From: an uncultured Bdellovibrionales bacterium
GTDB lineage: Bacteria; Patescibacteriota; Minisyncoccia; Moranbacterales; DUUL01
Reading direction: 5' to 3'
Length of the DNA stretch: 64,000 bases
NCBI GenBank assembly: GCA_964346295.1
Contig: CAYFUG010000004.1
Coordinates: forward strand, 532-64,531
In this document: piece after piece, positions 1 through 64,000 of the stretch
Layout of the letters: each line of letters opens with the position of its first letter
How positions within the stretch are numbered: the first letter of the stretch is position 1
Notes under the pieces: model-generated
Databases searched by the model: none
What the model saw: only the letters and a program-made list of their open reading frames with translations
What the model was told of the DNA's origin: nothing
Made by a program: the position numbers and the translations under genes

Positions 1-2
1 CG

Positions 3-1250
3 GTGGAGCGGTCGCTTTTCGGTTTGCATTTAGCGGCTGGGACCACTTATTGGAAAATTTTTTGTCCACCGCAAATTGTGATTAATTCGGGCTCCTTAAC
101 TGATCAGCAGGCTCATTTTTGGGAGCGGCTTTACCGAGAAGGGATGGGGCAGTTTTATTTTGAAAATCAACTCGATCCTAACCAGCTAGCGCCCAAATTT
201 CCAGTGGTTGAATCGGAATTACCTTCAAATATGTCCTTTAATCCCCCTAGCCCCAATGATTCAGGCGAAATTTCAGATTTATCAGGTTATTTATTGCCTT
301 GGGGTGGAGGCAAAGACTCCATCGTGGCTTCAGAGTTGCTGAAGGAAAAGCTCTTAAATCAAAAAAAAGACCCTCAGGAGGAGATTTTACTGTTTTCGGT
401 ACGAAATTCCTTGATTCAGCAAAAAAGCGCCGAGAAGGCCCAAATTGAGCGAATAGTGGCCGATCGGAAGCTGGCCGACAATCTTCAGCAGGTGCAGAGT
501 GAAGGGGGTGGCTATGCCGGGCATGTGCCTATTACAGCCATTTATGCTTTTGTAGAGGCTCTAGTAGCGATTATTTGGGGCAAAAAAACCATTGTGATGG
601 CCAACGAAAAAAGTGCCGATGAAGAGAACTTGATCTATAAGGGTCTCAAAATTAACCATCAATATTCTAAAACTAGCCAGTTTGAGCAGGATTTTCAGAC
701 TTATTTGTCTCAGTTTGTCACTCCTAGCCTTCAATACTTCAGCATTTTGCGAGGCTATTATGAAATCAAAATAGCTCAAATTTTTGCTCAGTATCCTCAG
801 TATTTTGAGAGCTTTTCTTCTTGTAACCGTAATTTTTCTCTTAAAGACTCAGAGAAGTTAGAGAACGCTTCTCGTCTAAAAGAGAATTCAAACGAGAATT
901 TCCTAAAAGAAGGGGGAAAGCTTTGGTGTGGCAAGTGCCCTAAGTGCGGCTTTGTGTTTTTGCTTTTGGCGGCTTTTTTGCCTAAAGAAGAAGTGGTAGG
1001 CAAAATTTTTGGTCAAGACTTGCTAGATAATTCGGACCTCAAAGGTTTGTTTGAAGAAATTCTGGGCCTAGAAGGTCACAAGCCCCTGGAATGCGTGGGA
1101 ACGGTAGCAGAATCTCGTCTGGCGATGCTGAAAGTGATTGAAAAAGGAGAGTTTCAGGATAGTGTGTTGGTTTCTCAATTGGCTGAAAAGATTCTACTTC
1201 TGCAAGAGGAGATTTTGGCACAAGAGGGGGAGTTGATGGGGAATCTCTAA
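3..1250 (+). CDS. PP-loop ATP pyrophosphatase, QueC-like, with a C-terminal Cys cluster (5' partial)
   Basis: ORF open from the window edge. PP-loop-like motif LPWGGGKDS. C-terminal WCGKCPKCGF cysteine cluster resembling the QueC zinc site. Length about twice that of canonical QueC. Confidence 0.4.
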   Translation: MERSLFGLHLAAGTTYWKIFCPPQIVINSGSLTDQQAHFWERLYREGMGQFYFENQLDPNQLAPKFPVVESELPSNMSFNPPSPNDSGEISDLSGYLLPWGGGKDSIVASELLKEKLLNQKKDPQEEILLFSVRNSLIQQKSAEKAQIERIVADRKLADNLQQVQSEGGGYAGHVPITAIYAFVEALVAIIWGKKTIVMANEKSADEENLIYKGLKINHQYSKTSQFEQDFQTYLSQFVTPSLQYFSILRGYYEIKIAQIFAQYPQYFESFSSCNRNFSLKDSEKLENASRLKENSNENFLKEGGKLWCGKCPKCGFVFLLLAAFLPKEEVVGKIFGQDLLDNSDLKGLFEEILGLEGHKPLECVGTVAESRLAMLKVIEKGEFQDSVLVSQLAEKILLLQEEILAQEGELMGNL

Positions 1251-1280
1251 ATATTAAGATGCAAATTTTGTATTAAAATT

Positions 1281-1925
1281 ATGGCTAAATACCTGATAAT
1301 TAATGCCGATGACTTTGGTTATAGTAAGATTTTCAATGAAGTTATTTTAGAACTGATCAAGAAGGATTTAATTCGCTCTACAACGGTAATGGTTGACAGA
1401 ATTACAGATAATCAAAAAGGGCAGTTCGACGACTTGGTTAGTCTTTCAAGGAGCAAAAACCTAAGTATCGGCCTTCACCTGGAATTTGAAAATTTGGACT
1501 ATTCTTCGCAAATAAAATCTCAGCATCAAAAATTCAAAGATTCTCTTGGTTTTAACCCATCGCATATTGATATTCATAAAGCACACAGCTTAATAGAATC
1601 CTTTTCTGCTGTCGCAGAATTTTGTAGAAAAAATAAACTCCTCCTGAGAAATAGTGGCGTATTCCATGAAGGAATAAAAACCACCGCCTCCGAAGCATTT
1701 TTCGGTAGCATTCCTGATTTTAATGAAATTGAGGAATGGATTAGAACTCTTGAAAATGGAAAATATTACGAAATTCTATTTCATCCTGGAAGATTTGATC
1801 CTACCTGTGAATCAAGTCTTAATAAAGACAGGGAGCGAGATGTGGAGCATATCAAAAAATTGAATTCGATTCTTGATGAAAATAATATAAGGGTTATTAG
1901 CTATTTGGATTTAGCTGATGTTTAA
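1281..1925 (+). CDS. YdjC/ChbG-family carbohydrate deacetylase
   Basis: N-terminal IINADDFGYS motif characteristic of the YdjC family. 214 aa. Confidence 0.6.
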   Translation: MAKYLIINADDFGYSKIFNEVILELIKKDLIRSTTVMVDRITDNQKGQFDDLVSLSRSKNLSIGLHLEFENLDYSSQIKSQHQKFKDSLGFNPSHIDIHKAHSLIESFSAVAEFCRKNKLLLRNSGVFHEGIKTTASEAFFGSIPDFNEIEEWIRTLENGKYYEILFHPGRFDPTCESSLNKDRERDVEHIKKLNSILDENNIRVISYLDLADV

Positions 1926-1997
1926 ATAAGATTCCGGATATTTTCTTTTAAAAATGAAAATTCCGGAATGACATAATTTTTTAGATGCCATTTTTCC

Positions 1998-2732
1998 ATG
2001 CCAGTTTTCTTTTTTCAAGCTTTGGGTGCGGCCCTGGTGGCTAGCCTGGTCTCTTTGGTGGGAGTAGTGTTTTTGGGTTTGGCGCAGAAGAGACAAAAAA
2101 GATGGCTGTTTGGACTGATTAGTTTTTCGGCTGGAGCGCTTTTGGGAGGAGCTTTTCTTCATTTGTTGCCGGAAGCTCTGGAGGAGCTGGAGAGCGCCCA
2201 GGCTGTTTTTCGTTTAGCACTGGGAGGATTTGTGCTATTCTTCCTTTTGGAGCGAGTGTTGCTCTGGCATCATTGCCACGAGGATCATTGCGAAACTCAT
2301 CGGCTTTTGGGCTATCAAAATTTGGTTGGAGACGGCCTGCACAATTTTTTGGATGGCCTAGTTTTGTTAGCGGCTTTTTCGGTAAATATCGAGGTAGGTC
2401 TGGCAGCTACTTTGGCAGTGGTGCTGCACGAGATTCCTCAGGAGATTGGTGACTTTGCCGTGCTTCTGTATAGCGGCTTTTCTCGTGTTAAGGCTATTGT
2501 TTTCAATTTGATCTCCGCTTCTTTGGCAATTTTAGGGGTAATAGTAGGATTTTTCTTGTTGGATAGGATTCCTCACTTGGTAGGTTTTTTGCTTCCAATT
2601 GCCGCAGGAGGTTTTATTTATATCGCGGCGGCCGATTTAATCCCGGAATTGCATCGGGAAAAAAGCCTCCAAAAATCACTTTCGGCTTTTGGGTTGTTCT
2701 TGGTGGCGCTGGTAGTGATGGCAGTGATTTAG
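1998..2732 (+). CDS. ZIP-family divalent metal transporter (ZupT-like)
   Basis: HEIPQEIGDFAVLL ZIP signature. His-rich loop HHCHEDHCETH. Multiple hydrophobic TM segments. Confidence 0.75.
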   Translation: MPVFFFQALGAALVASLVSLVGVVFLGLAQKRQKRWLFGLISFSAGALLGGAFLHLLPEALEELESAQAVFRLALGGFVLFFLLERVLLWHHCHEDHCETHRLLGYQNLVGDGLHNFLDGLVLLAAFSVNIEVGLAATLAVVLHEIPQEIGDFAVLLYSGFSRVKAIVFNLISASLAILGVIVGFFLLDRIPHLVGFLLPIAAGGFIYIAAADLIPELHREKSLQKSLSAFGLFLVALVVMAVI

Positions 2733-2810
2733 TTTAGGTTGATAGTTTTTGAAGACCAGGTTTTCCCAGGAAATAATTTTAAAAAATTTTAAGGCAAAAT
2801 AAAATTTAAG

Positions 2811-5273
2811 ATGAATTTTAAAAGAGAACAAATACCTAGAGCCAAAGAGGCGATTCCAACTGTTTCCTTGGAAGCGAGAAATCGGAAAATAGCAGCGGCA
2901 CAGCCAGCTTTTGATAGGGAGCTTTTTCAAAGAGAATGGGAGGATCAGGGTTGGTCAGAGAAAGAGGTTCATCGGATGGCTTTAGTTAGTTTGAGTCCCC
3001 GAGCTTTGAGGGCCGCTTATAACTTAATAAGTGAGGATAATCCAAGTGATGCTGATCAATCAGTCTTGGAAGCGGAGTTGCCTGATGGACTTTCCAGAGA
3101 GTCGCTTTTAGAGATGGCCCAAAATGTCAAGTTAGAGGGGAGTTTTGGTTCTTCGGATATTTTTGCCTTTCAAGTTCCTAAACTGGTGGAAAAAAAGGAT
3201 TTGCCTCGAGAGTTGCAAAAAAGAGCGGATAAGAATGAGCTCCTAAAGTCAATGGAGAGGTTTTCCCAGGCGGACTTAAAAGAGCATGCTTATGTGGCGG
3301 ATATCGCCCTAGAAATTTATCCTGATAACGAGCGAAGACTGCGGTACACTCAGTTTTTCCTGGATAAAATAGAGACTATTAGAGGTAAATTTCCTGCGAA
3401 AGCAAGGGATAGAGAAGCTCGAGAGGCGGCGATCACTGAATTCGTGGAAGAGCAAAAAGAAGGTCTGTTTTTACGGGCTCAAGAGCAGTGGGACCCCCTT
3501 TTTTGCAATAATATAGAATCTTTAAGTAGAAAACTCAAAGGTCTGGTAAATTCTCCCGAGGGTAATCAGGAGGCTAAGAAATTTTACCGTGATCTTTTTC
3601 AGCATTACAAGACGGAAGGCGAGGAGTTAAGAAGTCTAAGAGAGCAATTAAGTTCCTGGGTGAGGCCGGACGAAAATTTTAAAGGGTTAAAAAGGCATCA
3701 ATTGTTGGGAATTAATTTTCTTCTTAAAAAAGAGCGGGCAATTTTAGCGGATGAAATGGGGCTCGGGAAAACTTTGACGGGAATTTTTGCCGCTTTGGGA
3801 GCCCAAACTAAGCGCAATGTGGTGATAGGCCCTAACTCCTTGATTTCTAATTGGCGAGAAGAGCTAAAACGAACTAATGTTCCCGAGGAAAATATTTTAG
3901 TAGTGAGGGGTAAAGAGGAGTTGGTAGCCTTAGAAGGTGGACCAGCGGGAGCTGATTCAAGCTTTCCAGTGTTTATTCTTTTTAATAATGAGAAACTAAG
4001 CGGAGATTATGCGGAGAGAATTACTCAACAAATTAATGATAACTCTCAAGATACGACTTTGATAGTGGATGAGGCTCATAACTTCAAGTCTTCTTGGGCT
4101 AATTCTAATCGAACAGAAGCTATAGCGGGATTGAAAAGTAAGAAGCTTTTCTTGTTGTCGGGGACCCCTATAGTAAACGGGGGAGAGGATTTGTATAATT
4201 ACCTGAGCTTAATAAGCTCAGAGGAATACCCCCAAGAAGCAATTTCCAAAAAAGGCTTTAAGCAAAAAATTAACACTCCCGAAGGAGCGGAGGAGGTTTA
4301 TAAAATTCTCAAAGGTTGCATGCTGAGAAGGAGAATCGCTGATTACGATCAAAGAATTAGGGAGATCAAGGAAGCGGCAGAAAAACAGGAAATAACAGTG
4401 GATTTGAAGGGTAAAATTAGAGAAGTCTATCTGAGGGTGATAAAGTCTTTTCAAGAAAAGGCCAAGACAAGCGATGTGCTCTCTCAGAAGGATTATATTC
4501 GAGCGTTACATCTTTTGAAAAAACTAGAAACCGATCCGTTTTTGGTAAGTGATCAGGCGAAGGAAAACACCATTTTCTCCTACCTAACCAGTCAGGAGCT
4601 AGAAGAAGTTTTTGAAACCACTGATCCGGAGCAAGTGGCAACAATTTTATCCCGGGAGCTTTTACCAGAAAAAATTCAAAAAACCATTGAGATGATCAGG
4701 AATCTCCCGTCTGATCAAAATGCGGTGGTTTATGTCTGCAACCCGGAAACAACCAAAAGAATGGCAGAGTTGTTAAATGAGCAAGGAGTGGTGAGTACTT
4801 TTATTTCTGGAGAAGTCAAAGATGATACCAGAAGGCAATCCAGGAGTGAGCGAATAGCAGATTTTAATGATCCTACCTCTGTTACTAGGGTCTTAGTGAT
4901 GAATCAAGTGGGAGGAGAGGGGCTTAACTTGCAATCCGCCAGTCATCTTTTTAAGCTGGATAGCCCTTGGACAGCTGCTCAAGATGCTCAAATTGACGCT
5001 CGGATTATTCGTCTGGGTCAGAAATTGGCGGTAAAAATTTATTCTTTTATTACTAAAAATCTCTCGGAATTAACCTCTTCGGACGGGAGTGGCCAACCGA
5101 TTAGAACCATTGATTCTTATGCCAGAAGAGTGGTTTTGCCCGCCAAAGAACGGCTAGCAGAATTCTTTTTAGAGGGCTTACTAACCAAGGCTGAACTAGA
5201 AGAACTGGAAGCAATGAGGGATGCTGAGAAAAGGATTATGCTTAGATTAGCAGGTGTAACAATCGCAGATTGA
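2811..5273 (+). CDS. SNF2-family DNA/RNA helicase (RapA/HepA-like)
   Basis: Motif I LADEMGLGKT, motif II IVDEAHNFK, motif III LLSGTPIVNG. C-terminal helicase domain GGEGLNLQSASHLF...Q. Confidence 0.85.
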   Translation: MNFKREQIPRAKEAIPTVSLEARNRKIAAAQPAFDRELFQREWEDQGWSEKEVHRMALVSLSPRALRAAYNLISEDNPSDADQSVLEAELPDGLSRESLLEMAQNVKLEGSFGSSDIFAFQVPKLVEKKDLPRELQKRADKNELLKSMERFSQADLKEHAYVADIALEIYPDNERRLRYTQFFLDKIETIRGKFPAKARDREAREAAITEFVEEQKEGLFLRAQEQWDPLFCNNIESLSRKLKGLVNSPEGNQEAKKFYRDLFQHYKTEGEELRSLREQLSSWVRPDENFKGLKRHQLLGINFLLKKERAILADEMGLGKTLTGIFAALGAQTKRNVVIGPNSLISNWREELKRTNVPEENILVVRGKEELVALEGGPAGADSSFPVFILFNNEKLSGDYAERITQQINDNSQDTTLIVDEAHNFKSSWANSNRTEAIAGLKSKKLFLLSGTPIVNGGEDLYNYLSLISSEEYPQEAISKKGFKQKINTPEGAEEVYKILKGCMLRRRIADYDQRIREIKEAAEKQEITVDLKGKIREVYLRVIKSFQEKAKTSDVLSQKDYIRALHLLKKLETDPFLVSDQAKENTIFSYLTSQELEEVFETTDPEQVATILSRELLPEKIQKTIEMIRNLPSDQNAVVYVCNPETTKRMAELLNEQGVVSTFISGEVKDDTRRQSRSERIADFNDPTSVTRVLVMNQVGGEGLNLQSASHLFKLDSPWTAAQDAQIDARIIRLGQKLAVKIYSFITKNLSELTSSDGSGQPIRTIDSYARRVVLPAKERLAEFFLEGLLTKAELEELEAMRDAEKRIMLRLAGVTIAD

Positions 5274-5302
5274 TCTTGCAAGAGGTCTGCTAGAAAAGCA
5301 AA

Positions 5303-5340
5303 AATGGGCGTACCCAAGAATCGGGTGCGCCCATTATTTA
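5303..5340. terminator. bidirectional rho-independent terminator
   Basis: GGGCGTACCC-loop-GGGTGCGCCC hairpin flanked by an A-run and a T-run. Lies between convergent genes. Confidence 0.55.
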
Positions 5341-5364
5341 GTGGATAAATTCCGAGCCTTTAAG

Positions 5365-5775
5365 TTAGGAAAAAATTGACTCTAAAGCTTCTTCTTTGAG
5401 CCATTCTCCTTTGAGGCCAAATTCTTCTACCAGTTTTGAGGCAGCTTCTGCTTGGTCTCCGGTAAGGCCTCGGAAAAGGATCAGGGTGCCTTCGTTTGGA
5501 TCTTCTCTAACCCGAAGAAGGGGAGGGAAAGCTTCCTTAGTCCCAAAATTAGCCCCAAAAAAGGTATCGAAAAGATTCAGATTTCTTGTCGCTAATTCTT
5601 CTGGGACTTCTCCAATGAAATTCACCGGGAAATTGAAAAGGGGCATTTCCCGGGCGGTTTTTCCCAGCCCCTCTAAAACCTCCCTTGAATCTCCCTCCTC
5701 CTTGAGGCGGAAGGCCAGGTTTAGGCCATTGGAGGAGCAGGAGCTGGGAGAGTAGCAAAGAATTTTATTTTCCAT
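5365..5775 (-). CDS. hypothetical protein (136 aa)
   Basis: AGGAGA RBS 6 nt upstream of the ATG on the minus strand. The overlapping plus-strand ORF 5396..5755 is judged spurious. Confidence 0.45.
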   Translation of the reverse strand: MENKILCYSPSSCSSNGLNLAFRLKEEGDSREVLEGLGKTAREMPLFNFPVNFIGEVPEELATRNLNLFDTFFGANFGTKEAFPPLLRVREDPNEGTLILFRGLTGDQAEAASKLVEEFGLKGEWLKEEALESIFS

Positions 5776-6085
5776 GACATTTTCTCCTTTTTTTGGTTTA
5801 TTTTTCTATTTTAACCTCTTTGAATTTCAAAAACAAATCAATAGATCAAAATCAAAGAGGGAAAATTAGAAGAGCGTCGAACAAGTCGACTAGTTTGTTT
5901 AGCAGGGAATTGGATTTTTGTAAATAGCGGGATTTATAGGGCGGCTTTGATAAGAAAAGAGGGCCGCATAGTTGCCTAATTATTAGCTTCCCAGAAGCTT
6001 TAAAGCACATCGGTTTAGGCCGGTGTTTTTTGTTGGAAAAAATAAGATAGAACATTTTCGCCCCAGTAATTTTTTAGCTAAGATC

Positions 6086-6140
6086 CTTCGACTTTTTTCT
6101 TCGCTAGAGCTACGACGGACAAGCCGCTTGGGATGACAGT
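6086..6140. repeat. dispersed repeat family, A-type module (partial copy)
   Basis: ttcttcgctagagctacgacggacaagccgcttgggatgacag is homologous to copies at 34318, 42262, 46940, 25135, 19745 and 44770. Confidence 0.5.
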
Positions 6141-6257
6141 TGAAAAATTTTTAGATTTAGAGCGAAATTTATTGAATTACAATTCCATAAATTTGAATTA
6201 ATTTATAGATTATGCTTCTATATATTATAATTAATTTATGGAGTTAATTTTAACAAA

Positions 6258-7505
6258 ATGGCTAATGATAAGGAATTCGGTAGATTTTTTAATTTAGAAA
6301 GACTTATTTCTACTGTTCCAGGTAAAATTCTGGTAATTCAGGGGCCTCGAGGAGCGGGCAAGACCCGAACTTTGAGGAAAATTGTTCGGGAATTAAGACT
6401 TGATTGTCACTGGGATTCTGGAGATAGTTTTAGATTACAGCAGCTATTCAGAGATCCGGAAGCAGCTAAGATTTTGCAGTATATCCAAAGCCGAGAGTGG
6501 TTAGTGGTAGAGGAAGCCCAGAAAATTCCCAATCTAAGAGAGGGGCTAGAAATTATAAGGAGGCATAAACTAAAACTAAAAATTATTCTGAGTAGTTCTT
6601 GGAGGCTAGATTTGGCTACTGCGCCTAAGGGCGAAGAGGAGCGGAGGACTTTTGGTCAAAATTTTTGGCAAGTAGATCAGCAGTTAGGATCAGAAGAAGA
6701 TCCTTGGGAGGAGCAAAAGACTATCATTGACTTGCTACCTCTTTCTCAGGCGGAACTTAACCAAAAATATACTCGGTTTCAACTGCGAGAATTGCTGCCT
6801 TGGTTTCTGATTTTTGGCACTTATCCTCAGGTGATAAGGGCGGCTAATAAGCCTCAAATTGAAGAATTTCTTGGGGAGTTAGTGTTTTCTCAGCTACTTC
6901 CAGAAGTGGTGATCCAGGGTAGAGTTAAGAAGCCAGAAAAACTCCTCCAGCTAAGCAAGCAAGTGGCTTTTCGGATAGGTGAGGAGCTTTCTCTTAACGA
7001 ACTTTCGGAATTGGTGGGGGTGGATGTTAAAACGATAGACCGCTACTTGGAATTGCTAGAAAAAGCCCTCATCATTAAGAAAATTTCACCTTTTAGTCGT
7101 AATTTGAAAAGAGAGATTGATTTTAAGGCTAAATATTATTTTTACGACACCGGAGTGCGCAATGCGCTAATTTCTCAATTTAATGAATTAGAAAATCGGA
7201 ATGATGGGGCGGCGTTATGGGAGAATTTTCTTGTGATGGAGAGAATTAAAATGTTTGAAATAAATCAAAAAAACGCCAGTTTTTATTTTTGGCGGACTTA
7301 CGATGGGCAGAGGGTAAATTGGATCGAGGAGACTAAAGAAAGACTGCGGGGAGGGGAATCTAAAGGTGAATTGCGAGGCTATCAATTTCAATGGAAGCAA
7401 ACTAACCGCAAGAGATCTAAAGCCCCTCAGGATTGGCTACGGACTTACCCAGTGACGAATCTTGAGATTATTAGGCCAAGTAACTATTTGGATTTTTTGA
7501 TTTAG
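6258..7505 (+). CDS. AAA+ ATPase with C-terminal DUF4143-like domain
   Basis: Walker A GPRGAGKT, Walker B-like VVEEAQ. Paralogous to 7623..8957 and 47103..48377. Confidence 0.7.
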   Translation: MANDKEFGRFFNLERLISTVPGKILVIQGPRGAGKTRTLRKIVRELRLDCHWDSGDSFRLQQLFRDPEAAKILQYIQSREWLVVEEAQKIPNLREGLEIIRRHKLKLKIILSSSWRLDLATAPKGEEERRTFGQNFWQVDQQLGSEEDPWEEQKTIIDLLPLSQAELNQKYTRFQLRELLPWFLIFGTYPQVIRAANKPQIEEFLGELVFSQLLPEVVIQGRVKKPEKLLQLSKQVAFRIGEELSLNELSELVGVDVKTIDRYLELLEKALIIKKISPFSRNLKREIDFKAKYYFYDTGVRNALISQFNELENRNDGAALWENFLVMERIKMFEINQKNASFYFWRTYDGQRVNWIEETKERLRGGESKGELRGYQFQWKQTNRKRSKAPQDWLRTYPVTNLEIIRPSNYLDFLI

Positions 7506-7523
7506 TTTCTAGCTAAAATTAGC

Positions 7524-7554
7524 TAAAAACACCCCTAAAGCAGGGTGTTTTTTG
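7524..7554 (+). terminator. rho-independent terminator
   Basis: ACACCC-ctaaagca-GGGTGT stem followed by TTTTTT. Confidence 0.65.
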
Positions 7555-7572
7555 AGCAAAGGGTTGACTTTT

Positions 7573-7632
7573 TGTAAATAAATGGTACCATGTTTAGACA
7601 TAAGATGTAAATAAATGGTACCATGTTTAGAC
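7573..7632 (+). repeat. tandem duplication (27 nt units, period 33) spanning the start codon of the next gene
   Basis: tgtaaataaatggtaccatgtttagac occurs at 7573 and again at 7606. The second copy contains the ATG of the 7623 gene. Confidence 0.8.
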
Positions 7633-8957
7633 GAAAAATCGAGAAAACTCTTTTAGAATGGAAAAATAGAGCAGAAAGGAAGCCTTTGATTTTAAGGGGT
7701 GCTCGCCAAGTAGGAAAAACTACTTTATTAGAGAGTTTTGCTCAAGAAAAATTTGCTGATTATCTGAAAATAAATTTTGATAATGGAGAAGATCTGAGGA
7801 ATTTTGAAAAAGTAGATAATTTAAAGGATTTTGAAGAAGTGGTTAAAGCCGTTTATCATAAACAGTTTAACAAAGACACTCTTGTTTTTATTGATGAAAT
7901 TCAAAATCTTCCTAATATAATCAAGCTTTTAAGGTTCTTTTGGGAAGACAGAAGAGAAATTCCAGTGGTAGCGGCGGGGTCGCTTTTGGAGGTAAAAATT
8001 AAACAAGAAGGCTTTTCTCTGCCGGTGGGAAGGGTAGAATTTGCCTATCTTTACCCCTTAAGCTTTTTTGAGTTTCTTGATGCCAGGGGAGAAGACCAAT
8101 TATTAGCCTATATTAAAGAGGCGAATTGGAAAAATCCTCTTGGTCAGACATTGCATCAAAAGTTAGAAGATTTTTTTCTGGAGTATGTTTTGTTGGGGGG
8201 TATGCCGGAGGTAGTAAAGACTTTTGTGAGGGAGGGTAGAGCAGATTTAGCAAGAATTTATCAGTCTTTGCTTCAAACTTATGCAGAAGATTTACATAAA
8301 TATTCCTCTCAATCCGAAGCTAAATACTTAAGATTTGTTTTCGATAATGCTCCTTTTTATGCTGGAAGTCTGGTTCATTATCAAAATTTTGCCCAGTCGG
8401 AATATCGCACTCGGGAGATGCAAGTAGCCTTCGAAGCCCTGCGGGATGCAATGCTCTTGGAAACCATTTTCTCTACCGGCTCTAAGCGCTTACCTTTAAC
8501 AGGTAAAAACAAGCGGCCTAAAAAGCTGCTTTTTCTAGATTCCGGGTTAGCAAGTTATAAAAGAGGTTTTGAAAGGAGTGACTTGAATTGGAACAGCTTA
8601 GATGATGCTTATAAAGGGGGAGTTTTTGAACAGACCATAGGTCAAAACCTCAAGTCTCTTTTTGCTAATGAGCAGAAAAAGCTTTTTTACTGGAGCAAAG
8701 AGAAGGCTCGGGGAGCAGCCGAGGTGGACTTCTGTTTCGAAAGTAGAGGCAAAATTGTGGGGCTGGAAGTTAAGGCGGGAGTGGCTACTCGAGCTCGTTC
8801 TTTGTTTAGTTTTGCTAGCCAAGTGGAAAATAGTGTGATTGTGAGAATTTATCCCGGACCACTTCGAAAAGAGCGAGTAAAACTAGGAGGAGATGAATTT
8901 TCTCTGGTTTCGCTCCCTTTTTACCTAATTGAAAGAGTTTTGGATTTTATAGATTAG
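7623..8957 (+). CDS. AAA+ ATPase with C-terminal DUF4143-like domain
   Basis: Walker A GARQVGKT, Walker B FIDEIQ. 444 aa. Confidence 0.7.
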   Translation: MFRRKIEKTLLEWKNRAERKPLILRGARQVGKTTLLESFAQEKFADYLKINFDNGEDLRNFEKVDNLKDFEEVVKAVYHKQFNKDTLVFIDEIQNLPNIIKLLRFFWEDRREIPVVAAGSLLEVKIKQEGFSLPVGRVEFAYLYPLSFFEFLDARGEDQLLAYIKEANWKNPLGQTLHQKLEDFFLEYVLLGGMPEVVKTFVREGRADLARIYQSLLQTYAEDLHKYSSQSEAKYLRFVFDNAPFYAGSLVHYQNFAQSEYRTREMQVAFEALRDAMLLETIFSTGSKRLPLTGKNKRPKKLLFLDSGLASYKRGFERSDLNWNSLDDAYKGGVFEQTIGQNLKSLFANEQKKLFYWSKEKARGAAEVDFCFESRGKIVGLEVKAGVATRARSLFSFASQVENSVIVRIYPGPLRKERVKLGGDEFSLVSLPFYLIERVLDFID

Positions 8958-8982
8958 AATTCTTTGCTAAAGAGTATATTTC

Positions 8983-9015
8983 AAAAACACCCCAATTATA
9001 ACGGGGTGTTTTTTG
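8983..9015 (+). terminator. rho-independent terminator
   Basis: ACACCCC-aattataac-GGGGTGT stem followed by TTTTTT. Near-identical design to the terminators at 7524 and 12748. Confidence 0.7.
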
Positions 9016-9045
9016 ATAACATTAGAAGTCAGTGGGTAATTATCC

Positions 9046-9074
9046 TTGACATTTTTTTATAAATATGCTATTAT
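9046..9074 (+). promoter_or_regulatory. sigma70-type promoter P1 of GC island 1
   Basis: TTGACA, 17-nt spacer, TGcTATTAT extended -10. Preceded by an AT-rich region. Confidence 0.55.
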
Positions 9075-9127
9075 AGACCGTCCAGCTGAAATGGGGAGCA
9101 AAAACGGGGGCGAGTAGTGACACGATA

Positions 9128-9156
9128 TTGACAAGGTTTCAAAAATATGCTACACT
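9128..9156 (+). promoter_or_regulatory. sigma70-type promoter P2 of GC island 1 (tandem with P1)
   Basis: TTGACA, 17 nt, TGcTACACT. Followed by cGTCAAGCTAAGAAAAGG, which is conserved at the other two islands. Confidence 0.6.
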
Positions 9157-9939
9157 GTATCGTCAAGCTAAGAAAAGGATTCAGGCGAGCACCTTAAAAG
9201 CACTATCATAAATTATTCTTTGAGGAGAGAGTAATCTATAAAAAGAGTTTAACAATTGGACCTTGAGGGCTAAAAAGATTTTTAAATTAGCTCCCTAGAA
9301 AGGTTGTTATTCAAATTAGATTACAAAGCGGATTTATTTCTCTCTCAAAGTTTTTTCATCGTTTTCTCATCGGCAAGAACGATGGGAACCGACAAGAGGT
9401 GGGAATGAATCCGTTTTTTATTGCTTTTGTGGCAAGCCCGATGGAGGAGAGAGTTAAAATCCAAAAGTTTCCGCGGTTACGAAGTCATAACTATTGAATC
9501 GCGAGAAAGTATTGGCCGTAGTTTTTTCTACACCTTCATCGGGCTTCTCGCAAAGTCGAGGAGCGATTCTCAGCGAAGAATCACTGAACCCAATTTAGAG
9601 CGTTTTAACAGCGCTCCTACAAAGAACCTTACAATCAGGAATTTCTAGAATTTATCTAAAAATTCCTAAAACAAATGTTTAAGCTTTGCTTTTGAAAAAC
9701 CTCCCCGCCGCTATTAACGCTTTGGCGGGGTGCTAAGCAAATCTAATTCTCACTCAGCCTTCAAGGCTGGCTCGGATTGATTTGTTGGCAGAGGAGAGAG
9801 GCTCTAGCAGAAAACTAGAGTTCCCGAGAGGAGAGAGCAAGGTCGAATCATGAACATTTCTTTTGTTTTAGCCGGTCTTTTATAAAGACGGGCGGACATC
9901 TGCCGGTAAGAAGTTTCAACGCAAATTTCTTGCTGGTGA

Positions 9940-9977
9940 TGTCTCTCAACGGAGAGACTGTTCTTTGAAAATCTTAG
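9940..9977 (+). promoter_or_regulatory. boxB-like hairpin plus boxA-like antiterminator motif in leader
   Basis: GTCTCTcaacgGAGAGAC hairpin immediately followed by gttctttgaaaatcttag. Resembles rrn boxA (GCTCTTTAACAA / gram-positive TTCTTTGAAAACT). Confidence 0.5.
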
Positions 9978-10228
9978 TTACTGTTTAGTCTATTTTCTCC
10001 TTATTTTTAAGGTGAAAGGTGATTAGCTTCTTTAGGGTGGTTTGCCATTTGGTCATTGCAATTTGCAATTAGCAATTAGAAGGCAAGCCGCTGGAAAGGA
10101 GTTAATCACCAACAACCTTATTTCTAAATCCCGAAAAGGAAGGCAAAAGTAAAGGCCCGGTCCGCTTTGGGCGGATGGTCGGGAGCTACACTGACTTTTG
10201 CTGGAATTGGAGGGAGAAGGAGAGGATC

Positions 10229-11209
10229 ATGACCAATTTCGCGAGCAAATTTGACGGCAAGGGGATCCATGTAATCGCAACCGGTTCGGTGGACGGGGTT
10301 TTGACCACCGCGGCATTTTTGCGGGTGATCGGACTCCATGAGGAGAAGGCAGGGGTGGAGTTTACCCAGGCCTTCACGGTTGACAAGCTGAATCCGGCCC
10401 AGTGGCCGGAGGGGCGGCAGGTCGTTTTCGTGGACCTGGCGGTCAACAATCAGAACCCGGAGATGACGGCGGATTTCGTCCGGCGCATTCGGGAAGCGGG
10501 ACATGAGATCGTTGCCGTATGCGACGAGCACGACGCCGACGCCTGGAAGCGGGTGTTGGGGCAGGAGCCCTTTGAGGCCCTGATCGTAAAGCCCCAAAGT
10601 CAGAAAAAGGGCGAGGCCCAGTCCAGCGGCGCCATTTTATTGGAGGCGCTGGGGGACGAGGCCGATGACCACACTCGCGAGCTGTGCGAAGCCGCGAATG
10701 CCGCCGACCAAATGGATTTTTCCACCCATTTTGGCAGTTACGCCAATCGGGCGGTTAAGTCCGCCATGGGAGACAACTCCCGGCGGGTGCATTTGGCTGG
10801 GCACTTTGCTGCCAACCGGGAGCCGGACGAAGTTATCAGCAGCTGGTGCGCCGAGTACGAGGCGATTATCGCCACCCACGAGGAAGTCCTGGGAAACCGG
10901 GAAGACCTGGGAAGCGGGATCGTCCGGATCGACTGCACTGGCAAGAAGGTGGACATGACCACCTTGATGGGCCAGGTCTACGATCTGCCTGAAACGAAGG
11001 CCTGCCTGGTGATCGGGCCGGTGTATAACAAGGCCAAGGGCGGAATCGAGGTTATGGCCTCCTTCGGAACACGGATTGAAGGCTTCGACATTCAGGCCGC
11101 GATTCAGTCCGAAGGTGTTTCGGCCGGCGGCTTTGCCTCCAAGGCGAATGTCGATCTGGAAAACGAAAAGGCGGCCATTGAGGCCGTCAGAAAAGCGCTT
11201 AACGGCTAG
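10229..11209 (+). CDS. hypothetical protein, GC-rich (about 60% GC), possible degenerate DHH-like phosphoesterase
   Basis: Strong RBS GGAGGGAGAAGGAGAGG then ATG at 10229. Protein-like composition. Weak DHH-like motifs (HVIATGSVDG, VVFVDLA, AVCDEHD). Surrounding antisense and alternate-frame ORFs are treated as GC-driven artefacts. Confidence 0.55.
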   Translation: MTNFASKFDGKGIHVIATGSVDGVLTTAAFLRVIGLHEEKAGVEFTQAFTVDKLNPAQWPEGRQVVFVDLAVNNQNPEMTADFVRRIREAGHEIVAVCDEHDADAWKRVLGQEPFEALIVKPQSQKKGEAQSSGAILLEALGDEADDHTRELCEAANAADQMDFSTHFGSYANRAVKSAMGDNSRRVHLAGHFAANREPDEVISSWCAEYEAIIATHEEVLGNREDLGSGIVRIDCTGKKVDMTTLMGQVYDLPETKACLVIGPVYNKAKGGIEVMASFGTRIEGFDIQAAIQSEGVSAGGFASKANVDLENEKAAIEAVRKALNG

Positions 11210-11685
11210 ACAGTAGCCCCGTTCGTAACTCTCCTCTCTGCTATTTTTATAGTAGAGCAGCGACGAGTGCGTTCGGGGCCTAGCCAAAGATTTTCGTGTG
11301 GTTCAGGGAAAGGAGTTTGTCGGCAACATTCGACAGCTCCTTCCTTCTAAGCTCGGCAACTGAAAGTTTTCAGCTGGTGGTTTTAGAAGGGAATAATGTT
11401 TCCCTAGAGAGTGTATCTCTAAGATATGCTCTAGTTCTTTGACAAGTCCTATTTATACTAGACTCTAAGCTCTGGAGGTTTGATTCTCAAGCTTTTCCCA
11501 TTCCTTAATTTCCTTAAATTCCTAGCTTTACCATCACTGCCTGAGAGCGCAAATACGAATATCCGTTGAAGTAGCGGAAAGTTGTCTAAAATTTGTGCTT
11601 GCAAGTGGTGATGGTAAAAACCCTGGCCGGAATGTTTCCGGTGGGGGTTGGAAGTAATTTTTGAAAAAAGGAAAAAGGAGAAGTC

Positions 11686-12459
11686 ATGGAAAACAATTCC
11701 AAAGAGATGGCGAAGGTTGTGGCTGAGGGATTAGTCGGATTTTTGTCTGGCACTCTTATACTGTTTATTATGGCAAGGATTGCTAGTCCAGGGCCTTCAG
11801 TGTTCCTTGGAATAGCTACAAACCTCCTGTTCTTCATGGGCAGGATTAACTGGATTGGGGGGTGGGAGAAAAAAATACTTTTCATTTTCACTCCAATTAT
11901 CCTCTGGATGGCTCTTATAGGAGCCTGGGGGTTGGGATTATTTCAAATGCCCGACCCAATCAGGCCACCCGTAATCGAAGAGGGGCCGGAGGTGGAGGCC
12001 GTTGAGCTTGATGCGGAAACTTTTATTCCCCGAGTTGAGCGAGAAGAGGGGAAGTTAAGAGTTTCCCTGCATCGACTTAGGCCGTCTACAGAGAAACTCT
12101 TTTTTGCCGTTCAAGAGAACGGCTATTTCTTTCTCGAGTTTAATTTTGGGGGAGGCCGTCTTGCTAAAATAGAGCGCAGAGCCTTCGCCTCCAGCGAAAA
12201 CCCCAGGGAAAGATGGGATTACAGGCTGGAGGGAGGGGCAAGCTCTTTGCTCGAATGGCTTCAGGAAGAGAGAGTTGCTCTTGGAGACCGCGACATGGAA
12301 GATTTCGAAAAATTCATGGAGTGCTTCGGTTTCCAGGGCGAAATCGCCAGGGCGTTTTTCTTGGCCTGCCAGTTTGGAATGGACTGGCCGGAAAAATATT
12401 CACTCGAGACCCAGTTGGCTCGAGAGCTTTTCCGGGAATTAATTTCCGGGGAGCTGTAA
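11686..12459 (+). CDS. hypothetical membrane-anchored protein
   Basis: RBS AAAAGGAGAAG then ATG. Two or three N-terminal TM segments followed by a soluble domain. Intermediate GC. Confidence 0.5.
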   Translation: MENNSKEMAKVVAEGLVGFLSGTLILFIMARIASPGPSVFLGIATNLLFFMGRINWIGGWEKKILFIFTPIILWMALIGAWGLGLFQMPDPIRPPVIEEGPEVEAVELDAETFIPRVEREEGKLRVSLHRLRPSTEKLFFAVQENGYFFLEFNFGGGRLAKIERRAFASSENPRERWDYRLEGGASSLLEWLQEERVALGDRDMEDFEKFMECFGFQGEIARAFFLACQFGMDWPEKYSLETQLARELFRELISGEL

Positions 12460-12858
12460 AAATAGGACTACTAAAGAATAGGATGGGGCGCGCGTTGGAT
12501 CGTCAACCGCGCCTCCCCTATCATCCGGTGAGACCGGATCTGATGAGGTTTTCTGAATAACATTTCAGAGTCAAAGCCGAAATAGGGATTGTTTCTTTGT
12601 AATGTTTTTAGTGGTAAAAGTTAGCCTTTTGTGGGCTGTAGTGTCAAATTCAAAAACCTCTCTCCTCCTCTATTGGTTATAAATACTAGCTATTTAGTCA
12701 CTAGAGTTGAATTTGATGCTCAGCCCAAAGGAGGCTAAGTAAATAAAAAGTAAAAACATCTCTTATCCAGGGGGTGTTTTTTGATGGAAATTTTGATTAA
12801 TTGGAGTTTTTTGCTAAAATTCAAAAAAGATCTGAGAAATAAAAGGATAAAAAAAATT

Positions 12859-15192
12859 ATGGAAAAGGAAAATCAACAACCATTAGAAAAGGGTAAGCCT
12901 GAAGAAGTTAGGAGGAGCCCCGAAAGTCAAGCAGGGAATTTCTGGAAATGGGAAGATTTAGAATTAGGTGAATTAACCCTAAGAAGAGTAGCGGAATTGA
13001 AAGCACAGATTGAAGCAGAAGGGCGAAGAGAACAAGAAGGCCTGAATAAAGAGCAAAAAGAATACAACAGTCATCGATTAGTAGTTTTTGAGCCAGGAAG
13101 AAGCTCTGGAGAGTTAGTTACTAGAACTTTAGGGAAAGTTGGCCTTGTAAAAGAAAACCCTCAGGAGCTGAAGGTGGAGCCAGGGAAAGTTTACGATGTG
13201 ACAATTGTAGAAGAGGTTTCTGGGAAGGGAAAGGGAGGATTTTTTCAATTAAGAGTAGAAGAGGAAATTGATCCGGATCAAATCGATGACCGGACTTTGT
13301 TTCGCTATAATAACTTGGAAGTAAAAGAGGCGGCTGAAAATCCAAAAGGAACTAATTTGCGACAGCTGTCTTTTGAGCAGAGAAAGGGAAGATGGGGCGC
13401 AGTTTATCGAGATTACAAAGGATCTGATTTGGATGGGGTGGAGCGTACTGGGCCTCGCTTAGTTACTCTCAATGAAGAGAATTTTTCGGTTGGAGAGGTC
13501 AAAGAAGGAGAGGAGTATCTGGTAGTACTTGGAGAAACTGGCAGAGAAATACCCACTAGAAGAGGTGGAAAAATGGTTTTGCAAAAAGGAATGGTTCTGA
13601 AGCCGGCTCGAGAATGGCTAATGCAGCCTCGCTTTAATCGCTTGGGTGGAATCGAGTTGTATTTGCTGCGGGGAGTCAAAAAGGAGAGTCTTGTTCAGGT
13701 TGGCTCTCGGGAAGATATTGAAAAAAAGCTTCCAGTTGAGATCCCTTCTGAATACCGGGCCAAGTTAGAAGCAATGTTGAAAATAAAAGAGTGGGAAAAA
13801 GGGCAGAATCAAGAACGAGATAAAATAGCAGTGGAATTTATCAGAGGATTTCAAGAGGCTTGGGAGCAGGCGGAGGCGAGGTATTGTGAAGAAGAGGTGG
13901 AGCTAAAGGAAGTCAGTGAGGATTTTTGCCGGTTTGAGTGGGATAATCAGGATTATACTTTTGAGCCTTATCTTCCACCTTCGGAATTAGGAAGAGCGCC
14001 CGGCTTTTTTGTGAAAAAGGGTGATAAACCAGGAATTAAAAGCAGTGAAGATCCGGTGAGTGAGCATCCTTATTTTAAGGCTTGGGAGGAGCAGAGAGGG
14101 CAAGACCCGGATTATCTTTTAAAGACAGAAATTGTGCGGGCTTTAATGAAGTATTCTCAGGAAGATCCCTTAGAGATTGATTGGGGGGATAGCGGCATTT
14201 TCGATAGTTCTGCAATGCGAAATTTAGTAGGGGATATTAGATCTCAGGGGGCAGAGATGGATTTAGACTTGGATAACCAAGGGGCAGCAGTGGCTAGGGT
14301 TAGTAATGAGGAGGCTAAAGAGGTTTACTTAGGAAGCTCGGGATTAGGCCAAGGAAGATTGAAAGGCAGTTTGGTTTTTCGGTCAGCCTTAGTGGAACAA
14401 GGAGGGCGGTATTTTATTCGGTATGTGGTGGACCCGGAGAAGACTGAGTTAAAAGTAAATTCAAAGACACTTCACCTTAAATTGAAGGCAAGAATCAAAA
14501 CGGAAATTCTGGATCCGTTGATAGAAGAATTGTCTCAAGCAACCAAAGAGGGAGAGCAGTTGATCAAAATGGGCGGTCAAGAAGAAGAGGGGGAAGTAGC
14601 CAGAGGGGGTTCTGGGGAAACATTGGAGACCGATCAAGGAACCCCGGGAGCTTTTGATCCAGGTGAAATGGAAGGAGGAGGAGATCAAGAAAGCTTCTCA
14701 AAAGGATCCGCACCAAACAGTTATCGGGAGCTTAATCTAGGGGAATTATCAGATGATGAATATGGACGGGCAGGAGCCTGTGCAAATGAAGTATTGAATT
14801 ATGCTAAGTATGATCGGAACCTTTCTTTTAGTGTCGGGGAGGCAAATAGTACTAGAGATGAATTGACTCAACTGGTTGCTTTTGAGAGGCGATACAATCC
14901 GGAGGGCCCTATCGCTGAGGCTATTCAAGGGACTGAGCGCTTAACTGGTCAGGACTGTGCTGTTGTTTGGAGGATTTACAAAAGGGAAGAGATTAGCGCA
15001 ACTTCTGAAAATTCGGAGAGCGCCCAGGGGAGTCCAGAAGTAGCAGAGGAAGTCTTAGGGGAGCCTGTTCCCGCTCAAGGAGATACTCAACAAGCATCTC
15101 CTACGGCAGGCTCGTTGGCTGATTTAAAAGCGATGTTTGGAGGAGAGGGGTCCAAAAAGAAGAATAAAAAATCTTCCAAAAAGAAAAAATAA
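12859..15192 (+). CDS. large hypothetical protein with Lys-rich C-terminus (alternative start 12784)
   Basis: Long ORF with no recognisable motifs. The upstream TTG/ATG codons at 12781/12784 overlap a terminator hairpin, so the start is set at MEKENQQ. Confidence 0.5.
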   Translation: MEKENQQPLEKGKPEEVRRSPESQAGNFWKWEDLELGELTLRRVAELKAQIEAEGRREQEGLNKEQKEYNSHRLVVFEPGRSSGELVTRTLGKVGLVKENPQELKVEPGKVYDVTIVEEVSGKGKGGFFQLRVEEEIDPDQIDDRTLFRYNNLEVKEAAENPKGTNLRQLSFEQRKGRWGAVYRDYKGSDLDGVERTGPRLVTLNEENFSVGEVKEGEEYLVVLGETGREIPTRRGGKMVLQKGMVLKPAREWLMQPRFNRLGGIELYLLRGVKKESLVQVGSREDIEKKLPVEIPSEYRAKLEAMLKIKEWEKGQNQERDKIAVEFIRGFQEAWEQAEARYCEEEVELKEVSEDFCRFEWDNQDYTFEPYLPPSELGRAPGFFVKKGDKPGIKSSEDPVSEHPYFKAWEEQRGQDPDYLLKTEIVRALMKYSQEDPLEIDWGDSGIFDSSAMRNLVGDIRSQGAEMDLDLDNQGAAVARVSNEEAKEVYLGSSGLGQGRLKGSLVFRSALVEQGGRYFIRYVVDPEKTELKVNSKTLHLKLKARIKTEILDPLIEELSQATKEGEQLIKMGGQEEEGEVARGGSGETLETDQGTPGAFDPGEMEGGGDQESFSKGSAPNSYRELNLGELSDDEYGRAGACANEVLNYAKYDRNLSFSVGEANSTRDELTQLVAFERRYNPEGPIAEAIQGTERLTGQDCAVVWRIYKREEISATSENSESAQGSPEVAEEVLGEPVPAQGDTQQASPTAGSLADLKAMFGGEGSKKKNKKSSKKKK

Positions 15193-15244
15193 AAATCCAA
15201 GAGGTAGATATATTAAAGAGAGATAAAAAGTGACTTTCAGAGTA

Positions 15245-15280
15245 GAAAAAACCACTTGCCAGTAGGCAGGTGGTTTTTTA
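15245..15280. terminator. bidirectional rho-independent terminator between convergent genes
   Basis: AAAAAA-CCACTTGCC-agta-GGCAGGTGG-TTTTTT. Confidence 0.7.
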
Positions 15281-15292
15281 GTTAGAGAAGAG

Positions 15293-18200
15293 CTATAAAT
15301 TTGTCAAGATTGGCATATCAACAAAAGTATTAGAAGATCCAGAGTGGGTGATCTTATAATGAGTAAGAAAAATCCGATCTGTTTTGTCTGCTAAATTTTC
15401 CTGAGTTAGCTTTATTCCCAGGTTGATACCAATTTGAACAGCCAAGGCGGCTGACCAGCGTCCTGCTAGTATCCTAATTTTACTTTTTTCGGGAGAATTT
15501 TTAAGTACCAAGATTACTTGAGAGGAGATGTTTCTGACTAGCTCGCTAATAATTTCTGGTTTATCTAAATCCAGAAAGCCCTTAACGCCAATTTCACAAT
15601 CGAATTTCTCTATTGGAAAAACTTCCCCTGCTAAATTTGTCACTCCTTTTGACTTGATCTCCTCTTGATTTTCCAGGGGGTTATTTTGCCCGATGTGAAG
15701 ATTAATATACCCGTTCTTATCTGGAGTTAATTCTCTTTTTTCTGGCAAAGGCCGAAAGAAAGAATTGGGAATGGAAAGCTTTCCTTCGGTTTGGCGCCAC
15801 TCCTCGATTTGTTCTAGAGTAGCCTGAAGATTTTTATTTTCAGGAAAGGCAGTTTGAAGGTCTTCTAGTAGCCGAGGATTAGCGCGGGTGGTTTCCTTCC
15901 AAAATTGAGGAAAATCCCCGTAAGGATATCGGTCAAGAAGTCGCTCTAAGTTTTGAGCAAACTCCGGGTGGATAGCTTCTTTATTCTCCTTAGCCAAGAG
16001 CCCCAGGTAGTTAGCGAGGGTGGTTTCATTGACAACTTGCAAATCTCGCTTTCGATTTTCTTCCTGGAAAGCCTGATATTCACCAGAAAGCACAATTTTT
16101 TCTAGAGCGGGAATTAAATTACTAGGCTCTGGTTGACTATTTTCTAGGGCAGGGCGGGTTAATTTGCCTAAAATCCCGTAAGCTTTGCTGGCGATTTTAG
16201 CTGGTAGATAGGGGAATTGAAAAGCGGCGTAGTGCTCGTTCATGCCAGTGGGAACCAAAAACTTCTTGCGATCCATTTTGGGAGCTAATCGGTAAACACG
16301 ATGAAGGGCGGTGGGATTTTCGCTGATATTTGCCAAGATAGGAAGCAGTTCTTGAGTTGGGTCAAGTGCTTCCATCCAGCTGAGATCTAAATCTTCCAAG
16401 CCGTTGAGAGCATTGTGAATATCTTCTACTTGGTCTAAATAATGCCGCAACATCTTTAAGGCCCGTTGATTTTTAGCCTTGATGATTTGGGGTGGGTCTT
16501 GATAGCCTTCTTGAGTGGCAGCTTGGTTCCAGGCTAGCCGGGAAAGATCATCCATTTCTTCATAAAGTTCGAAATCGCTCTCGTAAATCCGGAAAGATTT
16601 TCCATCGTCAGAGAAGATTAAATCCAGACAACCCTCGGGAGCACGATATTGACCACGGTGCTCTGACGGGTAGTGGGCTTCATAATTTTCAAAGTCTAAT
16701 TTTCCTGCCAGCTGGCTAGCTCTTTGCCGGAAATCCTTTTTGTTGTCCGAGCGTTCAAAGCTCAAGAGATCTTTGAGGACGGTAAGAATTTCTTCTTGAT
16801 TGAGGCTGGTGCCAGCGGGGCCGGTTGCCACAATACCCCGGTGGCCGCCAAACTGACTTTGCTCCACCGAAAAAGTAGGTCGGGAGCCGTGCCAATTCTC
16901 GTACTGATTGAGCCGAGCGATTAATCTCTCCAGGTCGAAGTTTTCTCCGGTGGTATCTCTCAAGGAGGTCAAAACTAACTTAGGAGGTAACTCTTCTTCA
17001 GGCTGGTCGATATCAACCCGGTCCACTTGGAAAAGTAAAAAATCAGGCTCAAAATTATACTGTTGCTTAATTTGATTGGCTAAAAATCCGCTGGCTCCTT
17101 CTAAGTTTTTTAAATCATCTCCCGTAAGGTCTACTGCGGCAAGTTTAATTCCTCGGAAGGTGGTGGCGGTTTCTAGAAATCTTCCCTCTGCGCTGCTGAT
17201 TTTTTCGGTGGCAGTTCTTTTTAATTGGCTTTGAAGTTCTTGGTTTTGGGCTTCAACTTGCCCTCGGTTTTCCCGATAGTCCGAGTCAATTTCTGCAGCA
17301 GCTGCTTGTAGCGTACTTGAATCGCTGGAGTCTTGGCCGCGTTGGAGCATTTGATCCATAATCCGAATCATTTGCTGGATGAATTCCGGGCGATTTTCCT
17401 GGTGCTTAGAGAGATCACTAGAGTGTTGCTGGTCAAAAATTTTCTTTTTGGTGTAAAAAATTTGCTTAAGAGCAGCTAAATCCTTGGCTCGAAGATTTTG
17501 AGGCTGAAAGCGGCCACCATCACGGTTGTCAGCACTGGAAAGCCACTGGCCTAATTCCCAGAGTTGAGCCTGACGAATCAATTTAGGATTTTTCTCTTTT
17601 GTTTCACTTCTCAAGAGTTCTTTTAAAGCTTCCGGATTAGAGAAATTTTTACTATTGGCTCGTAAAATAGCTTCGGTGGTGGAATGGCCTCGGTCTAGGT
17701 CATCGTTGTAGTTTCCAGAAACTTGAGCATTGATCCCGAATTGCTCTTTTTGATCACGGTTGATGCCTTCCAGGACTAAAGTGCCACTATCTCTCAGGGC
17801 TTCTTCGGTTACTTGAGCGCCGAAGTTTATTTCTAAAGCATTGATATCTCGGCCTTGAAGGGCGACATAAAGGCTAAAAAGTTGGTCTAAGTCGAAATCA
17901 TTCCAGGAATGGCCTAAAAAGACTCGAGAGTGGTCTAGGCCTTCTACTAGTCGTTCAGGAGCCATTTCGGGCGAGGCGGCAATTTCACTTTCAGCAGGAA
18001 GGGTGATTACTTCTAGCATACAGTAAACCCTTCCTTGAGGACTTTTAGTTTTCCGGATCCTCAAGCTTGCACTATCTGGAATAGTGCCAGAGTTATAAAT
18101 GGCATTTCCCACTACTTCTGGGCTAACTTGGATGTCGTTTTCAGGTCCAAGGCCTGACCGGATAAACCCAAATTTACCCTTGCTTTTTCTTTTTTTTTCG

Positions 18201-18412
18201 AATTCAAGGGGCGCAGTATTAACAACTGTGGTTTCACCTCCCACTTCTAAATCAGTCAAAGCTTCTAATCCGTTAGCTGGAAGGGTTGTTTCCGCGTCAG
18301 GCGTTTCTGTGGGCGACTTGGGTTTGGGAGGGGCTTCCATTTTGATGTTGGTTTTGATTTGAGATAATAAAAATCTAAAACTAGAATAGCAGAAAGACAG
18401 GTAAATTTGCAA
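15293..18412 (-). CDS. very large hypothetical protein (about 1015-1039 aa); start probably internal, at MEAPPKP (18340)
   Basis: Uninterrupted 3.1-kb ORF on the minus strand with no recognisable catalytic motifs. Confidence 0.55.
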   Translation of the reverse strand: MQIYLSFCYSSFRFLLSQIKTNIKMEAPPKPKSPTETPDAETTLPANGLEALTDLEVGGETTVVNTAPLEFEKKRKSKGKFGFIRSGLGPENDIQVSPEVVGNAIYNSGTIPDSASLRIRKTKSPQGRVYCMLEVITLPAESEIAASPEMAPERLVEGLDHSRVFLGHSWNDFDLDQLFSLYVALQGRDINALEINFGAQVTEEALRDSGTLVLEGINRDQKEQFGINAQVSGNYNDDLDRGHSTTEAILRANSKNFSNPEALKELLRSETKEKNPKLIRQAQLWELGQWLSSADNRDGGRFQPQNLRAKDLAALKQIFYTKKKIFDQQHSSDLSKHQENRPEFIQQMIRIMDQMLQRGQDSSDSSTLQAAAAEIDSDYRENRGQVEAQNQELQSQLKRTATEKISSAEGRFLETATTFRGIKLAAVDLTGDDLKNLEGASGFLANQIKQQYNFEPDFLLFQVDRVDIDQPEEELPPKLVLTSLRDTTGENFDLERLIARLNQYENWHGSRPTFSVEQSQFGGHRGIVATGPAGTSLNQEEILTVLKDLLSFERSDNKKDFRQRASQLAGKLDFENYEAHYPSEHRGQYRAPEGCLDLIFSDDGKSFRIYESDFELYEEMDDLSRLAWNQAATQEGYQDPPQIIKAKNQRALKMLRHYLDQVEDIHNALNGLEDLDLSWMEALDPTQELLPILANISENPTALHRVYRLAPKMDRKKFLVPTGMNEHYAAFQFPYLPAKIASKAYGILGKLTRPALENSQPEPSNLIPALEKIVLSGEYQAFQEENRKRDLQVVNETTLANYLGLLAKENKEAIHPEFAQNLERLLDRYPYGDFPQFWKETTRANPRLLEDLQTAFPENKNLQATLEQIEEWRQTEGKLSIPNSFFRPLPEKRELTPDKNGYINLHIGQNNPLENQEEIKSKGVTNLAGEVFPIEKFDCEIGVKGFLDLDKPEIISELVRNISSQVILVLKNSPEKSKIRILAGRWSAALAVQIGINLGIKLTQENLADKTDRIFLTHYKITHSGSSNTFVDMPILTNL

Positions 18413-18654
18413 TACTAGACAAATCCGGAGTCAAATTCCGGAATTGTCCGGAGTTGACCTTCGAGCTCGTTTTGGTTAGTTGCCGATTTAGCAAGAAGTG
18501 GTAAAATTATCTGCATTCAAGAGTCAAAAAAATAAATATTTACGTCTTCCTTGATTTTGCTCAATTCCCTTTGCCCCCTTTCTCCCTTTACAAAAGAGGG
18601 GAGTCGAAATAGACCCGTCGGTAAAATTGAGGAAACTCTAATCATTTCAACAAC

Positions 18655-19716
18655 ATGATCAAACGCAAAAAAACTAGGCAAATACAAGTAGGGAAAGTAA
18701 AAATTGGAGGGGATGCGCCGGTAGTGGTGCAATCAATGACTAACACTGATACCCGAGAGGTGGCGGCTACCGTGGAGCAGATTAACGCCTTAGAGGGGGC
18801 TGGTTGCGAATTAGTGCGAGTGGCAGTTCCCGATCAAGCAGCGGCCAAAAAGTTAGGCGAGATTAAAGCTCAAATTAATATTCCCTTAGTAGCCGATATT
18901 CATTTTTCGGCCGATCTAGCCTTGGAGGCGATTGCTCAAGGGATTGACAAGCTCCGGATTAACCCCGGCAATATGCGGCCCCAGGAAAAGATTCTTGAGA
19001 TTGTGGCGGCTTGCAAAAAGAAAAATATTCCTATCAGGATTGGAGTGAACGCCGGTTCTCTGGAAAAAGATCTGCTGGAAAAACATGGTGGCAAGGCCAC
19101 CGCTGAAGGAATGGTAGAATCGGCTTTGCGGCATATTAAAATTTTAGAGGAACTAGATTTTCAGGATATCGCCATTTCTCTCAAGGCCTCGGACATTGAG
19201 CGCACGGTGGAGGCTTATCGATTACTTAGCAGCCAGGTGGATTATCCTTTGCATGTAGGCGTGACGGAGGCGGGGACCAAGTTTCGAGGCACTATCATGT
19301 CCAGTGTGGGAATTGGGATGCTACTTTACGAAGGTATCGGGGATACCATCCGAGTTTCTCTGACTGATAATCCTCTGGAAGAGTTGCCAGTGGCTTGGGA
19401 GCTTTTAAGTGTGCTCGATTTGCGCCACAAAAAGCCTACGGTGACCAGTTGCCCCACCTGTGGCCGAACCGAGATTGATCTGGTAAAATTAACCAATCAG
19501 GTAGAAGAACTGGTGAAAGACTTTCCGACTCATTTGCACATTGCCGTAATGGGTTGTGTGGTGAATGGTCCGGGTGAGGCTCGAGAGGCGGATATTGCGG
19601 TAGTAGGAGGAAGAGGTGTGGGGCTAATTTGTCGTAAGGGCGAAACTCTCAGAAAAGTGAAGGAAGAAGATTTATTGGAAGAGTTTAAAAAGGAATTAGA
19701 TAAAGAGGTTGTGTAA
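18655..19716 (+). CDS. ispG: 4-hydroxy-3-methylbut-2-en-1-yl diphosphate synthase
   Basis: VGKVKIGGDAPVVVQSMTNTDT N-terminus. CPTCGRTEIDL plus a GCVVNGPGE Fe-S cysteine motif. Confidence 0.9.
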   Translation: MIKRKKTRQIQVGKVKIGGDAPVVVQSMTNTDTREVAATVEQINALEGAGCELVRVAVPDQAAAKKLGEIKAQINIPLVADIHFSADLALEAIAQGIDKLRINPGNMRPQEKILEIVAACKKKNIPIRIGVNAGSLEKDLLEKHGGKATAEGMVESALRHIKILEELDFQDIAISLKASDIERTVEAYRLLSSQVDYPLHVGVTEAGTKFRGTIMSSVGIGMLLYEGIGDTIRVSLTDNPLEELPVAWELLSVLDLRHKKPTVTSCPTCGRTEIDLVKLTNQVEELVKDFPTHLHIAVMGCVVNGPGEAREADIAVVGGRGVGLICRKGETLRKVKEEDLLEEFKKELDKEVV

Positions 19717-19739
19717 TTTTTAATCCAGAATTTTAAACT

Positions 19740-19795
19740 TTCAAATCCGCTTTCGCTAAAGCTACAGCTAGGCATGGCAATTTTAAATACAAAAA
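19740..19795. repeat. dispersed repeat, A-type module copy
   Basis: caaatccgctttcgctaaagctacagctaggcatggcaattttaaat is closely similar to the copy at 44770. Confidence 0.5.
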
Positions 19796-19963
19796 CTAAC
19801 TTTATAGCCTTAGAGAGCTAATTTTTATTAAAAATTGAGTCATTAAGTTATTGTTTTGAAATTAAAAATTTAAAATTAGAAATTGAGCGTTGCTTGTGGC
19901 TTAAGGCTGGATTAATTTAAAGATATCCTCGATTAAGTGAATATTTAAAATATCAAACCTAAA

Positions 19964-21265
19964 ATGCACCAGGAAATAGTTAACAAAAAGAAAAAGATTG
20001 CGGTGATTGGCTTGGGCTATGTGGGCCTGCCAATTGCTTTGGAGTTTGCCAAAAAGTTTTCCGTGATAGGATTCGATATTAGCACCGAGCGAGTAGCCAT
20101 GATGAAGAAGGGAATCGACCCTTCCGAAGAACTGGATAGAGCGGTTTTTGAAGGTTGTGATATTGAATTCACGGCCGACCCCGAAGATCTTCGGGCGGCT
20201 AACTTTTTTGTGGTAGCAGTACCTACTCCGATTGATCGGCATAATCAGCCGGATTTAAAGCCACTTTTAGCGGCGAGTAAAACGGTTGGGAAGGTCTTAG
20301 ATAAAGGAGATTTTGTGGTCTACGAATCAACGGTTTATCCGGGTTGTACGGAGGAGGATTGCGTGCCAATTTTAGAAAAAGAATCCGGTCTCAAGTTCAA
20401 AAAAGACTTTAAGGTAGGTTTTTCTCCGGAACGGATCAATCCCGGCGACAAAAGTCACACCTTAACCTCCATTGTTAAAGTAGTCTCTGGTTGCGACGAG
20501 AAATCACTGGCAGAGATTGGCAAAATTTACGGGGAAATTATTACGGCAGGGATTCACCCGGCTAGTTCCATCAAGGTAGCCGAGGCTTCTAAAATTATTG
20601 AAAACACTCAGCGTGACATCAACATTGCTTTCATGAACGAGTTAGCAGTGATCTTTGGAAAAATGGGGATTAATACCTACGAAGTATTAGAAGCGGCTCG
20701 CACTAAGTGGAACTTCCTTCATTTTTTTCCTGGCTTGGTGGGAGGGCATTGTATCGGGGTAGATCCTTACTATCTTAGTTATAAAGCTAAAGAGCTGGGT
20801 CACCATCCTCAGATGATCGATGCTGGGCGTCAAATCAATGACGGAATGGGAGCCTATGTTGCTGGTCAAATTGTAAAAAAGATTATTGCTCGAGAAAAAA
20901 ACATTCGAGATGCGAGAATTTTGATTATGGGAGTGACTTTTAAGGAGAATGTTAGTGATATTCGTAATTCTAAAGTAGTGGATATTTATCGAGAATTAGT
21001 AGATTTTGGGGCACTAGTGGAATTAGTAGATCCCTTAGCGGATTCTAATGAGGTGAAAAAAGAGTACGGCTTTGATTTGACTAAAAACCCCCAAGGGAAG
21101 TATGATGCAATTGTGCTGGCAGTTGGTCATCGGGAGTATCGAGAGCTTTCGGAAGATTACTTTACAAAGCTTTCTACTGAGAAGGGTTTTGTGGCAGATG
21201 TGAAGGGTTTTTTGAAGAAGAGGCTTGCTGGCGAGGGCAGTAAGCTAGGGTATTGGAGTTTGTAG
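19964..21265 (+). CDS. UDP-glucose/GDP-mannose dehydrogenase family nucleotide-sugar dehydrogenase
   Basis: KIAVIGLGYVGLPIALEF Rossmann N-terminus. Catalytic GGHCIGVDPYYL. Confidence 0.85.
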   Translation: MHQEIVNKKKKIAVIGLGYVGLPIALEFAKKFSVIGFDISTERVAMMKKGIDPSEELDRAVFEGCDIEFTADPEDLRAANFFVVAVPTPIDRHNQPDLKPLLAASKTVGKVLDKGDFVVYESTVYPGCTEEDCVPILEKESGLKFKKDFKVGFSPERINPGDKSHTLTSIVKVVSGCDEKSLAEIGKIYGEIITAGIHPASSIKVAEASKIIENTQRDINIAFMNELAVIFGKMGINTYEVLEAARTKWNFLHFFPGLVGGHCIGVDPYYLSYKAKELGHHPQMIDAGRQINDGMGAYVAGQIVKKIIAREKNIRDARILIMGVTFKENVSDIRNSKVVDIYRELVDFGALVELVDPLADSNEVKKEYGFDLTKNPQGKYDAIVLAVGHREYRELSEDYFTKLSTEKGFVADVKGFLKKRLAGEGSKLGYWSL

Positions 21266-21520
21266 TTCTAGAAGGGATTTCTAGCTTTTGAACCTTGCGT
21301 TAGGATTTCATCCAATATGGCAAGAATCTTGTTGTCGTCACCCGATTTTCGATTGCAGAGTTATCTGGAATTGGAGCTTCTCTGAAATTTGAAAGCCCCC
21401 AGTCCTTTGCTGTCTTGTTGTGCTTGTACAAGTTGTGCAAGTTGATAAAATAATTCTAAAATTTAAAATTTAAAGGCTAGTCAGAATGACTAGTTGTAAT
21501 TTCCAATACTAAATCATTTT

Positions 21521-23302
21521 ATGAAAGAGCACACTAAAAAATTAGGGGGAAAGTTTTTGGCGATTATTTTGTTAGCAATTTTAGGGACAGTATTAGTGAG
21601 TCCGCGGGAAACCGGGATTGCTGGGATCGACAATTTTACTGACCGCTTCAGCTATAATTTAGGACTGGATTTAGCGGGAGGAGCTCGATTGACTTATCAG
21701 GCTGATATGAGTCAGGTTGATTCTGGTGATCAAGGAGAGGCCTTGAGTGGTTTGCAGGATGTAATTGAGCGGCGAGTAAATGCTTTTGGGGTAGCGGAGC
21801 CAAAGATTCAAACTGTTCAGAGCGGTAACAATTATCGCCTAGTAGTGGAATTGGCTGGCATTAAGGACCTAGGAGAGGCTAAGGAGATGATCAAAGAAAC
21901 GCCCTTTTTGGAGTTTAAGGAGCTAGGAGAGCCTCGAGACGAGAGCGATTTAACCGAGGAGGAAAATCAATTAATCGAGGAACAAATTACTCAAATAGAA
22001 GATTCTAATGAAGAGCAACGAAAAAAGGCTCAGGAAGTACTAGAAAAAGCTCTGCAAGGAGAGGATTTTGCTCAGTTAGCAGAGGAGTATTCAGAAGACA
22101 CTGTGAGCACGGAGCAAGGAGGGGATTTAGATTTTTTTAAGCGAGGGATAATGACAGAGTCTTTCGAAGAGACAATTTTTAGCGAAGAATTAGGAATCGA
22201 TGAGATTCACCCCGAGTTGGTGAAATCTCAATTTGGCTATCATATCATTAAAAAAACTGGGCAGCGAGGAGAGGGGGAAGAAGAGGAAGTAAAAGCTTCT
22301 CACATTCTTTTTAAGACCACGGAATCGGATCAATTGCGGCAAGCTTTTTTGGATCAGTTCTTGCAAGGCAACTTTGAGACTACTGAATTGACCGGAAAAG
22401 ACCTAGAAGGGGCTCAGATGGTGATTCAAAGTCAGCCGGGTCAAATTACTCAGCCGGTGGTACAGCTCCAGTTCAACAGTGAAGGAAGGGAAAAATTCAA
22501 GCAGATTACTGAAAGAAATGTAAGTAAGCCGGTAGCGATTTTTTTGGACGGACAGATTATTAGCTCCCCGGTGGTTAATAGTGTGATTAGAGATGGAAAG
22601 GCGGAGATCAGCGGTAAGTTTTCTGTTAAGGAGGCTAAGGAGTTGGCGCAACGCTTGAATGCGGGAGCCTTGCCGGTACCAATTAACTTAGTTAGTCAAG
22701 AAAGCGTAGAACCTTCTTTGGGGCAGAACGCTCTAGAGAAAAGTTTGCGAGCGGGAGCCTTGGGAATGGCGGCGGTAGCGATCTTTATGATTTTTTACTA
22801 CCGACTAGCGGGGATAGCAGCGGTGCTAGCCTTGGCTTTTTACGCCTTAATGATGGGCAGTATTTTTAAGTTTTCTTCGGTGTCTCAAATTACCGCCATT
22901 ACTTTAACTCTTTCGGGGATTGCTGGATTTATTCTTTCCTTGGGAATGGCGGTGGATGCTAACATTCTCATTTTCGAGCGAATGAGTGAAGAGGTGGCTC
23001 GAGGTCGGGATCTAAAAAAGGCTCTTAAGGAGGCTTATAAGCGAGCTTGGACTTCTATTCGAGACGGTAATGTTTCTACTCTGCTTACTTGTGGAATTTT
23101 AATGGCCTTTGGAAGTAGTTTTATTCAGGGTTTTGCGATTATTCTGGGTCTAGGAGTATTGCTCTCAATGTTTACTGCGATTGTGATTACCCGAGTTTTT
23201 ATGGAGCTACTGTTGCAAATCAGTTTTGTTAATAAGGCTCCGGGCTTGGTGATTGCACCCAAGCGGGTTAGAGGGTATAATAGAAAACGGAAACGCTCTT
23301 AG
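21521..23302 (+). CDS. secD: protein translocase subunit SecD with an embedded PpiC-type (parvulin) domain
   Basis: N-terminal TM segment. Parvulin signature EQGGDLDFFKRG...FGYHIIKK at about aa 170-240. SecD P1-head and TM motifs (GALPVP, ANILIFERMSEE). No SecF gene follows. Confidence 0.75.
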   Translation: MKEHTKKLGGKFLAIILLAILGTVLVSPRETGIAGIDNFTDRFSYNLGLDLAGGARLTYQADMSQVDSGDQGEALSGLQDVIERRVNAFGVAEPKIQTVQSGNNYRLVVELAGIKDLGEAKEMIKETPFLEFKELGEPRDESDLTEEENQLIEEQITQIEDSNEEQRKKAQEVLEKALQGEDFAQLAEEYSEDTVSTEQGGDLDFFKRGIMTESFEETIFSEELGIDEIHPELVKSQFGYHIIKKTGQRGEGEEEEVKASHILFKTTESDQLRQAFLDQFLQGNFETTELTGKDLEGAQMVIQSQPGQITQPVVQLQFNSEGREKFKQITERNVSKPVAIFLDGQIISSPVVNSVIRDGKAEISGKFSVKEAKELAQRLNAGALPVPINLVSQESVEPSLGQNALEKSLRAGALGMAAVAIFMIFYYRLAGIAAVLALAFYALMMGSIFKFSSVSQITAITLTLSGIAGFILSLGMAVDANILIFERMSEEVARGRDLKKALKEAYKRAWTSIRDGNVSTLLTCGILMAFGSSFIQGFAIILGLGVLLSMFTAIVITRVFMELLLQISFVNKAPGLVIAPKRVRGYNRKRKRS

Positions 23303-23463
23303 AAACTGTCTGAAAAGTATTATCCTACTGCAAATCCCAAATCTCGACTGCAAATTTATCAAATCTCGTCACCGTAGCTTAGGTTACAACTTCCTCAATT
23401 TTCAAAATTTTCGCACGAGATTATGAAATTTTCGTCGACGAAGAATACTTCTCAGACAGTTTC
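23299..23463. mobile_element. MITE-like element with 21-bp terminal inverted repeats
   Basis: AGAAACTGTCTGAAAAGTATT at 23299 and its reverse complement (1 mismatch) at 23443. The left TIR overlaps the secD stop codon. The interior carries the tcaccgtag motif of the dispersed repeat family. Confidence 0.55.
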
Positions 23464-23836
23464 TTAGGGGAACTTGAAGGAGGGCTTCCAAATTTTGAAA
23501 ATTTTAGAGCTAGATTATAAAGAGCAGTTCCCCCTTTTGAAGGGGGGTGACCGGTAACAGTCTTTCTGGTTATTAGGGGTTGTAGAAACTAGAAAAGCAA
23601 TTGATTTCAAAACTAAAACTAAAATTAAAATAAAAAAGAGAATTTGATTTGAGTTTAGATATTTGAGCTCAGAGGTTGAGATTGAAAATTAGTTATTAAG
23701 CCAGAAACCCCGCCTCTGGCGGAGTGCAGGGAAAACTAATTTTTATCTATCACTCGCAAGCTCGCTCTGATTCAAATTGTTTTCTCTACAAAATAAAAAT
23801 GAAAATTAAAAGTAGAAAAGGGGGTGAGGAAGCTTA

Positions 23837-24118
23837 ATGCATGCTTTATTTTCCCGAACTTTCTTCTTATTTGCTTCTATGGCTCTAGCGGCCGCGATGT
23901 ACGGATGGGGAATCCAAGATATTTGGCTGGCTTCTACGCAATGGATGCAAGTGGCAACTGTCTTTTTACTAATGGCGATTTTTGTGAAGATGAGTGAAGA
24001 GGACGACAAACGAATTGAAGAAGAAATGCGAAAAATTGCCGAAGAAAAGGCTAAAAATGCCCCAAAGAGCAAGAAGAAAGACAAGAAAGATCACAAGTCT
24101 TTTAAGTTGTCTAAATAG
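23837..24118 (+). CDS. small membrane protein with Lys-rich tail
   Basis: Two hydrophobic segments followed by a KK-rich C-terminus. Confidence 0.4.
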   Translation: MHALFSRTFFLFASMALAAAMYGWGIQDIWLASTQWMQVATVFLLMAIFVKMSEEDDKRIEEEMRKIAEEKAKNAPKSKKKDKKDHKSFKLSK

Positions 24119-24260
24119 AACGGAGCCTTACTCATTTTGAAAATTTCGTTGTTGAAATCCGGGCTTCCCTTTCACCGTACACTTCAGTACGGCTCAAGCA
24201 AAGCCTACCTGCCTGTCGGCAGGCAGGGATTTCGCCTAGAACTCTCCTAAAATGAGAAAG
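24119..24260 (+). repeat. dispersed repeat family, B-type module
   Basis: ttgaaaatttcgttgttgaa...caccgtacacttcagtacggctc (CCGTAC/GTACGG hairpin) then ...gcctagaactctcctaaaat. Confidence 0.55.
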
Positions 24261-24377
24261 TCTCTTAGGCTATTCTAAGAAAAAGGAAAATTGCTTCATG
24301 GATTTGTTTTAGATAAGGTCCCTCAATTTCGCTCGGGCTGACAGAGGGCTCGTTTTAATTTAAATTAAATCAGGATT

Positions 24378-24995
24378 TTGAAGCAAGGCTTTTTAGTTAT
24401 TGCTCATAATATCCGCAGTTGCTACAATGTTGGCTCGATTTTTCGTAGTGCGGATGCTTTGGGCGTGGAAAAGATTTATTTAACCGGCTACACTCCCAGA
24501 CCGGGTGTTTTGGTTACTTCCGATGCTGAAAGTGGTCTTGATAAATTAAGCTTTAAGGTAAATTCTCATTCCGATTCAAATTTAAGTCTCGGAGAAAGAA
24601 GAGGCCCCAAAACGAGCTTTACTGAGGCGCTAAAAGCTAAAAAAGATGCCAAAAAGATTGCTAAAACGGCTTTAGGAGCAGAAGAAGTAGTTGCTTGGGA
24701 ATACCAGAGGCAATTAGGACCACTGATTCAAAAATTGCAGTCGCAAGGGGTGCAAGTGGTAGCTCTGGAGCAAGCTTCTAATAGTCTAAAATTAACTGAT
24801 TTTAAGCCCAATTTTCCTTTGGCGCTGCTAGTGGGTAACGAAGTGCGAGGAATCTCTCCTCAAATACTGAAAAAAGTGGACAAAATCGTAGAAATCCCGA
24901 TGCAAGGAAAGAAGGAGTCCTTGAATGTTGGGGTGGCATTTGGAATCGCCGGTTTTTGGCTCCAAGCTGTTGATTTTGGTAAATTTCGTTGTTGA
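24378..24995 (+). CDS. SpoU/TrmH-family RNA 2'-O-methyltransferase
   Basis: LVIAHNIRSCYNVGSIFRSADALGV motif. The C-terminus FGKFRC-stop is supplied by the dispersed repeat. Confidence 0.7.
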   Translation: MKQGFLVIAHNIRSCYNVGSIFRSADALGVEKIYLTGYTPRPGVLVTSDAESGLDKLSFKVNSHSDSNLSLGERRGPKTSFTEALKAKKDAKKIAKTALGAEEVVAWEYQRQLGPLIQKLQSQGVQVVALEQASNSLKLTDFKPNFPLALLVGNEVRGISPQILKKVDKIVEIPMQGKKESLNVGVAFGIAGFWLQAVDFGKFRC

Positions 24996-25185
24996 AGTCT
25001 CCACTTCTCGCTCACCGTAGCTTTATTACGGCTTGCTTCGATGCTCGACTTCGCCTAGAACCTTACTCAAAATCAATAGCTTGGCCTAGACTGTGGCTGC
25101 TTCAGATTAAACTCAAAATATTGTCTAAAATTTCCTCCCGCTTTTGCCAGTGCTACAGATGGGACAGATAAAACTTGAAAAACTT
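24996..25185 (+). repeat. dispersed repeat, near full-length copy (B+A modules)
   Basis: ctcaccgtagctttattacggc...gcctagaacc... then ...gccagtgctacagatgggacagataaaacttgaaa. Confidence 0.55.
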
Positions 25186-25342
25186 AGGCCTAGTCGTAGT
25201 TATTCTCTATTCCTGTTTTAAAAATTGCTTTCGCGACTAAATTTGGAAATTGCAGTAGAGATTAGATTTTTAAAACAGGCTCTTAGTGCCTAAGTGCTAT
25301 TTTAAAAAATAAAAAATCTAAGAAAGACTAAATTAAAAACTA

Positions 25343-28009
25343 GTGGAGAGACTTGTTGTCGATAGAAGTGAAGAGAAGAGAAACGGACCGGAAAGAAATC
25401 CGGGGTTTTTTCAGTTAGCTGCTTATCCAAAAGAAGATTGGGATTTGTTAAGGGCTGTGAATAAGGTGTTGTCGAAAGATAGTAGTCGAGTTTATGGTTT
25501 GCAGAGGGCTTTATTGGATTATCCCGAACTAGGGAACGAAGAGACAAAGGAGGTAATTTTAGAAAAGATGGAAGAAGAACTTTTAAGCATTTATTCTGAT
25601 GATTTAAGACTGGAAAATGGAATAAACTCGATAAAAGATGCTTTTGAGGGAATAAGGGGGATTTATTTAGGGAAAATAGAGACAGAGAAGGTTGTGATCG
25701 AGCGAGTCAACCAGCTTTACCCAGCGGAGTTGGAAGCCTTTGAGGATTTATTGGGCGACTTTATAGTTTATAAAAAAGTTTTACCTAAAGATGTTATTCA
25801 GGCAATTTACAGAAATAGGCTAGAGAAAATTGGAAATGTAAATCTTAATAATCTTTTTAGTTATGGAGATGTAGGCTTAGAAAAAGAGTGTTTAGGGGTT
25901 AATGAAAGAATTTTTGAAGCTCTAGAGGAGCTAGCCTTGTTTTCTGATATTTCCGAAGGTCAGAAAGCGGAACTTTTTCAGTCAGTGGCAAGGGGGTTAT
26001 TTGGAAGGGAAAAAAAGTTTTTTGTAGACCCAGAAAAGGCTTTGAGATTTGTAAGAGTCACTTTTCAAAGTCCAGAGACCAAGCGCTATGCCAAGCCACT
26101 TTTCATGAATTATTGGTGGGAGTGGGAGAATGCTATTGAAAAAATGCAGTCAGAAATTGATTTTGAAGATCAGAGCAAGGAGAATATTAGGAAAATAGCA
26201 GAGTTGGCGGAAATTTACGGGGCAGTTTACGGAGAATTGATAAAGAGGGGAATCGAACCTAATAATGATGGGGCAGTTTACATGTTGAATTTTATTAACC
26301 AGGCGGGAGGAGTAGACGATTTTTACCTTAACTTAAAGGTTAAGCAAGCCGTTTTTCTTATTCAGGCTGATGCTTGCCTTTATTATGAGGAAGGCGAGGA
26401 TTGGCAAAAGGAAGGAAGGGCGCAGTTGATTTATAGTGCGGCTCAAACTTTGGGAACTGATCTGCAGCTTAGTGGCGAGGAGCTGCAGCAATTTTTAACT
26501 GATATAAAAGGTTTTTTTGGGCAAAAATTAACTGCCGAAATTGAACCTCTTGTTAAGGGGCAGGTGGCAGCTCCGGGAGTAGAAGGGCATTTTGATGATG
26601 ATTTTGATCTGGTGCTACTGGAGGAGGAGAGAGGCAATGAAGGTGATAGGCTGAAGTTTAGCGAATTTATTAAGTTGAATTACTACGATGTTATTGAAGA
26701 GGGCGATTTTCTGGATTTGATGTTTATGCAAAATTTATTCATCAAGAAGCGAATTTCCCAGGAGTTAGGCGTGGCTTTGCATAACTTAGAGTTGAGAGCT
26801 CAGAATCAGTTTTTAAACTTCATTAAAAATGCCTCCCAGGAGAGAGTGAGACAAGTGGCAGAATTCGTAAAAAATCCAGCAGAAGAAGAGCAGCGCTTAA
26901 ACCGCCTGAGAGTCTTTCTTTCCTTGGAAGAGGGCCATTTTTCAGGAGATCAGCTATTGGACTTGCCTTCCAGGATTGATGCTGACCAAGCGCAGCAAGT
27001 TTTTGACCAGTATGGGAGACTGGTTCAAGACGCTTTTTCGGAGCAGTCGACCCTTCAAGAAGTGCTAAAGAATCCGGAGGATTTGGCCAAAATTGATCAA
27101 GAAAAAATCACTCAAAATTTGCTCTTCCGAGGCCAAAAAATCCTTCAAAGGCTAATTGAGTCTAGCGAGCCAGAGAGAGAGGCAGAAAGTGTTTTATCCA
27201 GCCTTTTAGCACAAAAATGGCAAATTCAACTAGCGGGAGCAGTTTTTAGGGAAGGGATCGAGGCTGGGATGAGTTTAGATGATTTAGAGGGTGGCAGAAT
27301 TGAGGTTTTAACCGTCCAAGACTTAATTCAAAAACCAGAATTGGTGGCTAAAATGAGGGATATTTATTCTAATAATTTCTCCAAAAAACCTGATTTGCAA
27401 GGAGCGGTTTTGCAAGGATTTGATCAAAAAATGACAGAAGGAGGCGTTAATTCGGAGTTTGCTTTGGCCTTTGTGGGCGAAGAATTGGTGGCTTTTAGCC
27501 GCAGTGATCATGTAGACGAAAAAACTCGCTATTTTGCTTCTCTAAACTCTTCTTATGGCGGTGCCAAGTTTGGAGAAGCTCTGAGGAGGAAAAGAGAGGC
27601 TCAGGTGGGAGAAAATTTTGATATTCGGGCTCATAGTGAGCCAGAAAGTGCCATGAGTACGCTGTATATTGGCCCAGAGGGAGGATTTATAGCCGATGGG
27701 GTAGAATTTAATTATCACAACACCGAGGCTAATTTATTCAGTATTACTAGACAAAAAACCCCGCCCAGTTACTATGCTTGGAGTAAGCCTCGAGAAGAGC
27801 TAGTCAAAGAGGCGAAAGAACTTGCGGATAGTGAGATAAGTAGCATTTCTCTAGAAAAGGGTAAGCCTCTGGTTTTAAGCCTCCAGGGGCTAGAAAATAC
27901 ACTAGTGGCACTAAAAACCCTACTCAATGAGCAGGGCGGCCAGTTGACCAATTATTGGTTTCAGGGCGGAAGATATTTTTTAGCTATAGAAAACCCTAAA
28001 TCAAGCTAA
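25343..28009 (+). CDS. large hypothetical protein (888 aa; start uncertain)
   Basis: Long uninterrupted ORF with no recognisable motifs. Starts with GTG at 25343; the alternative ATG near 25567 follows an AAGGAGG. Confidence 0.5.
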   Translation: MERLVVDRSEEKRNGPERNPGFFQLAAYPKEDWDLLRAVNKVLSKDSSRVYGLQRALLDYPELGNEETKEVILEKMEEELLSIYSDDLRLENGINSIKDAFEGIRGIYLGKIETEKVVIERVNQLYPAELEAFEDLLGDFIVYKKVLPKDVIQAIYRNRLEKIGNVNLNNLFSYGDVGLEKECLGVNERIFEALEELALFSDISEGQKAELFQSVARGLFGREKKFFVDPEKALRFVRVTFQSPETKRYAKPLFMNYWWEWENAIEKMQSEIDFEDQSKENIRKIAELAEIYGAVYGELIKRGIEPNNDGAVYMLNFINQAGGVDDFYLNLKVKQAVFLIQADACLYYEEGEDWQKEGRAQLIYSAAQTLGTDLQLSGEELQQFLTDIKGFFGQKLTAEIEPLVKGQVAAPGVEGHFDDDFDLVLLEEERGNEGDRLKFSEFIKLNYYDVIEEGDFLDLMFMQNLFIKKRISQELGVALHNLELRAQNQFLNFIKNASQERVRQVAEFVKNPAEEEQRLNRLRVFLSLEEGHFSGDQLLDLPSRIDADQAQQVFDQYGRLVQDAFSEQSTLQEVLKNPEDLAKIDQEKITQNLLFRGQKILQRLIESSEPEREAESVLSSLLAQKWQIQLAGAVFREGIEAGMSLDDLEGGRIEVLTVQDLIQKPELVAKMRDIYSNNFSKKPDLQGAVLQGFDQKMTEGGVNSEFALAFVGEELVAFSRSDHVDEKTRYFASLNSSYGGAKFGEALRRKREAQVGENFDIRAHSEPESAMSTLYIGPEGGFIADGVEFNYHNTEANLFSITRQKTPPSYYAWSKPREELVKEAKELADSEISSISLEKGKPLVLSLQGLENTLVALKTLLNEQGGQLTNYWFQGGRYFLAIENPKSS

Positions 28010-28762
28010 TTTTCGGGAATAATCCCAGTGAAATTCGAACAGGGATTTGTGCATTTGGTAAATATTGGGATCTTGGATTAGCATAGCGATTTTGTGTTCT
28101 TCTGAAAGGGAGATGTAAATGACTTTTCCTTCGTAAATTTGCATTACAGAACCCGAGAAGGGGTATTTTTCTTGATCAATAAGCTTAATTTCTGTAATAT
28201 CTCGCAGATAATTTTGCAAGTAATTTTTGGCAAAGGCAGAGTCCAGGACCAGAACCTTTTTGTTAAGGTTAAGCTTGGATCTTTTTTTCATGTAGCACTG
28301 ATTGATTTTTTCGGTGTATTTGATAACAGCCTCCAGGTCGGCATAAGTGTAAATAATTTCTTGACTGGTGAGAGTGTCTTCCAGGGCCTCTTGAATGCCT
28401 TCTAGTCCCTCAAAATAGCGGACGTCAGGTTTCTGAGAAACTAAATTAAATTCTGATGTCAGTGCATCTAGATTGGCCGCTAGGTTTTTATGAGTTTTTT
28501 CTAGTTGGGAAGATTGATCGCGGAGTAATTCTTCTAATTGATTAGGGTGTTGAGGATAAAAATGAGTCAATTTTCCCTTTTTTTTGCTAATTACCAGGCT
28601 TTTTTCTTCTAAAGATTCTAAAACATTGTAAACCACCCCCTTTTGGAGGGTGGTTTTTTTAATGATTTCGCTGGCAGGAACTGCTCCAGAGCGAAGCAGG
28701 AATTCGTAAATAGTGGCTTCATTAGGGGTCAGTCCAACTTGAGTAAGGATGTCTTGGTACAT
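28001..28762 (-). CDS. TrmB-family HTH transcriptional regulator, divergent from GC island 2
   Basis: N-terminus ILTQVGLTPNEATIYEFLLRSGAVPASEI is typical of the TrmB HTH. Paralogous to 39074..39868 and 58052..58837. Confidence 0.7.
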   Translation of the reverse strand: MYQDILTQVGLTPNEATIYEFLLRSGAVPASEIIKKTTLQKGVVYNVLESLEEKSLVISKKKGKLTHFYPQHPNQLEELLRDQSSQLEKTHKNLAANLDALTSEFNLVSQKPDVRYFEGLEGIQEALEDTLTSQEIIYTYADLEAVIKYTEKINQCYMKKRSKLNLNKKVLVLDSAFAKNYLQNYLRDITEIKLIDQEKYPFSGSVMQIYEGKVIYISLSEEHKIAMLIQDPNIYQMHKSLFEFHWDYSRKLA

Positions 28763-28877
28763 GTTATTGAAGGTTAGTATTCTGTAAAAAGACTATTTTA
28801 AATGTATTTTTAAAAGATATTTCTACTTTAAATAAGGTAAAATAATAGATTAAGTTAAATTTTTAGTCATTAAATAC

Positions 28878-28906
28878 TTGACAATTTTTTAATAATATGC
28901 TACAAT
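28878..28906 (+). promoter_or_regulatory. sigma70-type promoter of GC island 2
   Basis: TTGACA, 17 nt, TGcTACAAT. Embedded in the TTGACAA...TTGTCAA palindrome. AT-rich UP-like region upstream. Followed by GTCAAGCTAAGAAAAGG. Confidence 0.65.
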
Positions 28907-29108
28907 GCCTTGTCAAGCTAAGAAAAGGGTAAAACTCCGAAGCTTGAAGAACTGAAAGGTTCTAGCCAAATAAGAATAGTTGGCTCTTAGTACATTATAT
29001 CGAGAATAACCACACAACACAAACCACAGGAAAGTTTCTTGCAAGGCTTTTCTAGAGGTGTTTTTTGTGTTGTGGAAACATTCTCTAGCAAGAGCCCTGC
29101 AAAAAACT

Positions 29109-29154
29109 CTCCTATCACGGGGAGTTTTTTGTTCTTTGAAAACTCAGAAATCAG
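29109..29154 (+). promoter_or_regulatory. boxB-like hairpin plus boxA-like antiterminator
   Basis: CTCTCCtatcacGGGGAG hairpin, then gttctttgaaaactcagaaatcag. Confidence 0.55.
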
Positions 29155-29335
29155 TAAAGTGGTTTTCTCCTAGGGCTTTTGTCCTTGGTAGGCAGCTTAG
29201 TGCTTATGAAAGTTTGTAAGCGCTGAGCTGTTTATCAAGCAAGGAAAGCCCGGGCGTCCTAGTCACCGGGAAATTTTACAAAAAAATTATCCGGGCTGTA
29301 CTAGGCAGCCCATTTTTCAGAAAAGGAGAAAGACC

Positions 29336-29785
29336 ATGAAGAAGAATTTCAAACTCGTTCCCGGATCCAAAGGTGCTCGCCGCTCCTTCGCCGTTACTTG
29401 TGGCCTGCAAGAGGGCTACGAAGACGGAACCCTTCACACTTTCCAGGAGGCCGTTGAGGTTGCCTTGGAATGGATGAGGGGGCGGGCCGCCGCCGGTGAG
29501 CAGTACTTGACTGGGACCTTCGTCCAGGGTGAGGTGGTGTTTGCCTGGCCCGAAGGCCCTGGCAAGGCCGGTGGCGGTCACGAGGCGACGGTGATTTACC
29601 AGGGCGAGGTCAGCCCGATCTACAACGCGGGCATGACCGATGAAGAGGCCGTCGAGATCCTCAATGACCTGGCGGCCCATCTGGGGACCGCTCTGGGCCA
29701 GACCCGGGTCTATGTCGCCTTGTGCGACCAGATCTGGATTCTCCAGGCGGAAGAGACGGAAACCCCCACCGGGGAGACCGTCTAG
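29336..29785 (+). CDS. hypothetical protein, GC island 2 gene 1 (149 aa)
   Basis: RBS AAAAGGAGAAAG then ATG. About 60% GC. Protein-like composition. Confidence 0.55.
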   Translation: MKKNFKLVPGSKGARRSFAVTCGLQEGYEDGTLHTFQEAVEVALEWMRGRAAAGEQYLTGTFVQGEVVFAWPEGPGKAGGGHEATVIYQGEVSPIYNAGMTDEEAVEILNDLAAHLGTALGQTRVYVALCDQIWILQAEETETPTGETV

Positions 29786-30072
29786 CGGCCGTTTTTCTGT
29801 CCCCCTTCAATTTGCTTTTGGCATTTAGGAGGGGGCAGCGCTGATTTCTGAGTAAGAGGGTTCAAGGAAGGCGGATTCACATTGTGCGTCCGCCTCCTTT
29901 TCTCAAATCTCAAGTTTAATTGAGGTTTGAGATGAAGGATTGCACCTTGAAAAATTTTCCCTATTTCTCCTTTCAATTGCCTTTTTTCACTTAGTGAAAA
30001 CAAATCCAACTTCGTTGATTGAAGTGAGGCAATTGACGATTTTCAACTGAAAAAAGGGAGAGGAGAAGGGGC

Positions 30073-30513
30073 ATGAAAATTCGAGTCAGGGATCCCAAAG
30101 AGGCGGCCGCCATTACCGGTGGCTGCACCTTTGAACCGGCTATCGGTTGGTGGACCTATACCGACCAGCCGGAAGAGCACGGAAGGCTGGGGCGGCTGTT
30201 TGAGGGGGAGCGGGATGCTTTATATATCCCCACACTCCAGAAAAATGGTCAGCCGGTGGCGGAAGAGGCCATTGCCCGCTTTAAGGTGCGAGCCAAGGAG
30301 TTGGGTTTTGGTGAAATCTCCGGAGCCTCCGGTATGTGGATTTTGTCCGACACGGGGGAGGCCCAGGTCGAGTACATCTGGATCTGTTGGGCTTCCCAAG
30401 TTTCGGATGAGACGCGGTCTCAGATGGCCGCGTTGGCAGAGGAAATCAAAGCCGCCACTAACCAGGACTGCGTGGCCTGGGAAAACGGCGGCCAGCTATT
30501 TTTCACGGGATAA
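30073..30513 (+). CDS. hypothetical protein, GC island 2 gene 2 (146 aa)
   Basis: RBS GGGAGAGGAGAAGGGG then ATG. Confidence 0.55.
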   Translation: MKIRVRDPKEAAAITGGCTFEPAIGWWTYTDQPEEHGRLGRLFEGERDALYIPTLQKNGQPVAEEAIARFKVRAKELGFGEISGASGMWILSDTGEAQVEYIWICWASQVSDETRSQMAALAEEIKAATNQDCVAWENGGQLFFTG

Positions 30514-30526
30514 GGAGGAGACACTT

Positions 30527-31306
30527 ATGAAACGGATTTTTGTTGTCCCTATCAACGATGGGGAGGCGGTAGAGATTAGGAATCTCCTACAGGATGGCGG
30601 TGAAGTGGTTGTGGAAAGCGTCCTCCGTTGGGGAGCCCGATGGGAGAAGCTGGAACCGGAGGTGGTGGCGGAGATCGAAAGGCTTCGCTCCCTTAATCCG
30701 GGAGTTCAGATCTACGGCGTGGAGCTGGCCGGCCCCAATCAGTGGGGGGCTCGCAACATCGACCACCACAAGTACCAGGATGAGGATCGGAGTAATTCCA
30801 AGTCCTCCCTGGAGCAAGTGGCGGAGTTGTTGGGCGTCCAGCTGACCCGGCACCAATTTTTGGTTTCGGAGAATGACAAGGGTTGGATCCCGGCGCTAAT
30901 AGCGGCCGGAGCCAGTCCCGACGAGATCGAACTGGTGCGGGCGCAGGATCGCCAGGCCCAGGGGGTTACCCCTGACGACGAAGCCCAGGCTCTTCGGGAT
31001 ATCGAGGCGGCCCAGTGGCAAGGTCGGAAGGTCTGGCTCCAGTGTCTCAAGGGGGCCACCTCGGCCCACACTGACCGGCTCTTTGGTCAGTTTGACGAAG
31101 CCCTGACGGTGGATGGGGTCAACGGAAAGTGGATCTATTTTGGTCCGCGATCCGAAGATTTCTTCGCCCTCACCGAAGGGGGCACCGAAGGGATACGCTG
31201 GAAAAGCCCTCGACCAGGGGGGTACTCCGGGGCGGAAAAGCCCCAGGAGGAGACCCAGGAAGCAATCCGGAATTTTTTTGGGAGTAATTCCCTTACCTCT
31301 TTTTAG
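30527..31306 (+). CDS. hypothetical protein, GC island 2 gene 3 (259 aa)
   Basis: RBS TAAGGAGGAG then ATG at 30527. The longer track ORF from 30119 has an R/P/W-rich N-terminal extension that overlaps gene 2 in another frame and is judged spurious. Confidence 0.55.
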   Translation: MKRIFVVPINDGEAVEIRNLLQDGGEVVVESVLRWGARWEKLEPEVVAEIERLRSLNPGVQIYGVELAGPNQWGARNIDHHKYQDEDRSNSKSSLEQVAELLGVQLTRHQFLVSENDKGWIPALIAAGASPDEIELVRAQDRQAQGVTPDDEAQALRDIEAAQWQGRKVWLQCLKGATSAHTDRLFGQFDEALTVDGVNGKWIYFGPRSEDFFALTEGGTEGIRWKSPRPGGYSGAEKPQEETQEAIRNFFGSNSLTSF

Positions 31307-31457
31307 CTAAGACGCACTAAGGAGAAGGACAAAATCAGCGTCGGGTTCAGATGGGCTGGCGAGAACCTCGTTAGCCCATCCTTTCCTAGTTCAGCACTAA
31401 AGTGGTGGTGGGCTAAGAAGGGATTAACGAAAAATCACCAAAAAAGGAGGCCCCAAA

Positions 31458-32003
31458 GTGTCTTTAACAAAAGAGCAATTCTCCAGATTAGCGAAGGTAG
31501 CGCTCCAGGTGGCAAAAGAGCGGGGCCAGAGCTTTTACGGGTGGGTTAATCCGCCTCAAATAGAGAGTGGAAAATTGACCCATGACTCCGGAAAAGGACC
31601 CCAGAAGATTTCTCCGGAAGAATCCCTGGCGATTTATAAGAGGAAGCTGGACGGGGTCTATGGGGAGAGATTCATTACCTCTTTGGGCACAATAGCTGCT
31701 TTGATAGCCAATGGCTATTCGGTGCGGCTGGTGCAGTTTTACAAGGAGGTAGGCCTGCCTTTTGACGCGGAGGGTTGGCTAGTGGTGATAATCGAAACCA
31801 TGCCAATTTTCCATGTTTCGCCGGGGGATCTGCGCCTGGAGCAGGTGGCGGATCTGGTTGAGGTGCTAGATGACAATCAAGCGCCCGATGTCTGCCACAA
31901 GGGCACCGACAAGCCGGGAGAGTTTGCGGCTCTTTTGCAGGGCTCTCTTTCTCCGGAGTTGGATTTGGTCAAGATTGCCCAGGAAAACAGTGGCAATTTT
32001 TGA
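31458..32003 (+). CDS. hypothetical protein, GC island 2 gene 4 (181 aa, GTG start)
   Basis: RBS AAAAAGGAGG, 7 nt, then GTG. Confidence 0.5.
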   Translation: MSLTKEQFSRLAKVALQVAKERGQSFYGWVNPPQIESGKLTHDSGKGPQKISPEESLAIYKRKLDGVYGERFITSLGTIAALIANGYSVRLVQFYKEVGLPFDAEGWLVVIIETMPIFHVSPGDLRLEQVADLVEVLDDNQAPDVCHKGTDKPGEFAALLQGSLSPELDLVKIAQENSGNF

Positions 32004-32104
32004 TTCTGTCTACTTTCGATTTTCGTTCATTTCCAATGGATCAGGTGTCATTGTGCATCTGATCCGGAATTCTGAGCTTAGCTCTATTAAGAGGTAGGTT
32101 CAGC

Positions 32105-32128
32105 GTTCTTTAAAAACTCAGAAATCAG
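32105..32128 (+). promoter_or_regulatory. second boxA-like motif, internal to the island 2 operon
   Basis: gttctttaaaaactcagaaatcag lies between gene 4 and gene 5, as a spacer boxA does in rrn operons. Confidence 0.5.
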
Positions 32129-32269
32129 GAAAATCCAACTTTCTATCTTTTCTCTTTGTCTTCTAAAAGTTGTTGGTTACCCGAGAGAATTTAATCTAGT
32201 TAATGAACTGAATTAGCCAGTTAAGTTTTTTTGGGCAACCAACAACCAAGGAAAGAGAAGGAGGAAGAC

Positions 32270-32518
32270 ATGAGATACCAAGGAGCGAGAGAATACAAGG
32301 GCCAGAGGGTGGAAATCCAGCTGCGGGCTGGGGGCAATAATCCCGGAAACGCCTCGGTAACGCTGGTTATCAAAATGGATGGCCAGGAGGTTTTTCGGAG
32401 AAGTGCCGGCCGAGACGGAATGGGCCAGGTGGAAGCCCTGGCCGTGGCTGAAGTGGCCAAGGTCCAAGAGTTGGGCGAAGAAATATATATCGTCCAGTTC
32501 AATGCCGAAGCTATCTAG
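32270..32518 (+). CDS. hypothetical protein, GC island 2 gene 5 (83 aa)
   Basis: RBS GAAGGAGGAAG then ATG at 32270. Confidence 0.5.
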   Translation: MRYQGAREYKGQRVEIQLRAGGNNPGNASVTLVIKMDGQEVFRRSAGRDGMGQVEALAVAEVAKVQELGEEIYIVQFNAEAI

Positions 32519-32704
32519 CCCTTACCTTAGAATTTTTTTGATTTCTAGGCCCTCTCCATCAGGCCTCCTGCGAAGTTAGCAGGTTTTAAAAATTTGGATG
32601 GTAGTCCGAGCGGCGGAAATGACTCAAAACTATCCGCAAAATTAGCCCTGACAATCAGGGCCGGCCGAGGCAAGCGCAATGCCGCTTTAGCCTAAGAGGC
32701 CACC

Positions 32705-32836
32705 AAAAGGCCCGAAAGAGTCTGGCCAACGCGCTAAATCTTTCGGAGGGACGAACTTGTTGAACACAACATTTTCGTCCCCTCTACTAGCAACTTAATT
32801 TGAGACTTGATCTTTTATTGAGTTGCTTGAGAGAAT
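32705..32836 (+). repeat. 132-bp direct repeat, copy 1
   Basis: Near-identical (2-3 mismatches) to 34004..34136. Contains a GGGACGAA-cttgttgaacacaacatt-TTCGTCCC hairpin. Confidence 0.85.
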
Positions 32837-32924
32837 CTATTTTGAAAGGCGAGTTCTTTGAAATATATCCAAAGCTTCATTGTAATCTTTGGGTACTTCA
32901 ACCAAACCAGAAAAGGGGGATGCC

Positions 32925-33971
32925 ATGGGTAAATTTCAGGAAATCACACTGGAATTATTGTTGGAAAATGAAGTTTTGAGGAAGTATCTTCTCAAGGCAA
33001 GAATTGGTCCAGCTAAAAAAGGCGACGGTGCTTTTGTGGGGACTTATGATATTGCCCCGAAGGAGTTTCGGAGTTTTGGAATTGTTTTGCCCAGGGGCGG
33101 GATGATTATTCCAGGGGCAGATCCTGTCAAGTTAAAGGAAATGGTCAAGGAGCCTGAGCGCCGGCGTGAGGCGGAGGACTTGGCAAATCGTCGTGCTGTT
33201 GAAAAAGATTATCTCAATCAGGTGAAAGAGATAATTGCTGAAGCTGGCCTCACGGATATTGAAGTGGTGGAAGAAGACGGAGTGGACTTCCATAGTATCG
33301 GCGCCACCAGCTGGCACAAGAGCTTTTTGGTAAGAGAAGGAGAGAAAATCTTCAGTCTTCACAGCGAAGAGGAGCCGTATCGTGGCTTAGATGACGATGG
33401 TTCGTACGAGCCGTGGAGGACGGAGTTTACTCCGTTGGAAGAGGTGAAATCCTTCCTTGAAGAGGAGGCGCGTCTTGTTGGTCCGAGAAAAATGTTTGCT
33501 GATCGGATCAGGCGGCTTATTGATATAAGCCACAATGTTGGTCAGCAAGGGCCAGATGAAACTGGCTGGGATCGCCCTCGAGTGGAATTATTTTTGTACG
33601 ATGACTATAAAAAAGGCAGGGACTGGGGTTTTTTCGGTCATCGTTGTCAGGGTATCTCTTCGGCCCACAGGATTTACTATCGAAAAAAACTCTATGAGAT
33701 TACCGAAGAAGGCATTTCTCGCCTTGAGTATGAAATCGGAGAAAGGGAGGAGGCGCTAGAAGCAAGACGAGCGATGCTCAAAAGACTCTTCGAAGAGAAG
33801 GGCAGAGTTTTTGAGGAACTCAAAGAAGAGAAAGATTGCTATGCCGGAAAGTCACTGGCAACCGGCAAGGCAAAGTACGATGAGTGGACTGAAACGCGCT
33901 ACTTTCTCGGCGACACAGAAGTTACCGAGGAAGAGCGTGATTGGCTGAAGGGCTTACCTAAGGATAATTAG
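32925..33971 (+). CDS. hypothetical protein (348 aa) bracketed by the 132-bp direct repeats
   Basis: RBS AAAAGGGGGA then ATG at 32925. Charged soluble protein with no recognisable motifs. Confidence 0.55.
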   Translation: MGKFQEITLELLLENEVLRKYLLKARIGPAKKGDGAFVGTYDIAPKEFRSFGIVLPRGGMIIPGADPVKLKEMVKEPERRREAEDLANRRAVEKDYLNQVKEIIAEAGLTDIEVVEEDGVDFHSIGATSWHKSFLVREGEKIFSLHSEEEPYRGLDDDGSYEPWRTEFTPLEEVKSFLEEEARLVGPRKMFADRIRRLIDISHNVGQQGPDETGWDRPRVELFLYDDYKKGRDWGFFGHRCQGISSAHRIYYRKKLYEITEEGISRLEYEIGEREEALEARRAMLKRLFEEKGRVFEELKEEKDCYAGKSLATGKAKYDEWTETRYFLGDTEVTEEERDWLKGLPKDN

Positions 33972-34003
33972 TGGATAAGGCCCTCAAGACTCTTCAAATT
34001 TTC

Positions 34004-34136
34004 AAAAGGCCCGAAAGAGCCTGGCCAACGCGCCAAATCTTTCGGAGGGACGAACTTGTTGAACACAACATTTTCGTCCCCTCTACTAGCAACTTAATTT
34101 GAGACTTGATCTTTTATTGAGTTGCTTGAGAGAATT
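34004..34136 (+). repeat. 132-bp direct repeat, copy 2
   Basis: See copy 1. Confidence 0.85.
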
Positions 34137-34169
34137 TTGATAGATCTTAGGAAAGTTAATAGATACAGC

Positions 34170-34205
34170 AAAAAAGCGCCGGTATTAGTCCCGGCGCTTT
34201 TTTAT
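34170..34205. terminator. bidirectional rho-independent terminator
   Basis: AAAAAA-GCGCCGG-tattagtc-CCGGCGC-TTTTTT. Confidence 0.75.
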
Positions 34206-34317
34206 TCTACTGCTTTTAGCTATTCAATTCCCCTAATCCCTCCTCCTTTGCTAAAGCTATGGTCGGCAGGCTTTTGTAAGGGGGTTGCTGAGCAGGGAAA
34301 GGCTAAGATCTCTTGAC

Positions 34318-34372
34318 TTCCTCCTTCGTCAAAACTTCGGAGGACAAGACGCTCGGGATGACAAAGAAAAAA
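34318..34372. repeat. dispersed repeat, A-type module copy
   Basis: tccttcgtcaaaacttcggaggacaagacgctcgggatgacaaag. Confidence 0.5.
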
Positions 34373-34373
34373 A

Positions 34374-36866
34374 CTACAATACGGCGCTGGCGGCAATCTT
34401 TTCATTTTTCTTAAGCCGCATAATGCGCACTCCTTGAGTAGCGCGATTAAGGACAGAAATCTTGTCAATGGGAGTGCGAATGATTTGTCCTCGGTTAGAG
34501 CTAACAATCAAATCCGCTTTTTCTTCTTGATCTTCTTGAGTGATGACATGAGCCGCTACCAAGGGGCCGGTTTTTTCCGTCACGAAAGCAGTTTTAATGC
34601 CGCTACCAGCGCGAGACTGAGTTTTGTAGCGCTTGAGGGGAGTTCGTTTGCCGTAGCCGTTTTCCATCAGCACTAGCAATTGATCTTCTTTTTTAGCACC
34701 CGCTTCTTCTTTTCTCTTGCGGATCACGCTCATACTGACAATTTCATCCTCCTTCTTAAGGCGGATAGCTTTGACACCAGCGGCAACTCGCCCCATGGGA
34801 CGAGCCTGACTTTCTTTAAAGCGAATTGATTGGCCCTGGTGAGTAGTCAAGATTAAGTCATCGGTGCCATCGGTGAGACCGACCCAACCCAAGGCGTCAT
34901 CTTCGTCCAAGCGAATAGCGATCATGCCTCCGCGACGCACATTCTCAAAATCCTTGAGGGCGGTTTTTTTGATTTTGCCCTTACGAGTTTGCATCACCAT
35001 GTATTGACACCGGGTATCTTTGGAGACAGCTAGGATGGAAGTTATCTTTTCATCTGGGGAGATTTGAATAAAATTGACAATTGCCTGACCTTTGGCGGTA
35101 CGGGAAGACGGGGGAATTTCGTAAGTTTTCAATTTAAAGACTTGGCCACCACTAGTGAAGAAAAACAGATCGTCGTGAGTCATAGTGGCGAGTACTTTGT
35201 CTACGGCGTCGCCTTCTTTAATATTGCCGCCGGCCACTCCTTGACCACCGCGTTTTTGGCTGCGCAAAATGGTGGGGGCGATGCGTTTAATGTAACCATC
35301 CTCAGTAAAGCTGATAATAGTCTCTTCGTTGGCTACCAAATCCTCTTGAGAAAATTCTCCGGCATTGGAATCGATAATTTTAGTGCGGCGTTCGTCGCCG
35401 TACTTCTTTTTGATCTCTAGGAGTTCCTCTTTGATGATACTCAAGATTTTTTGAGGGTCGGCTAGGATAGTTTCTAATTCTTCAATTAGTTTTAGCTTTT
35501 CCGCTAGCTCTTCCTCAATTTTTTGGCGCTCTAGACCGGCGAGGGTTTGCAAGCGCATCTCCAAAATTGCTTCGGCTTGCCGGTCGGAAAATTTGAATTT
35601 GGCCACTAAGTTCTCGTGAGCCTTTTCTTTGGTAGCGGATCCTCGAATAGTCTCAATTACCTCATTAATGTGATCCAGAGCTTTCTTGAGTCCTTCCAGA
35701 ATGTGAGCTCGCTCCTGGGCCTTCCTTAATTCAAATTCAGTACGGCGAGTAACTACCGTTTGGCGGTGAGCTACATAATATTCCAGCACCGACTTCAAGT
35801 TCAGCACTCGGGGCTCCAGGCCATCCACCAAGGCCAGCATATTCAAATGGAAAGTTTTTTGTAGCTCGGTCATAGAGTAGAGCTGGTTTAAAACTTTCTT
35901 GGGAAAAGTATCTTTTTTGAGCTCGACTACAATTCGGACACCATCCTTGTCAGATTCGTCTCGTAAGTCTTTAATGCCTTCAATTTTACCGGTCTTTACT
36001 AACTGGGCAATTTTTTGAATCAGAGTTGCTTTGTTAGTTTGGTAGGTAACTTCGCTTACTACAATTTGGAATTGACCGTTTTTAACTTCCACAATATCTG
36101 CCTGAGCCCTTGTAACCATGCCGCCTCGACCCGTGGAATAAGCGTTCAAAATGTCCTGGCGATTATAGAGAATGCCAGAGGTGGGAAAGTCGGGACCTTG
36201 AATGTATTTAACTAATTCTTCAATGGTGATATCGGGGTTTTCAATATAAGCAGTGATACCATCCACTAGCTCGCTCAGATTATGAGGAGGAATATTGGTA
36301 GCCATCCCAACCGCGATTCCTAGGGCGCCATTCAAAAGTAATTGAGGAAGTTTGGCGGGTAAGGTGGCTGGTTCTTTGCGAGTTCCGTCGTAGTTTTCTT
36401 TCCAATCCACAGTCTCTTTCTCAATATCAAAGAGCATTTCGTCGGAAATAGATTGAAGCTTAGCCTCGGTGTAACGCATGGCGGCTGGGTTGTCGCCGTC
36501 CATAGAACCAAAGTTTCCTTGGCCTTCTACTAGAGGGTAGCGCAAAGAGAAATCTTGAGCCATGCGAACCATGGCAATGTAAACAGAAGCGTCGCCGTGA
36601 GGATGATATTTACCCAATACCTCACCGACTACGGTGGCGCTTTTGCGGAATTTGGCACTAGAACGCAGACCCAGCTTCCACATGGCATATAAGATGCGGC
36701 GTTGCACCGGCTTGAGGCCATCCCGGACATCCGGCAGGGCGCGGGTAACAATTACGCTCATGGCATAAGAGAGATAGGATTCTTCCATTTCCGAGACAAT
36801 GGGGCGAGGTTGGACTTTTCCGATATTGCTAGTTTCGTTGGATTCGTTTTGGTTGTTGGGTTGCAT
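34374..36866 (-). CDS. gyrA: DNA gyrase subunit A
   Basis: N-terminus ...[33 protein letters not shown]... and the C-terminal beta-pinwheel repeats. Confidence 0.95.
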
Positions 36867-37204
36867 TGGGCTAGTTGTCTAGTTTTTAGTTTATGGTTGG
36901 TAGTTTTAGGCTGGATCTATTAGAGATGCAGAGTGAATCTATTATTGAGTTGTCTGATAATGTATATGTCTAGGAGCACAGATTTGTAAGTTACTATAAA
37001 AATTGGCAAAAAAGTCTGATACAAGGTCTGATATTAAGTGAAGTTAATTTAGTTTAATTTTAGTCTAAAAACACCAAAAAAATCTCCAGAATCAACTTTT
37101 AATTCTGGTGGCTAGCAGAGGCTTAATTACGGTAAGGTATTTTTTAAATTTATCAATTAAATCAATCTCTCCGAATTCTTTCTTAGAGGCAATTGATAAC
37201 TCAA

Positions 37205-37489
37205 TTAATCTTCTAGTTCAGTCAAATCAGATTGATTAGAGAATAAGTAAGTTTTCAATTCCTGAGCAAATTCTGAGTCGTTTTGCTCTAGCCAGCCAAT
37301 CAACATCGCAGCGTGCTCTTTTTCTTCCTGGGCGTTGTGTAGTAAGATTTTCCTAAGATTCTCATCCTGACAAGCGTCTGCTCGTTGTTGGTACCAATCT
37401 ACGGCTTCTAATTCTTCTTTGAGGGAGTCGATAGCTCTTTTGAGCTCCAAGGTTTTGGGAGAAACTTTGTTTCTCTCTTCGTGAAGCAT
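37205..37489 (-). CDS. small ferritin-like/rubrerythrin-like protein (EncFtn-like)
   Basis: 94 aa with paired E..H motifs: ELEAVDWYQQRAD and AQEEKEHAAML. Confidence 0.4.
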   Translation of the reverse strand: MLHEERNKVSPKTLELKRAIDSLKEELEAVDWYQQRADACQDENLRKILLHNAQEEKEHAAMLIGWLEQNDSEFAQELKTYLFSNQSDLTELED

Positions 37490-37559
37490 AGTATTGAGTT
37501 TAAGGTTTAGGTTAAATCTATTACAATCATAAAAAATTTAAAGGAAAAAGTAAAGCTAA

Positions 37560-38255
37560 TTAGCGATAAAGGTCTAATACTACTAACCAAATCAAAAGAG
37601 CTTCTCGGCTGTAGCGACGAGCGCGGGTGGTAAGCTTAGTCCACCAAGAGTAGTGGGAACGATCGATAGTGCCCAGGCTGTCGACGGCTAACCCTACACC
37701 TACTAGCCCTAATTTTTGACAATGGTAAATAATCCGGGGTAGATGGTAGTGTTGAGAGATAAAAACCACTTCTCTTTGAGAAGAGAATTTATCAATTTCT
37801 GATCGGCAAGTATCAGGGGTGCTAAGAGCCAGAGGATCCAACTCGATTTTATCTTTGGGAATCCCCGCATTTTCAAGTTCTCTGAACATTACTTGGGCCG
37901 CCCGGGGAGCGTTGGAGGCCACCAAGGAATCAGTTTTATTTTCTTCCCAGATAATTTTTCCTGCTGCTAAGCGCTCCTGGAGAATGGGGGAGGGTTTTTG
38001 ATCGGATCCAAGATTAGCTCCAAAAATTAGAGCAGCGTCTGACTTTTGGAGATCTTCAGGAGAGGTGAAAATTTGGTCTCTAGTAATTTGAAGAAGAATC
38101 AAGTAGGGTGACCAAAAAACAGCTAGAGCCAGGATGGCTAGAAGCAGAAACCAGAAAACCTTTTTTTTAAAGCTTCGTGGGGCAGGTTTCGTGGGGAAAT
38201 CTTTGAGGGAGGGACTCTCTGATTGAGAAAAGAGAGGTTGAGGCTTAGTATCCAT
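37560..38255 (-). CDS. DUF218 (SanA/YdcF/ElyC-like) membrane-anchored protein
   Basis: N-terminal TM segment. ISQHYHLPRIIYHC matches the DUF218 HxxR motif. Confidence 0.6.
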   Translation of the reverse strand: MDTKPQPLFSQSESPSLKDFPTKPAPRSFKKKVFWFLLLAILALAVFWSPYLILLQITRDQIFTSPEDLQKSDAALIFGANLGSDQKPSPILQERLAAGKIIWEENKTDSLVASNAPRAAQVMFRELENAGIPKDKIELDPLALSTPDTCRSEIDKFSSQREVVFISQHYHLPRIIYHCQKLGLVGVGLAVDSLGTIDRSHYSWWTKLTTRARRYSREALLIWLVVLDLYR

Positions 38256-38586
38256 GTTGAATTGTCATTAGGATGCCCAGGATAACAAATCCCCCTAAGG
38301 CACCAAAGAGGAATGATTCGGCGGGTGAAAGGACTTTATTGAAGTCATAGCCAACAATAATACAAAAGAAGATTAAAAGAAGCGTCATTCCTACAAAAAT
38401 TTGAAAAATGGGGACTGTTCTGTCGTCCATTTTAATAACAATAGGAAGGAAAATCAGGGCATTTAAAAAAGCTCCCACTAGCCAAAGAAAAGCTGAAAAA
38501 TTATCTTCTCCAGTGAGCTTTAGAGTTGCTATCATTAAACAAGCCAGAGGTGGCAATAAAAAAAATATTCTCATTGCTTTAAGCAA
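38245..38586 (-). CDS. hypothetical integral membrane protein (113 aa)
   Basis: Three or four hydrophobic helices. Overlaps the downstream gene start by 11 nt. Confidence 0.4.
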   Translation of the reverse strand: MLKAMRIFFLLPPLACLMIATLKLTGEDNFSAFLWLVGAFLNALIFLPIVIKMDDRTVPIFQIFVGMTLLLIFFCIIVGYDFNKVLSPAESFLFGALGGFVILGILMTIQHGY

Positions 38587-39073
38587 AATGGTTTAAAAAA
38601 GGATTTAAGTTACTTGACAATCAATTGAGAAAAAGATAACTTCTAACTTAATTGCTTTTTATTGAGTCCGCTAAGGCAGCGTAACATTTTTTAGGGAATA
38701 AATCTACCCCCTGAGTAAGGAGGACTGGACTTTCTTGGAAAATGTTGTTAATATTGTAGACATAATTTGTCAGACTTCCTTAGGAGGGTAAATTAATTCC
38801 TGTTTAATTTCTTTAATATGCCTTAAATAAGGGTAAATTTAAAAAAGAAATTTTAATTAGGAAATTGATTAAGAGTTTTAATTTTATGTTAATGATCTTA
38901 ATTTAATTTCTCAAAATTTAATTTCTCATCTCAAAAGGGATTAGTTTATTTTTCTGGAAAATCTGAAATTTAATCTACGACTTGAACTCTGCTTGCTGGC
39001 TAGACTTGCAAAATTTAGAGAAGCAGTTTATAATAAAGTTAGAAATGCAGGAGGGTCAAGTTTTAAAAGAGTT

Positions 39074-39868
39074 ATGATGTTAGATGAAGAATTGATTAAA
39101 CTGGGCCTTTCCGAGAAAGAGGCAAAAGTTTACTTGGGGGCAATTCAATTAGGAGCCTCCACTGTCCAAAAAATTTCTCAGAAGTCTCAAGTTAACCGGG
39201 CGACTACTTATGTGATTATCGAGAGTTTAATGCGAATGGGCTTGATGTCTACTTTCGAGGAAGGTAGAAAAACTTTCTATGTTGCAGAGAAGCCTCGTCG
39301 TTTGGTAGAGTTCTATAAAAATAAGAAGACTCGCCTGGATGAGAAGATTGAAAGGTTAAGCGAGATCGTGCCGGAGTTGAATTCTCTTTATAACGATCAT
39401 TCCGACCGACCCAGAGTGAAGTATTATGAGGGCAGTGAGGGTTTATTAGCGATTTATGATGATTTCGAAAGTACTTTATCAGGGGGGCAAGAGATATTAA
39501 TATTTACTCCCATTGATGATTTCAAGAAAATCAAGAAGCCTCAGATGAGTCAAAGGATTGAGAAGTTTAGAGACAAGAGATTGAAAAAAGGAGTGAGAGC
39601 CAGGACTATATATAGCTCTGCGAGCGGAAGGGACGAAATATTTGAAGAAAGTATTAGAAAATTAGGTGAAGAGATCCTATTTTTAGAAAAAGATAAGAGT
39701 GGTCTCAATGGTTTAGACGCGGGTTTAAATGTTTATGGTAATAAGGTTTTCCTTTTTAGTTACCAAGGCAAGAGAGGCGGAGTTTTGATAGAGAGTCAAA
39801 GCGTGGCCAATCTTTTAGGAGGTATATTTGAAATAGTTTGGTCTCATTTGAAATCTTTAAAAAAGTGA
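39074..39868 (+). CDS. TrmB-family HTH transcriptional regulator
   Basis: LIKLGLSEKEAKVYLGAIQLGASTVQKISQ HTH. Start set at MMLDEE (39074). Confidence 0.65.
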   Translation: MMLDEELIKLGLSEKEAKVYLGAIQLGASTVQKISQKSQVNRATTYVIIESLMRMGLMSTFEEGRKTFYVAEKPRRLVEFYKNKKTRLDEKIERLSEIVPELNSLYNDHSDRPRVKYYEGSEGLLAIYDDFESTLSGGQEILIFTPIDDFKKIKKPQMSQRIEKFRDKRLKKGVRARTIYSSASGRDEIFEESIRKLGEEILFLEKDKSGLNGLDAGLNVYGNKVFLFSYQGKRGGVLIESQSVANLLGGIFEIVWSHLKSLKK

Positions 39869-40024
39869 ATTTAATTAATATTAATTAATTTAAACGATAT
39901 GGCACCAGGTTTAAAAATGAAAAGAAGGTCAGTCAAGAAAAGGGCTCAGAAGAAATAATTTCTTTGAGAAACTTTTGTCTATAAAATAAAAGCCGGGTTT
40001 TTGGTCTGGTTTTTATTTTAGGTT

Positions 40025-40882
40025 TTGATTTTTATGCATAATCAAGCGAGAGCAATGCAGGATTTTGAAATGCTAAGAGCACTTCAAGTAATTCAGCTCG
40101 ACTTAGGACCAAATCACTTGGTTGATTTGGGTTTTGTTCGAATTGTAATTTGCCCTTATGCGGATAATGAATTTTGGAACTTTGCAGTTTTTCAGGACGA
40201 AATCACATCATCTCAACTGAGGGAATTGGAGCAAAAATTTCAACAATTAGAAGAAGAGGCAGATAAGGACTTTGCTATTTGTGCTTCGGATAATCAGACT
40301 CAGGTTCTAAGACTAGTGAAGAAGACTGGCTACAAGAATATTCTGCACCGGTCGTTTTTTGTTAAAGACCTGGATGGATTTCAGGAAAGGACGCTTGATA
40401 GCCCTTTCGATAGTTTCAGTGAGAAGCTCCGTTTTGAAAAAGTTCAATCTGATCAGGGCTGGGAGGATTTTGTAAAAGTCTTTGATGAAGCTTTTAGGGA
40501 GGAAAATTCTGCCTCTCTTCATCCGGGGCCGATATATCTGGAGGTAATGGAAGAGGTCTGGCGTAAAGATCAGTCCAAGGGAGGCAAGATTGTTAATCAT
40601 CTCGTTTTGTACCAAGAGGGTGAGCCAGTGGCGGTAGCTTCTAATTTTAATTCTTTGCAGCATCGGATGAGTTATATCTCTAATGTAGGAGTGCATCCTA
40701 GGTTCAGAAAAAAGGGATTGGGAGGTCGGATAGTCAATTTTTGTCTGGCCGATTCTCAAGAATTTGGCAATGAGCAGGCAACCTTAGTAACAGAAAACAA
40801 CGCCGGCTTGAGAAGTTTCTATCGAGGATTGGGATTCCAGAATTTATTTGACTTTAGCTATTATGCCAAAAAATCCAATTAA
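40025..40882 (+). CDS. GNAT-family N-acetyltransferase
   Basis: C-terminal VGVHPRFRKKGLGGRIVNFCL acetyl-CoA binding motif. Confidence 0.65.
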   Translation: MIFMHNQARAMQDFEMLRALQVIQLDLGPNHLVDLGFVRIVICPYADNEFWNFAVFQDEITSSQLRELEQKFQQLEEEADKDFAICASDNQTQVLRLVKKTGYKNILHRSFFVKDLDGFQERTLDSPFDSFSEKLRFEKVQSDQGWEDFVKVFDEAFREENSASLHPGPIYLEVMEEVWRKDQSKGGKIVNHLVLYQEGEPVAVASNFNSLQHRMSYISNVGVHPRFRKKGLGGRIVNFCLADSQEFGNEQATLVTENNAGLRSFYRGLGFQNLFDFSYYAKKSN

Positions 40883-42125
40883 AAAGCCTAAGATATTGGT
40901 GGCGCTGAGCGGAGGGGTAGACTCGGCGGTGGCGGCCCTGCTTCTTCTGGAGCAGGGTTTTGAGGTGCAAGGGATTCATTTTTTGCTGAGTAGCGAGAAA
41001 TTGATTAGCGCAGAAAAAGTTCGGTTGATTGCTAATGAATTGGGGGTCGAGCTAGAAGTAAGAGATATTTCTCGGGAGTTTCAAAAAGAGGTGGTGGATA
41101 GTTTTGCTAAAACTTATCAAAAAGGAGCGACGCCTAACCCTTGCGTGATTTGCAACCGGAAGGTAAAATTTAAGCAGTTACTCCAGGCTCGCGAGGAGCT
41201 AGGCTGTGATCTAGTAGCCACCGGACATTACGCACGGATTGCTGCTGGTGAGGGCTCCCTGAAGGCGATCTCCACTCAATCCTCTCAATCTCTCCATCTT
41301 CGCCAGGACTACAGTCGACAGGCTCTACAAAAGGGGGAGACTGAGGGTTTTTTTCTTCAAAAGGCCAAGGATCAGCGCAAGGATCAGTCCTATTTTCTCT
41401 ATCGATTAACCCAGGAGCAGTTGCAATTTTGTCGCTTTCCCTTGGGGGAGCACTTCAAAGATTGGGTCAAGCAGCGGGCTAAAGATTTAAATTTAGGCCT
41501 AGAAAGGCAAGGAGAGTCCCAAGACATTTGTTTTTTTGAGCCAGAGGAAAGCCTGCGAGATTTTCTTGGAAGGCGCTCTAAACAAAACTTTACAGAAGCT
41601 TCAATAATTTCGGACAAAGGTGAGCCTTTGGGGAAATGCGAGGGTTTGGAGTTGTTCACGATTGGCCAGCGCAAGGGCCTAAATCTCAGTGGGGGGCCTT
41701 GGTATGTTTTGAATAGAGATTTCACCAAGCGGCAGCTGGTAGTCACTCGCGATTCGGAAAGCCCGGATTTTTGGCAAAAGGGAATTTTTATCGAGCAAGT
41801 CAACTGGATTAATCAATCTCCTCAGCCGGGAAAATGGTACGACTTGCAAATTCGTTATCAAGGAAAAGTTTATCAAGGGATGCTTGAGAAATTAAAAGAG
41901 GGGCTTCGAGGGCAGGGCGGGGGATATTCCGTCCCCACTCCTACGGGGGTTGCTCAATCCCCCCAGCCCCTCCTCCTTCGCCAGGACTACAGTCGACAGG
42001 CTTTACGAAAGGGGGAGCCTAGCTGGAAGGTTAGCTTGAAGGAGGCGGCCCGGGCGGTAGCAGCGGGGCAATCGTTGGTGGTGTATGAGGGTAGTCAAGT
42101 TTTAGGGGGAGGAATCATCTTCTAG
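40848..42125 (+). CDS. mnmA: tRNA-specific 2-thiouridylase MnmA with two in-frame repeat-derived insertions
   Basis: PP-loop LVALSGGVDSAVAA, NPCVICN, GHYARIA...KDQSYFLYRL, C-terminal SLVVYEGSQVLGGGIIF. About 60 extra residues arrive in two blocks that share the peptide LRQDYSRQAL. Confidence 0.85.
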   Translation: MTLAIMPKNPIKKPKILVALSGGVDSAVAALLLLEQGFEVQGIHFLLSSEKLISAEKVRLIANELGVELEVRDISREFQKEVVDSFAKTYQKGATPNPCVICNRKVKFKQLLQAREELGCDLVATGHYARIAAGEGSLKAISTQSSQSLHLRQDYSRQALQKGETEGFFLQKAKDQRKDQSYFLYRLTQEQLQFCRFPLGEHFKDWVKQRAKDLNLGLERQGESQDICFFEPEESLRDFLGRRSKQNFTEASIISDKGEPLGKCEGLELFTIGQRKGLNLSGGPWYVLNRDFTKRQLVVTRDSESPDFWQKGIFIEQVNWINQSPQPGKWYDLQIRYQGKVYQGMLEKLKEGLRGQGGGYSVPTPTGVAQSPQPLLLRQDYSRQALRKGEPSWKVSLKEAARAVAAGQSLVVYEGSQVLGGGIIF

Positions 42126-42261
42126 TTAGTAGTTTTTGATTTTTAGTTCTTAGTTAATTTCAGAAGGGAATAATTTTTTGGCGTTGCTAACTAAAAATAC
42201 ACAGCTATTGTCATTCCGACTGAAGCGAAGCGAAATGGAGGAATCTTAGCTGAAAAATAAT

Positions 42262-42330
42262 ATAAGATCCCTCGACTCCCTCCTTCGCCAAGGCTACGGC
42301 GGGCAAGGCGCTCGGGATGACAAACTAAGA
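42262..42330. repeat. dispersed repeat, A-type module copy
   Basis: ctccctccttcgccaaggctacggcgggcaaggcgctcgggatgacaaa. Confidence 0.55.
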
Positions 42331-42370
42331 ATTTTAGAAGCTATACTTTATTGGCAATACCAATTTTTTT

Positions 42371-42871
42371 ATGAAGAAGTTTTTTCAACGGCATCGCAAA
42401 TTATTTTTGATCGTATTTGTTTGCTTGGTATTTTTGTGGAGTGGCTGGCAAGTTGCCAAGTGGGGGTTTAGAGAACTAGCACAAAGAGGAATTTTGCAAG
42501 GTGAGCAAGTTCACGCAGTTAGTTTTTTTGTTAACCTCAACGAATTGGAAGTGGCGACCGGTGAAGGAATTGATCGGGGTCAGATCGAAATTTTTTGGAA
42601 CGGCGAGCGGGTTTTTGCTGAAGGTAGAGTTTTGAAGTCGAATTTCAACAAGCGAGAAGTGCGTTATAAATACGGCCCTCAATCGTTTGGGGTCAAGTAC
42701 CGAGGAAAGGAATTAAGCAAGTCAGAGGATATTAAATTTATTGATTACAAAGCTAATAATTGGGATTGTAGCCACTATAAATTTGATATAGTTCAAGAAG
42801 AAAATGGCAAGGTGGCAGCTTATTTTTCTTCTGATTATGGCCACAGTAAAATAAAATTTACCCAAAATTAA
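42371..42871 (+). CDS. hypothetical membrane-anchored protein (166 aa)
   Basis: N-terminal TM segment (LFLIVFVCLVFLWSGW). Confidence 0.45.
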   Translation: MKKFFQRHRKLFLIVFVCLVFLWSGWQVAKWGFRELAQRGILQGEQVHAVSFFVNLNELEVATGEGIDRGQIEIFWNGERVFAEGRVLKSNFNKREVRYKYGPQSFGVKYRGKELSKSEDIKFIDYKANNWDCSHYKFDIVQEENGKVAAYFSSDYGHSKIKFTQN

Positions 42872-43021
42872 TTTGATTTTATGAACGAGTTTTTTGAATT
42901 TTTTATCAAGCGATTGTTATGGGTTTGGATGCCGCTCTATGCACTGTATAGAGTCATTCTTGACTTTATTGAAGAGCGAGAACAGACCTGAGAGTTTTTT
43001 GAGTTGCTTTAATCAAGAAAT

Positions 43022-44218
43022 TTGACTTCAAAGAAAAAAAAACAGACCAGTTTTTTAGGGGACAAGAAGGTGGCTTTAGTCCACGATTTTTTGTTATACT
43101 GGGGGGGAGCGGAGGCCACTTTGCAAGTGTTGGCCAAAATGTTTCCTCAGGCGCCGATTTACACCCTGCTTCAGGATGAGCAGTTTACCAAAAAGCACTT
43201 CAGGGGGCGAGAAATCCGGACCTCGTTTTTACAGAAAATTCCCCGCTGGATCCGCAAAAAACACACTCGCTTATTGCCGCTAATGCCAACCGCCATTGAG
43301 TCGCTCAATTTGCGGGATTATGACTTGGTAATTTCCTCCTCTTCGGCTTTTGCCAAGGGAATTGTGGTGAAGCCTAAGACCACCCATGTTTGCTACATGC
43401 ACGCCCCTATGCGTTATGTCTGGGACTACTATCACCAGTATTTTCAAGAGCGCTTTGGCAATCGAGCTAAAATTTTTACCCGGACTTTTCTCAACTACTT
43501 GCGAACTTGGGATCGAGCCAGTGCCGACCGGGCTGATCATCTGGTTGCCAATTCTCGTTACACTGCTCGGCGAATCGAAAAATATTATCGTAGAGAATCC
43601 ATGGTGATTTATCCCCCAGTGGAGGTGGAAAAATTCGCCCTCAGTCCGGACAAGGCAAATTCCAGTATTTCTTCTAGCTCTGATTTGATAGAGAAGCAAA
43701 ATCAGGCCAGGAGAGGTAGCTATTTTTTGACAACGGGGCGCTTAGCGACTTATAAGCGGGTAGATCTTTTGATTGAGGCTTTTCAGAAGCTCAAGTTGCC
43801 GCTAGTGATAGTGGGTGATGGCCCGGAGCGTAAAAAGCTAGAGAAATTAGCCCAAGGGAACAGCAAGATAAAAATTTTAGGCTGGCAAAGTGAGGAAAAA
43901 TTAATTCGACTTTATCAAAATTCCCGGGCCTTTGTTTGTGCCACCGAAGATGATTTCAATATCACTTGCGTGGAGGCAATGGCAGCCGGAACGCCGGTAA
44001 TTGCCTTAAAAAAGGGCGGCGTGCAGGAAACAGTAATCGAAGGTCAGACGGGAATATTTTTCCAGGAGGCACGGTTGGAGCTAGTGGTGGATGGAGTGCG
44101 GCGGTTTATTGAAAAAGAGGCTGATTTTGACTCGGAGGTGATTCAGGCTCGAGCGAGGGAGTTTTCGAGGGAGAGATTTGAGAAGGAGATGCGAAAGTAC
44201 TTGACTTCCATTTTTTGA
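43022..44218 (+). CDS. glycosyltransferase family 4 (RfaG-like)
   Basis: EAMAAGTPVIALKKGGVQETVIEGQTGIFF GT4 signature. Confidence 0.8.
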   Translation: MTSKKKKQTSFLGDKKVALVHDFLLYWGGAEATLQVLAKMFPQAPIYTLLQDEQFTKKHFRGREIRTSFLQKIPRWIRKKHTRLLPLMPTAIESLNLRDYDLVISSSSAFAKGIVVKPKTTHVCYMHAPMRYVWDYYHQYFQERFGNRAKIFTRTFLNYLRTWDRASADRADHLVANSRYTARRIEKYYRRESMVIYPPVEVEKFALSPDKANSSISSSSDLIEKQNQARRGSYFLTTGRLATYKRVDLLIEAFQKLKLPLVIVGDGPERKKLEKLAQGNSKIKILGWQSEEKLIRLYQNSRAFVCATEDDFNITCVEAMAAGTPVIALKKGGVQETVIEGQTGIFFQEARLELVVDGVRRFIEKEADFDSEVIQARAREFSRERFEKEMRKYLTSIF

Positions 44219-44325
44219 AAATTTTGGTGTCAAAATCTCCGCTACTCCCTCACCGTAACTCTCAGTACGCCTCGCTCGCTGCTCGATTTCTCCTAAAAAT
44301 TTCCTAAAAAATGAAAGTCCTTAAA
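44219..44325 (+). repeat. dispersed repeat, B-type module
   Basis: ttttgaaaattttggtgtcaaaatctcc...ctcaccgtaactctcagtacgcctcgctcg...tcctaaaaatttcctaaaaaatg. Confidence 0.55.
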
Positions 44326-44417
44326 TATTTCTCGGATAGATGATAACTAGATTAAAATAAGACCCTGGATATTCTTTTTGGAAATTCCGGAATGGCAGGG
44401 TTTTAATTACAATCAAT

Positions 44418-44768
44418 ATGGGGATTCAAGTGGAATTTAATCCGGATTTGGCACTGAGAAATATTCAGCATTTTAATTCGGGGAAGCGCCAAAAAGAAGA
44501 GTGCATCCCAAAGCCTTTAGAAGAGGGTGGAGTCTATAACTTTCTGAAAGAAGGCCAGCGCAATTATTGGCTAGAAGGCGAGTTGCCGCTTTTAGAAACG
44601 GAAGGCGGGGGTCAGCTCTCTCGGCCTCGGGCCAGTATTGTGATTTTAGAGGCGACACACCTTTTAAAAAATGGTAAAATCTATACTAAGGGTAAGTATC
44701 AAGTGAAGAAGATCTTAGAAGAAGGGGAGGGGATTTATTTTGAAGGATTTAGTAAGGTGAGGAGTTAA
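44418..44768 (+). CDS. hypothetical protein (116 aa)
   Basis: ORF with moderate protein-likeness. No recognisable motifs. Confidence 0.35.
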   Translation: MGIQVEFNPDLALRNIQHFNSGKRQKEECIPKPLEEGGVYNFLKEGQRNYWLEGELPLLETEGGGQLSRPRASIVILEATHLLKNGKIYTKGKYQVKKILEEGEGIYFEGFSKVRS

Positions 44769-44924
44769 TTTTCAAACCCGCTTTCATCTTAGGGCTTCAG
44801 CGAGGCGCAGCAATTTTTAATATTTTAATGATTGAATTTTAAATAAGCAGAGCAGGAAAAACAAAAACAGCCCTTTTAGGGCTGCTTGAAAGCTTATTTT
44901 TATTCTAAATATAGCAAAGCAATA

Positions 44925-44998
44925 GAAGGGGGAACACTCGTTAAAATGTCTTCTTCTGCTATAATGTCGGTAGACATTTTAACGAGTGTTCCCCCTTC
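44925..44998. repeat. perfect palindrome: 27-bp arms, 20-nt loop containing TATAAT
   Basis: gaagggggaacactcgttaaaatgtct (44925..44951) and its exact reverse complement (44972..44998). Loop tcttctgctataatgtcggt. Confidence 0.9.
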
Positions 44999-45191
44999 TG
45001 TCAATACCCCTGAAAACAAAATTGTAATTGATAGCAGCAGTGAAATTTGTATTAAAAGTAACAACTTTGAAAGTTTCAGCATAAGTGATTTATTAGAAAA
45101 TATTAAGATTCTGATTAAGCATATTTTAGCATATTCAAGGGAAAAATCAAGGGTAAAAATCGATTCTAAGCGAGTAATTTGTCAAGCAAAG

Positions 45192-46835
45192 ATGAAAACA
45201 AAAACAAAAGCTAGTTCGCAGTCAGAAGAGGGGGGAATTTGGGATAGTTTTTGGGCTTGGGAGGCCCAGTTTAAAGAAGCTTTTTTTCGCAAAAGAAAAT
45301 TGCTGAGTGGGATGATTTTGGGACTGGTGCTGGTGGCCGGATTGCTTTTACGGCTAGGCTTCGCCCCTGCTAATCTGGCGGCAAATCCCGCTTCGGAGCC
45401 TTTTGTTTCCATTCTCCAAGAGCGCACTTTTTGGTACGATGAGGCGTTTACCGGAATTTTGCTAAAAGCCTCCTGGAAAGAGATGAATCAGATGATCTAT
45501 GACGATGTTCACCCTCCCCTTTATTACTGGTTGGCCAAGCCCTGGAGCGCAGCCTTTGACTATTCTCCGGTGGGGATTCGCTCTTTCTCTTTACTGTTTG
45601 GAATGCTGACAATAGTCTCTTTGTTTTGGATCGGATCGCGACTATTTGGCCCTAAGGCGGGTCGGTTGGCGGCAGCCTTGGCAGCCTTTTCGCCTTTTGC
45701 AGTGCAATATTCTCAAGAAGCTCGAATGTATGCCTTACTGGGCTTTTTGTTTTTGTGGGCTAGTTGGTTTTTCTATCGGGCTTTAGACAAAAATCGCCTC
45801 CAGGATTGGCTGATCTGGGGAGTTTTAGGCGGGCTTTGTTTTTACACTCACTACTTATCGTTGTTCTTTTTCGTTTCTTTTTATATTGCCTTTTATTTTT
45901 ACCAAGTGCTATTTCTCCAGGGCGGCTATTTTTGGTCCCTGTGGGGACAAAAGCGGCCGCTATTTTGGTTGGGAGTAGCGATAATAGGTGGCTTTTTTGC
46001 CAGTTGGTTGAAAGTTTTTTGGGTCCATTTTACCAAAACAGACGGGGACTTAGGCTGGATTGCGCCTTCTAACCTCAGTGATTTACCAGGAACACTGCAG
46101 ATTTTCCTTTTTGGTCATCCTCCGGGAGCAGGAGGCACGCCCGATGCTAATCCGTTAAAATTCTTTTTTGATCAAAGCTCGGTAGGACTTCTCGTCCTAG
46201 TGGCTATGGCGGTTTTGATTTTTTGCGCTTGGATTAAAAAGCGGCGTCGGCCGGAAATTCTAGTCTTGGGGACGATTTCCTTGGGCGCCTTACTGCTTTT
46301 AATTATCATCTCTCATTTTGACATTAAGTTTTATGTGGCCCGTTACATGATGCCAGCGGCAGTGATTTTTTACCTGCTTTTGAGTGGTTTGATAGTTTCT
46401 GCTACTCGGTGGCGACCAGGGCTGAAGGCAGTGATTTTTCTAGTGGCTTATTTGGCTCTCTTGTCAACTCTTCAACCGATTGACTACGCTCGGGGTTGGG
46501 CTAGGCTATATCAAGTGGATCAAGAAGTGGATTATCTCAAAAGCCGAATTCTGATAGCCAATGGTCCTTTTGAATACACTTCGGCTCGTTACTATTTTGG
46601 TCAAGAGCGAGTACGGTTTTTCAGCCCGGGTAATCTGGGAGAGGATTTTTCTGGTTGGGTGGTGGTGGGGAACCACAATCGCCTCAGTAGCAAAGAAGAG
46701 CTTCGGGCTAGCCCAAACTTTACAATTGTAGATCGGCAGTGTGAGTGGGAGGAGCTGAACTTAGAGGGCTATTCGATGAATATGAAGAGGTACGGGGAGA
46801 TGAGATTGTGCGTGCCGGGAACTTCCAAATTTTGA
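45192..46835 (+). CDS. GT-C glycosyltransferase (GT39/ArnT/PMT-like); start uncertain
   Basis: Many TM helices. DDVHPPLYYWL motif typical of GT39/GT83. The track ORF from 44886 would read through the palindrome, so the start is set at MKTKTK. Confidence 0.6.
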   Translation: MKTKTKASSQSEEGGIWDSFWAWEAQFKEAFFRKRKLLSGMILGLVLVAGLLLRLGFAPANLAANPASEPFVSILQERTFWYDEAFTGILLKASWKEMNQMIYDDVHPPLYYWLAKPWSAAFDYSPVGIRSFSLLFGMLTIVSLFWIGSRLFGPKAGRLAAALAAFSPFAVQYSQEARMYALLGFLFLWASWFFYRALDKNRLQDWLIWGVLGGLCFYTHYLSLFFFVSFYIAFYFYQVLFLQGGYFWSLWGQKRPLFWLGVAIIGGFFASWLKVFWVHFTKTDGDLGWIAPSNLSDLPGTLQIFLFGHPPGAGGTPDANPLKFFFDQSSVGLLVLVAMAVLIFCAWIKKRRRPEILVLGTISLGALLLLIIISHFDIKFYVARYMMPAAVIFYLLLSGLIVSATRWRPGLKAVIFLVAYLALLSTLQPIDYARGWARLYQVDQEVDYLKSRILIANGPFEYTSARYYFGQERVRFFSPGNLGEDFSGWVVVGNHNRLSSKEELRASPNFTIVDRQCEWEELNLEGYSMNMKRYGEMRLCVPGTSKF

Positions 46836-46995
46836 ACCCCGCACTAGAGCTTTGCTCAATGCGGGACAAGAATCTCGTTGTTGCCGGTTGCGTTTCGAAC
46901 TCATCGTACCTTTAGTGCGACTCGTCCGAAGCCTCACCCTTCTTTCCCACTTTCCGCTAAGGCTACAGAAGGGACAGATAAAACTTGAAAGTCCT
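46836..46995 (+). repeat. dispersed repeat, full-length copy (B+A modules)
   Basis: tccaaattttga overlaps the gene's SKF-stop. Then ...ctcatcgtacctttagtgcgactcg...ccgctaaggctacagaagggacagataaaacttgaaa. Confidence 0.6.
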
Positions 46996-47017
46996 GTCTT
47001 ATCCGGAAATATTCCAT

Positions 47018-47100
47018 TGATAAAATTTCCAGGAAAAACAATCAGTGGAGTGATATAAATTCCTTGATTTTTTATCAGTGGAGTGATAAAATTTCCAGGT
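47018..47100 (+). repeat. interleaved short direct repeats upstream of the ATPase gene
   Basis: tgataaaatttccagg occurs twice (47018, 47084). atcagtggagtgata occurs twice (47041, 47074). Confidence 0.7.
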
Positions 47101-47102
47101 AA

Positions 47103-48377
47103 ATGATTAATTCTAGAAAAATGATTTCAAGAGAAATTTATCCTAAGCTTTATAGTTGGGCGAAAAAGGGCAAGATTATTATTTTGAAGGGACCTCGTCA
47201 GGCGGGGAAAACGACCCTGATGAATTTTTTATTAGACAATCTTAAAAAAGAAGGTCAAAATACCGCTTATTTGTTGGCAGATGACATTGATAAGCAAGAG
47301 TTGTTTAAGTCTCCAGCCGCTCTGGAATTTTACTTGAGTCAGAAGTATAATTTTCCCGAAAAACATCTTTTTCTTTTTATTGATGAGTTTCAATACATTG
47401 ATCAGGCGGGACTCTTCATTAAAAACTTTTTTGATAAGCATCAGGGCCAGGTAAATTTAATTTTAAGTGGGTCTAGTTCCCTGGAAATCACTCAAAATCA
47501 AGAGTTTTTGACCGGTCGGGCGGTGGAGTTTGAAATGGGAACTGTTAATTTTCGAGAGTTTTTTAATTTTCGAGAAGGAACTCGGATTAAAAAATTTCCC
47601 CTTGAAAGCCAGGATGATTTAAGTAATTTTTATAAATCCTTTGAGAGTAAGCTAAGCCTCGCCTTAAAGAATTTTTTAGTTTTTGGGGGGTATCCTGAGG
47701 TGGTGGAAACCTCATTAGAGGAAGATAAGAAAGTAATTTTAAAGTCGATTGTTAAGAAATATTTAGAAAAGGATGTGGCGGGTTTTTTGCAAATCGAAAA
47801 TATCACTGCCTTTAACAACTTAACGAAGATTTTGGCTTCTCAAATTGGTAATTTAGTTAATATTAGCGAACTGGCTAATACGGTAAACTTATCCATTAAC
47901 ACCGTTAAAAGATATCTGGATGTTTTGCAAGGGACATATGTCTTTAGTCTGGTGCGACCATATGCTAAGAACATTCGCAAGGAGCTAAGCAAAATGCCTA
48001 AAGTTTATATTCAAGACTTGGGGGCAAAAAATTATCTTTTAGGTGATTACAAAGACAATTTATTTGGTGGCAAGGAAGTGGAAAATTTTGTTTTTTTAGG
48101 GATGGCTAATAATTTAAGTTCAGAAGGAGTTAACTTCTATCGAACCAAGGGAGGCTCAGAGGTCGATTTTATTTTAGAAAAAGAGGGTGGCTTGAATTTG
48201 ATAGAAGTTAAATATCGGTCGGTTTCCAAGATCAAAGAGCCTCTGGCATTCGCCAATTTTTCGGAAAATTATGGAGACAGAGTTCAAAACAAGATTGTGA
48301 TTTCCAAAGATGTTTTAAAAAAAGATGGGAATATTTACTTTATTCCGGCGGTGCTTTGGCCCTGGATAGAGTTATAG
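47103..48377 (+). CDS. AAA+ ATPase with C-terminal DUF4143-like domain
   Basis: Walker A GPRQAGKT, Walker B FIDEFQ. Confidence 0.7.
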   Translation: MINSRKMISREIYPKLYSWAKKGKIIILKGPRQAGKTTLMNFLLDNLKKEGQNTAYLLADDIDKQELFKSPAALEFYLSQKYNFPEKHLFLFIDEFQYIDQAGLFIKNFFDKHQGQVNLILSGSSSLEITQNQEFLTGRAVEFEMGTVNFREFFNFREGTRIKKFPLESQDDLSNFYKSFESKLSLALKNFLVFGGYPEVVETSLEEDKKVILKSIVKKYLEKDVAGFLQIENITAFNNLTKILASQIGNLVNISELANTVNLSINTVKRYLDVLQGTYVFSLVRPYAKNIRKELSKMPKVYIQDLGAKNYLLGDYKDNLFGGKEVENFVFLGMANNLSSEGVNFYRTKGGSEVDFILEKEGGLNLIEVKYRSVSKIKEPLAFANFSENYGDRVQNKIVISKDVLKKDGNIYFIPAVLWPWIEL

Positions 48378-48419
48378 CTTTCAGGTGGTTTTTTAGGCAA
48401 ATTAAATTAAAACAAAAAT

Positions 48420-49652
48420 ATGAAACAAACTAAAATTATTACCGAAAAGTGGGAGCAGGTGAGTCCAAGATTTATCTCTAGCTACCAAAAGACAGGAGGT
48501 TATCAGGATTTGGCTAAAGCCTTAAAAATGGGTCCGGATCAGGTACTTCAAGAGGTGTTAGCGTCTGGTCTGGCCGGTCGGGGCGGGGGCGGATTTCCTA
48601 CCGGAAAAAAGTGGCAAACGGCTTTAGAACAAAAAGCTTCGGAAAACTACTTTATCTGCAATTTGGATGAATCGGAGCCAGGGACTTACAAAGATCGCTA
48701 TTTAGCGGAAAGTAGTCCTCACCAGCTTTTAGAGGGCATTATGATTGCTTCTTTTGCCCTCAAGGTGAAGAAGGCTTACATTTACCTCAATGGAAATTTT
48801 CACGCCGCTCGGCAGTTGCTGCAAAACGCCCTTCAACAAGCCCAGGAAGCCGGATTTTTAGGAGAGAATATCTTGGAGAGCGGTTTTGATTTAGAAATCG
48901 AACTATTCGTGGGGGCGGGGGCCTATATTTGCGGAGAGGAATCAGCTTTGATTAATTCTATTGAGGGTAAAAGAGGGGAGCCACGGCGCCGGCCTCCTTT
49001 TGCTTGTGTTTGCGGACTGCATAATCGCCCTACGGTTGTGAACAACGCCGAAACTATTGCCAACTTGCCTTGGATAATCCAGAATGGCGGCAAGGCTTAT
49101 TCCCGGGTTGGCCTGCCAGATCAGCCGGGTACTAAACTTTTTTCCATCGGGGGAATGGTGCGTAACCCTGGTTTGTACGAGTTTCCTTTGGGCGTCAGTG
49201 TGCGAGAATTGGTTTACAAAGCGGGAATGGGCATGCGGCCAGGATTGGATTTTTGGTTTGCTCAAGTGGGGGGATCAGCCGGTCGCCTGGTAACGCGCAA
49301 TTTATTGGATGAAATTCCTAGTTATTCTCGCAAGGCTCGGATTTCGGTAGGATCGGGGGCGGTGCTGGTGGTAGATAAAAACCAGGACATCAAGGAACTT
49401 TTACTAGCTTGGAGCCGGTTTTTTGCTCGGGAGTCTTGCGGGCAGTGTGTTCCGTGTCGAGAGGGGACTTTCCGTTTGCAGCAGCTTGTAGAGCGCTTGG
49501 GGGGAGAAAATTTCAGTCAAGATGATTGGGAGGACATGCAGCGCATTATTTTCACTCTGGAGCGGAGTACTTTTTGCGCTTTAGGGAAGTTTGCAGCGGT
49601 GGCGATTAAGGATGCGCTGGAGCTGAAGTTGGTGGAGGCTTCCAAATTTTGA
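48420..49652 (+). CDS. NuoF-like NADH-binding FMN/Fe-S flavoprotein (complex I 51-kDa / HoxF-like)
   Basis: GLAGRGGGGFPTGKKW FMN motif. ESCGQCVPCREGT 4Fe-4S motif. The C-terminus EASKF-stop is supplied by the repeat. Confidence 0.8.
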   Translation: MKQTKIITEKWEQVSPRFISSYQKTGGYQDLAKALKMGPDQVLQEVLASGLAGRGGGGFPTGKKWQTALEQKASENYFICNLDESEPGTYKDRYLAESSPHQLLEGIMIASFALKVKKAYIYLNGNFHAARQLLQNALQQAQEAGFLGENILESGFDLEIELFVGAGAYICGEESALINSIEGKRGEPRRRPPFACVCGLHNRPTVVNNAETIANLPWIIQNGGKAYSRVGLPDQPGTKLFSIGGMVRNPGLYEFPLGVSVRELVYKAGMGMRPGLDFWFAQVGGSAGRLVTRNLLDEIPSYSRKARISVGSGAVLVVDKNQDIKELLLAWSRFFARESCGQCVPCREGTFRLQQLVERLGGENFSQDDWEDMQRIIFTLERSTFCALGKFAAVAIKDALELKLVEASKF

Positions 49653-49745
49653 AAATTTTGGTGTTGCAAGCTGCGTTTGGCACTCACCGTACCCTTCAGT
49701 ACGGCTCGCACCAAGCCTCGCTTGCGCCTAAAAATTTCCTAAAAT
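49653..49745 (+). repeat. dispersed repeat, B-type module
   Basis: ttgaaaattttggtgttgcaagctgcgtttggcactcaccgtacccttcagtacggctcgcaccaagcctcgcttgcgcctaaaaatttcctaaaa. Confidence 0.6.
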
Positions 49746-49815
49746 TTGGAAGCCTTAATCCAGCGGTTATTTTTAGTGGGAGATTTTTACAAGTTAACTT
49801 TTAAAATTTATTAAA

Positions 49816-50349
49816 ATGCAAAATCAGCCTAAAAATTGGCCTCAGGGGGGGGCAGAGCGAGGTAGCAGACAAGAGTTTTTTAATGCTCCAGAAAGAGAGC
49901 AGCAAGTAAGGGCTAAAAGATTAGATTCCTTGCTTGCTAGAGAGCGAGGAAATTATTTAGATTTTTGCCTGAATTTGTATAAATACCCTGATAGATTCAA
50001 AGGTAATTCTGAGAAAAATACAAAAATTTTTAATCAGCTTAGCTCTGGAAGTAGGATTTTAGAGAGGGCATTTGCTTTTTTTCTTGCTCAAAAAAGAAAT
50101 CAGGACACAAAAGGAGCCCATGAGGAATTGGGAAATATTATACAAAGTGATACTGGTGGTATTTCTGACCCTAATAATTTTCAGATTGATATCGATAAGG
50201 CTAAAGAAATGTTTCGATGGGGATTAGATTTGTATGTCAACGGAGGTGGTGAAAAAATTGGTAGGACACCTACTATCTCTGGAGGAGAGATTGATTCTTT
50301 GGTGGACGATATGGGGGAAATTTTAACAAAGGTAAATCAGTGGAGGTAG
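49816..50349 (+). CDS. hypothetical protein (177 aa)
   Basis: ORF with no recognisable motifs. Co-oriented with, and closely spaced to, the next gene. Confidence 0.45.
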   Translation: MQNQPKNWPQGGAERGSRQEFFNAPEREQQVRAKRLDSLLARERGNYLDFCLNLYKYPDRFKGNSEKNTKIFNQLSSGSRILERAFAFFLAQKRNQDTKGAHEELGNIIQSDTGGISDPNNFQIDIDKAKEMFRWGLDLYVNGGGEKIGRTPTISGGEIDSLVDDMGEILTKVNQWR

Positions 50350-50373
50350 TTTAATTAAAATCAAAAATTAAAA

Positions 50374-51525
50374 ATGGAGCGATTAATCAATCTCAAAAAG
50401 CCGGGTAATTTTGCTGGTAATCCAGAGGAATTCAGAGCTCTAGTAGCCTCGGCGAGTTCAAGTGAATCAGAGGCAGTTAAGAGCTTCTTGGAAAAAGCCG
50501 AGGATGAAGAATTCGAAACCTTTTCTTTGTTTTTAGAAAATGCTGATAAGCACTTAGGACTTTCTTTTGATCAGCTGGAGGAGTTGAAAGTTTTGTTAAT
50601 TAAAAACTTGCGAGGAGAGGGCAAGGAAGATTTTTTAAGGGCAATGCAAAGGGCCAATCAGATTTTGCAATTTCAAGGTAGGGATGGTTTACTTGATACT
50701 ATTCAAGCTAAGAGAAGGGCTAGGGATGGTGCTAAAGTTTTAGTTGAACCAGCCTTGGCTTGTCTGTTGGCAGTTTTCTTAACAGTAGGAATTGCGGGAG
50801 AAGCGTTTTCTTCGACTGATATGGAGGGAATGACTTTTAGAGAAGTCAGGGAATTTGTTACGAGTGGAAATCAAGAAAGTGATAAGAAGCTACCCTTTAA
50901 AATCCTTGGTATGAAAACTGCTAGCAATGGAGCTTGGCGAGCAGTAGAAAGCGAAATAAGACATTCAAGGGAGCCCATTACAAAAATAGCAAGAAAGGTG
51001 ACGGAAGGAGTTGAGAGAGTCTATTTTTATTATGAAGGTGAGATTAGGCCTAGTTACTCTTGGAGTGGAAGGAAAGGCGAAAGTGACGTTGTTGAGTCAG
51101 TAGGAGGGGCTAAAGAAATCTCTGCAAATCTTTTAGAAGATGGCTTTAGAGGGAGTGTCGATCAATTGAAAGAATCATCAAGTAGAGCTGTTTTTAGTAA
51201 GTTAAGTAAAAACCAGCGAGAGGCTCTAGGGGATTTTTTATCTAATATAACAAGCAATCCTCAAGTAGGGGTAAGCTTTAATGAGTACACTCTTTCCTCG
51301 GGCAAGACAATCTTGATTCCTTTGGTAAGTTATTTTATTGGAGGGTATGAAGTCAAGGTTAAGTTTCTTTTTAATAGGACAGAAATTACAGCTAAAGGGA
51401 AAGAGAAGGAGTTGGGTGGTCAGGAAACTAAGCATATTTTAATTAAGAAAGGAGGTGGTTTTTCTAGTTCTGACATATTAAGTTTAATTAATGGACAAGA
51501 TGACCCGGAAAATCAGCGTCAGTGA
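50374..51525 (+). CDS. hypothetical protein (383 aa) with one central TM segment
   Basis: ORF. Hydrophobic stretch LACLLAVFLTVGIAG. Confidence 0.45.
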   Translation: MERLINLKKPGNFAGNPEEFRALVASASSSESEAVKSFLEKAEDEEFETFSLFLENADKHLGLSFDQLEELKVLLIKNLRGEGKEDFLRAMQRANQILQFQGRDGLLDTIQAKRRARDGAKVLVEPALACLLAVFLTVGIAGEAFSSTDMEGMTFREVREFVTSGNQESDKKLPFKILGMKTASNGAWRAVESEIRHSREPITKIARKVTEGVERVYFYYEGEIRPSYSWSGRKGESDVVESVGGAKEISANLLEDGFRGSVDQLKESSSRAVFSKLSKNQREALGDFLSNITSNPQVGVSFNEYTLSSGKTILIPLVSYFIGGYEVKVKFLFNRTEITAKGKEKELGGQETKHILIKKGGGFSSSDILSLINGQDDPENQRQ

Positions 51526-51540
51526 CGACAATCTAAGAGA

Positions 51541-52860
51541 ATGAAAAAATTTAACAAACCACAATTATTGGCGCCGGCGGGGAGTTTGGAGAAGATGAAA
51601 ATTGCTTTGGCTTTTGGAGCGGATGCGGTCTATTTGGGGCTGCCGGATTTTTCTTTGCGAGCCCGAGTTAATAATTTCACTCCAGAGCAGTTGGAGGAGG
51701 CGGCGGAGTATTGCCGAGAGCGAGGCAAACAGTTTTATCTCACTCTCAATATTTACGCTCATCAAAGGCATCTAGAAAAGCTTCCGGAGCAGATCGCGTT
51801 AATCCGTAAGTTGCAGCCCAGTGCCGTGATCGCCTCGGATCCGGGGGTTATTACTCGTCTAAAAGCAGAGGTGCCGGAAATCCCTCTCCATCTTTCTACC
51901 CAGGCCAATGTCACCAATGCCGAGGCGGCTAGATTTTGGTGGGAGCAAGGGATCGAGCGGGTGATTTTGGCTCGAGAGCTAAGCTTGTCAGAGATTAAAC
52001 AAATCAAAAAAGCAGTACCAGAGTTGGAGTTGGAGTGTTTTGTTCACGGGGCAATGTGCATGGCCTATAGCGGCCGGTGCCTGCTTTCTAGCTGGATAAC
52101 AGGAAGAGGGGCGAATGTGGGGGATTGCGCACAGCCTTGCAGGTGGTCATATCGTCTTCAAAATGAAGAATTGTTTAAGATTCAGGACGATCAAGAGCGG
52201 TTTGAGATTGAGTTGGAGGAGGATCAAAATGGGACTTATCTTTTCAATAGCTACGATATCAATTTGATTGATCAGTTGAACAAATTACTGGAGGCCGGAG
52301 TGGAGTCCTTCAAGATAGAGGGGCGTTCTAAAAGTGTTTATTATGTGGCGGTGGCCACCCGCGCTTATCGAAAAGTTTTGGATGCTGCTTTTGATTTTCT
52401 CCAGGATAAGCTCTCGCAGAATGCTTATGAAGAGCTAATTAAAGAGCAAAAACAGGAGTTAGAAAAACTCTCTCATCGGGGGTACTGGACCGGATTTTTG
52501 CTGGGTCAGCAGCCGCCGCATCTCACAGATCAAGACGCAGTGCGGAGTGACTGGGAGTTTGTGGGAATCGCGGCCTCAACTGAATCCGGGAGCTCTAGCT
52601 CTAAGCCAAGCACCAAATTAAATCCTAAAAAATCTGAGGGAAAGTGGCGGGCGGTGTTTGCGCACAATGCTTTGCGAGAAAATGACCAGGTGGAAGTGGT
52701 GACGCCAGAGGAGAATTATTTGGTGGAAATTAAAAAGATCGAAAATAGTCAGGGTGAGCAGGTGGATTCGGCCCACGGTGGCCAAAATGAAATTTTTTCG
52801 GTAGAATTCTCGCAGGTGATTGAAGAGGAAGTTTTTTTGCTGAGGAAGAAAATTAGTTAG
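51541..52860 (+). CDS. U32-family peptidase (PrtC/YegQ-like)
   Basis: PQLLAPAGSLEKMKIALAFGADAVYLG N-terminus. E..C..YSGRCLLS motif. Confidence 0.8.
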   Translation: MKKFNKPQLLAPAGSLEKMKIALAFGADAVYLGLPDFSLRARVNNFTPEQLEEAAEYCRERGKQFYLTLNIYAHQRHLEKLPEQIALIRKLQPSAVIASDPGVITRLKAEVPEIPLHLSTQANVTNAEAARFWWEQGIERVILARELSLSEIKQIKKAVPELELECFVHGAMCMAYSGRCLLSSWITGRGANVGDCAQPCRWSYRLQNEELFKIQDDQERFEIELEEDQNGTYLFNSYDINLIDQLNKLLEAGVESFKIEGRSKSVYYVAVATRAYRKVLDAAFDFLQDKLSQNAYEELIKEQKQELEKLSHRGYWTGFLLGQQPPHLTDQDAVRSDWEFVGIAASTESGSSSSKPSTKLNPKKSEGKWRAVFAHNALRENDQVEVVTPEENYLVEIKKIENSQGEQVDSAHGGQNEIFSVEFSQVIEEEVFLLRKKIS

Positions 52861-52965
52861 AATTTCTAATTTTAATTATTAGGGCGATGCATGGATTAAT
52901 TGAAAAATTTAAGAAGCATGTAATCGAAGAGTCGGGCAGATCAGATTTTATTCATCATAAGTGGT

Positions 52966-53475
52966 TTGAAATATCATCTGGAGATTGTGGAGAGGATTGC
53001 TAATGAGCTGTGCGATGCCTACCCGGAGGCTGATCGAGACTTAGTGAATGCGCTGGTCTGGCTCCATGATTATGGCAAAATCCTTGATTTTGATAATCAG
53101 TACCAGGCCACTCTTGAGGCGGGTAAAAAGAAGCTTTTAGAGTTAGGATTATCTCCTGAATTTACTTCTCGAGCAATTGAGTATGTTGATATCACCAATA
53201 AAAAATTAGAACTTGACATTGCTAAGCAGTCAATTGAGGTGCAGATTATTTCTTCGGCCGATGTAGCCGCTCATTTCGTGGGACCTTTTTTCAGCCTGTG
53301 GTGGTACGAAAATCCCGATAAGCCTTTCGAAGAACTGATGGCTGATAACTTAAAAAAGGCCCAAAAAAACTGGGAAAGAAAAATGGTCTTGCCAGAAATT
53401 AGAGAGAAATTTTATCAAAGATATAGAATTACATTAGAAAATAGTGGACAATTTCCCGAGCGATTTTTAGATTAA
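52966..53475 (+). CDS. HD-domain phosphohydrolase (start uncertain, possibly TTG)
   Basis: H...[14 protein letters not shown] motif. No in-frame ATG upstream; a short ORF in another frame precedes it. Confidence 0.45.
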
Positions 53476-53489
53476 ATTTATCGACTGAA

Positions 53490-54254
53490 ATGAAATTAAC
53501 GGCTTTGCAAAAGGCCCGGACGGTGGTTTCAGTAAACTTCTTTATTTTGTTTATTATAGCCACATTAACTCCTCGTTTGGTGAGGGGCGATTTTTGGGTT
53601 TTGGGGGAAGAGACGATTGAAGGGATGTTTCTCTCTTTGGAATTTTTAGCAATGGTCTTGATTTTTCGCTACTATGATCAGCACAGCAAGAAGAGCGAGG
53701 AGGATCGCTTGGAGCTAGAGGGTCAGTTAAAAAAGAAAGAGCGAGAGCTTCTAGGTACTTTGGAATATTTGGGTAAGGTAAATGTAAAGATTTCTTTGGT
53801 GCGCTCTATCATAGAAAATACTAAAGCGCCAGGCAGTCGGAGTGAATTACGAGAAATTTATTCTCAACTGCTTAGTAGCGTGCGAAGTCTTGCTAAGAGA
53901 AAAAAGATTTTTTTGAAAATTGTCGATTTAGAAGAAGGAAAGACTATTAGTGAACAGACAGAGACTATGAAAGAAGAAGATAGCGGTAAAAAGCAGGCTT
54001 TTCATTTTGAAAATAAGACTCTGCTAGAAGCTTATAAATCTAAACAAGAGCTAATAAAAAATGCAGAAGGGAAGCAATTTAGGGTTTATTATTCTAGGCT
54101 AGAAAACTTCTCTCTGAAGGCTTTTATTATTGTTCCTAAAAACGGGCAAGGAGATCCCACGGAAGATGAAAAGGAATTTTTGCAGGCGATTGCCAATCAA
54201 TGCGAGGTGGTATTTTTGTTGTTTAATTCGGCTTATTATAAGTGCAAAGTTTAG
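53490..54254 (+). CDS. hypothetical membrane-anchored coiled-coil protein
   Basis: Two N-terminal TM segments followed by a charged coiled-coil-like region. Confidence 0.45.
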   Translation: MKLTALQKARTVVSVNFFILFIIATLTPRLVRGDFWVLGEETIEGMFLSLEFLAMVLIFRYYDQHSKKSEEDRLELEGQLKKKERELLGTLEYLGKVNVKISLVRSIIENTKAPGSRSELREIYSQLLSSVRSLAKRKKIFLKIVDLEEGKTISEQTETMKEEDSGKKQAFHFENKTLLEAYKSKQELIKNAEGKQFRVYYSRLENFSLKAFIIVPKNGQGDPTEDEKEFLQAIANQCEVVFLLFNSAYYKCKV

Positions 54255-54386
54255 CAAGAATCATCCCAGGATTAGAGAGTTTTGTTCCTCGAGAAGTCTC
54301 AATAGTTATGTTCTAAGTGCAAAGGCAACTGAGAAGCTATTGTGGGATTTAATCTTTTATCAAATTATCAAATTTAAACTAAACAA

Positions 54387-55868
54387 ATGGAAAAACCGAA
54401 AATTCACTTGGGGTCACTGGAAGAGTATCGAACTTCCGTCCTTAAGTATCTAGAATGGATGTTAAGCCGCTACTATCAAGGTCAAGATTTGAGCAAAATT
54501 TCTCTAGAGGAAATTGAAAAAGATTCCCTGGAGATCAATGCTTATGAAAATTTCTCTCATCTTAAGCCGATTGATGAGAAGGCAGTGACTATTTTAGATG
54601 ACGAACGAATCAATACTAAGTGGGCTGAGAAGGCAGTTTTGGAGGGCAAGATTCTTTGGGAGCATACGGCAGCTGGTGAGGCCACTCGTTTGGGATTGGG
54701 CACCAAGTACCTTCTTAATTTAAGTCGTTTTTCTCTAGACGAGGTGATTTTTCATATGAAAAAGGAAGCTCAGAAAGAGCTATCCAAGCAAGAACTTTCG
54801 GAATCAGAAAAGGAGGAGCGGCTCAAGAATATTGAGAAGCAAATTGATCGGGATCAGGTTTTAGCTCAGATGGGCGGTGACCCCAGCGAACTGGGAGAAA
54901 TTTCCTTGGGTAATCGGCATATGTTTCAATTGGCTTTCGACATTAAAAAGCTGGCTCAAAATAACGGAGTTGATCCAGGGGAGGCACTTGCCAAGCAGAA
55001 AAATTTAATAATTCTCAATGAGCAAACCGCCGAAGAAATCATCGAAGAGTTCAAGCGCTTCAACTTCTTTGGCTTTGAACCGGAGAATATTTATTTTATG
55101 GTTCAGCGAGCTTTTCACGGGATTTATTTAAGAGAAGGAGGTCTCTTTTTTGATATCACCACTGAACGTAATAAGCGTTTGCATAATCATGGCCAGATGA
55201 TCATGCAAAAAACTCACGACGAAATGATTTTTCAGGTTGATCGCAATAATTTGCGCAATCGTAAGTTTCTTTTTAGCCAGGAGCTTGAAGATCTTTTAGC
55301 TCAGCACAAAGATTTATTGTCCTATAATGTAGAAGATCTAGCCTACCTTAATAGTGCGATTGATCTGCCTAGTTTAGCTTTGGCGCTTGAGTTAAAAGAT
55401 CAAGGTTACAATATGACCATGGAAATTGTGGCTAATAATCCTATTAAGCCACAAAAAGGAGGAGCCTGCTTTTACGATTCTAAGTTGAAGCGAGTAGTGA
55501 TGATTGAGTCCAATCAGCTTAAGGACATTAAAAACGAAGAAATTAAGCACCTTAATAAAAATTTTAATCACTATGTTGATCCAGTAGTAGCGTTTCGGGC
55601 AGTTAGAGAACAAGGACTGCCGCTTAGCTTTGATGTTAAAGCGGCTTTTAATCAAAGCGGAGAAGCTCAAAAATATATCTATCCTTGTCCGGTCCAAGGA
55701 GATGTCAATTTTTTGGTTAAAACCGCTTTTGTGATGCGCAAGAATATCAAGCCAATTTCTAACTGGAAGTCTCCCGCTACTACTCCGGCTGCTGTTAAGG
55801 CGATGTTGGATCAAGACGCTCAAGAAGGCTTCTTGGATTTGGTAGAGAAGGTTCAGAATGGGAAGTAA
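54387..55868 (+). CDS. hypothetical protein, possibly a UDPGP-type nucleotide-sugar pyrophosphorylase
   Basis: WEHTAAGEATRLGLGTKYLL resembles the GGxGTRLG nucleotidyltransferase loop. The size (493 aa) fits the UDPGP family. Confidence 0.4.
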   Translation: MEKPKIHLGSLEEYRTSVLKYLEWMLSRYYQGQDLSKISLEEIEKDSLEINAYENFSHLKPIDEKAVTILDDERINTKWAEKAVLEGKILWEHTAAGEATRLGLGTKYLLNLSRFSLDEVIFHMKKEAQKELSKQELSESEKEERLKNIEKQIDRDQVLAQMGGDPSELGEISLGNRHMFQLAFDIKKLAQNNGVDPGEALAKQKNLIILNEQTAEEIIEEFKRFNFFGFEPENIYFMVQRAFHGIYLREGGLFFDITTERNKRLHNHGQMIMQKTHDEMIFQVDRNNLRNRKFLFSQELEDLLAQHKDLLSYNVEDLAYLNSAIDLPSLALALELKDQGYNMTMEIVANNPIKPQKGGACFYDSKLKRVVMIESNQLKDIKNEEIKHLNKNFNHYVDPVVAFRAVREQGLPLSFDVKAAFNQSGEAQKYIYPCPVQGDVNFLVKTAFVMRKNIKPISNWKSPATTPAAVKAMLDQDAQEGFLDLVEKVQNGK

Positions 55869-55967
55869 GGAGTTTTAAATTTTGAAAGGATTCGAGTGAA
55901 TTATCAAGATACTTTTTGGAAAAATTGTTTAATTTGATTTTTTTAAACTAAAATACTACAATTCCTA

Positions 55968-56358
55968 GTCGCTTGGTCTAGCTTTGTCTAGATCAAGAGG
56001 AAAGTCTGGACACCAGCCGGCTTTCAATTGGAAGCCAGTTAAAAGGGTAATCGGTAACGCCGATCGGGCTCGATGTGAGTCGAGTCAAGGGATAGCGCCG
56101 CAGAGACAATACTAGTTAATGCTCTGCATTAACGAAAGGTGAAAAGTGTCGAGGGGCTCATTTCTTCGGAATTTGAGCTACTCGACTCGGCTATTGGCGA
56201 CAATAGTTTGTGGCAAGCCCTACCCGGTGCAAGGCCGTGTCTTCTCGTAAAAGAGAGGAAGTGCCGCTAAAGTTCAGCAGTGATGTTGAATGTAGATAAA
56301 TGACTAGGCCAATTTACTTTGGTAGATTGGTACAGAATCCGGCTTATTTTATCTAGTT
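55968..56358 (+). ncRNA. rnpB: RNase P RNA (bacterial type A-like)
   Basis: P4 strands AGAGGAAAGTCTGGAC ... ACAGAATCCGGCTTAT. Also conserved GGTAACGCC, AAAGGTGAAAAG and GGCAAGCCC...GCAAGGCC elements. The ends are approximate. Confidence 0.65.
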
Positions 56359-56658
56359 TTCAGTTAGTAGTTTTCAGTTTTTAGGCCGCATGGAGGCAGC
56401 GCAGGTTATAGAAGCGAGTCCTTTGTAAAAATCTCGAGCGTTGTTTACAGCTTTCTTTATTAGTAGAACACCTCTATTTTTCTTCATGAGGCATTTTGTC
56501 TCCTATATAAGGCAATAAACGCCGTCATTAAAACTGGAGCGGTTTGAAATTGAAATTTAAAAATGTAAACAACGCTAAGGAATCTTACAAGTTATTTCTT
56601 ATCTTGAATTTTCTGGTGTAGTATATGCTGAGCTAAGATAGAAAATAAAATCAAAAGA

Positions 56659-57144
56659 ATGGGTCAATTTGTTTATTTTATACCCCATTTATTCCCACTG
56701 ATTGTCGGAGGGGTGGTAATTTTCTCTCTGGGACATTTTAGCTTTAAATTCTTTATGCACCTTGTGAATAGGAGGTTTTATGTAGCTCCTAGGGAAGGCT
56801 CTATTCTTGGTAAGACGGCAGCTTTCTTGTCTTTGGGATTTTTACCAATTTTTTTCTTAGTAGGAATGCTGGAGTCTAAATTGGATGGATTTTTGAATGA
56901 CCTAATGTTAAATTCTAGTATTTTTCAGCGGGGGACTTTTTTAAGAAAAGCTATCTTTTATCTAGAGCAAAGTTCACTTGCTCTGATTTTTCTAGTTGTT
57001 TATTTAATTTTTTACTCATTTTTAATCTTTCTTTCATATTCCAAAGAGTCAAATAAAAAGTGGGCCTTTCTTTCAGAAGTTGTAATTTTTATTGGGATAG
57101 GCTATTTGGGCTATTTGCTTTTAGTGGCATTTGGAGTGGGATGA
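56659..57144 (+). CDS. hypothetical integral membrane protein (161 aa)
   Basis: Four or five TM helices. Overlaps mreC by 14 nt. Confidence 0.45.
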   Translation: MGQFVYFIPHLFPLIVGGVVIFSLGHFSFKFFMHLVNRRFYVAPREGSILGKTAAFLSLGFLPIFFLVGMLESKLDGFLNDLMLNSSIFQRGTFLRKAIFYLEQSSLALIFLVVYLIFYSFLIFLSYSKESNKKWAFLSEVVIFIGIGYLGYLLLVAFGVG

Positions 57145-58018
57145 TTTTTTAGTTTTAATTGCTTCATTTTCTATGGTTAAAAGATCTTCGGGTAAAATTA
57201 AATATGGAGTGGTTGGGGGAGTTTTTTTATTGGTTTTATTGGTGGTCTTTGTGACTAGAGGGAGCGATAAAAAACCCCTGGAGGGCTTTTGGAATTGGAC
57301 AGTGCGGCCAGTAGCAGGAGTTTTTTCGGCAGTGGGAGGTTGGTTTGGTCAAAAAACTTCGGTGGTTACTTCCATTGGGGAAGTTAAAGAGGAGAATAAC
57401 CGCTTAACGGAGGAGAATTTAAAATTAAAATTTCAATTATCTCAATTGGCTAGTATTCAGCGAGAAAACGAGGAGTTGCGGAGTTTGTTGGCCTTGGCAC
57501 CAGTGGATAAATACGATCTGGAATCAGTGCTGATTGTGGGGCGAGATGTGAATGGTCAAAGAGAGGTGGTTTATCTTAGCAAGGGCAGCAAGCAGGGCAT
57601 TCAAGAGGGGATGGGAGTAGTGGTAGGTGAGGGGGTGTTGATTGGAAAAATTTCTAAAGTTTTTGCTAATTCTTCACAAATGGAGTTTTTAGTGAGTGAT
57701 ATGCGAGTAAACGCTGAAATTGTGGAAGCGGGAGCCAAGGGTGTAGTGGTGGGCCGCTATGAAACGGCAGCGCTAATGGAGATGATTCCTCGGACAGTAG
57801 AGGTAAACAAAGGCGATGCGATTATCACTTCTGGGGTGGGAAAAACTCTCCCCAGGGGTCTTTTGATCGGTTATGTAGCGGAAGTTAAACCTTCTTCTAA
57901 CCAGCTTTTCCAAGAGGCTAGTATTGAATTTTTGGTGGATTTTCAAAAAATTCGGGGAGCGTGGGTGGTGAAAAAGGCTAAGGATGAGGAAGAGGAAGTT
58001 GACCGAGTAGAAAACTAA
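57131..58018 (+). CDS. mreC: rod shape-determining protein MreC
   Basis: N-terminal TM segment, then a coiled coil (ENNRLTEENLKLK). Beta domain motifs VVVGEGVLIGKI and IITSGVGKTLPRGLLIGYV. Confidence 0.8.
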   Translation: MEWDDFLVLIASFSMVKRSSGKIKYGVVGGVFLLVLLVVFVTRGSDKKPLEGFWNWTVRPVAGVFSAVGGWFGQKTSVVTSIGEVKEENNRLTEENLKLKFQLSQLASIQRENEELRSLLALAPVDKYDLESVLIVGRDVNGQREVVYLSKGSKQGIQEGMGVVVGEGVLIGKISKVFANSSQMEFLVSDMRVNAEIVEAGAKGVVVGRYETAALMEMIPRTVEVNKGDAIITSGVGKTLPRGLLIGYVAEVKPSSNQLFQEASIEFLVDFQKIRGAWVVKKAKDEEEEVDRVEN

Positions 58019-58051
58019 CTCTTTTGGCTAATATAAGGCGTTTATTGATTA

Positions 58052-58837
58052 TTAAGCTGGCAAAGTTTTCCAAAGTTGCTCAAATTGGGTGCGTTGGAGA
58101 GCGTAGATTTGAGGATCTTCGATAATGATGGAAATTAACCCGGAGGACCCGATTGCCTGGTAGGAGATTTTATTGTGATAAATTTGAATGGAAGCGCTGA
58201 AGTTAAGGGCGCTTTTTTTAATGAAACGCACTTGAGTGATGGCCTGGTAATTAGCGGGAGCAGTTCGATATTCTTCGATTATTCCGGGTTCATCAAGATC
58301 GATAATCCTTTTTTGGAGCCCCAAACGGGCTCTTTTTTGAGTGTAGCGAGCGTTGATCTTCTCATTGTTTTTGGCTAATTTCGGATCAGTGGTTCTAAAA
58401 ATAGCAGCAGAATCGATTAAAGTGAGAATTTCCGTGTCGCTGCGCAAAGTGTCCTCCAGCACTTTCTCTAGACCTTCGGAGCCCTCTAAAAAGCGAATTC
58501 CTGGTCGATTGAGGCCCAAATTGTATAAAGAAGCTAAGTTAGGCGCCATCTCTAAGAAGGCGCTTTTTTGTTGCTTAAATTCTTGCTCTTTTTGATCGAG
58601 GATTTTTTGGATTTGAGCCGGGTGTTGAGCGGAAAAACGGGCTACTTTGCCTTTTTTATCAAGCCTAAAGACTAGTTCCAGGTTCTCTAGCTCAGCCAGA
58701 ATTTTATAGGCGGCTTCTCTGGGGCGGTTGGTTTTTTGGGCAATTTCTCGGGCTCGGGTCGGTCCGTTTTGGTAGAGGAATTCCAAGATTTGGGCTTGGG
58801 AGGGGGTGAGGCCGATGCTTTGGAGAAGTTCCAGCAT
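58052..58837 (-). CDS. TrmB-family HTH transcriptional regulator, divergent from GC island 3
   Basis: LLQSIGLTPSQAQILEFLYQNGPTRAREIAQ HTH. Confidence 0.7.
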   Translation of the reverse strand: MLELLQSIGLTPSQAQILEFLYQNGPTRAREIAQKTNRPREAAYKILAELENLELVFRLDKKGKVARFSAQHPAQIQKILDQKEQEFKQQKSAFLEMAPNLASLYNLGLNRPGIRFLEGSEGLEKVLEDTLRSDTEILTLIDSAAIFRTTDPKLAKNNEKINARYTQKRARLGLQKRIIDLDEPGIIEEYRTAPANYQAITQVRFIKKSALNFSASIQIYHNKISYQAIGSSGLISIIIEDPQIYALQRTQFEQLWKTLPA

Positions 58838-58859
58838 ATTGAGAAGAACTTCCAGATTT

Positions 58860-58960
58860 GGCGAATCTCGATGTTACTCGCTGCGTTTAGTACTCACCAT
58901 ACTTCTTAGTACGCCTCCCACTAAGCCTCACTTGCACCTAGAGCTTCACTCAAATCTGAA
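58860..58960 (+). repeat. dispersed repeat, B-type module
   Basis: gctgcgtttagtactcaccatacttcttagtacgcctcccactaagcctcacttgcacctagagc. Confidence 0.55.
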
Positions 58961-59119
58961 AGTTTTAAAGTAAGCTGTTTATTTTGTCATGGGTAATTTT
59001 AGCACATTTATATTTTTTGTAAACTTTTAAGATTACATTTTTTAGGCTTATTTAATTATTTTATCTTTATTGAGTTATTTTTTAAAGTAACATTTTCAAT
59101 TTTAGTGTAGTTTTGATTA

Positions 59120-59148
59120 TTGACAAATATTAATTATTATGCTACAAT
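59120..59148 (+). promoter_or_regulatory. sigma70-type promoter of GC island 3
   Basis: TTGACA, 17 nt, TGcTACAAT. Within the TTGACAA...TGTCAAGCTCAGAAAAGG palindrome. About 150 bp of very AT-rich sequence upstream. Confidence 0.65.
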
Positions 59149-59239
59149 GCTCTGTCAAGCTCAGAAAAGGTTCAGATTCGTGGGTTTTGATTGTTGGAAT
59201 AATTTTGAGATCCGGAAAAAGGCTTAAAAAGCTTTTCTC

Positions 59240-59285
59240 GGGCTCTCAAAGCAGAGCCTAGGTTCTTTGAAAACTTAGAAATCAG
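59240..59285 (+). promoter_or_regulatory. boxB-like hairpin plus boxA-like antiterminator
   Basis: GGGCTCTcaaagcAGAGCC hairpin, then gttctttgaaaacttagaaatcag. Confidence 0.55.
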
Positions 59286-59420
59286 TTACTTCGAGATTCT
59301 TACTTGGAAATTGATAAAGAGGGTAGTTATCAGTCTTTTGAGGCTCTAAATTGCAAAATTTGGGGCTTGAGATGACTGATAACTTATTTTTTATTTTCTT
59401 TTATCAACAAGGAGGATATC

Positions 59421-60554
59421 ATGAAAAAAATTTTTTTATACAGTCCGGGCGCGGATCTGCTCCTTTCCTGGGGCGCTCATTTGATCGAACGGCCTGATCT
59501 GTCAATCGAACGGGACATGCTCGCGGGCGCGATCAGCGAATGGAACCGGAACGAATTGCTGGCGGATTTCCTGGAATCCTGGCCGACCATGCTGGAAGAC
59601 GCCAACAAGGCGCAAGCGTTTTTTGAAGCTCGTCCCGTCATTCCCAATGATTTCACCGATCCTGACTGGAATGAGGCCATTGACGCCCTGCGGGCGTTCG
59701 ACCAGGTCGTTCATCTGTGGGTCGCGGTCGAAGACTTGTTCAGTGACAACGCGCCGGAAGTCATCGACGAACTGGAAGGCCGTTGTTACGACATTTCCGA
59801 ATGGCTTGACAACGCCGAATCGTTTACCAGCCTTCGTCTGGCCCCCTTGAACGAATGGCGGAAAAACCGGATTGAACGCGTCGAAGCGTCTTCCCGGTTC
59901 CTGTTTCCCTGGCTTGCCGATATGGCATGGGCCCCCGCCGACGCGCTGGAACAGCTTGAAGCCCATTGGAACGCGGTTCGGGAAAAAGGCGTTGGCGGCC
60001 TTTCATTTATCGCCGAGCCGGACCGCCTCATTTTCTGGGATTATTTAAAACGCGACATCGGGCTTCAGCAGGAAATGGAAAACCGCCGGCGGCTGGACAT
60101 CGCCATCGCCGACGCCGTGGATCAGAGCCTTCCGCTTCAACTGTTGCGGGTATACGAGAAGCATGTGCAAATATCCGACGTGCCGGAACACGTCCTTCGC
60201 CATGGACTGGCCAACGCGGCCTGCGCCGCCCTGACGGGCGACCGGCATGACGAAGCGTCCCATGAAGACCTGGGCCCCGCCCTGGAAGCGGCCATGGCGC
60301 AAAACGCTCCCATCGAGCGCGTGCTGACGACCGCCCTTTGCGGCCCCTTTCTTACCGACGCCCAGCGGCTTGCCGCGTTCAAGCGGGCCGCGATGAAGCT
60401 GGAAAAAGACGTCTCGGTGGGCGGTTTGGAGGGAATCTTCACCCAGGTGGACCTATGGATGAAAAACGAACTGACGGACGGCGATTTTGCCGACGCGATG
60501 ATGGCCGCCTGGGACCGGATGGCGGAAAACGCCATGAAAGGAGGTGATAACTGA
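59421..60554 (+). CDS. hypothetical protein, GC-rich (377 aa)
   Basis: RBS AAGGAGG, 6 nt, then ATG. About 60% GC. Balanced amino-acid composition. The antisense and alternate-frame ORFs are treated as GC artefacts. Confidence 0.55.
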   Translation: MKKIFLYSPGADLLLSWGAHLIERPDLSIERDMLAGAISEWNRNELLADFLESWPTMLEDANKAQAFFEARPVIPNDFTDPDWNEAIDALRAFDQVVHLWVAVEDLFSDNAPEVIDELEGRCYDISEWLDNAESFTSLRLAPLNEWRKNRIERVEASSRFLFPWLADMAWAPADALEQLEAHWNAVREKGVGGLSFIAEPDRLIFWDYLKRDIGLQQEMENRRRLDIAIADAVDQSLPLQLLRVYEKHVQISDVPEHVLRHGLANAACAALTGDRHDEASHEDLGPALEAAMAQNAPIERVLTTALCGPFLTDAQRLAAFKRAAMKLEKDVSVGGLEGIFTQVDLWMKNELTDGDFADAMMAAWDRMAENAMKGGDN

Positions 60555-60671
60555 TTTCTAGTGGTTCTTTTCGGATCAGGCTCGCAATGCGCGCTTGGTC
60601 CGGAATTCTGAGCTTGTCTGGAGCAATTTGATTGCTTTAGGCAAGTTGAGAATTCTTGAGTGATATTTTTT

Positions 60672-60708
60672 CAAACCTGGCAGATCTAAAGATAGGCCAG
60701 GTTTTTTG
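60672..60708 (+). terminator. rho-independent terminator
   Basis: ACCTGGC-agatctaaagatag-GCCAGGT followed by TTTTTT. Confidence 0.7.
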
Positions 60709-60813
60709 ATGGTGCTCAATTTCCCTGTCTCCCTTTGCAAAAAAAAGGGGGAGCTGGGAAATTGTTTTTTGTTTAGCTAACTGTTAAAATTAGGCTATCA
60801 ATTTCTATCAACT

Positions 60814-61050
60814 CTAGGAAGATCTTAAAAAATAAAAACTAATGTTGGGCGAAAAAATTATCGATAAAAAAAGATTTGATTCTCGTTTTTTATCCTCATG
60901 AGTGTACTTCATTGCGTCTCCTCGTTGTTCAATGATCTTGTCAATTTGCTTTTCTGATAGCTCCGGATCATCGTTTCCAGTGAATTTTGCCATCATCATT
61001 TGAAGTCTCCGCTCCTCTGTTTTTTCAGATTTTTCCAATTCCTTGCTCAT
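60814..61050 (-). CDS. small hypothetical protein (78 aa)
   Basis: Overlaps the upstream small gene by 4 nt (ATGA-type coupling). Confidence 0.35.
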   Translation of the reverse strand: MSKELEKSEKTEERRLQMMMAKFTGNDDPELSEKQIDKIIEQRGDAMKYTHEDKKRESNLFLSIIFSPNISFYFLRSS

Positions 61051-61298
61051 TGCGTTGTTTTTTGAAGGTAATTAAGCAAAAAAACGCTCCCTTTGGATTT
61101 TCTTGAGTCTTCTTCTTTTTCAAAGTAATAATCTAAAGAATCCCTCAATTCCTTTTTCAGTAAGATAGAAATCAAAAAACGAGCCTCTCTTGAAGTGATT
61201 AAACTTTCCTTTTTCGCTTCAACGATTCTATCAATTTTTAAGTCAAGTTCGTCGGAGTAGTTGTTCTTGGGACGGATTGTGATGCTAGTAGTATTCAT
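61047..61298 (-). CDS. small protein with ribbon-helix-helix-like N-terminus (CopG/antitoxin-like)
   Basis: TSITIRPKNNYSDELDLKIDRIVEAKKESLITSREARFLISIL fits the beta-alpha-alpha pattern of RHH proteins. Confidence 0.35.
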   Translation of the reverse strand: MNTTSITIRPKNNYSDELDLKIDRIVEAKKESLITSREARFLISILLKKELRDSLDYYFEKEEDSRKSKGSVFLLNYLQKTTQ

Positions 61299-61521
61299 TA
61301 GATTGATTTTATCTTTATGGTTTCATTTTAACTCAATTAGAGAAAAAATCAAGAAAGCAATTGAGGCAGTTAATCCTGAAGCTCCCTTCTTTAGAGATTT
61401 TTTTGTGAAAAATTTACCAGTTGCGAGAGTTGGAAAATCTTGTAAACTGAAAATGTAGTTAGCAGATTTTAATTTCCTTATCTATTCCAAACAGGCTCTA
61501 AGCCACTATTCAGATTATGTT

Positions 61522-62046
61522 ATGGGCAAGATCATTTTTTTCTTTTTATTTCTCACTTTTTTTGTCGAGTTCTCTCTTTTGGCAGCTTTTCCGGGGGATT
61601 TTTTTGCGGGAGCCGGTTTTTTCGCAGTTTTTTTGCTGGCAGTAACTCTCAAGCGAGATGAGGAGGAAAGTCTATTTTGGGCTATTTCCGGAGGTATTTT
61701 CTTGGATTATTTCTCGTCTTTGCCCTGGGGAACTAATGCCTTGGCTTTTGGATCAATAGTTTTTTTGGCTGCTTTAGTAAAACAGAAGTTGCTTTCTCAG
61801 GACCAGCGCTTTTATCAAGCTTTTGTCTTGGTGCTGGTCTTGGAGATCATCTTTTCAATCCTGATTCTTTTGTGGGGTAATTTTTTATCGTTAATCACGG
61901 GAGAGGGTTGGTTATGGCTAGGTTCTTCGGCGGGAAGTTACTTAATTTCGCAGGTGTTTTTTGCTCTTTGGGGAGGATTTTTCTACAAGATACTGTGGCT
62001 GGGAGAGAGTTATTTGGAGAAGAAAGAGAGACGGTTGATTGTCTAA
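61522..62046 (+). CDS. mreD: rod shape-determining protein MreD-like membrane protein
   Basis: 174 aa, 5 TM segments. Lies between mreC and the PBP2 gene. Confidence 0.55.
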   Translation: MGKIIFFFLFLTFFVEFSLLAAFPGDFFAGAGFFAVFLLAVTLKRDEEESLFWAISGGIFLDYFSSLPWGTNALAFGSIVFLAALVKQKLLSQDQRFYQAFVLVLVLEIIFSILILLWGNFLSLITGEGWLWLGSSAGSYLISQVFFALWGGFFYKILWLGESYLEKKERRLIV

Positions 62047-62142
62047 GACAGTCCCCAAGAAAGCTTCCGAGACAGCTTTCAGAAAAGTTTTCCAGGAATA
62101 TTTTTTAGATAGATTTTGAAATTGAAAATTAGCTCTTTTATC

Positions 62143-64000
62143 ATGGGTTTATTTAAAAAACACAAAAAAATAGCGAACTTTGAGATCGATAATCCCTTAG
62201 GCTACTCTCGCCGGAAGAGTGGCTTAGGGGAGGCGGAAGAGTCAGATAAGGATTCAGCCTCTCTTAATCGTGGGATAGCTTGGCTAATAATGGCCGGTTT
62301 TTTCGCATTGCTATTTGGCAGGGTTTTTTATCTGCAAATAATATCCGGGGAGCATTATAGGGAGATAGCTAGGGAAAATCGAATTCAATCCAAGGTGATT
62401 CCAGCCTTGAGGGGATTGATTAAGGATCAAGAGGGAGTGGCTTTAGTGCAAAATAAACCTGGATTTGATGCGGTAGTGATTCCGGCCTTACTCCCTAAGG
62501 AAGAAAAGGAATTAGAAAAAGGCATGGAGATATTTTCTCAAATGGTTGATATAAGCAAGGAAGAGTTGCGAGTTCAGGTTAAACAATATCGACCCTATGA
62601 TCAGAACATGCATTTAATTGAGGAAGGAATCTCAGAAGAGAAAGCCTTAGCAATTGCCGAAAAACAAGGGGAGTTTCCAGGGTTCGAAGTGGCGAACTTT
62701 GCTAAGCGCTATTATCCGCGAGGACCGGCTTATGCTCATATTTTGGGGTACGAAGGGAAAGTTAATCAGGAGGAGTTGGACTTAAATCCTGGCTATCTCT
62801 CAACTGATAATATCGGAAAGAGTGGCTTAGAGTATACTTATGAGCAATACTTAAAGGGAGAGCACGGAGAGTATCAATTCGAGGTAGATTCTCAGGGGCG
62901 TTTAAAAAAAGAATTAGGAGAGGATCCTCCAATTCCCGGGAGTGATCTAGTTTTGCATTTGGATAGTCAATTGCAAGAGATGATTTATCAAGAGTTATCC
63001 TTGGTAATGGAGGAAAATCCAGATGCTACTGGAGCCACGGCAATCGCAATCGACCCTCGGAATGGAGGAGTACGGGCACTGGTAAGTGTTCCTTCTTTTG
63101 ATAACAATCTTTTTTCTGGAGGAATAGGGCAGGAGGATTACAATAAGTTATTGCATAATCCTAACCGCCCACTCTTTAATCGGGCAGTGAGCGGAGAGTA
63201 TCCTCCGGGCTCCACTTTTAAGCCGGTGGTAGCCCTGGCAGCCTTAAATGAAGGTACTGTTAGCGAAAACCTCATTCTCCAATGCAAAGGAGGGATTAAA
63301 GTAGGAGAGTGGTATTTTCCAGATTGGAAAACCCATGGCCCGACCGATATCAAAAAGGCGATTGCTGAGAGTTGTAATGTATATTTTTATGCTATAGGAG
63401 GAGGTTGGGGAGATGTTCCAGCCTTGGGAGTTGATCGAATTAACAAATATGCCAAGGGGTATGGATTCGGAGAAATTTTAGGTATTGATTTGCCCGGAGA
63501 AAAGGGGGGGCTAGTGCCGAACGATGCTTGGAAGCAGCGTCGATTTGGGGAGAGTTGGTATGTGGGAGATAGTTATCATATTTCGATTGGCCAGGGTTAT
63601 TTTTTAGCCACTCCTCTTCAGGTGGCTAACATGACAGCAGCAGTGGCTAACGGGGGTACTTTATATCGACCTCAGTTAGTAGACAAGATAGTAAATGCGG
63701 AGACCAGACAGGAAAAACAGCTGTCCTCTGTGGTGTTGGGCAAGGAAATAGTTTCTCCGGAGGCAATGCGAACAGTGCGGGAGGGCATGAGAGACACCGT
63801 GATAACGAAACATGGAAGCGGATGGCCCCTTAAGGAGTTGAAAGTGACTAGTGCTGGGAAAACTGGGACGGCTCAATTTGGAAATGAAGATAAGACTCAC
63901 TCTTGGTATACTTCTTTTGCGCCTTATGAGAACCCGGAACTGGCGATGGTGGTGTTAGTTGAATCAGGAGGAGGAGCTTTTGATTGGGCGGTTCCAGTTA
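62143..64000 (+). CDS. mrdA: penicillin-binding protein 2 (3' partial; not in the supplied ORF track)
   Basis: ATG at 62143, frame open to the window end. N-terminal TM segment. SxxK GSTFKP, SxN AESCNVYFY, and KTGTAQ motifs. Confidence 0.85.
   Translation, partial: MGLFKKHKKIANFEIDNPLGYSRRKSGLGEAEESDKDSASLNRGIAWLIMAGFFALLFGRVFYLQIISGEHYREIARENRIQSKVIPALRGLIKDQEGVALVQNKPGFDAVVIPALLPKEEKELEKGMEIFSQMVDISKEELRVQVKQYRPYDQNMHLIEEGISEEKALAIAEKQGEFPGFEVANFAKRYYPRGPAYAHILGYEGKVNQEELDLNPGYLSTDNIGKSGLEYTYEQYLKGEHGEYQFEVDSQGRLKKELGEDPPIPGSDLVLHLDSQLQEMIYQELSLVMEENPDATGATAIAIDPRNGGVRALVSVPSFDNNLFSGGIGQEDYNKLLHNPNRPLFNRAVSGEYPPGSTFKPVVALAALNEGTVSENLILQCKGGIKVGEWYFPDWKTHGPTDIKKAIAESCNVYFYAIGGGWGDVPALGVDRINKYAKGYGFGEILGIDLPGEKGGLVPNDAWKQRRFGESWYVGDSYHISIGQGYFLATPLQVANMTAAVANGGTLYRPQLVDKIVNAETRQEKQLSSVVLGKEIVSPEAMRTVREGMRDTVITKHGSGWPLKELKVTSAGKTGTAQFGNEDKTHSWYTSFAPYENPELAMVVLVESGGGAFDWAVPV

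Follow-up and report, generated by a model that had tools for sequence, protein, structure and literature searches.

Two in-frame copies of a dispersed repeat in mnmA of a Moranbacteria-like Patescibacteria bacterium, probably tolerated as translated passengers

The mnmA gene of an uncultivated, Moranbacteria-like Patescibacteria bacterium most probably carries two copies of a repeat module, the A module, that were inserted at the DNA level and are translated as floppy loops, leaving the core enzyme intact. We put the probability of this reading, in which the insertions are tolerated selfish-DNA passengers and not functional domains, at about 0.8. The gene lies in a stretch of 64 kb, hereafter the window, whose best named GyrA matches come from Moranbacteria or Patescibacteria (65–72%). 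Within these 64 kb, mnmA is the only gene carrying the repeat, and no repeat insertion was found in the window's GyrA and RNase P RNA. The mnmA open reading frame (40848–42125) encodes 425 amino acids from a TTG codon, or 420 from the ATG at 40863, and public gene calls give 409 and 420 amino acids. A first-pass annotation had described this product as overlong, an impression borne out by the 353-residue ortholog P0002. The gene and its two extra segments are as follows.

mnmA, tRNA 2-thiouridine(34) synthase: 40863–42125, plus strand; 420 amino acids from ATG, the open reading frame opening with TTG at 40848
Insertion 1: 41241–41342, plus strand; 102 nt, 34 amino acids, residues 127–160, AAGEGSLKAISTQSSQSLHLRQDYSRQALQKGET; after GHYARI at a modelled β-hairpin tip; absent from P0002 and its contig L001
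Insertion 2: 41901–42014, plus strand; 114 nt, 38 amino acids, residues 347–384, GLRGQGGGYSVPTPTGVAQSPQPLLLRQDYSRQALRKG; in a loop of the C-terminal β-barrel domain; absent from P0002 and L001

A search of 5.8 billion proteins returned the identical protein, then P0002, and further hits no higher than ~45% in identity. P0002 shares 71% amino-acid identity with the window MnmA over 348 common residues, and its contig is 72–74% identical in DNA and syntenic, with an acetyltransferase gene, mnmA, and a gene for a 166-residue product. Protein and DNA alignments both open two clean gaps in P0002/L001 opposite the two mnmA segments. The lengths add up: removing 34 and 38 residues from 420 leaves the 348 aligned, and P0002 has five extra residues of its own near the N-terminus. 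The second segment has the ~38 residues first claimed for it; the first, put at ~29, comprises 34, with boundaries uncertain by a few bases. Each insertion has a length divisible by three and no stop codon, and both use one frame of the element, exposing the peptide LRQDYSRQAL, which the first-pass annotation had spotted in both. Since insertion 1 has stop codons in both of its remaining forward frames, this common frame is predicted by a survivorship filter alone. The multiple-of-three lengths, the lack of stops and the hairpin-tip position (described below) together indicate that the segments are translated as floppy extra loops. The composite repeat that lies downstream of mnmA in the window is likewise missing from L001.

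The enzyme surrounding the insertions looks ordinary. Its product scores 320 bits against NCBIfam NF001138 (curated equivalog cut-off, 284), placing it among MnmA proteins. In the protein alignment, the PP-loop motif SGGVDS (SGGxDS) and the NPCVxCN and SQDxCF motifs are kept, as are the catalytic cysteines, and residues S16, G17, G18, D20, S21, C94, C97, and C223 are invariant in the ortholog alignment. The three-domain fold is present, with Foldseek TM-scores of 0.87–0.89 to 2HMA, 2DET, and 2DEU and an rmsd of 2.3–2.7 Å to MnmA crystal structures. Over the 348 codons shared with the L001 ortholog, dN/dS is ~0.10, with dS saturated. The MnmA core is under purifying selection despite the insertions.

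Repeats can confuse assemblers and the source is a metagenome, so we weighed an assembly artefact or a degraded pseudogene, and regard either as highly improbable. Both insertions are present in JGI 3300012002 (a 65-kb contig, evidently the one from which the window was taken), ENA ERZ922771 and ERZ922774, and Logan ERR1878606 and ERR2437277, and the identical 420-residue protein (P0121) is recorded in NCBI, JGI, ENA, and Logan. These five assemblies, made by different pipelines from at least three sequencing runs plus the JGI sample, are 100% identical to the window, save for ERZ922771, which has two mismatches in 17 kb (99.99%). The same gene was thus assembled five times, arguing that the insertions are not misassembled; moreover, the identical stretch between the two copies measures 27 nt, far below the k = 127 that appears in the ENA contig names. 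A pseudogene is at odds with the intact open reading frame, the low dN/dS, and the retention of catalytic motifs and fold.

Each segment contains a member of a small repeat family. The 28-mer that had been quoted as encoding LRQDYSRQAL occurs exactly at 41975–42002 and with one mismatch at 41297–41324 (27/28), and gave no match in 100 shuffles. A repeat finder and blastn agree on a 68-nt pair, 41275–41342 versus 41953–42020, with 85% identity. Scanning the 64 kb with an HMM of the copies yields six members, each of them on the plus strand: three A modules (two within mnmA and one intergenic, at 34223) and three B modules (at 6079, 34304, and 42263). A and B modules have a common core of ~30 nt (CTCCTTCGCCAnnnCTACnGnnGnCAnG) in differing flanks. 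The members, and the composite element that contains the last B module, are located as follows.

B-module copy, intergenic: 6079–6147, plus strand
A-module copy, intergenic: 34223–34290, plus strand; downstream of gyrA and a terminator-like hairpin, with a stop codon in the mnmA frame
B-module copy, intergenic: 34304–34365, plus strand; family D4, directly 3′ of the A copy
A-module copy 1, in insertion 1: 41275–41342, plus strand; family D6, likeness to the intergenic copy possibly extending to ~41346
A-module copy 2, in insertion 2: 41953–42020, plus strand; the preceding 10 nt (GGGGGTTGCT) equal the 3′ end of the intergenic A copy
Composite element, intergenic: 42208–42325, plus strand; just downstream of mnmA, with 12-nt terminal inverted repeats (TTGTCATTCCGA ... 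TCGGGATGACAA)

Local alignment against 300 shuffles yields z = 25 between insertions 1 and 2, z = 10–17 between the mnmA insertions and the intergenic copy at 34223, z = 6.3 between insertion 2 and the B copy at 42263, and z = 6.5 between insertion 2 and the metagenome hairpin consensus introduced below; none of the 300 shuffles attained any of these scores. The asserted match to an intergenic A module therefore holds for the copy at 34223. A further claim, that a third copy sits at 42262, survives in part: that locus has the common ~30-nt core but is a B module, and the true third A copy is the one at 34223–34290.

These scores bear on whether the segments might be native lineage-specific loops that resemble the repeat by chance or composition, the counter-explanation that the first-pass annotation had itself named. 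The first loop is variable in length in many MnmA orthologs, and the 5′ parts of both segments (34 nt in insertion 1 and 52 nt in insertion 2) have no further copy within the window, so that about two thirds of each insertion, its 3′ ~68 nt, is all that the repeat module explains. Against native loops, 27 of 28 core bases are the same at two unrelated positions in the gene, the z-scores extend to a non-coding intergenic copy, and both segments are missing from the closest ortholog. The nucleotide similarity to the repeat contradicts native loops, to which we give almost no credence. In insertion 2, the 10-nt GGGGGTTGCT hints, by its sequence, at a partial second module.

For the mnmA A-module copies, neither a convincing target-site duplication nor convincing terminal inverted repeats were found. 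TGAGGG flanks insertion 1 (41249–41254 and 41342–41347), with the 3′ occurrence overlapping sequence common with the intergenic copy, and the weak CTCAATCCCC / GGGGGTTGCTGAG symmetry of the copy at 34223 is the sole terminal-repeat-like sign among A modules. None of the elements is long enough to code for a protein, and the gene tables of the 64-kb window list no transposase or RAYT-like gene. Transposition-like mobility, in preference to recombination, is the probable route of insertion; the protein is presumably active, and the loops presumably serve no function.

The two mnmA copies are closer to each other than to any other copy, so the second was possibly copied from the first. Under this alternative, the repeat would have inserted once, and gene conversion, ectopic recombination, or template switching inside mnmA would have produced the second copy. 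The 85% likeness of the pair (27/28 quoted bases) exceeds the ~62–75% that either shows to the window's one remaining A copy, and the A core is scarce elsewhere: in exact form it is absent from the GTDB representative genomes, where this lineage is poorly sampled, and from the JGI metagenome collection, while a degenerate form matches once among GTDB species representatives (intergenic, in the Peribacteria MAG L003) and nowhere in the JGI collection. However, the 5′ flanks of the 68-nt pair differ wholly (34 versus 52 unrelated nucleotides), and the 15% divergence sits in the pyrimidine-rich 5′ arm. The 64 kb are only part of the genome, and closer master copies may exist elsewhere; indeed, two of the other assemblies stop at 42242 and 42245, within the repeat just downstream of mnmA, as expected of a multi-copy element. 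We consider intragenic copying unlikely and two separate insertions the better account. A profile of the A-module peptide run against 1.84 billion representative proteins retrieved only an unrelated β-propeller protein, in a set whose 50%-identity clustering can hide insert-bearing alleles.

In an AlphaFold2 model computed with 120 homologs (mean pLDDT 87, pTM 0.85), both insertions fall at the tips of two β-hairpins, probably at the surface, and are, as modelled, compatible with the fold. Specifically, insertion 1 is modelled as two low-confidence helices (pLDDT 53–60) between strands 124–128 and 163–167, and insertion 2 without secondary structure (pLDDT 45–48) between strands 336–343 and 388–397, the flanks of both exceeding pLDDT 90. 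Alignment with E. coli MnmA places the first site at the hairpin tip following ATGHYVR. The model, with low confidence in the insertions and a MnmA fold that is otherwise normal, agrees with the surface-loop placement raised in the first-pass annotation.

The helices of insertion 1, together with the single frame and identical 10-residue peptide of both insertions, could be taken to mean that the segments are recruited functional loops, or intron-like or intein-like segments removed after transcription or translation. We judge these options very improbable. Model confidence is low in both segments, the common frame is expected from the survivorship filter, and the same core occurs elsewhere in other frames and orientations, indicating conservation at the nucleotide level. 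As for removal, Rfam returned no family, intron, or ribozyme match for any repeat copy, and 34–38 residues are far too short for an intein.

Other Patescibacteria offer a broader view of the two sites. In a set of 120 Patescibacteria MnmA orthologs, the loop at the first site is 12–76 residues long (mode 16), and the loop at the second site mostly measures 22–23 residues, reaching 62 in the window MnmA only. The first-site inserts are entirely different even among orthologs that are 75–85% identical to one another. On contig L004, a 186-nt element bounded by terminal inverted repeats (GTCATTCCGAC ... GCTCGGGATGAC) makes up the first-loop insert, and an intergenic copy lying 1.3 kb upstream matches it at 91–95% identity. 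The insert of L132 has terminal repeats of the same type, and the termini of both are also those of the window composite at 42208–42325 (GTCATTCYGA ... TCRGGATGAC). No second copy was found of the long first-loop inserts of L006 and L007 within ~20 kb, nor of that of L132. At the second site, L005 (P0087) carries the ~30-nt hairpin core in another frame, read as SFAKAPEGK. Different repeat elements have repeatedly landed in the first loop of Patescibacteria MnmA, and this landing pad constitutes a natural experiment on insertion-tolerant protein positions.

The closest precedent is the Rickettsia palindromic element (RPE), a small repeat found both between genes and in frame within conserved enzyme genes (Ogata et al. 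2000, Science 290:347, as covered by the reviews PMC2229807 and PMC10969869). RPEs are 105–146-bp palindromes, bounded by ~12-bp terminal inverted repeats and predicted to fold into a long stem-loop; they fall into the Rickettsia-specific families RPE-1 to RPE-10 and occupy at least 19 genes in R. conorii. The parallel with RPEs proposed in the first-pass annotation is sound insofar as the mnmA insertions are stop-free multiples of three, homologous to each other, and absent from the ortholog. Their lengths (102 and 114 nt) come within the approximate RPE range of 100–150 nt. Both systems combine intergenic with in-frame copies, a fixed frame, a recurring peptide, and fold-compatible sites, and both reside in small-genome, host-dependent lineages. 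They differ in several respects. The organism here is a member of Patescibacteria, and the sequence family is, judging by the host, unrelated; the mnmA copies lack a long stem-loop, their conserved unit being a ~30-nt core in variable flanks; and one gene in 64 kb bears insertions here, against at least 19 in R. conorii. The analogy is supported as apt for the mode of working, and, because the host differs and a long palindrome is missing, the repeat does not appear to be a member of the RPE family.

MITEs, or miniature inverted-repeat transposable elements, offer a second comparison, with intragenic bacterial examples that include ERIC/IRU, YPAL, the 107-bp Correia element, QMITE1 of Coxiella, and the Anabaena MITEs (PMC2229807, PMC10969869). 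MITE-like terminal inverted repeats occur in the window composite and in the inserts of L004 and L132. Six copies of the repeat are dispersed over the 64 kb, all too short to specify a protein of their own. In contrast, the mnmA A copies have neither clear terminal inverted repeats nor a target-site duplication, and no partner insertion sequence was found in the window.

The reading that best accommodates these comparisons is selfish DNA within protein-coding genes, a phenomenon of known kind, here involving an unrelated repeat family in a Moranbacteria-like lineage. In the proposed course of events, a non-autonomous repeat would have inserted into mnmA DNA of this bacterium. Its A module would be a decayed derivative of a ~30-nt hairpin in lineage-specific flanks. 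Selection would then keep only stop-free, in-frame insertions in surface loops, and those kept would be translated as floppy loops of 34 and 38 residues, one in the catalytic domain after GHYAR and the other in the C-terminal barrel. Such a history would extend a phenomenon best known in Rickettsia to the Candidate Phyla Radiation, whose members have small genomes and depend on hosts, and where weak selection may allow such elements in essential genes. For the annotation of metagenome-assembled genomes, it means that repeats can cause odd extra protein segments, spurious small open reading frames, and contig breaks.

The core itself has a far wider distribution than the flanks. The pattern CCTTCGCYAARGCTACGGNGGRCAAG matched at least 120 metagenome contigs; among the matches listed, contig GC ranges from 31 to 71%, the flanks are unrelated, and most contigs have one copy. 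The consensus reads (T/C)CCN-CC-TTCGCYAARGCTAC-GG-N′GG(A/G)-CAAG, with a 6-bp stem and a nearly invariant 14-nt loop; four bases upstream of the pattern pair with its 3′ half. Position −1 covaries with N (64 G:C, 15 T:A, 7 A:T, and 2 C:G pairs among the matches listed), position −4 with R (73 T:A and 38 C:G), and the loop Y with R (80 C:G and 37 T:A, with 2 mismatches), again among the matches listed. This covariation supports a module with an outer stem of 6 bp, then an internal loop and, further in, a small capped stem, an arrangement reproduced by DNA folding. The hairpin is about ten codons long, five of its six frames are open, and it is read in several frames and both orientations, as SFAKATADK, LRQGYGGQ, PSPRLRRTS, LSAVALAKA, and LVRRSLGEGG, from which it follows that it is conserved at the nucleic-acid level. 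A universal structured RNA fragment, also considered, found no support in Rfam.

The mnmA copies can be related to this hairpin. Their reading, LRQDYSRQ, is in the frame of LRQGYGGQ, and their 3′ stem half resembles the GGTCGGCAGGC variant of Peribacteria MAG L003. They fold no better than shuffled sequence (insertions, z = −0.29 and −0.02; cores, z = −0.37 and +1.33) and are decayed hairpin modules that no longer fold. The composite at 42208–42325 folds with z = −2.66 against shuffles, and its 3′ half is a B module with a well-preserved hairpin core at 42276–42309 (hairpin HMM E = 7e-12). Set beside the 3′ arm of the L004 element, which lacks the core, this B module (42263) suggests that the hairpin core is an insert within a larger hairpin arm. 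Direct flanking repeats of at least 6 nt accompany 8 of 118 metagenome hairpins, against 1.7 expected, and are not consistent with the frame. Direct and inverted flanking repeats together are enriched about five-fold, in a minority of the 118 only, and the apparent 8-nt duplications misfit the reading frame.

Short hairpins of bacterial genomes include REP and REPIN sequences, which are extragenic, species-specific, high-copy imperfect palindromes of 20–40 nt with conserved unpaired bases and a GTAG or CGTC end tag, mobilised by RAYT transposases (PMC3733652). The metagenome hairpin is likewise short and imperfect, and its conserved 14-nt loop contains CTAC (GTAG on the other strand). However, this tetranucleotide lies inside the loop, and the hairpin is often intragenic, usually single per contig, and found from 31 to 71% GC. 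Because it is intragenic and has no end tag, and because the window has no RAYT gene, we do not assign it to REP/REPIN. PARCELs are also coding-compatible, dyad-symmetric DNA repeats with a punctate, apparently horizontal spread across distant microbes. They differ in being tandem 25-residue units in open reading frames of unknown function and in membrane proteins, whereas the insertions described here are single, of ~10 or ~35 codons, and located in loops of housekeeping enzymes.

Open-access literature, searched by sequence, peptide, and topic, gave no description of the hairpin or of in-frame repeats in Patescibacteria. Against plasmids (7.3 Gb) the hairpin consensus gave only partial matches at chance level, and against phages it gave no match. 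We raise tentatively, with more doubt than conviction, that the core of the window repeats may represent an undescribed class of coding-compatible micro-elements, namely a ~30-nt hairpin that is found in bacteria of very different GC content, enters loops of housekeeping proteins, including MnmA, regularly and in frame, and is nested, in Patescibacteria, in larger lineage-specific repeats that bring it into genes such as mnmA. Should the hairpin turn out to be a mobile or templated element that truly crosses phyla, bacterial proteins would have in it a new source of variation in their loops. Considering the 89 listed matches that lie far enough from contig ends, 53 sit in an open frame of at least 150 codons; the other 36 have no clear signature of a frame-broken gene, with long frames on both sides in L097 and L105 only. 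Among the matches listed, the spanning open reading frames read as UvrA, DnaE, DnaG, Clp ATPase, leucyl aminopeptidase, P-type ATPase, MiaA, a MiaB–MiaA fusion, RseP, ribosomal protein L1, HsdM, and AddAB-like helicases. Solved structures confirm only two of these readings, UvrA and leucyl aminopeptidase, and in both the element occupies a variable loop.

Patescibacteria MnmA proteins (orthologs P0003–P0120) vary widely in the loop that follows GHYAR, which spans 12 to 76 amino acids and holds repeat-like inserts that differ even between orthologs sharing 75–85% identity. Three mnmA genes on other Patescibacteria contigs carry inserts, the first two at this loop and the third at the second loop:

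L004, 4867–5052
L132, 9654–9773
L005, 5953–6018

Several inserts have the termini GTCATTCYGA ... TCRGGATGAC, and the L004 insert has an intergenic twin on the same contig (3439–3598, 91–95% identical).

The hairpin module of ~30 nt reads TCCGCC-TTCGCYAARGCTAC-GGCGGA-CAAG; its stem positions covary, and its loop is almost invariant. It occurs on at least 120 metagenome contigs (loci L008–L127) ranging from 31 to 71% GC, often in frame within conserved proteins, including UvrA, DnaE, DnaG, a Clp ATPase, LAP and MiaA. Searches of a plasmid collection (chance-level partial matches only), a phage collection and Rfam did not find the module. One metagenome locus, L031, encodes a MiaB-MiaA fusion in a single ORF of 651 codons, in which the exact hairpin core is translated as SSFAKATGDK and a second, putative hairpin-like peptide, SPPSPKASAGK, lies where the two enzyme halves join.

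The best copy of the module within the window (42276–42309) is part of a composite element that resembles a MITE, has terminal inverted repeats of 12 nt and lies directly downstream of mnmA. The closest ortholog locus, L001, lacks this element, and two independent assemblies break within it, at 42242 and 42245. The element and further repeats of the window are listed here.

Composite element, 3' of mnmA: 42208–42325
Intergenic family, ~120 nt: 24122–24260; 24975–25079; 44200–44324; 49634–49758; 58849–58968
60-nt block, four copies: 9046–9105; 9128–9187; 28878–28937; 59120–59179
Direct duplication, 133 nt, 98% identical: 32704–32836 and 34003–34135
Imperfect palindrome, 76 nt: 44924–44999

Neither the A nor the B module is related to the second dispersed family (TTTTGAAAATTT ... 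CACCGTAC..TCAGTACGGCTC ... CCTAAAA), of which L001 has a further copy (2235–2335). The 60-nt block resembles a conserved promoter (TTGACA ... TATGCTACAAT) with GTCAAGCTAAGAAAAGG after it; GTTCTTTGAAAACTCAGAAATCAG (29131 and 59262) is found 250 nt downstream of two related blocks. The duplicated copies, 1.3 kb apart, flank an ORF of 360 amino acids (32889–33971) on both sides, and the palindrome, an 82% match to its own reverse complement, is located at the start of a PMT_2 glycosyltransferase ORF.

The class A RNase P RNA (55953–56363, 144.6 bits) contains an additional 22-nt hairpin 3' of P4 GGACACC and enlarged peripheral helices. Whereas Rickettsia RNase P RNA carries RPE insertions, this RNA has no similarity to the repeats.

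Several ORFs of 800–1000 amino acids lack a Pfam match (12781–15192, 15293–18412, 25343–28009). The 64 kb also encode three paralogous AAA_14/DUF4143 ATPases (6258–7505, 7623–8957, 47103–48377) and several TrmB-family regulators (28001–28762, 38993–39868, 58052–58837).

Follow-up and report, generated by a model that had tools for sequence, protein, structure and literature searches.

Positions 46836-46995 of the DNA analysed here (a stretch of 64,000 nucleotides, the window) belong to a repeat that overlaps the end of a gene, and related sequences lie at the ends of other genes of the same contig. The locus raises the question of what kind of element supplies stop codons to its neighbours, and whether it is one element at all. 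The genomes of Patescibacteria (CPR), about 1 Mb in size, are considered highly streamlined. The window represents a contig of this group with a G+C content of 42%, in which the GC skew is positive throughout and the + strand carries almost all genes. It comes from a microbial mat (JGI metagenome contig Ga0153774_1000134), ENA and Logan assemblies contain identical copies, and proteins identical to those of the window were returned for the same strain only. Repeat finding revealed several intergenic repeat families. The original prediction had described 12 sites as copies of one dispersed family of about 200 bp lodged at gene 3′ ends. Repeats are indeed significant at the listed places, but they do not form a single family of this length with at least ten copies. 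Reading of the sequences sorts the 12 sites into different repeat groups: those at 6086, 34318 and 42262 belong to one type (D4) and those at 19740 and 44770 to another (the third type), both considered below. The group that includes the flagged copy, hereafter the B element or "rod", is a unit of about 124 nt. All of its occurrences in the window are on the + strand; they comprise five full copies, a long degenerate one, a composite and a solo 5′ arm, and correspond to a density of 5-7 per 64 kb or about one per 10 kb:

49634-49757, + strand: full B element; 135 bits; fold of -55 kcal/mol, z = -7.4.
44200-44322, + strand: full B element; 115 bits; fold z = -3.6.
24962-25084, + strand: full B element; 122 bits; fold z = -7.1.
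24122-24265, + strand: full B element; 119 bits; starts 4 nt past the TAG of a 93-aa gene.
58844-58967, + strand: full B element; 115.5 bits; fold z = -3.4; lies in a divergent intergenic region.
46822-46998, + strand: composite degenerate B element (the flagged copy), made of a 5′ arm (46822-46838), a nested small hairpin (46839-46868), a core (46886-46938; 27.3 bits, E = 3e-4), an inserted A-core module (46940-46990) and, pairing with the 5′ arm, a 3′ arm tail (about 46981-46995).
23298-23468, + strand: degenerate rod of 171 nt with its own 21-bp outer stem; -43.9 kcal/mol, z = -5.7.
23483-23505, + strand: solo 5′ arm (GGCTTCCAAATTTTGAAAATTTT), the rest of the element missing; repeat family D8.

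A covariance model, R1, was built from the five full copies. On the window it returned these five on the + strand with 115-135 bits, and elsewhere only the core fragment 46886-46938 of the composite. Rod 24122 contains a nested 21-nt GC hairpin in its 3′ arm (24203-24223), and the 5′ end of rod 58844 lies 7 nt from the start codon of a minus-strand TrmB-family gene. The degenerate rod 23298 scores below the threshold of the covariance model and retains a core remnant, TCGTCACCGTAGCTTAGGTTAC, at about 23366-23387. The solo arm matches 49637-49659 over 23 nt (100% identity, E = 9e-7). The composite is tied by BLAST to copies 49654 and 58863 (E = 3.5e-7); its outer stem is kept, but the fold of the whole is no longer significant (z = -1.6). 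BLAST of copy 49634-49757 against the window gave E-values of 3e-19 (44205), 2e-15 (58849), 3e-13 (24122) and 3e-7 (46871). The similarity had been considered liable to be low-complexity A/T sequence; with E-values between 3e-19 and 3e-7 it is not. Pairwise identity of the B copies inside the window is only 51-70%, so that no recent burst is visible there. The sole match of the window to Rfam 15 at the gathering threshold is RNase P RNA (55953-56363). At E ≤ 10, the same collection returned only noise on 23200-25400, a region with two full B copies inside, and a tRNA/tmRNA scan gave no match.

The distribution of the element was analysed with the apical pattern TCACCGTANNNNTNAGTACGNCTC, for which a genome of each GTDB species was scanned. 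It matched at least 111 species-genome stretches, where about 17 are expected by chance according to our own calculation. Among the matches listed are many Patescibacteria classes, Nitrospirota, uncultured Gammaproteobacteria, Wenzhouxiangella, Bdellovibrio, Acidobacteriota, Acidimicrobiales, Clostridia and Bacillota MAGs. In the fetched loci R1 made 81 + 29 matches (at least 110 further places), nearly all of them full-length and mostly of 117-129 nt. Occurrence is patchy: three relatives of about 60% aa identity have no rod in 46.5 kb, and a fourth has one. Viral contigs contained no match to the rod core, and distant BLAST of a window rod and a Wenzhouxiangella rod against a plasmid collection gave none. 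A metagenome scan with a 20-mer of the window-type 5′ arm produced 39 matches, none of which is a rod according to the model. A description of the element was not found in the searchable literature, and the text of a 2026 preprint on coevolutionary mining of non-coding elements does not contain the terms "stop codon", "Patescibacteria" or "MITE". The covariance model can be used to annotate this widespread unannotated element, a use that would eliminate spurious small ORFs and put gene ends right.

The B element was predicted to contain a CCGTAC/GTACGG hairpin. This hairpin is present at its apex, as a CCGUAC-N6-GUACGG stem, but pairing is not confined to it: base pairing runs through the whole element, from one end to the other, and gives an imperfect hairpin of about 50 bp whose internal loops are conserved. 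The unit is discrete, and homology stops at its own borders. From the five aligned window copies, RNAalifold derived a single long and imperfect hairpin; compensatory two-sided changes occur at 16 of its 38 pairs, and single-sequence folds of rods have z values of -3.4 to -9.6. In an alignment of 81 copies fitted to R1, 86% of cells are paired compared to 54% after shuffling, two-sided changes occur at 38 of the 38 pairs, and the covariation score is 0.69, compared to 0.16 for shuffles and 0.09-0.13 for slid partners. An independent alignment of 32 copies (MAFFT and RNAalifold) led to the same structure, with compensation at 29 of 33 pairs. Moreover, the 40 closest copy pairs display 303 compensated double changes against 141 one-sided breaks. 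The apex is the best conserved part of the rod and the outermost bases the least, the terminal 3-6 bp differing between copies. Part of this conservation of the apex follows from the selection of copies by the apical pattern in the genome scan; some copies missed by this pattern were found by R1, and their apical stem itself covaries. In well-paired columns, read on the + strand, there are 44 G.U or U.G mismatches and 74 A.C or C.A mismatches, a comparison that shows no wobble preference and is unable to tell single-stranded DNA from arm homogenisation. Conserved G.U pairs are found at two rod positions in the 81-copy alignment. The lack of wobble preference is unlike typical functional RNAs and fits a hairpin at the DNA level or a homogenisation of the arms. 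As to the origin of the outer stem, its derivation from the target, by insertion into pre-existing terminator hairpins, was rejected because unrelated genes are followed by the same arm, ACTTCCA.ATTTGG, which other genomes contain as well.

The A module, proposed as a second part of the same element, proved to be a different repeat. In its strict form it has two copies only. Its 17-nt core, YTTYGCYARRGCTWCRG (A-core), has 11 matches in the window, nine of them on the + strand, where 1.15 are expected. The core is carried by the D4 and D6 repeats, by the strict A module and by the third-type copy at 19751; copy 44770 is without a match. The repeats concerned are the following:

25130-25180, + strand: strict A module (A-core + GGGACAGATAAAACTTGAAA), about 50 nt downstream of rod 24962; 96.6% identity over 29 nt, E = 3e-8.
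46940-46990: strict A module, the second copy, inside composite 46822.
42263-42331 (+ strand), 6079-6147 and 34304-34372: A-core family, D4 type; non-palindromic, fold z of about +1.
41275-41342, + strand: A-core family, D6 type, in frame within mnmA.
41953-42020: A-core family, D6 type, in frame within mnmA.
34223-34290: A-core family, D6 type, intergenic.
44770-44850, + strand: third repeat type, beginning at the TAA of the gene before it; not a hairpin.
19717-19790: third repeat type; contig L117 of a relative likewise contains copies of this type, as shown by BLAST against the window.

None of the A-core repeats has a fold better than that of shuffled sequence. Protein alignment of MnmA with orthologs of 350 and 353 aa reveals insertions of about 30-34 and 38-40 aa. 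The motif occurs in the close relative of the window only and is missing from all loci of other lineages. The A-core family is a separate, non-palindromic, lineage-specific repeat. On the strength of their distinct copies, folds and distribution, A and B are therefore two families, nested by chance at 46822 and adjoining at 25084.

Four ORFs of the window terminate inside the 5′ arm of a B element, and the elements begin at or after the stop codon or replace just the last 4-11 codons. The PMT_2 protein (44886..46835) ends in ...GTSKF, with its TGA (46833-46835) within the 5′ arm of composite 46822. The NuoF-like protein (48420..49652) ends in ...EASKF after reading six codons into the 5′ arm of rod 49634 (TGA 49650-49652). 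The GT4 protein (43022..44218) ends in ...LTSIF, at a TGA (44216-44218) within the 5′ arm of rod 44200, and in the SpoU protein (24378..24995), which ends in ...GKFRC, the last 11 codons and the TGA (24993-24995) lie within the 5′ arm of rod 24962. The shared SKF or KF(RC) termini announced by the original prediction are thus found in these proteins, except that 43022..44218 ends in SIF and not in SKF. The arm provides its own TGA in the context TTTTGAAAA or GTTGTTGA. In addition, the TAG stop of SecDF (23300-23302) is located in the stem base of the degenerate rod 23298.

Comparison with the nearest relatives (contigs L117, L119 and L162; 72-87% aa identity for the NuoF-like and SpoU proteins) was used to examine these termini. 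The NuoF-like ortholog ends in ...KLVTR where the window protein ends in ...KLVEASKF, and the DNA homology with L117 ends at 49633, one base short of the element. The PMT_2 ortholog ends in ...LCAPKRD instead of ...LCVPGTSKF, the protein alignment splitting past LC(A/V)P, at the start of the element; in the relative a repeat of the 44770 type comes next. The SpoU ortholog ends in ...GFVIGRAFKFLEL (...GRAFKFLEL) and the window protein in ...GFWLQAVDFGKFRC (...GKFRC); homology with L119 ends at 24956, five bases ahead of the element. The expected difference between orthologous C-termini is therefore observed for three proteins. It is not observed for GT4, where the ortholog tail (...FLSKIG) and the window tail (...YLTSIF) are similar and equal in length, so that there is no case for a remodelled terminus. 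At the site of rod 44200, L162 possesses a small REP-like hairpin instead of a rod. L117 and L119 do not provide clean empty sites: short hairpins or solo arms that look like decayed rods are located at the same gene ends, with fold energies that are not significant (z of -1.2 and +0.4). These remnants suggest that some copies have been in place for a long time and were not inserted recently.

The association with stop codons extends beyond the window. Considering ORFs of at least 100 aa and 112 non-redundant copies, a co-oriented ORF has its stop within -10..+40 nt of the 5′ end of the rod in 52 cases (46%), compared to 9 of 112 (8%) in the mirror test, which counts convergent ORFs ending at the rod 3′ end. 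The position of the stop relative to the first base of the rod has its mode at -1..+3 and a second cluster at +9..+12. Rods lie on the G-rich strand in 62 cases and otherwise in 12, and the genes are distributed likewise; in this GC-skew test the few rods on the lagging strand (for example in L118) still follow gene orientation, in numbers too small to be decisive. The Nitrospirota copies display no stop anchoring. A contig of the streamlined type still bears a structured repeat of 124 nt about every 10 kb, placed on stop codons and rewriting C-termini.

Direct traces of mobility come from a Nitrospirota subfamily, in which the rod is flanked by two small hairpins. The copies, at least 12 in one MAG, are near-identical and have unrelated flanks. 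Target-site duplications of 5-6 bp accompany 9 of the 15 copies considered (mean of 3.4 compared to a null value of 1.04 ± 0.32). This subfamily has spread by ordinary transposition and is freshly amplified. Patescibacteria rods share about 80% homology between genomes, confined to the element. Copies cluster by genome, with an identity of 54% within a genome compared to 41% between genomes. Rod 24122 and two rods of L162 are 83-86% identical and contain the same derived nested 21-nt hairpin at three non-orthologous loci. No target-site duplication of 4 nt or more was found at any boundary offset of 106 Patescibacteria-type copies, for which a 2-bp TA cannot be judged in the A/T-rich flanks. 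The fetched loci contained no larger ORF enclosed by rod halves or by the Nitrospirota terminal hairpins, as an autonomous element would be. Among the 20 window ORFs scanned, no transposase domain, RAYT, integrase or recombinase was seen.

The rod shares with MITEs its small size, its non-coding nature and its multiple dispersed copies (5 full and 3 partial in 64 kb, more than 110 elsewhere); with respect to terminal inverted repeats, the whole rod is an inverted repeat. We consider it probable, at roughly 0.6, that the B module is a non-coding, non-autonomous, MITE/REP-like mobile palindromic element of about 124 bp, which has spread within genomes and between phyla. In Patescibacteria the rod is oriented with the upstream gene, its first bases on the stop codon or a few nucleotides from it. 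An ORF that has lost or overrun its native stop enters the 5′ arm and continues up to the arm TGA, which generates the ...SKF, ...SIF and ...KFRC tails. In this group the element would move by DNA transposition or copying, with an enzyme acting in trans, and target preference and deletion-driven compaction, singly or together, could account for its position at stop codons. Since it would be transcribed as the start of the 3′ UTR, the hairpin may act on the mRNA, by protecting the 3′ end, as an RNase III-type processing site or as a barrier between cistrons, and such an action may explain why rods are tolerated in tiny genomes. We prefer the wording "mobile palindromic element, transcribed into the 3′ UTR" because the wobble test and the gene-orientation bias pull in opposite ways, the effect on RNA being one that we infer. 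Rods offer a natural system to study the choice of gene ends by palindromic elements and the level, DNA or RNA, at which such elements act.

Several observations stand against a mobile element. The apex is conserved while the ends, where transposase binding is expected, are variable, opposite to the pattern of a classical MITE. A purely selfish DNA palindrome would not be expected to have so strong a gene-orientation bias. The low identity of the window copies (51-70%) gives no sign of a recent burst, and the remnants at orthologous sites of L117 and L119 speak for a long residence of some copies. The absence of a preference for G.U over A.C weakens the proposed RNA role and points to a hairpin at the DNA level. 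Finally, neither a target-site duplication of at least 4 nt in the 106 Patescibacteria-type copies nor a transposase or autonomous partner was seen.

Alternatively, the rod may be a cis-acting RNA structure of the 3′ UTR selected by the host. It would serve as a terminator of an unconventional kind, stabilise the 3′ end of the mRNA, provide a processing site or give a signal linked to the termination of translation, and its spread by copying would be secondary to such a function. The hairpin base would then need to contain the stop codon, for the ribosome to open the structure upon termination. This explanation is a tentative one, clearly less probable than a mobile element. It agrees with the strict co-orientation with the upstream gene, which persists for the few lagging-strand genes, with the sharp peak of stops at -1..+3, and with a structure kept through 30-50% sequence divergence, including the conserved internal loops and the two conserved G.U positions. 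The high density (5-7 per 64 kb) in a streamlined genome is in line with it, as are the decayed copies that may still form hairpins at the same gene ends in relatives, at z values (-1.2 and +0.4) that are not significant. However, G.U is not in excess over A.C on the transcribed strand (44 compared to 74). A pattern scan for intrinsic terminators, i.e. a G+C-rich stem followed by a U-tract, found nothing at rods; a T-tract follows 13 of the 113 copies, compared to 24 of 113 in the mirror test. Around rods, matches to promoter and terminator consensus sequences did not exceed the background. Moreover, rods are missing from related genomes and are lost or decayed at orthologous sites, the Nitrospirota copies have target-site duplications and lack stop anchoring, and copy 58844 of the window is located in a divergent promoter region.

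Gene content also differs beside rods. In L162, a block composed of a rod, a VTT gene, a second rod and a PNPOx gene lies directly past the stop of a conserved 36-codon ORF, at a site where the window has only 30 nt (42992-43021, between 42991 and 43022). A 177-aa gene present in the window only lies just 3′ of rod 49634. An AAA_14/DUF4143 gene, likewise window-only, lies just 3′ of composite 46822, where L117 contains PQ-loop genes. Because the contigs of the relative are short, the absence of a gene may only mean that it is located elsewhere. The differences are compatible with rods being recombination hot spots and, more speculatively, would fit cassette-like units; rods are a possible marker of gene-content flux in uncultured lineages. 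At its most far-reaching, such a view would make the rod a pan-bacterial, stop-anchored and structure-specific signal for recombination or insertion that moves units of a rod and its downstream gene in streamlined Patescibacteria, resembling attC without a classical integron; alternatively, the rod would represent a new class of termination-coupled 3′-end elements across phyla. We regard either proposal as improbable. If the cassette or the termination-coupled reading were true, the rod would exemplify a new mechanism, beyond a new repeat.

A narrower version, in which the rod is a DNA-hairpin recombination site comparable to integron attC or to the hairpins of HUH or tyrosine recombinases, with cassettes of a rod and its downstream gene landing at gene ends, appears very unlikely. 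It has in its favour that the window and its nearest relative differ in gene content at three places directly adjoining rods on their 3′ side, that the stem covaries without preferring wobble pairs, as would suit a DNA hairpin, and that chromosomal attC repeats are similar in size and in their imperfect-hairpin shape. Like attC sites (120-126 nt for chromosomal ones such as VCR), rods are imperfect hairpins of about 120 nt placed directly after ORFs in one orientation; in both, structure is better kept than sequence and gene-content differences adjoin the sites. Stop codons are often found inside attC sites. However, the attC core sites R″ (RYYYAAC) and R′ (GTTRRRY) are present in 0 of 113 copies on either strand, and no integrase or recombinase was seen. 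The terminal structure of attC is variable and, in contrast, the apex of the rod is conserved. The inserted blocks do not have rods on both sides, a gene missing from the short contigs of the relative may lie elsewhere, and the neighbours of rods are mostly housekeeping genes, many rods lying between genes of conserved order (SecDF, the 93-aa gene, SpoU). Chance similarity of A/T-rich intergenic DNA, or a collection of ordinary unrelated terminator hairpins, might be suspected from the A/T-rich outer arms and from the 39 metagenome matches of the 20-nt arm pattern that contained no rods, but can practically be discarded in view of BLAST E-values down to 3e-19, model scores up to 135 bits, the same architecture in more than 110 copies of other genomes and a covariation that passed both controls.

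Among known systems, the mobile rod is comparable to structured repeats of the ERIC, Correia, REPIN or QMITE type, and is unusual in its spread across phyla, its apex-centred conservation and its oriented stop anchoring. ERIC/IRU (about 127 bp, enterobacterial), Correia/NEMIS, Bacillus bcr1 and Coxiella QMITE2 resemble it in size (about 120-130 nt) and as imperfect palindromes forming a long hairpin. Like it, these structured MITEs are dispersed in many copies over transcribed intergenic DNA, frequently within 3′ UTRs. ERIC is found at the 3′ ends of Yersinia genes, Correia elements are cut by RNase III and QMITE2 lies mainly in 3′ UTRs (PMC10969869). Effects on mRNA decay or RNase III cleavage are known for these families. 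Unlike the rod, which spans phyla, each is limited to one genus or family (Enterobacteriaceae/Vibrionaceae for ERIC). No sequence relation between them and the rod was seen, nor, for ERIC, a similarity to its primer regions. In the rod it is the apex and not the termini that is most conserved, and strict gene orientation and stop anchoring are its own; Patescibacteria copies display no detectable target-site duplication, whether TA or other.

The original prediction had likened the repeat to REP and RPE elements that remodel gene termini. The part that holds is a dispersed palindrome at gene 3′ ends that supplies stop codons; the rod departs from REP in size and head sequence, and from RPE in its position. 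REP/BIME and the RAYT-mobilised REPINs are, like the rod, extragenic palindromes at gene 3′ ends that leave no target-site duplication, and REPINs, as hairpins of about 100 nt, come near its form. REPs stabilise the upstream mRNA, and lower translation via trans-translation when a stop codon is no more than about 15 nt away. REPINs, made of two inverted REPs, conserve their distal REP ends, whereas the rod conserves its apex most and its distal ends least. A REP unit measures 20-40 nt and has a GTAG or CGTC head (PMC3733652). Near the 5′ end of the rod, GTAG occurs in 9 of 113 copies and CGTC in 4 of 113. RPEs, like the rod, are palindromic repeats that alter protein sequence, here at four C-termini. 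RPEs are confined to Rickettsia, where they form in-frame insertions within ORFs (PMC10969869). The rod lies at or after stop codons instead of being in frame within genes, and is therefore not RPE-like; its host is a Patescibacterium. The two in-frame insertions in mnmA make the A-core family the RPE-like one of the two, but its repeats are non-palindromic.

The mnmA gene of the window is longer than those of its relatives and carries two inserts.

Window 40848-42125: mnmA.
Window about 41235-41368 and 41889-42023: inserts within mnmA.

The encoded MnmA has 425 aa, compared with 350 aa on contig L118 and 353 aa on L162, a contig of a close relative. The window protein differs from these two orthologs by two additional in-frame segments of about 34 and 38 aa, both of which include the peptide L(H/L)LRQDYSRQAL(Q/R)KGE. 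This peptide is the translation of D6, a type of the non-palindromic A-core repeat. The extra segments of MnmA are RPE-like in-frame insertions of a repeat into a housekeeping enzyme.

Differences in gene content from the closest relative of the window are found directly 3′ of rods, the imperfect-hairpin repeats (B elements) found at gene ends. VTT-domain and PNPOx genes are present only in L162, whereas an AAA_14/DUF4143 gene and a 177-aa ORF are present only in the window.

Window 42991-43022 versus L162 2108-3522: gene-content difference.
Window 47103-48377 and 49816-50349 versus contig L117: gene-content differences.
Window 47018-47128: tandem repeats, three units of 33-nt period, upstream of the AAA_14/DUF4143 gene.
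Window 42881-42991: 36-codon ORF (MNEFFEFFIKRLLWVWMPLYALYRVILDFIEEREQT), conserved in L162.

The minimum length in the window ORF list was 80 aa, and the 36-codon ORF thus falls outside it. The stop codon of its L162 counterpart holds the beginning of a rod.

The rod family is variable in length and adapted to its host in base composition. In Wenzhouxiangella (loci L022 and L047) the rods are about 175 nt long, G+C-rich and longer than other versions, with perfect outer stems of 15-20 bp. In a Nitrospirota subfamily the rod is part of a composite MITE, in which it is preceded by a small hairpin (ATTCCGCGATTGCGGAAT) and followed by a second one (GATCAATCGCTGATC). Copies of this composite are near-identical and have target-site duplications of 5-6 bp.

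L017, L027, L044, L049, L050, L055, L059, L069, L079, L096 and other loci: composite MITE of about 195 nt, in Nitrospiria MAG D_2_bin.51 and relatives.

Small hairpins also occur in the window and in L162, both as separate units and within rods.

Window 42202-42245 and 42263-42331; L162 4775-4810: small hairpin repeats TTGTCATYCCG...GGRATCTTA.
Window 24203-24223 and 46839-46868; L162 about 2218-2238 and 3000-3022: perfect hairpins, short and rich in G+C, nested in rod arms.

The former are similar to the hairpins at the ends of the Nitrospirota MITE (TCATTCCGCGAnnGCGGAATGA) and may represent a widespread REP-like unit; one begins directly after the L162 stop codon of GT4, a gene that in the window ends within a rod. 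The nested hairpins read CCTGCCTG-TCGG-CAGGCAGG and CCCCGCA...TGCGGG, the first occupying an identical position in three rods, each at another locus.

Further repeats were found elsewhere in the window.

Window 9046-9105, 9128-9187, 28878-28937 and 59120-59179, all + strand: promoter-like repeat.
Window 32704-32836 and 34003-34135: 133-nt direct repeat, 98% identity.
Window 7573-7638: operator-like 33-nt doublet, overlapping the start of gene 7623-8957.
Window 44926-44997: 72-nt palindrome within the 5′ portion of the PMT_2 ORF, 44886-46835.

In the promoter-like repeat, about 17 nt separate TTGACA from TATGCTACAAT, after which comes a conserved GTCAAGCTAAGAAAAGG; the repeat occurs also in a relative (contig L119, about 1630). 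The direct repeats, each containing the hairpin GGAGGGACGAA...TTCGTCCCCTC, bracket ORF 32889-33971 (360 aa), for which a Pfam search returned no match. The two arms of the palindrome (GGGGGAACACTCGTTAAAATGTCT...) are each about 29 bp long and form an almost perfect inverted repeat. Since the PMT_2 gene is called as 547 aa in another assembly, its true start is probably downstream of that drawn for the ORF.

Follow-up and report, generated by a model that had tools for sequence, protein, structure and literature searches.

The 3.5-kb block lying between mreC and mreD in the 64-kb stretch of DNA analysed here (the window) is a true insertion into the genome of a Moranbacteria-like CPR bacterium, and its 377-aa cargo product is essentially the entire helical N-terminal domain (NTD) of Csx30, devoid of the linker, the Craspase cleavage site and the C-terminal domain (CTD). 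The identity of the cargo, its foreign origin and its insertion, taken together, are held with high confidence. The best explanation of the whole, in which the captured NTD sits in an expression module and is used as a decoy, is proposed tentatively, at a little under an even chance.

Insertion between mreC and mreD

The features of the block and its flanks are as follows.

57131-58018, + strand: mreC, upstream flank of the insertion (Pfam MreC, E = 2.9e-32)
58052-58837, − strand: TrmB-like winged-helix regulator, divergent to the cargo promoter (Pfam TrmB, 6.6e-11; MarR_2, 2.6e-8)
58849-58968: copy of a dispersed palindromic repeat of ~120 nt (blastn)
59120-59179, + strand: promoter unit, TTGACAA-N11-TATGCTACAAT-N5-GTCAAGCTCAGAAAAGG, with −35 TTGACA, extended −10 TGCTACAAT and a TTGACA/TGTCAA inverted repeat
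59157-59420, + strand: structured 5' leader (MFE −85.9 kcal/mol)
59240-59285, + strand: boxB-like hairpin (59240-59259), then rRNA-type boxA GGTTCTTTGAAAACTTAGAAATCAG
59276-59288, + strand: 5' arm of a leader-trailer helix, TAGAAATCAGTTA (partner 60548-60560)
59409-59415, + strand: Shine-Dalgarno AAGGAGG, 5 nt 5' of the ATG
59421-60554, + strand: 377-aa ORF, Csx30 NTD with new N-terminus MKKIF and new C-terminal tail KGGDN
59434-60537, + strand: foreign segment from inside a Desulfobacteraceae-type csx30 (donor codons ~9-376)
60536-60560, + strand: 3' junction; it holds the Shine-Dalgarno-like GAAAGGAGGTGAT (13 nt) and the stop codon, and the leader-trailer helix has its 3' arm here (60548-60560)
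60596-60764, + strand: trailer of three hairpins (60596-60660; 60673-60704 plus U tract; 60717-60764)
60814-61050, − strand: 78-aa ORF, translationally coupled to the 83-aa ORF
61047-61298, − strand: 83-aa ORF
61522-62046, + strand: mreD, downstream flank (Pfam MreD, E = 9e-6, score exceeding the gathering threshold)
From 62143, directly 3' of mreD: PBP2 gene (PBP_dimer and Transpeptidase; 670 aa, cut by the window end)

A preliminary description of this DNA had proposed that a regulated cargo cassette was inserted into a cell-shape operon whose genes are normally contiguous, with ~3.5 kb now separating mreC from mreD and the PBP2 gene. Pfam confirmed all three genes, and mreB-mreC-mreD-PBP2 was contiguous in all three relatives compared (MreC identity 46-54%; one of them Candidatus Moranbacteria), where the mreC-mreD gap was 0-30 nt and insert-free. 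With the site empty in relatives, the junctions reproduced and the cargo foreign, the proposal was borne out.

The same description had named an assembly chimera at the GC transitions as something that would refute it; CPR reads would then be joined there to Desulfobacteraceae reads. The GC steps are indeed sharp and every independent assembly breaks within or just before the cargo, but this explanation is effectively refuted and its probability negligible, because independent assemblies of three further sequencing runs reproduce both transitions at 100% identity (99.9% in contig L023). Contigs L017 and L018 run across the 5' junction (59434), and L022 and L023 across the 3' junction (60537); all stem from other runs and other assemblers than the JGI contig. 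Both junctions also keep the reading frame, and the start and stop are bespoke. The ENA ERR2437277 assembly matches the window as far as 59967, that of ENA ERR2437276 resumes at 60000, and that of Logan ERR1878606 matches up to 59474 and resumes at 60324; the JGI contig is the sole support for 59968-59999.

The block is the product of more than one event, since the TrmB-like gene is host-like in composition and the cargo almost unameliorated; the former is apparently found 3' of mreC in another relative too (MreC identity 89%). Like other CPR/Patescibacteria genomic islands, the block is compositionally deviant DNA within a conserved operon; unlike them, its cargo is a sub-genic piece the size of a domain, newly equipped with start, RBS and stop, the regulator-promoter-leader-trailer module is reusable, and the insertion showed neither an integrase nor a tRNA site nor terminal direct repeats. 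Regarding the two minus-strand genes, described as coupled and one of them as RHH-like, the coupling stood (4-nt overlap) and the RHH label was not confirmed: the 83-aa ORF had no match in Pfam, NCBIfam, PADLOC or PHROGs, and its single-sequence AlphaFold model (disordered N-terminus, then helices) gave no PDB match with E < 1 in Foldseek. The 78-aa ORF, present in independent assemblies, had no family match.

Origin of the Csx30 fragment

The single 377-aa gene of about 60% GC behind AAGGAGG was read as described (58-61% GC against ~40% in the flanks), and the homologue search suggested for its product gave the main new result, membership of the Csx30 family. The protein matched NCBIfam NF041234 CAS_csx30 with E = 4.4e-45 and 154.5 bits, above the equivalog cut-off of 125 bits, covering profile positions 2-347 of 560. 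It shares with Csx30 the all-helical RpoE/Csx31-binding NTD, and its amino-acid sequence is 88% identical to that of a bona fide, locus-encoded member; on the other hand, it consists of the NTD only, does not lie beside cas7-11, csx29, rpoE, csx31 or a CRISPR array, and is found in the genome of a CPR bacterium with ~40% GC, where its promoter and leader are foreign to it. A search of 5.8e9 proteins gave only four close homologues. The full-length 576-aa homologue matches PDB Csx30 8eey_E, and its AlphaFold model comprises a helical NTD (7-385, pLDDT > 90 to about 380), a linker (386-448, pLDDT < 50) and a beta-rich CTD (450-576). Homology of the window to this protein stops at donor residue 376, and in DiCsx30 the NTD, linker and CTD span 1-377, 378-418 and 419-565, the CTD by itself being sufficient for cleavage (PMC13000227). 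The cargo breakpoints thus fall where one structural domain ends. At this same boundary, within 3 nt, an NTD-only variant rich in GC (L011) departs from full-length csx30.

By ungapped blastn, 59434-60537 was 92.0% identical over 1104 nt to csx30 of a sibling metagenome (576 aa; L002, 383-1486), from an organism of 55-58% GC, and 86.0% identical to csx30 of a MAG labelled 'uncultured Desulfobacteraceae bacterium' (L001), whose locus is the canonical CRISPR array-csx29-rpoE(-like sigma)-csx31-csx30-cas7-11. The donor-like contig and the window come from JGI samples with neighbouring numbers, 3300012009 (Ga0153773) and 3300012002 (Ga0153774), respectively. The cargo is 1104 bp cut from the csx30 interior, to which a new start and a new stop have been joined in frame; the start (MKKIF) is AT-rich, and AAATTTT microhomology marks the 5' junction. 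It arrived very recently, with almost no compositional amelioration (GC3 0.71 versus 0.73 in the donor). The 367 foreign codons hold no frameshift or stop; the window branch carries 19 synonymous and 19 non-synonymous changes (omega about 0.3), much as the full-length sister lineage does with 12 and 15, and its substitutions are confined to variable columns of the family alignment (n = 42 sequences). None of the nine spacers of the sole available donor-type array matched the window. We infer a physical association of the CPR bacterium with Desulfobacteraceae only from this gene transfer and co-occurrence.

The expression module

The cargo is embedded in a module that consists of a divergent TrmB-like regulator, a promoter, a hairpin-boxA leader, a perfect RBS and a leader-complementary trailer. 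Of these, the regulator, the promoter in its palindrome and the boxB/boxA leader had been proposed earlier, along with the dispersed repeat, and all were recovered. The regulator belongs to the module because divergent paralogues stand at the same promoter elsewhere: one in a second island of the window (island 2; 28001-28762, 36% identity, E = 1e-47), and homologues on two unrelated metagenome contigs (L009 and L010), where the promoter unit likewise heads leaders. Read from its sequence, the promoter is a near-consensus sigma-70-type element set in the TTGACA/TGTCAA inverted repeat (TTGACA-17-TACAAT with TG at 59120-59148, 11/12 consensus matches), and the window holds four copies of the 60-nt unit (9046, 9128, 28878 and 59120). 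By blastn, the repeat at 58849-58968 was 73-77% identical to 49639-49758 (about 73%), 44205-44324, 24122-24206 and 46871-46935.

The leader is far more stable than 200 shuffles (z = −5.95) and holds a hairpin with 28-nt arms (59325-59384). The 59240-59259 hairpin lies directly 5' of boxA GGTTCTTTGAAAAC; across the 64 kb there are just four instances of the motif GTTCTTTRARAA, each on the + strand, within an island leader and with a hairpin 5' of it, and the stem sequences differ among the four whereas the 24-nt boxA block (family D12) is 89-93% conserved. The leader-trailer match is a 13-nt perfect complement, a length reached by 3 of 1000 shuffles, and island 2 has an equivalent pair (29142-29154/29841-29853). 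In the trailer, the 60596-60660 hairpin (−34.9 kcal/mol) contains a sequence, TTCTGAGCTTG, that is complementary to the 5' end of the transcript (59156-59166), and an element GGATCAGG...TCCGGAATTCTGAGCTT is common to the trailers of this island and island 2. As for the terminator assigned earlier, a simple scan listed no site 3' of the ORF, whereas the 60673-60704 hairpin (15-nt arms, −17.1 kcal/mol), followed by UUUUUUGA and with a stronger hairpin on either side, is terminator-like.

This arrangement resembles rrn antitermination leaders in its strong promoter, in a boxA that matches the Gram-positive rrn consensus exactly (TGTTCTTTGAAAACT) and has a hairpin directly before it, in the pairing of sequence 3' of boxA with sequence 3' of the cargo, comparable to the 16S processing stem, and in the 'spacer' position of the second boxA of island 2. 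Unlike them, the island leaders drive protein-coding, horizontally acquired genes, and no rRNA was found in the window. By analogy, which would extend to Nus dependence and RNase III processing, Nus factors recruited by the boxA leader may keep Rho from terminating transcription of the GC-rich foreign gene, and the TrmB-like protein may gate the promoter via the inverted repeat.

Possible functions of the cargo

The most likely function, which we infer with reservation and put below an even chance, is to act in a Desulfobacteraceae partner as a decoy or hijacker of type III-E signalling that the protease does not affect. The NTD of Csx30, not the CTD, binds RpoE with a Kd of about 0.2 μM, and a likeness to anti-sigma factors has been drawn (PMC9825189); Sb Csx30 1-407 retains binding to RpoE and RpoE-Csx31 (bioRxiv 10.1101/2022.08.22.504715). 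Since the NTD binds the sigma factor and the CTD is recognised and cut by Craspase, the captured NTD would bind RpoE/Csx31 yet be blind to Craspase. Assuming high expression and delivery to, or exchange with, the partner, it would uncouple Cas7-11-Csx29 RNA sensing from the downstream response and so act as an anti-defence decoy, i.e. a dominant-negative anti-sigma module. No recognisable signal peptide was found in the protein. Full-length Csx30 is, like RseA for sigma-E, protease-gated and anti-sigma-like, and the captured piece is the sigma-binding part; unlike RseA, this piece has no protease-sensitive gate, and binding, if any, would therefore be constitutive.

As with anti-CRISPRs, a part of a defence pathway has been copied by an opposing genome, with strong expression predicted and action proposed at a step after target recognition and not on the effector complex itself; as acr-aca operons do, the island places an HTH regulator next to a strong promoter. 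Here, however, the carrier is a cellular, putatively episymbiotic bacterium, not a phage or plasmid, and what it carries is no enzyme but a binding domain, for which inhibition is only proposed. A literature search returned no reported anti-CRISPR against type III-E, and mobile-element precedent for Csx30 is lacking, since phage and plasmid collections gave no homologue. An episymbiont has been reported as the target of a host CRISPR system (Esser et al. 2023, cited in PMC12133352). The cargo of island 2 includes a homologue of NrN (PDB 9lq9, E = 1.4e-17; PADLOC DHH_CorA, E = 3e-31), which degrades the type III signal SAM-AMP, and phages use signal-degrading enzymes as anti-CRISPRs (PMC12255297); this anti-type-III theme is weaker for island 2 than for the present island, because NrN-like genes are widespread, at 45-67% identity and in other CPR bacteria included.

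Against the decoy, besides the missing signal peptide, the unmatched spacers and the lack of mobile-element precedent, the intact frame and omega may largely reflect donor-lineage history rather than selection in the CPR bacterium, because the transfer is so recent, and an in-frame start has a 1-in-3 chance on its own. The fragment could be functionless debris, environmental Desulfobacteraceae DNA brought by illegitimate recombination into an existing expression site where earlier cargo was replaced or truncated, and too young to have decayed. Its near-donor GC3, its fragmentary nature, the 5' microhomology, the orphan Shine-Dalgarno-like sequence at the 3' junction, suggestive of a lost downstream gene, and a database holding a single cluster at 90% identity, in which one gene is complete, all fit. 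We nevertheless consider debris unlikely, in view of breakpoints at a domain boundary shared with the NTD-only variant, the precise fusion to a start codon with an optimal RBS, the low omega with changes at variable positions only, an identical sequence maintained across four datasets, and another type III accessory homologue in the second island.

An NTD-only protein might instead imitate the Craspase-released N-terminal product and trigger type III-E growth arrest, either as a weapon in the Desulfobacteraceae partner or as a TrmB-controlled dormancy switch in the CPR cell. The cargo is most of that large product, and bioRxiv 10.1101/2022.08.22.504715, citing Kato et al., reports that the Di Csx30 N-terminal part is toxic in E. 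coli, as are both Sb fragments together with Csx31 and RpoE; a dedicated regulator by a very strong promoter would suit a gene needing to stay off. This toxin-like use is about as improbable as debris: donor residue 376 lies 30-60 residues before the ends of natural products (L407, M427 and A434; PMC11106740), the Sb toxicity required Csx31 and RpoE, neither of which is in the window, and delivery is as problematic as for the decoy. Domestication for the CPR cell, for instance to control a CPR sigma factor in the manner of an anti-sigma factor or to serve in a resident type III-E-derived system encoded elsewhere in the genome, would accord with a sigma-binding module (PMC9825189) under local control in a genome visible over only 64 kb; it is less probable still, as the window yielded neither a cas gene nor a CRISPR array nor an ECF sigma factor, the composition is that of a very recent arrival, and the Csx30-RpoE pairing appears lineage-specific given that Craspase-Csx30 pairs do not cross-react (PMC11106740).

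The published Csx30 N-terminal fragment has been described both as RpoE-bound and as toxic and its role is unsettled, so the sign of the effect, blocking or triggering, is not predictable. If the decoy reading is true, the cargo would be a candidate tool of this CPR bacterium against Desulfobacteraceae CRISPR immunity.

The insertion between mreC and mreD

The genome has about 40% GC, and three blocks of it stand out at 55–65% GC. The third of these, island 3, had been read in the preliminary description as a cargo cassette inserted into the mreBCD-mrdA operon, and comparison with relatives bore this out. The flanks of 58019–61521 are mreC and mreD (Pfam MreC, 2.9e-32; Pfam MreD, 9e-6), and mreD is followed by the PBP2 gene (670 aa). 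Three relatives (L005, L006 and L007; 46–54% MreC identity) have the gene order mreB-mreC-mreD-PBP2 with gaps of 0–30 nt from mreC to PBP2, mreC and mreD overlapping or lying at most 30 nt apart, and they lack the intervening DNA; therefore, the 3.5 kb in the window was inserted. The closest named MreC relative was a Candidatus Moranbacteria MAG, and an MreC-only scan of the genome contig collection gave no match. On reading of the sequence, neither target-site duplications nor an integrase were seen at the island borders. The elements that the preliminary description had placed in the insertion were found as follows:

58052–58837, minus strand: TrmB/MarR-type winged-helix gene
58849–58968: dispersed-repeat copy of about 120 nt
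59120–59148: conserved promoter TTGACA-17-TACAAT with extended -10, part of a 60-nt unit present in four copies in the window
59240–59273: boxB-like hairpin and then GGTTCTTTGAAAAC, in the leader
59421–60554, plus strand: cargo ORF of 377 aa at about 60% GC, with AAGGAGG 5 nt before the ATG
60596–60764: hairpins, one with a U tract after it and hence terminator-like
downstream, minus strand: two small coupled ORFs of 78 and 83 aa, overlapping by 4 nt

The 83-aa ORF, labelled RHH-like in the preliminary description, gave no profile match and no Foldseek match with E < 1; its single-sequence model (pLDDT 73.5) has residues 1–14 disordered, followed by helices.

The closest relative by MreC (L004, 89% identity) is a short contig that stops about 130 nt past mreC. 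Since its final ~50 nt resemble the TrmB-like gene at its 3' end, the regulator at this site is, judging from these sequences, probably older than the cargo. Upstream, the window also departs from its relatives, in which mreB directly precedes mreC: at 55953–57144 its place is taken by the gene for RNase P RNA (Rfam, 144.6 bits) together with an ORF for a membrane-like protein of 161 aa (56659–57144), which L004 lacks. The dispersed repeats, about 120 nt long and partly palindromic, occur in the window at 24122, 24975, 44200, 46871, 49634 and 58849, and at 173–289 of L004, where the copy lies within the counterpart of the RNase P RNA gene and splits the match to window 55967–56350. Elsewhere, three AAA_14/DUF4143 ATPase paralogues were observed (6258–7505, 7623–8957 and 47103–48377), two of them with 33-nt tandem repeats just upstream (7573–7638 and 47018–47128).

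An assembly chimera at the GC transitions, named beforehand as an outcome that would overturn the insertion, was ruled out because both cargo junctions are crossed by independent assemblies of three other runs (ENA and Logan; 'microbial mat metagenome' PRJEB25599; ERR2437276, ERR2437277 and ERR1878606), 100% identical to the window (L023, 99.9%). The leader-cargo junction is crossed by assemblies reaching 59474 and 59967 and the cargo-trailer junction by assemblies starting at 60000 and 60324, leaving 59968–59999 as the sole stretch supported by the JGI contig alone. The breaks in these assemblies (L017, L018, L019, L020, L022 and L023; ends at 59354, 59389, 59474 and 59967, starts at 60000 and 60324) all fall within or just before the cargo, which suggests either graph tangling with a co-occurring, near-identical csx30 in another genome or strain heterogeneity in the cargo.

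Identity and origin of the cargo

A homologue search, proposed in the preliminary description as a check, identified the 377-aa protein as a recently captured, domain-level fragment of the CRISPR type III-E signalling protein Csx30. The ORF matched the NCBIfam equivalog NF041234 CAS_csx30 at 154.5 bits, above its cut-off of 125 (E 4.4e-45), the match being confined to profile positions 2–347 of 560. This identification rests on NCBIfam and homologue context, as searches of Pfam, PADLOC and PHROGs with the ORF gave no match, nor did tblastn against phage and plasmid collections. Only four relatives were found among 5.8 billion sequences, and three homologues, also above the CAS_csx30 cut-off, share 76–87% amino acid identity with the cargo protein. 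Two of the four are 572–576 aa long, lie on contigs of 55–58% GC (L001 and L002) and are Csx30 (PDB 8eey_E; NCBIfam). In these donor-type loci, the giant gene downstream is Cas7-11/gRAMP (PDB 7zol, E = 0; NCBIfam, 1000 bits) and a 583-aa CHAT protein is Csx29/TPR-CHAT (PDB 7zoq, 6e-106), with an RpoE-like sigma factor and a split Csx31 between csx29 and cas7-11, and a CRISPR array of nine repeats. The split csx31 of L001 (5072–6326) consists of two ORFs (191 and 192 aa), one matching the N-terminal and the other the C-terminal half of the NCBIfam model for Csx31; the RpoE-like sigma factor gene of L001 occupies 4408–5040. Unlike these donor loci, the 64-kb window contains neither a cas gene nor a CRISPR array.

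L001 belongs to an 'uncultured Desulfobacteraceae bacterium' MAG, and L002 comes from a JGI sample whose number is adjacent to that of the window (3300012002). Window positions 59434–60537 align without gaps to an internal part of the L002 gene, with 92.0% nucleotide identity (86.0% for L001). At the 5' junction, MKKIF stands in place of the donor MTTWTEQEI at an AAATTTT microhomology, and at the 3' junction homology ends after ...GACGCCATGA and is followed by AAGGAGGTGATAACTGA. At the 3' junction (60536–60554) there is also GAAAGGAGGTGAT, whose 13 nt are complementary to the canonical 3' end of 16S rRNA and which no start codon follows at a suitable spacing; it may either stabilise ribosome binding or be an RBS orphaned by loss of the gene downstream. 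The arrangement AAGGAGG...TGA occurs at both cargo junctions (60536–60554 and 59409–59424).

The position of the 3' breakpoint was evaluated on an AlphaFold model of a full-length Csx30 homologue (42-sequence alignment, mean pLDDT 85.8), in which an all-helical domain (7–385) is followed by a segment with pLDDT < 50 (386–448) and a beta-rich domain (450–576). The window copy stops at donor residue 376, within the last helix of the first domain, and hence lacks the modelled linker and C-terminal domain (CTD). Published work on Csx30 is in agreement with this. In D. ishimotonii Csx30, the N-terminal domain (NTD), linker and CTD span residues 1–377, 378–418 and 419–565, and the CTD suffices for cleavage (PMC13000227); the cleavage sites in three orthologues are L407, M427 and A434 (PMC11106740). 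RpoE is bound by the NTD and not by the CTD (PMC9825189, on Sb Csx30; bioRxiv 10.1101/2022.08.22.504715). Among 1.84 billion representatives, 103 Csx30 clusters were found, nearly all of 510–620 aa with a conserved stretch to about residue 370–390. A second NTD-only Csx30, 396 aa long with a native N-terminus, was found on a GC-rich contig (L011, Logan SRR19594469, 98–1288), where homology to full-length csx30 ends within 3 nt of the window breakpoint and gives way to a 24-aa tail (…GLVADGIAGPKTYQAMGLIS). The proximity of the two breakpoints argues that this boundary is a natural module junction, and judging from these sequences, donor-type organisms seem to recombine naturally at this point.

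The cargo therefore belongs to the Csx30 sequence family but lacks its two-domain architecture, namely the linker with the site for Craspase (Cas7-11-Csx29) and the CTD, and it lies outside the type III-E locus context of Csx30, with cas7-11 and csx29 (usually also rpoE and csx31). Because these two defining features are missing, we call it a Csx30-NTD-only derivative rather than Csx30. The regulated and strongly signalled cassette at mreC|mreD thus encodes a Csx30 NTD of Desulfobacteraceae origin without the protease-sensitive part.

The expression module and the other islands

In island 3, boxA (GTTCTTTGAAAAC) is found 105 nt past the conserved start region. The motif occurs four times in the window, always on the plus strand and in island leaders, against about 0.03 occurrences expected by chance; the fourfold recurrence of the promoter unit likewise exceeds chance. 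Hairpins of 7–13 bp with differing stem sequences end 1–4 nt before each of the four copies, and likewise in the metagenome contig L009, the individual z-scores not all being significant. The TrmB-like gene has a 36%-identical paralogue standing divergent to the promoter of island 2. The strict promoter pattern had no match in the metagenome contig collection, which lacks this sample, and a looser pattern yielded two informative, unrelated contigs, L009 and L010, both with a TrmB-like gene, the promoter, a boxA leader and a downstream gene of higher GC. The recurrence of the TrmB-promoter pairing at island 2, L009 and L010 indicates that the unit consists of regulator, inverted-repeat promoter, leader and cargo. 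Features of the other two islands are as follows:

9046 and 9128: tandem promoters of island 1 (9046–11300), with a leader of about 1.1 kb
9941–9975: hairpin and boxA of island 1
10229–11209: 326-aa ORF of island 1, about 60% GC
28001–28762, minus strand: TrmB-like paralogue of island 2 (28001–32120)
28878: promoter of island 2
29100–29154: hairpin and boxA of island 2
29336–29785: GC-rich ORF of island 2
30073–30513: GC-rich ORF of island 2
30527–31306: GC-rich ORF of island 2
31458–32003: GC-rich ORF of island 2
32074–32131: second hairpin and boxA, placed like a 'spacer' behind the cargo of island 2
32889–33971: 360-aa ORF following the spacer boxA, flanked by a 133-nt direct repeat of 98% identity (32704–32836 and 34003–34135)

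Island 2 thus has the module of island 3, and it was recovered in independent ENA and Logan assemblies. Its 259-aa ORF encodes a homologue of NrN (PDB 9lq9, E 1.4e-17; PADLOC DHH_CorA, E 3e-31); L024, from another genome, has the 146-aa and 259-aa ORFs joined into one of 416 aa, next to a 1438-aa helicase-like gene and behind a boxA-like site. Island 1 has no adjacent TrmB-like gene, and its 326-aa cargo gave no match in Pfam, NCBIfam, PADLOC, PHROGs, PDB or the phage and plasmid collections. No paralogy was found among the island cargo proteins.

The island 3 leader is far more stably folded than shuffled sequences (z = -5.95). An exact-complement search showed that the 13 nt directly 3' of boxA (59276–59288) are a perfect complement of 60548–60560, which overlaps the stop codon, and an equivalent 13-bp pair surrounds the first ORF of island 2; about 0.2–0.3% of shuffles reach 13 nt in each case. 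Pairing entire leaders with entire trailers in RNAduplex gave no information. The conserved transcript start CAAGCTCAGAA (59156–59166) is likewise complementary to TTCTGAGCTTG (60606–60616), which belongs to a trailer element common to island 2, yet also lies inside a strong local hairpin. With a permissive Rfam threshold, 58840–61520 gave only one sub-threshold chance match. The boxA elements had also raised the idea that the GC-rich islands are rRNA, which was rejected, Rfam giving only the RNase P RNA and there being no tRNAs.

The layout resembles an rRNA operon in its promoter, boxB-like hairpin, boxA and flanking helices. The window contains no rRNA. The island 3 leader has the sequence features of an rrn-type boxA antiterminator, and from what is established for boxA, Nus factors would act there and shield the foreign GC-rich genes from Rho. 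Placing an rrn-like boxA platform ahead of protein-coding genes of foreign origin may be a general means by which small AT-rich genomes express acquired GC-rich DNA despite Rho surveillance.

Possible roles of the captured domain

By analogy with characterized Csx30, the captured NTD would bind the type III-E RpoE-like sigma factor and Csx31 and would escape cutting by Craspase, so that in a cell with a type III-E system it could uncouple RNA sensing from the downstream response. This decoy (dominant-negative) role is the one we favour, tentatively, because the retained part is the binding module and the lost part the switch, because island 2 has the NrN homologue, and because phages use signal degraders as anti-CRISPRs and host CRISPR reportedly targets an episymbiont. 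NrN degrades the type III signal SAM-AMP, and signal degraders serve phages as anti-CRISPRs (PMC12255297); a host CRISPR system is reported to target an episymbiont (Esser et al. 2023, as cited in PMC12133352). A serious rival is that the NTD triggers the type III-E output instead of blocking it, since an N-terminal fragment of Csx30 is reported to be toxic; the published biochemistry of this fragment is unsettled.

The captured fragment might also be neutral debris. The GC3 of the cargo (0.71) is near that of L002 (0.73), indicating a recent transfer, and so young a transfer leaves room for this explanation, which we consider unlikely. The 367 foreign codons contain no stop and no frameshift, and when L001 and L011 serve as outgroups, 19 synonymous and 19 non-synonymous changes fall on the window branch (omega about 0.3), compared with 12 and 15, respectively, on that of the full-length L002. 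Residues specific to the window are confined to variable columns of the family alignment, and no family-conserved residue has been lost relative to the full-length close relatives. In terms of sequence, this substitution pattern is compatible with a functional domain, selection before and after the transfer being inseparable in it.

More broadly, the decoy reading can be extended to a doubtful but specific proposal, in which an episymbiotic CPR bacterium would have its anti-defence arsenal in the three GC-rich islands. A reusable platform mimicking an rRNA operon (TrmB-type gatekeeper, consensus promoter, boxB/boxA antitermination and leader-trailer helices) would express components captured from type III CRISPR systems of the host, namely a sigma-binding Csx30 domain blind to Craspase (island 3) and an NrN-type SAM-AMP phosphodiesterase (island 2). 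These would neutralise RNA-triggered abortive responses of a Desulfobacteraceae host. The nine spacers of the L001 array, which are another MAG's and hence uninformative here, gave only chance 10–11-mers against the window and all loci.

Among known systems, the cargo would act like an anti-CRISPR of the 'co-opted defence part' kind, for which it is a candidate. A divergent TrmB-like winged helix-turn-helix gene stands beside a near-consensus promoter, and anti-CRISPR genes typically adjoin an HTH (Aca) regulator gene and a strong promoter. Anti-CRISPRs are carried by targeted genomes, either a mobile element or a parasite; here the carrier is a CPR bacterium, a putative target. Neither a type III-E inhibitor or anti-CRISPR nor a Csx30 fragment outside CRISPR loci was found in the literature search, and the phage and plasmid collections gave no match to the ORF. 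Horizontal acquisition, co-option of defence parts and boxA antitermination are all known kinds of event, and it is their combination and the carrier that are unprecedented.

An anonymous GC-rich gene has become a precise object, the sigma-binding half of a Craspase substrate split from its protease switch. Its natural NTD-only form, found in the window and in the GC-rich L011, provides a direct handle on the disputed role of the Csx30 N-terminal fragment, and it is a type III-E anti-CRISPR candidate from a cellular symbiont, not a virus. The hosts of most CPR lineages are unknown; here, a gene fragment of 92% identity whose source is a co-occurring population of Desulfobacteraceae is a lead to one particular partner. 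If the arsenal proposal is true, it would represent the first anti-CRISPR-like function in a cellular symbiont and the first type III-E inhibitor candidate, and the genome would indicate which host an uncultured CPR lineage has.
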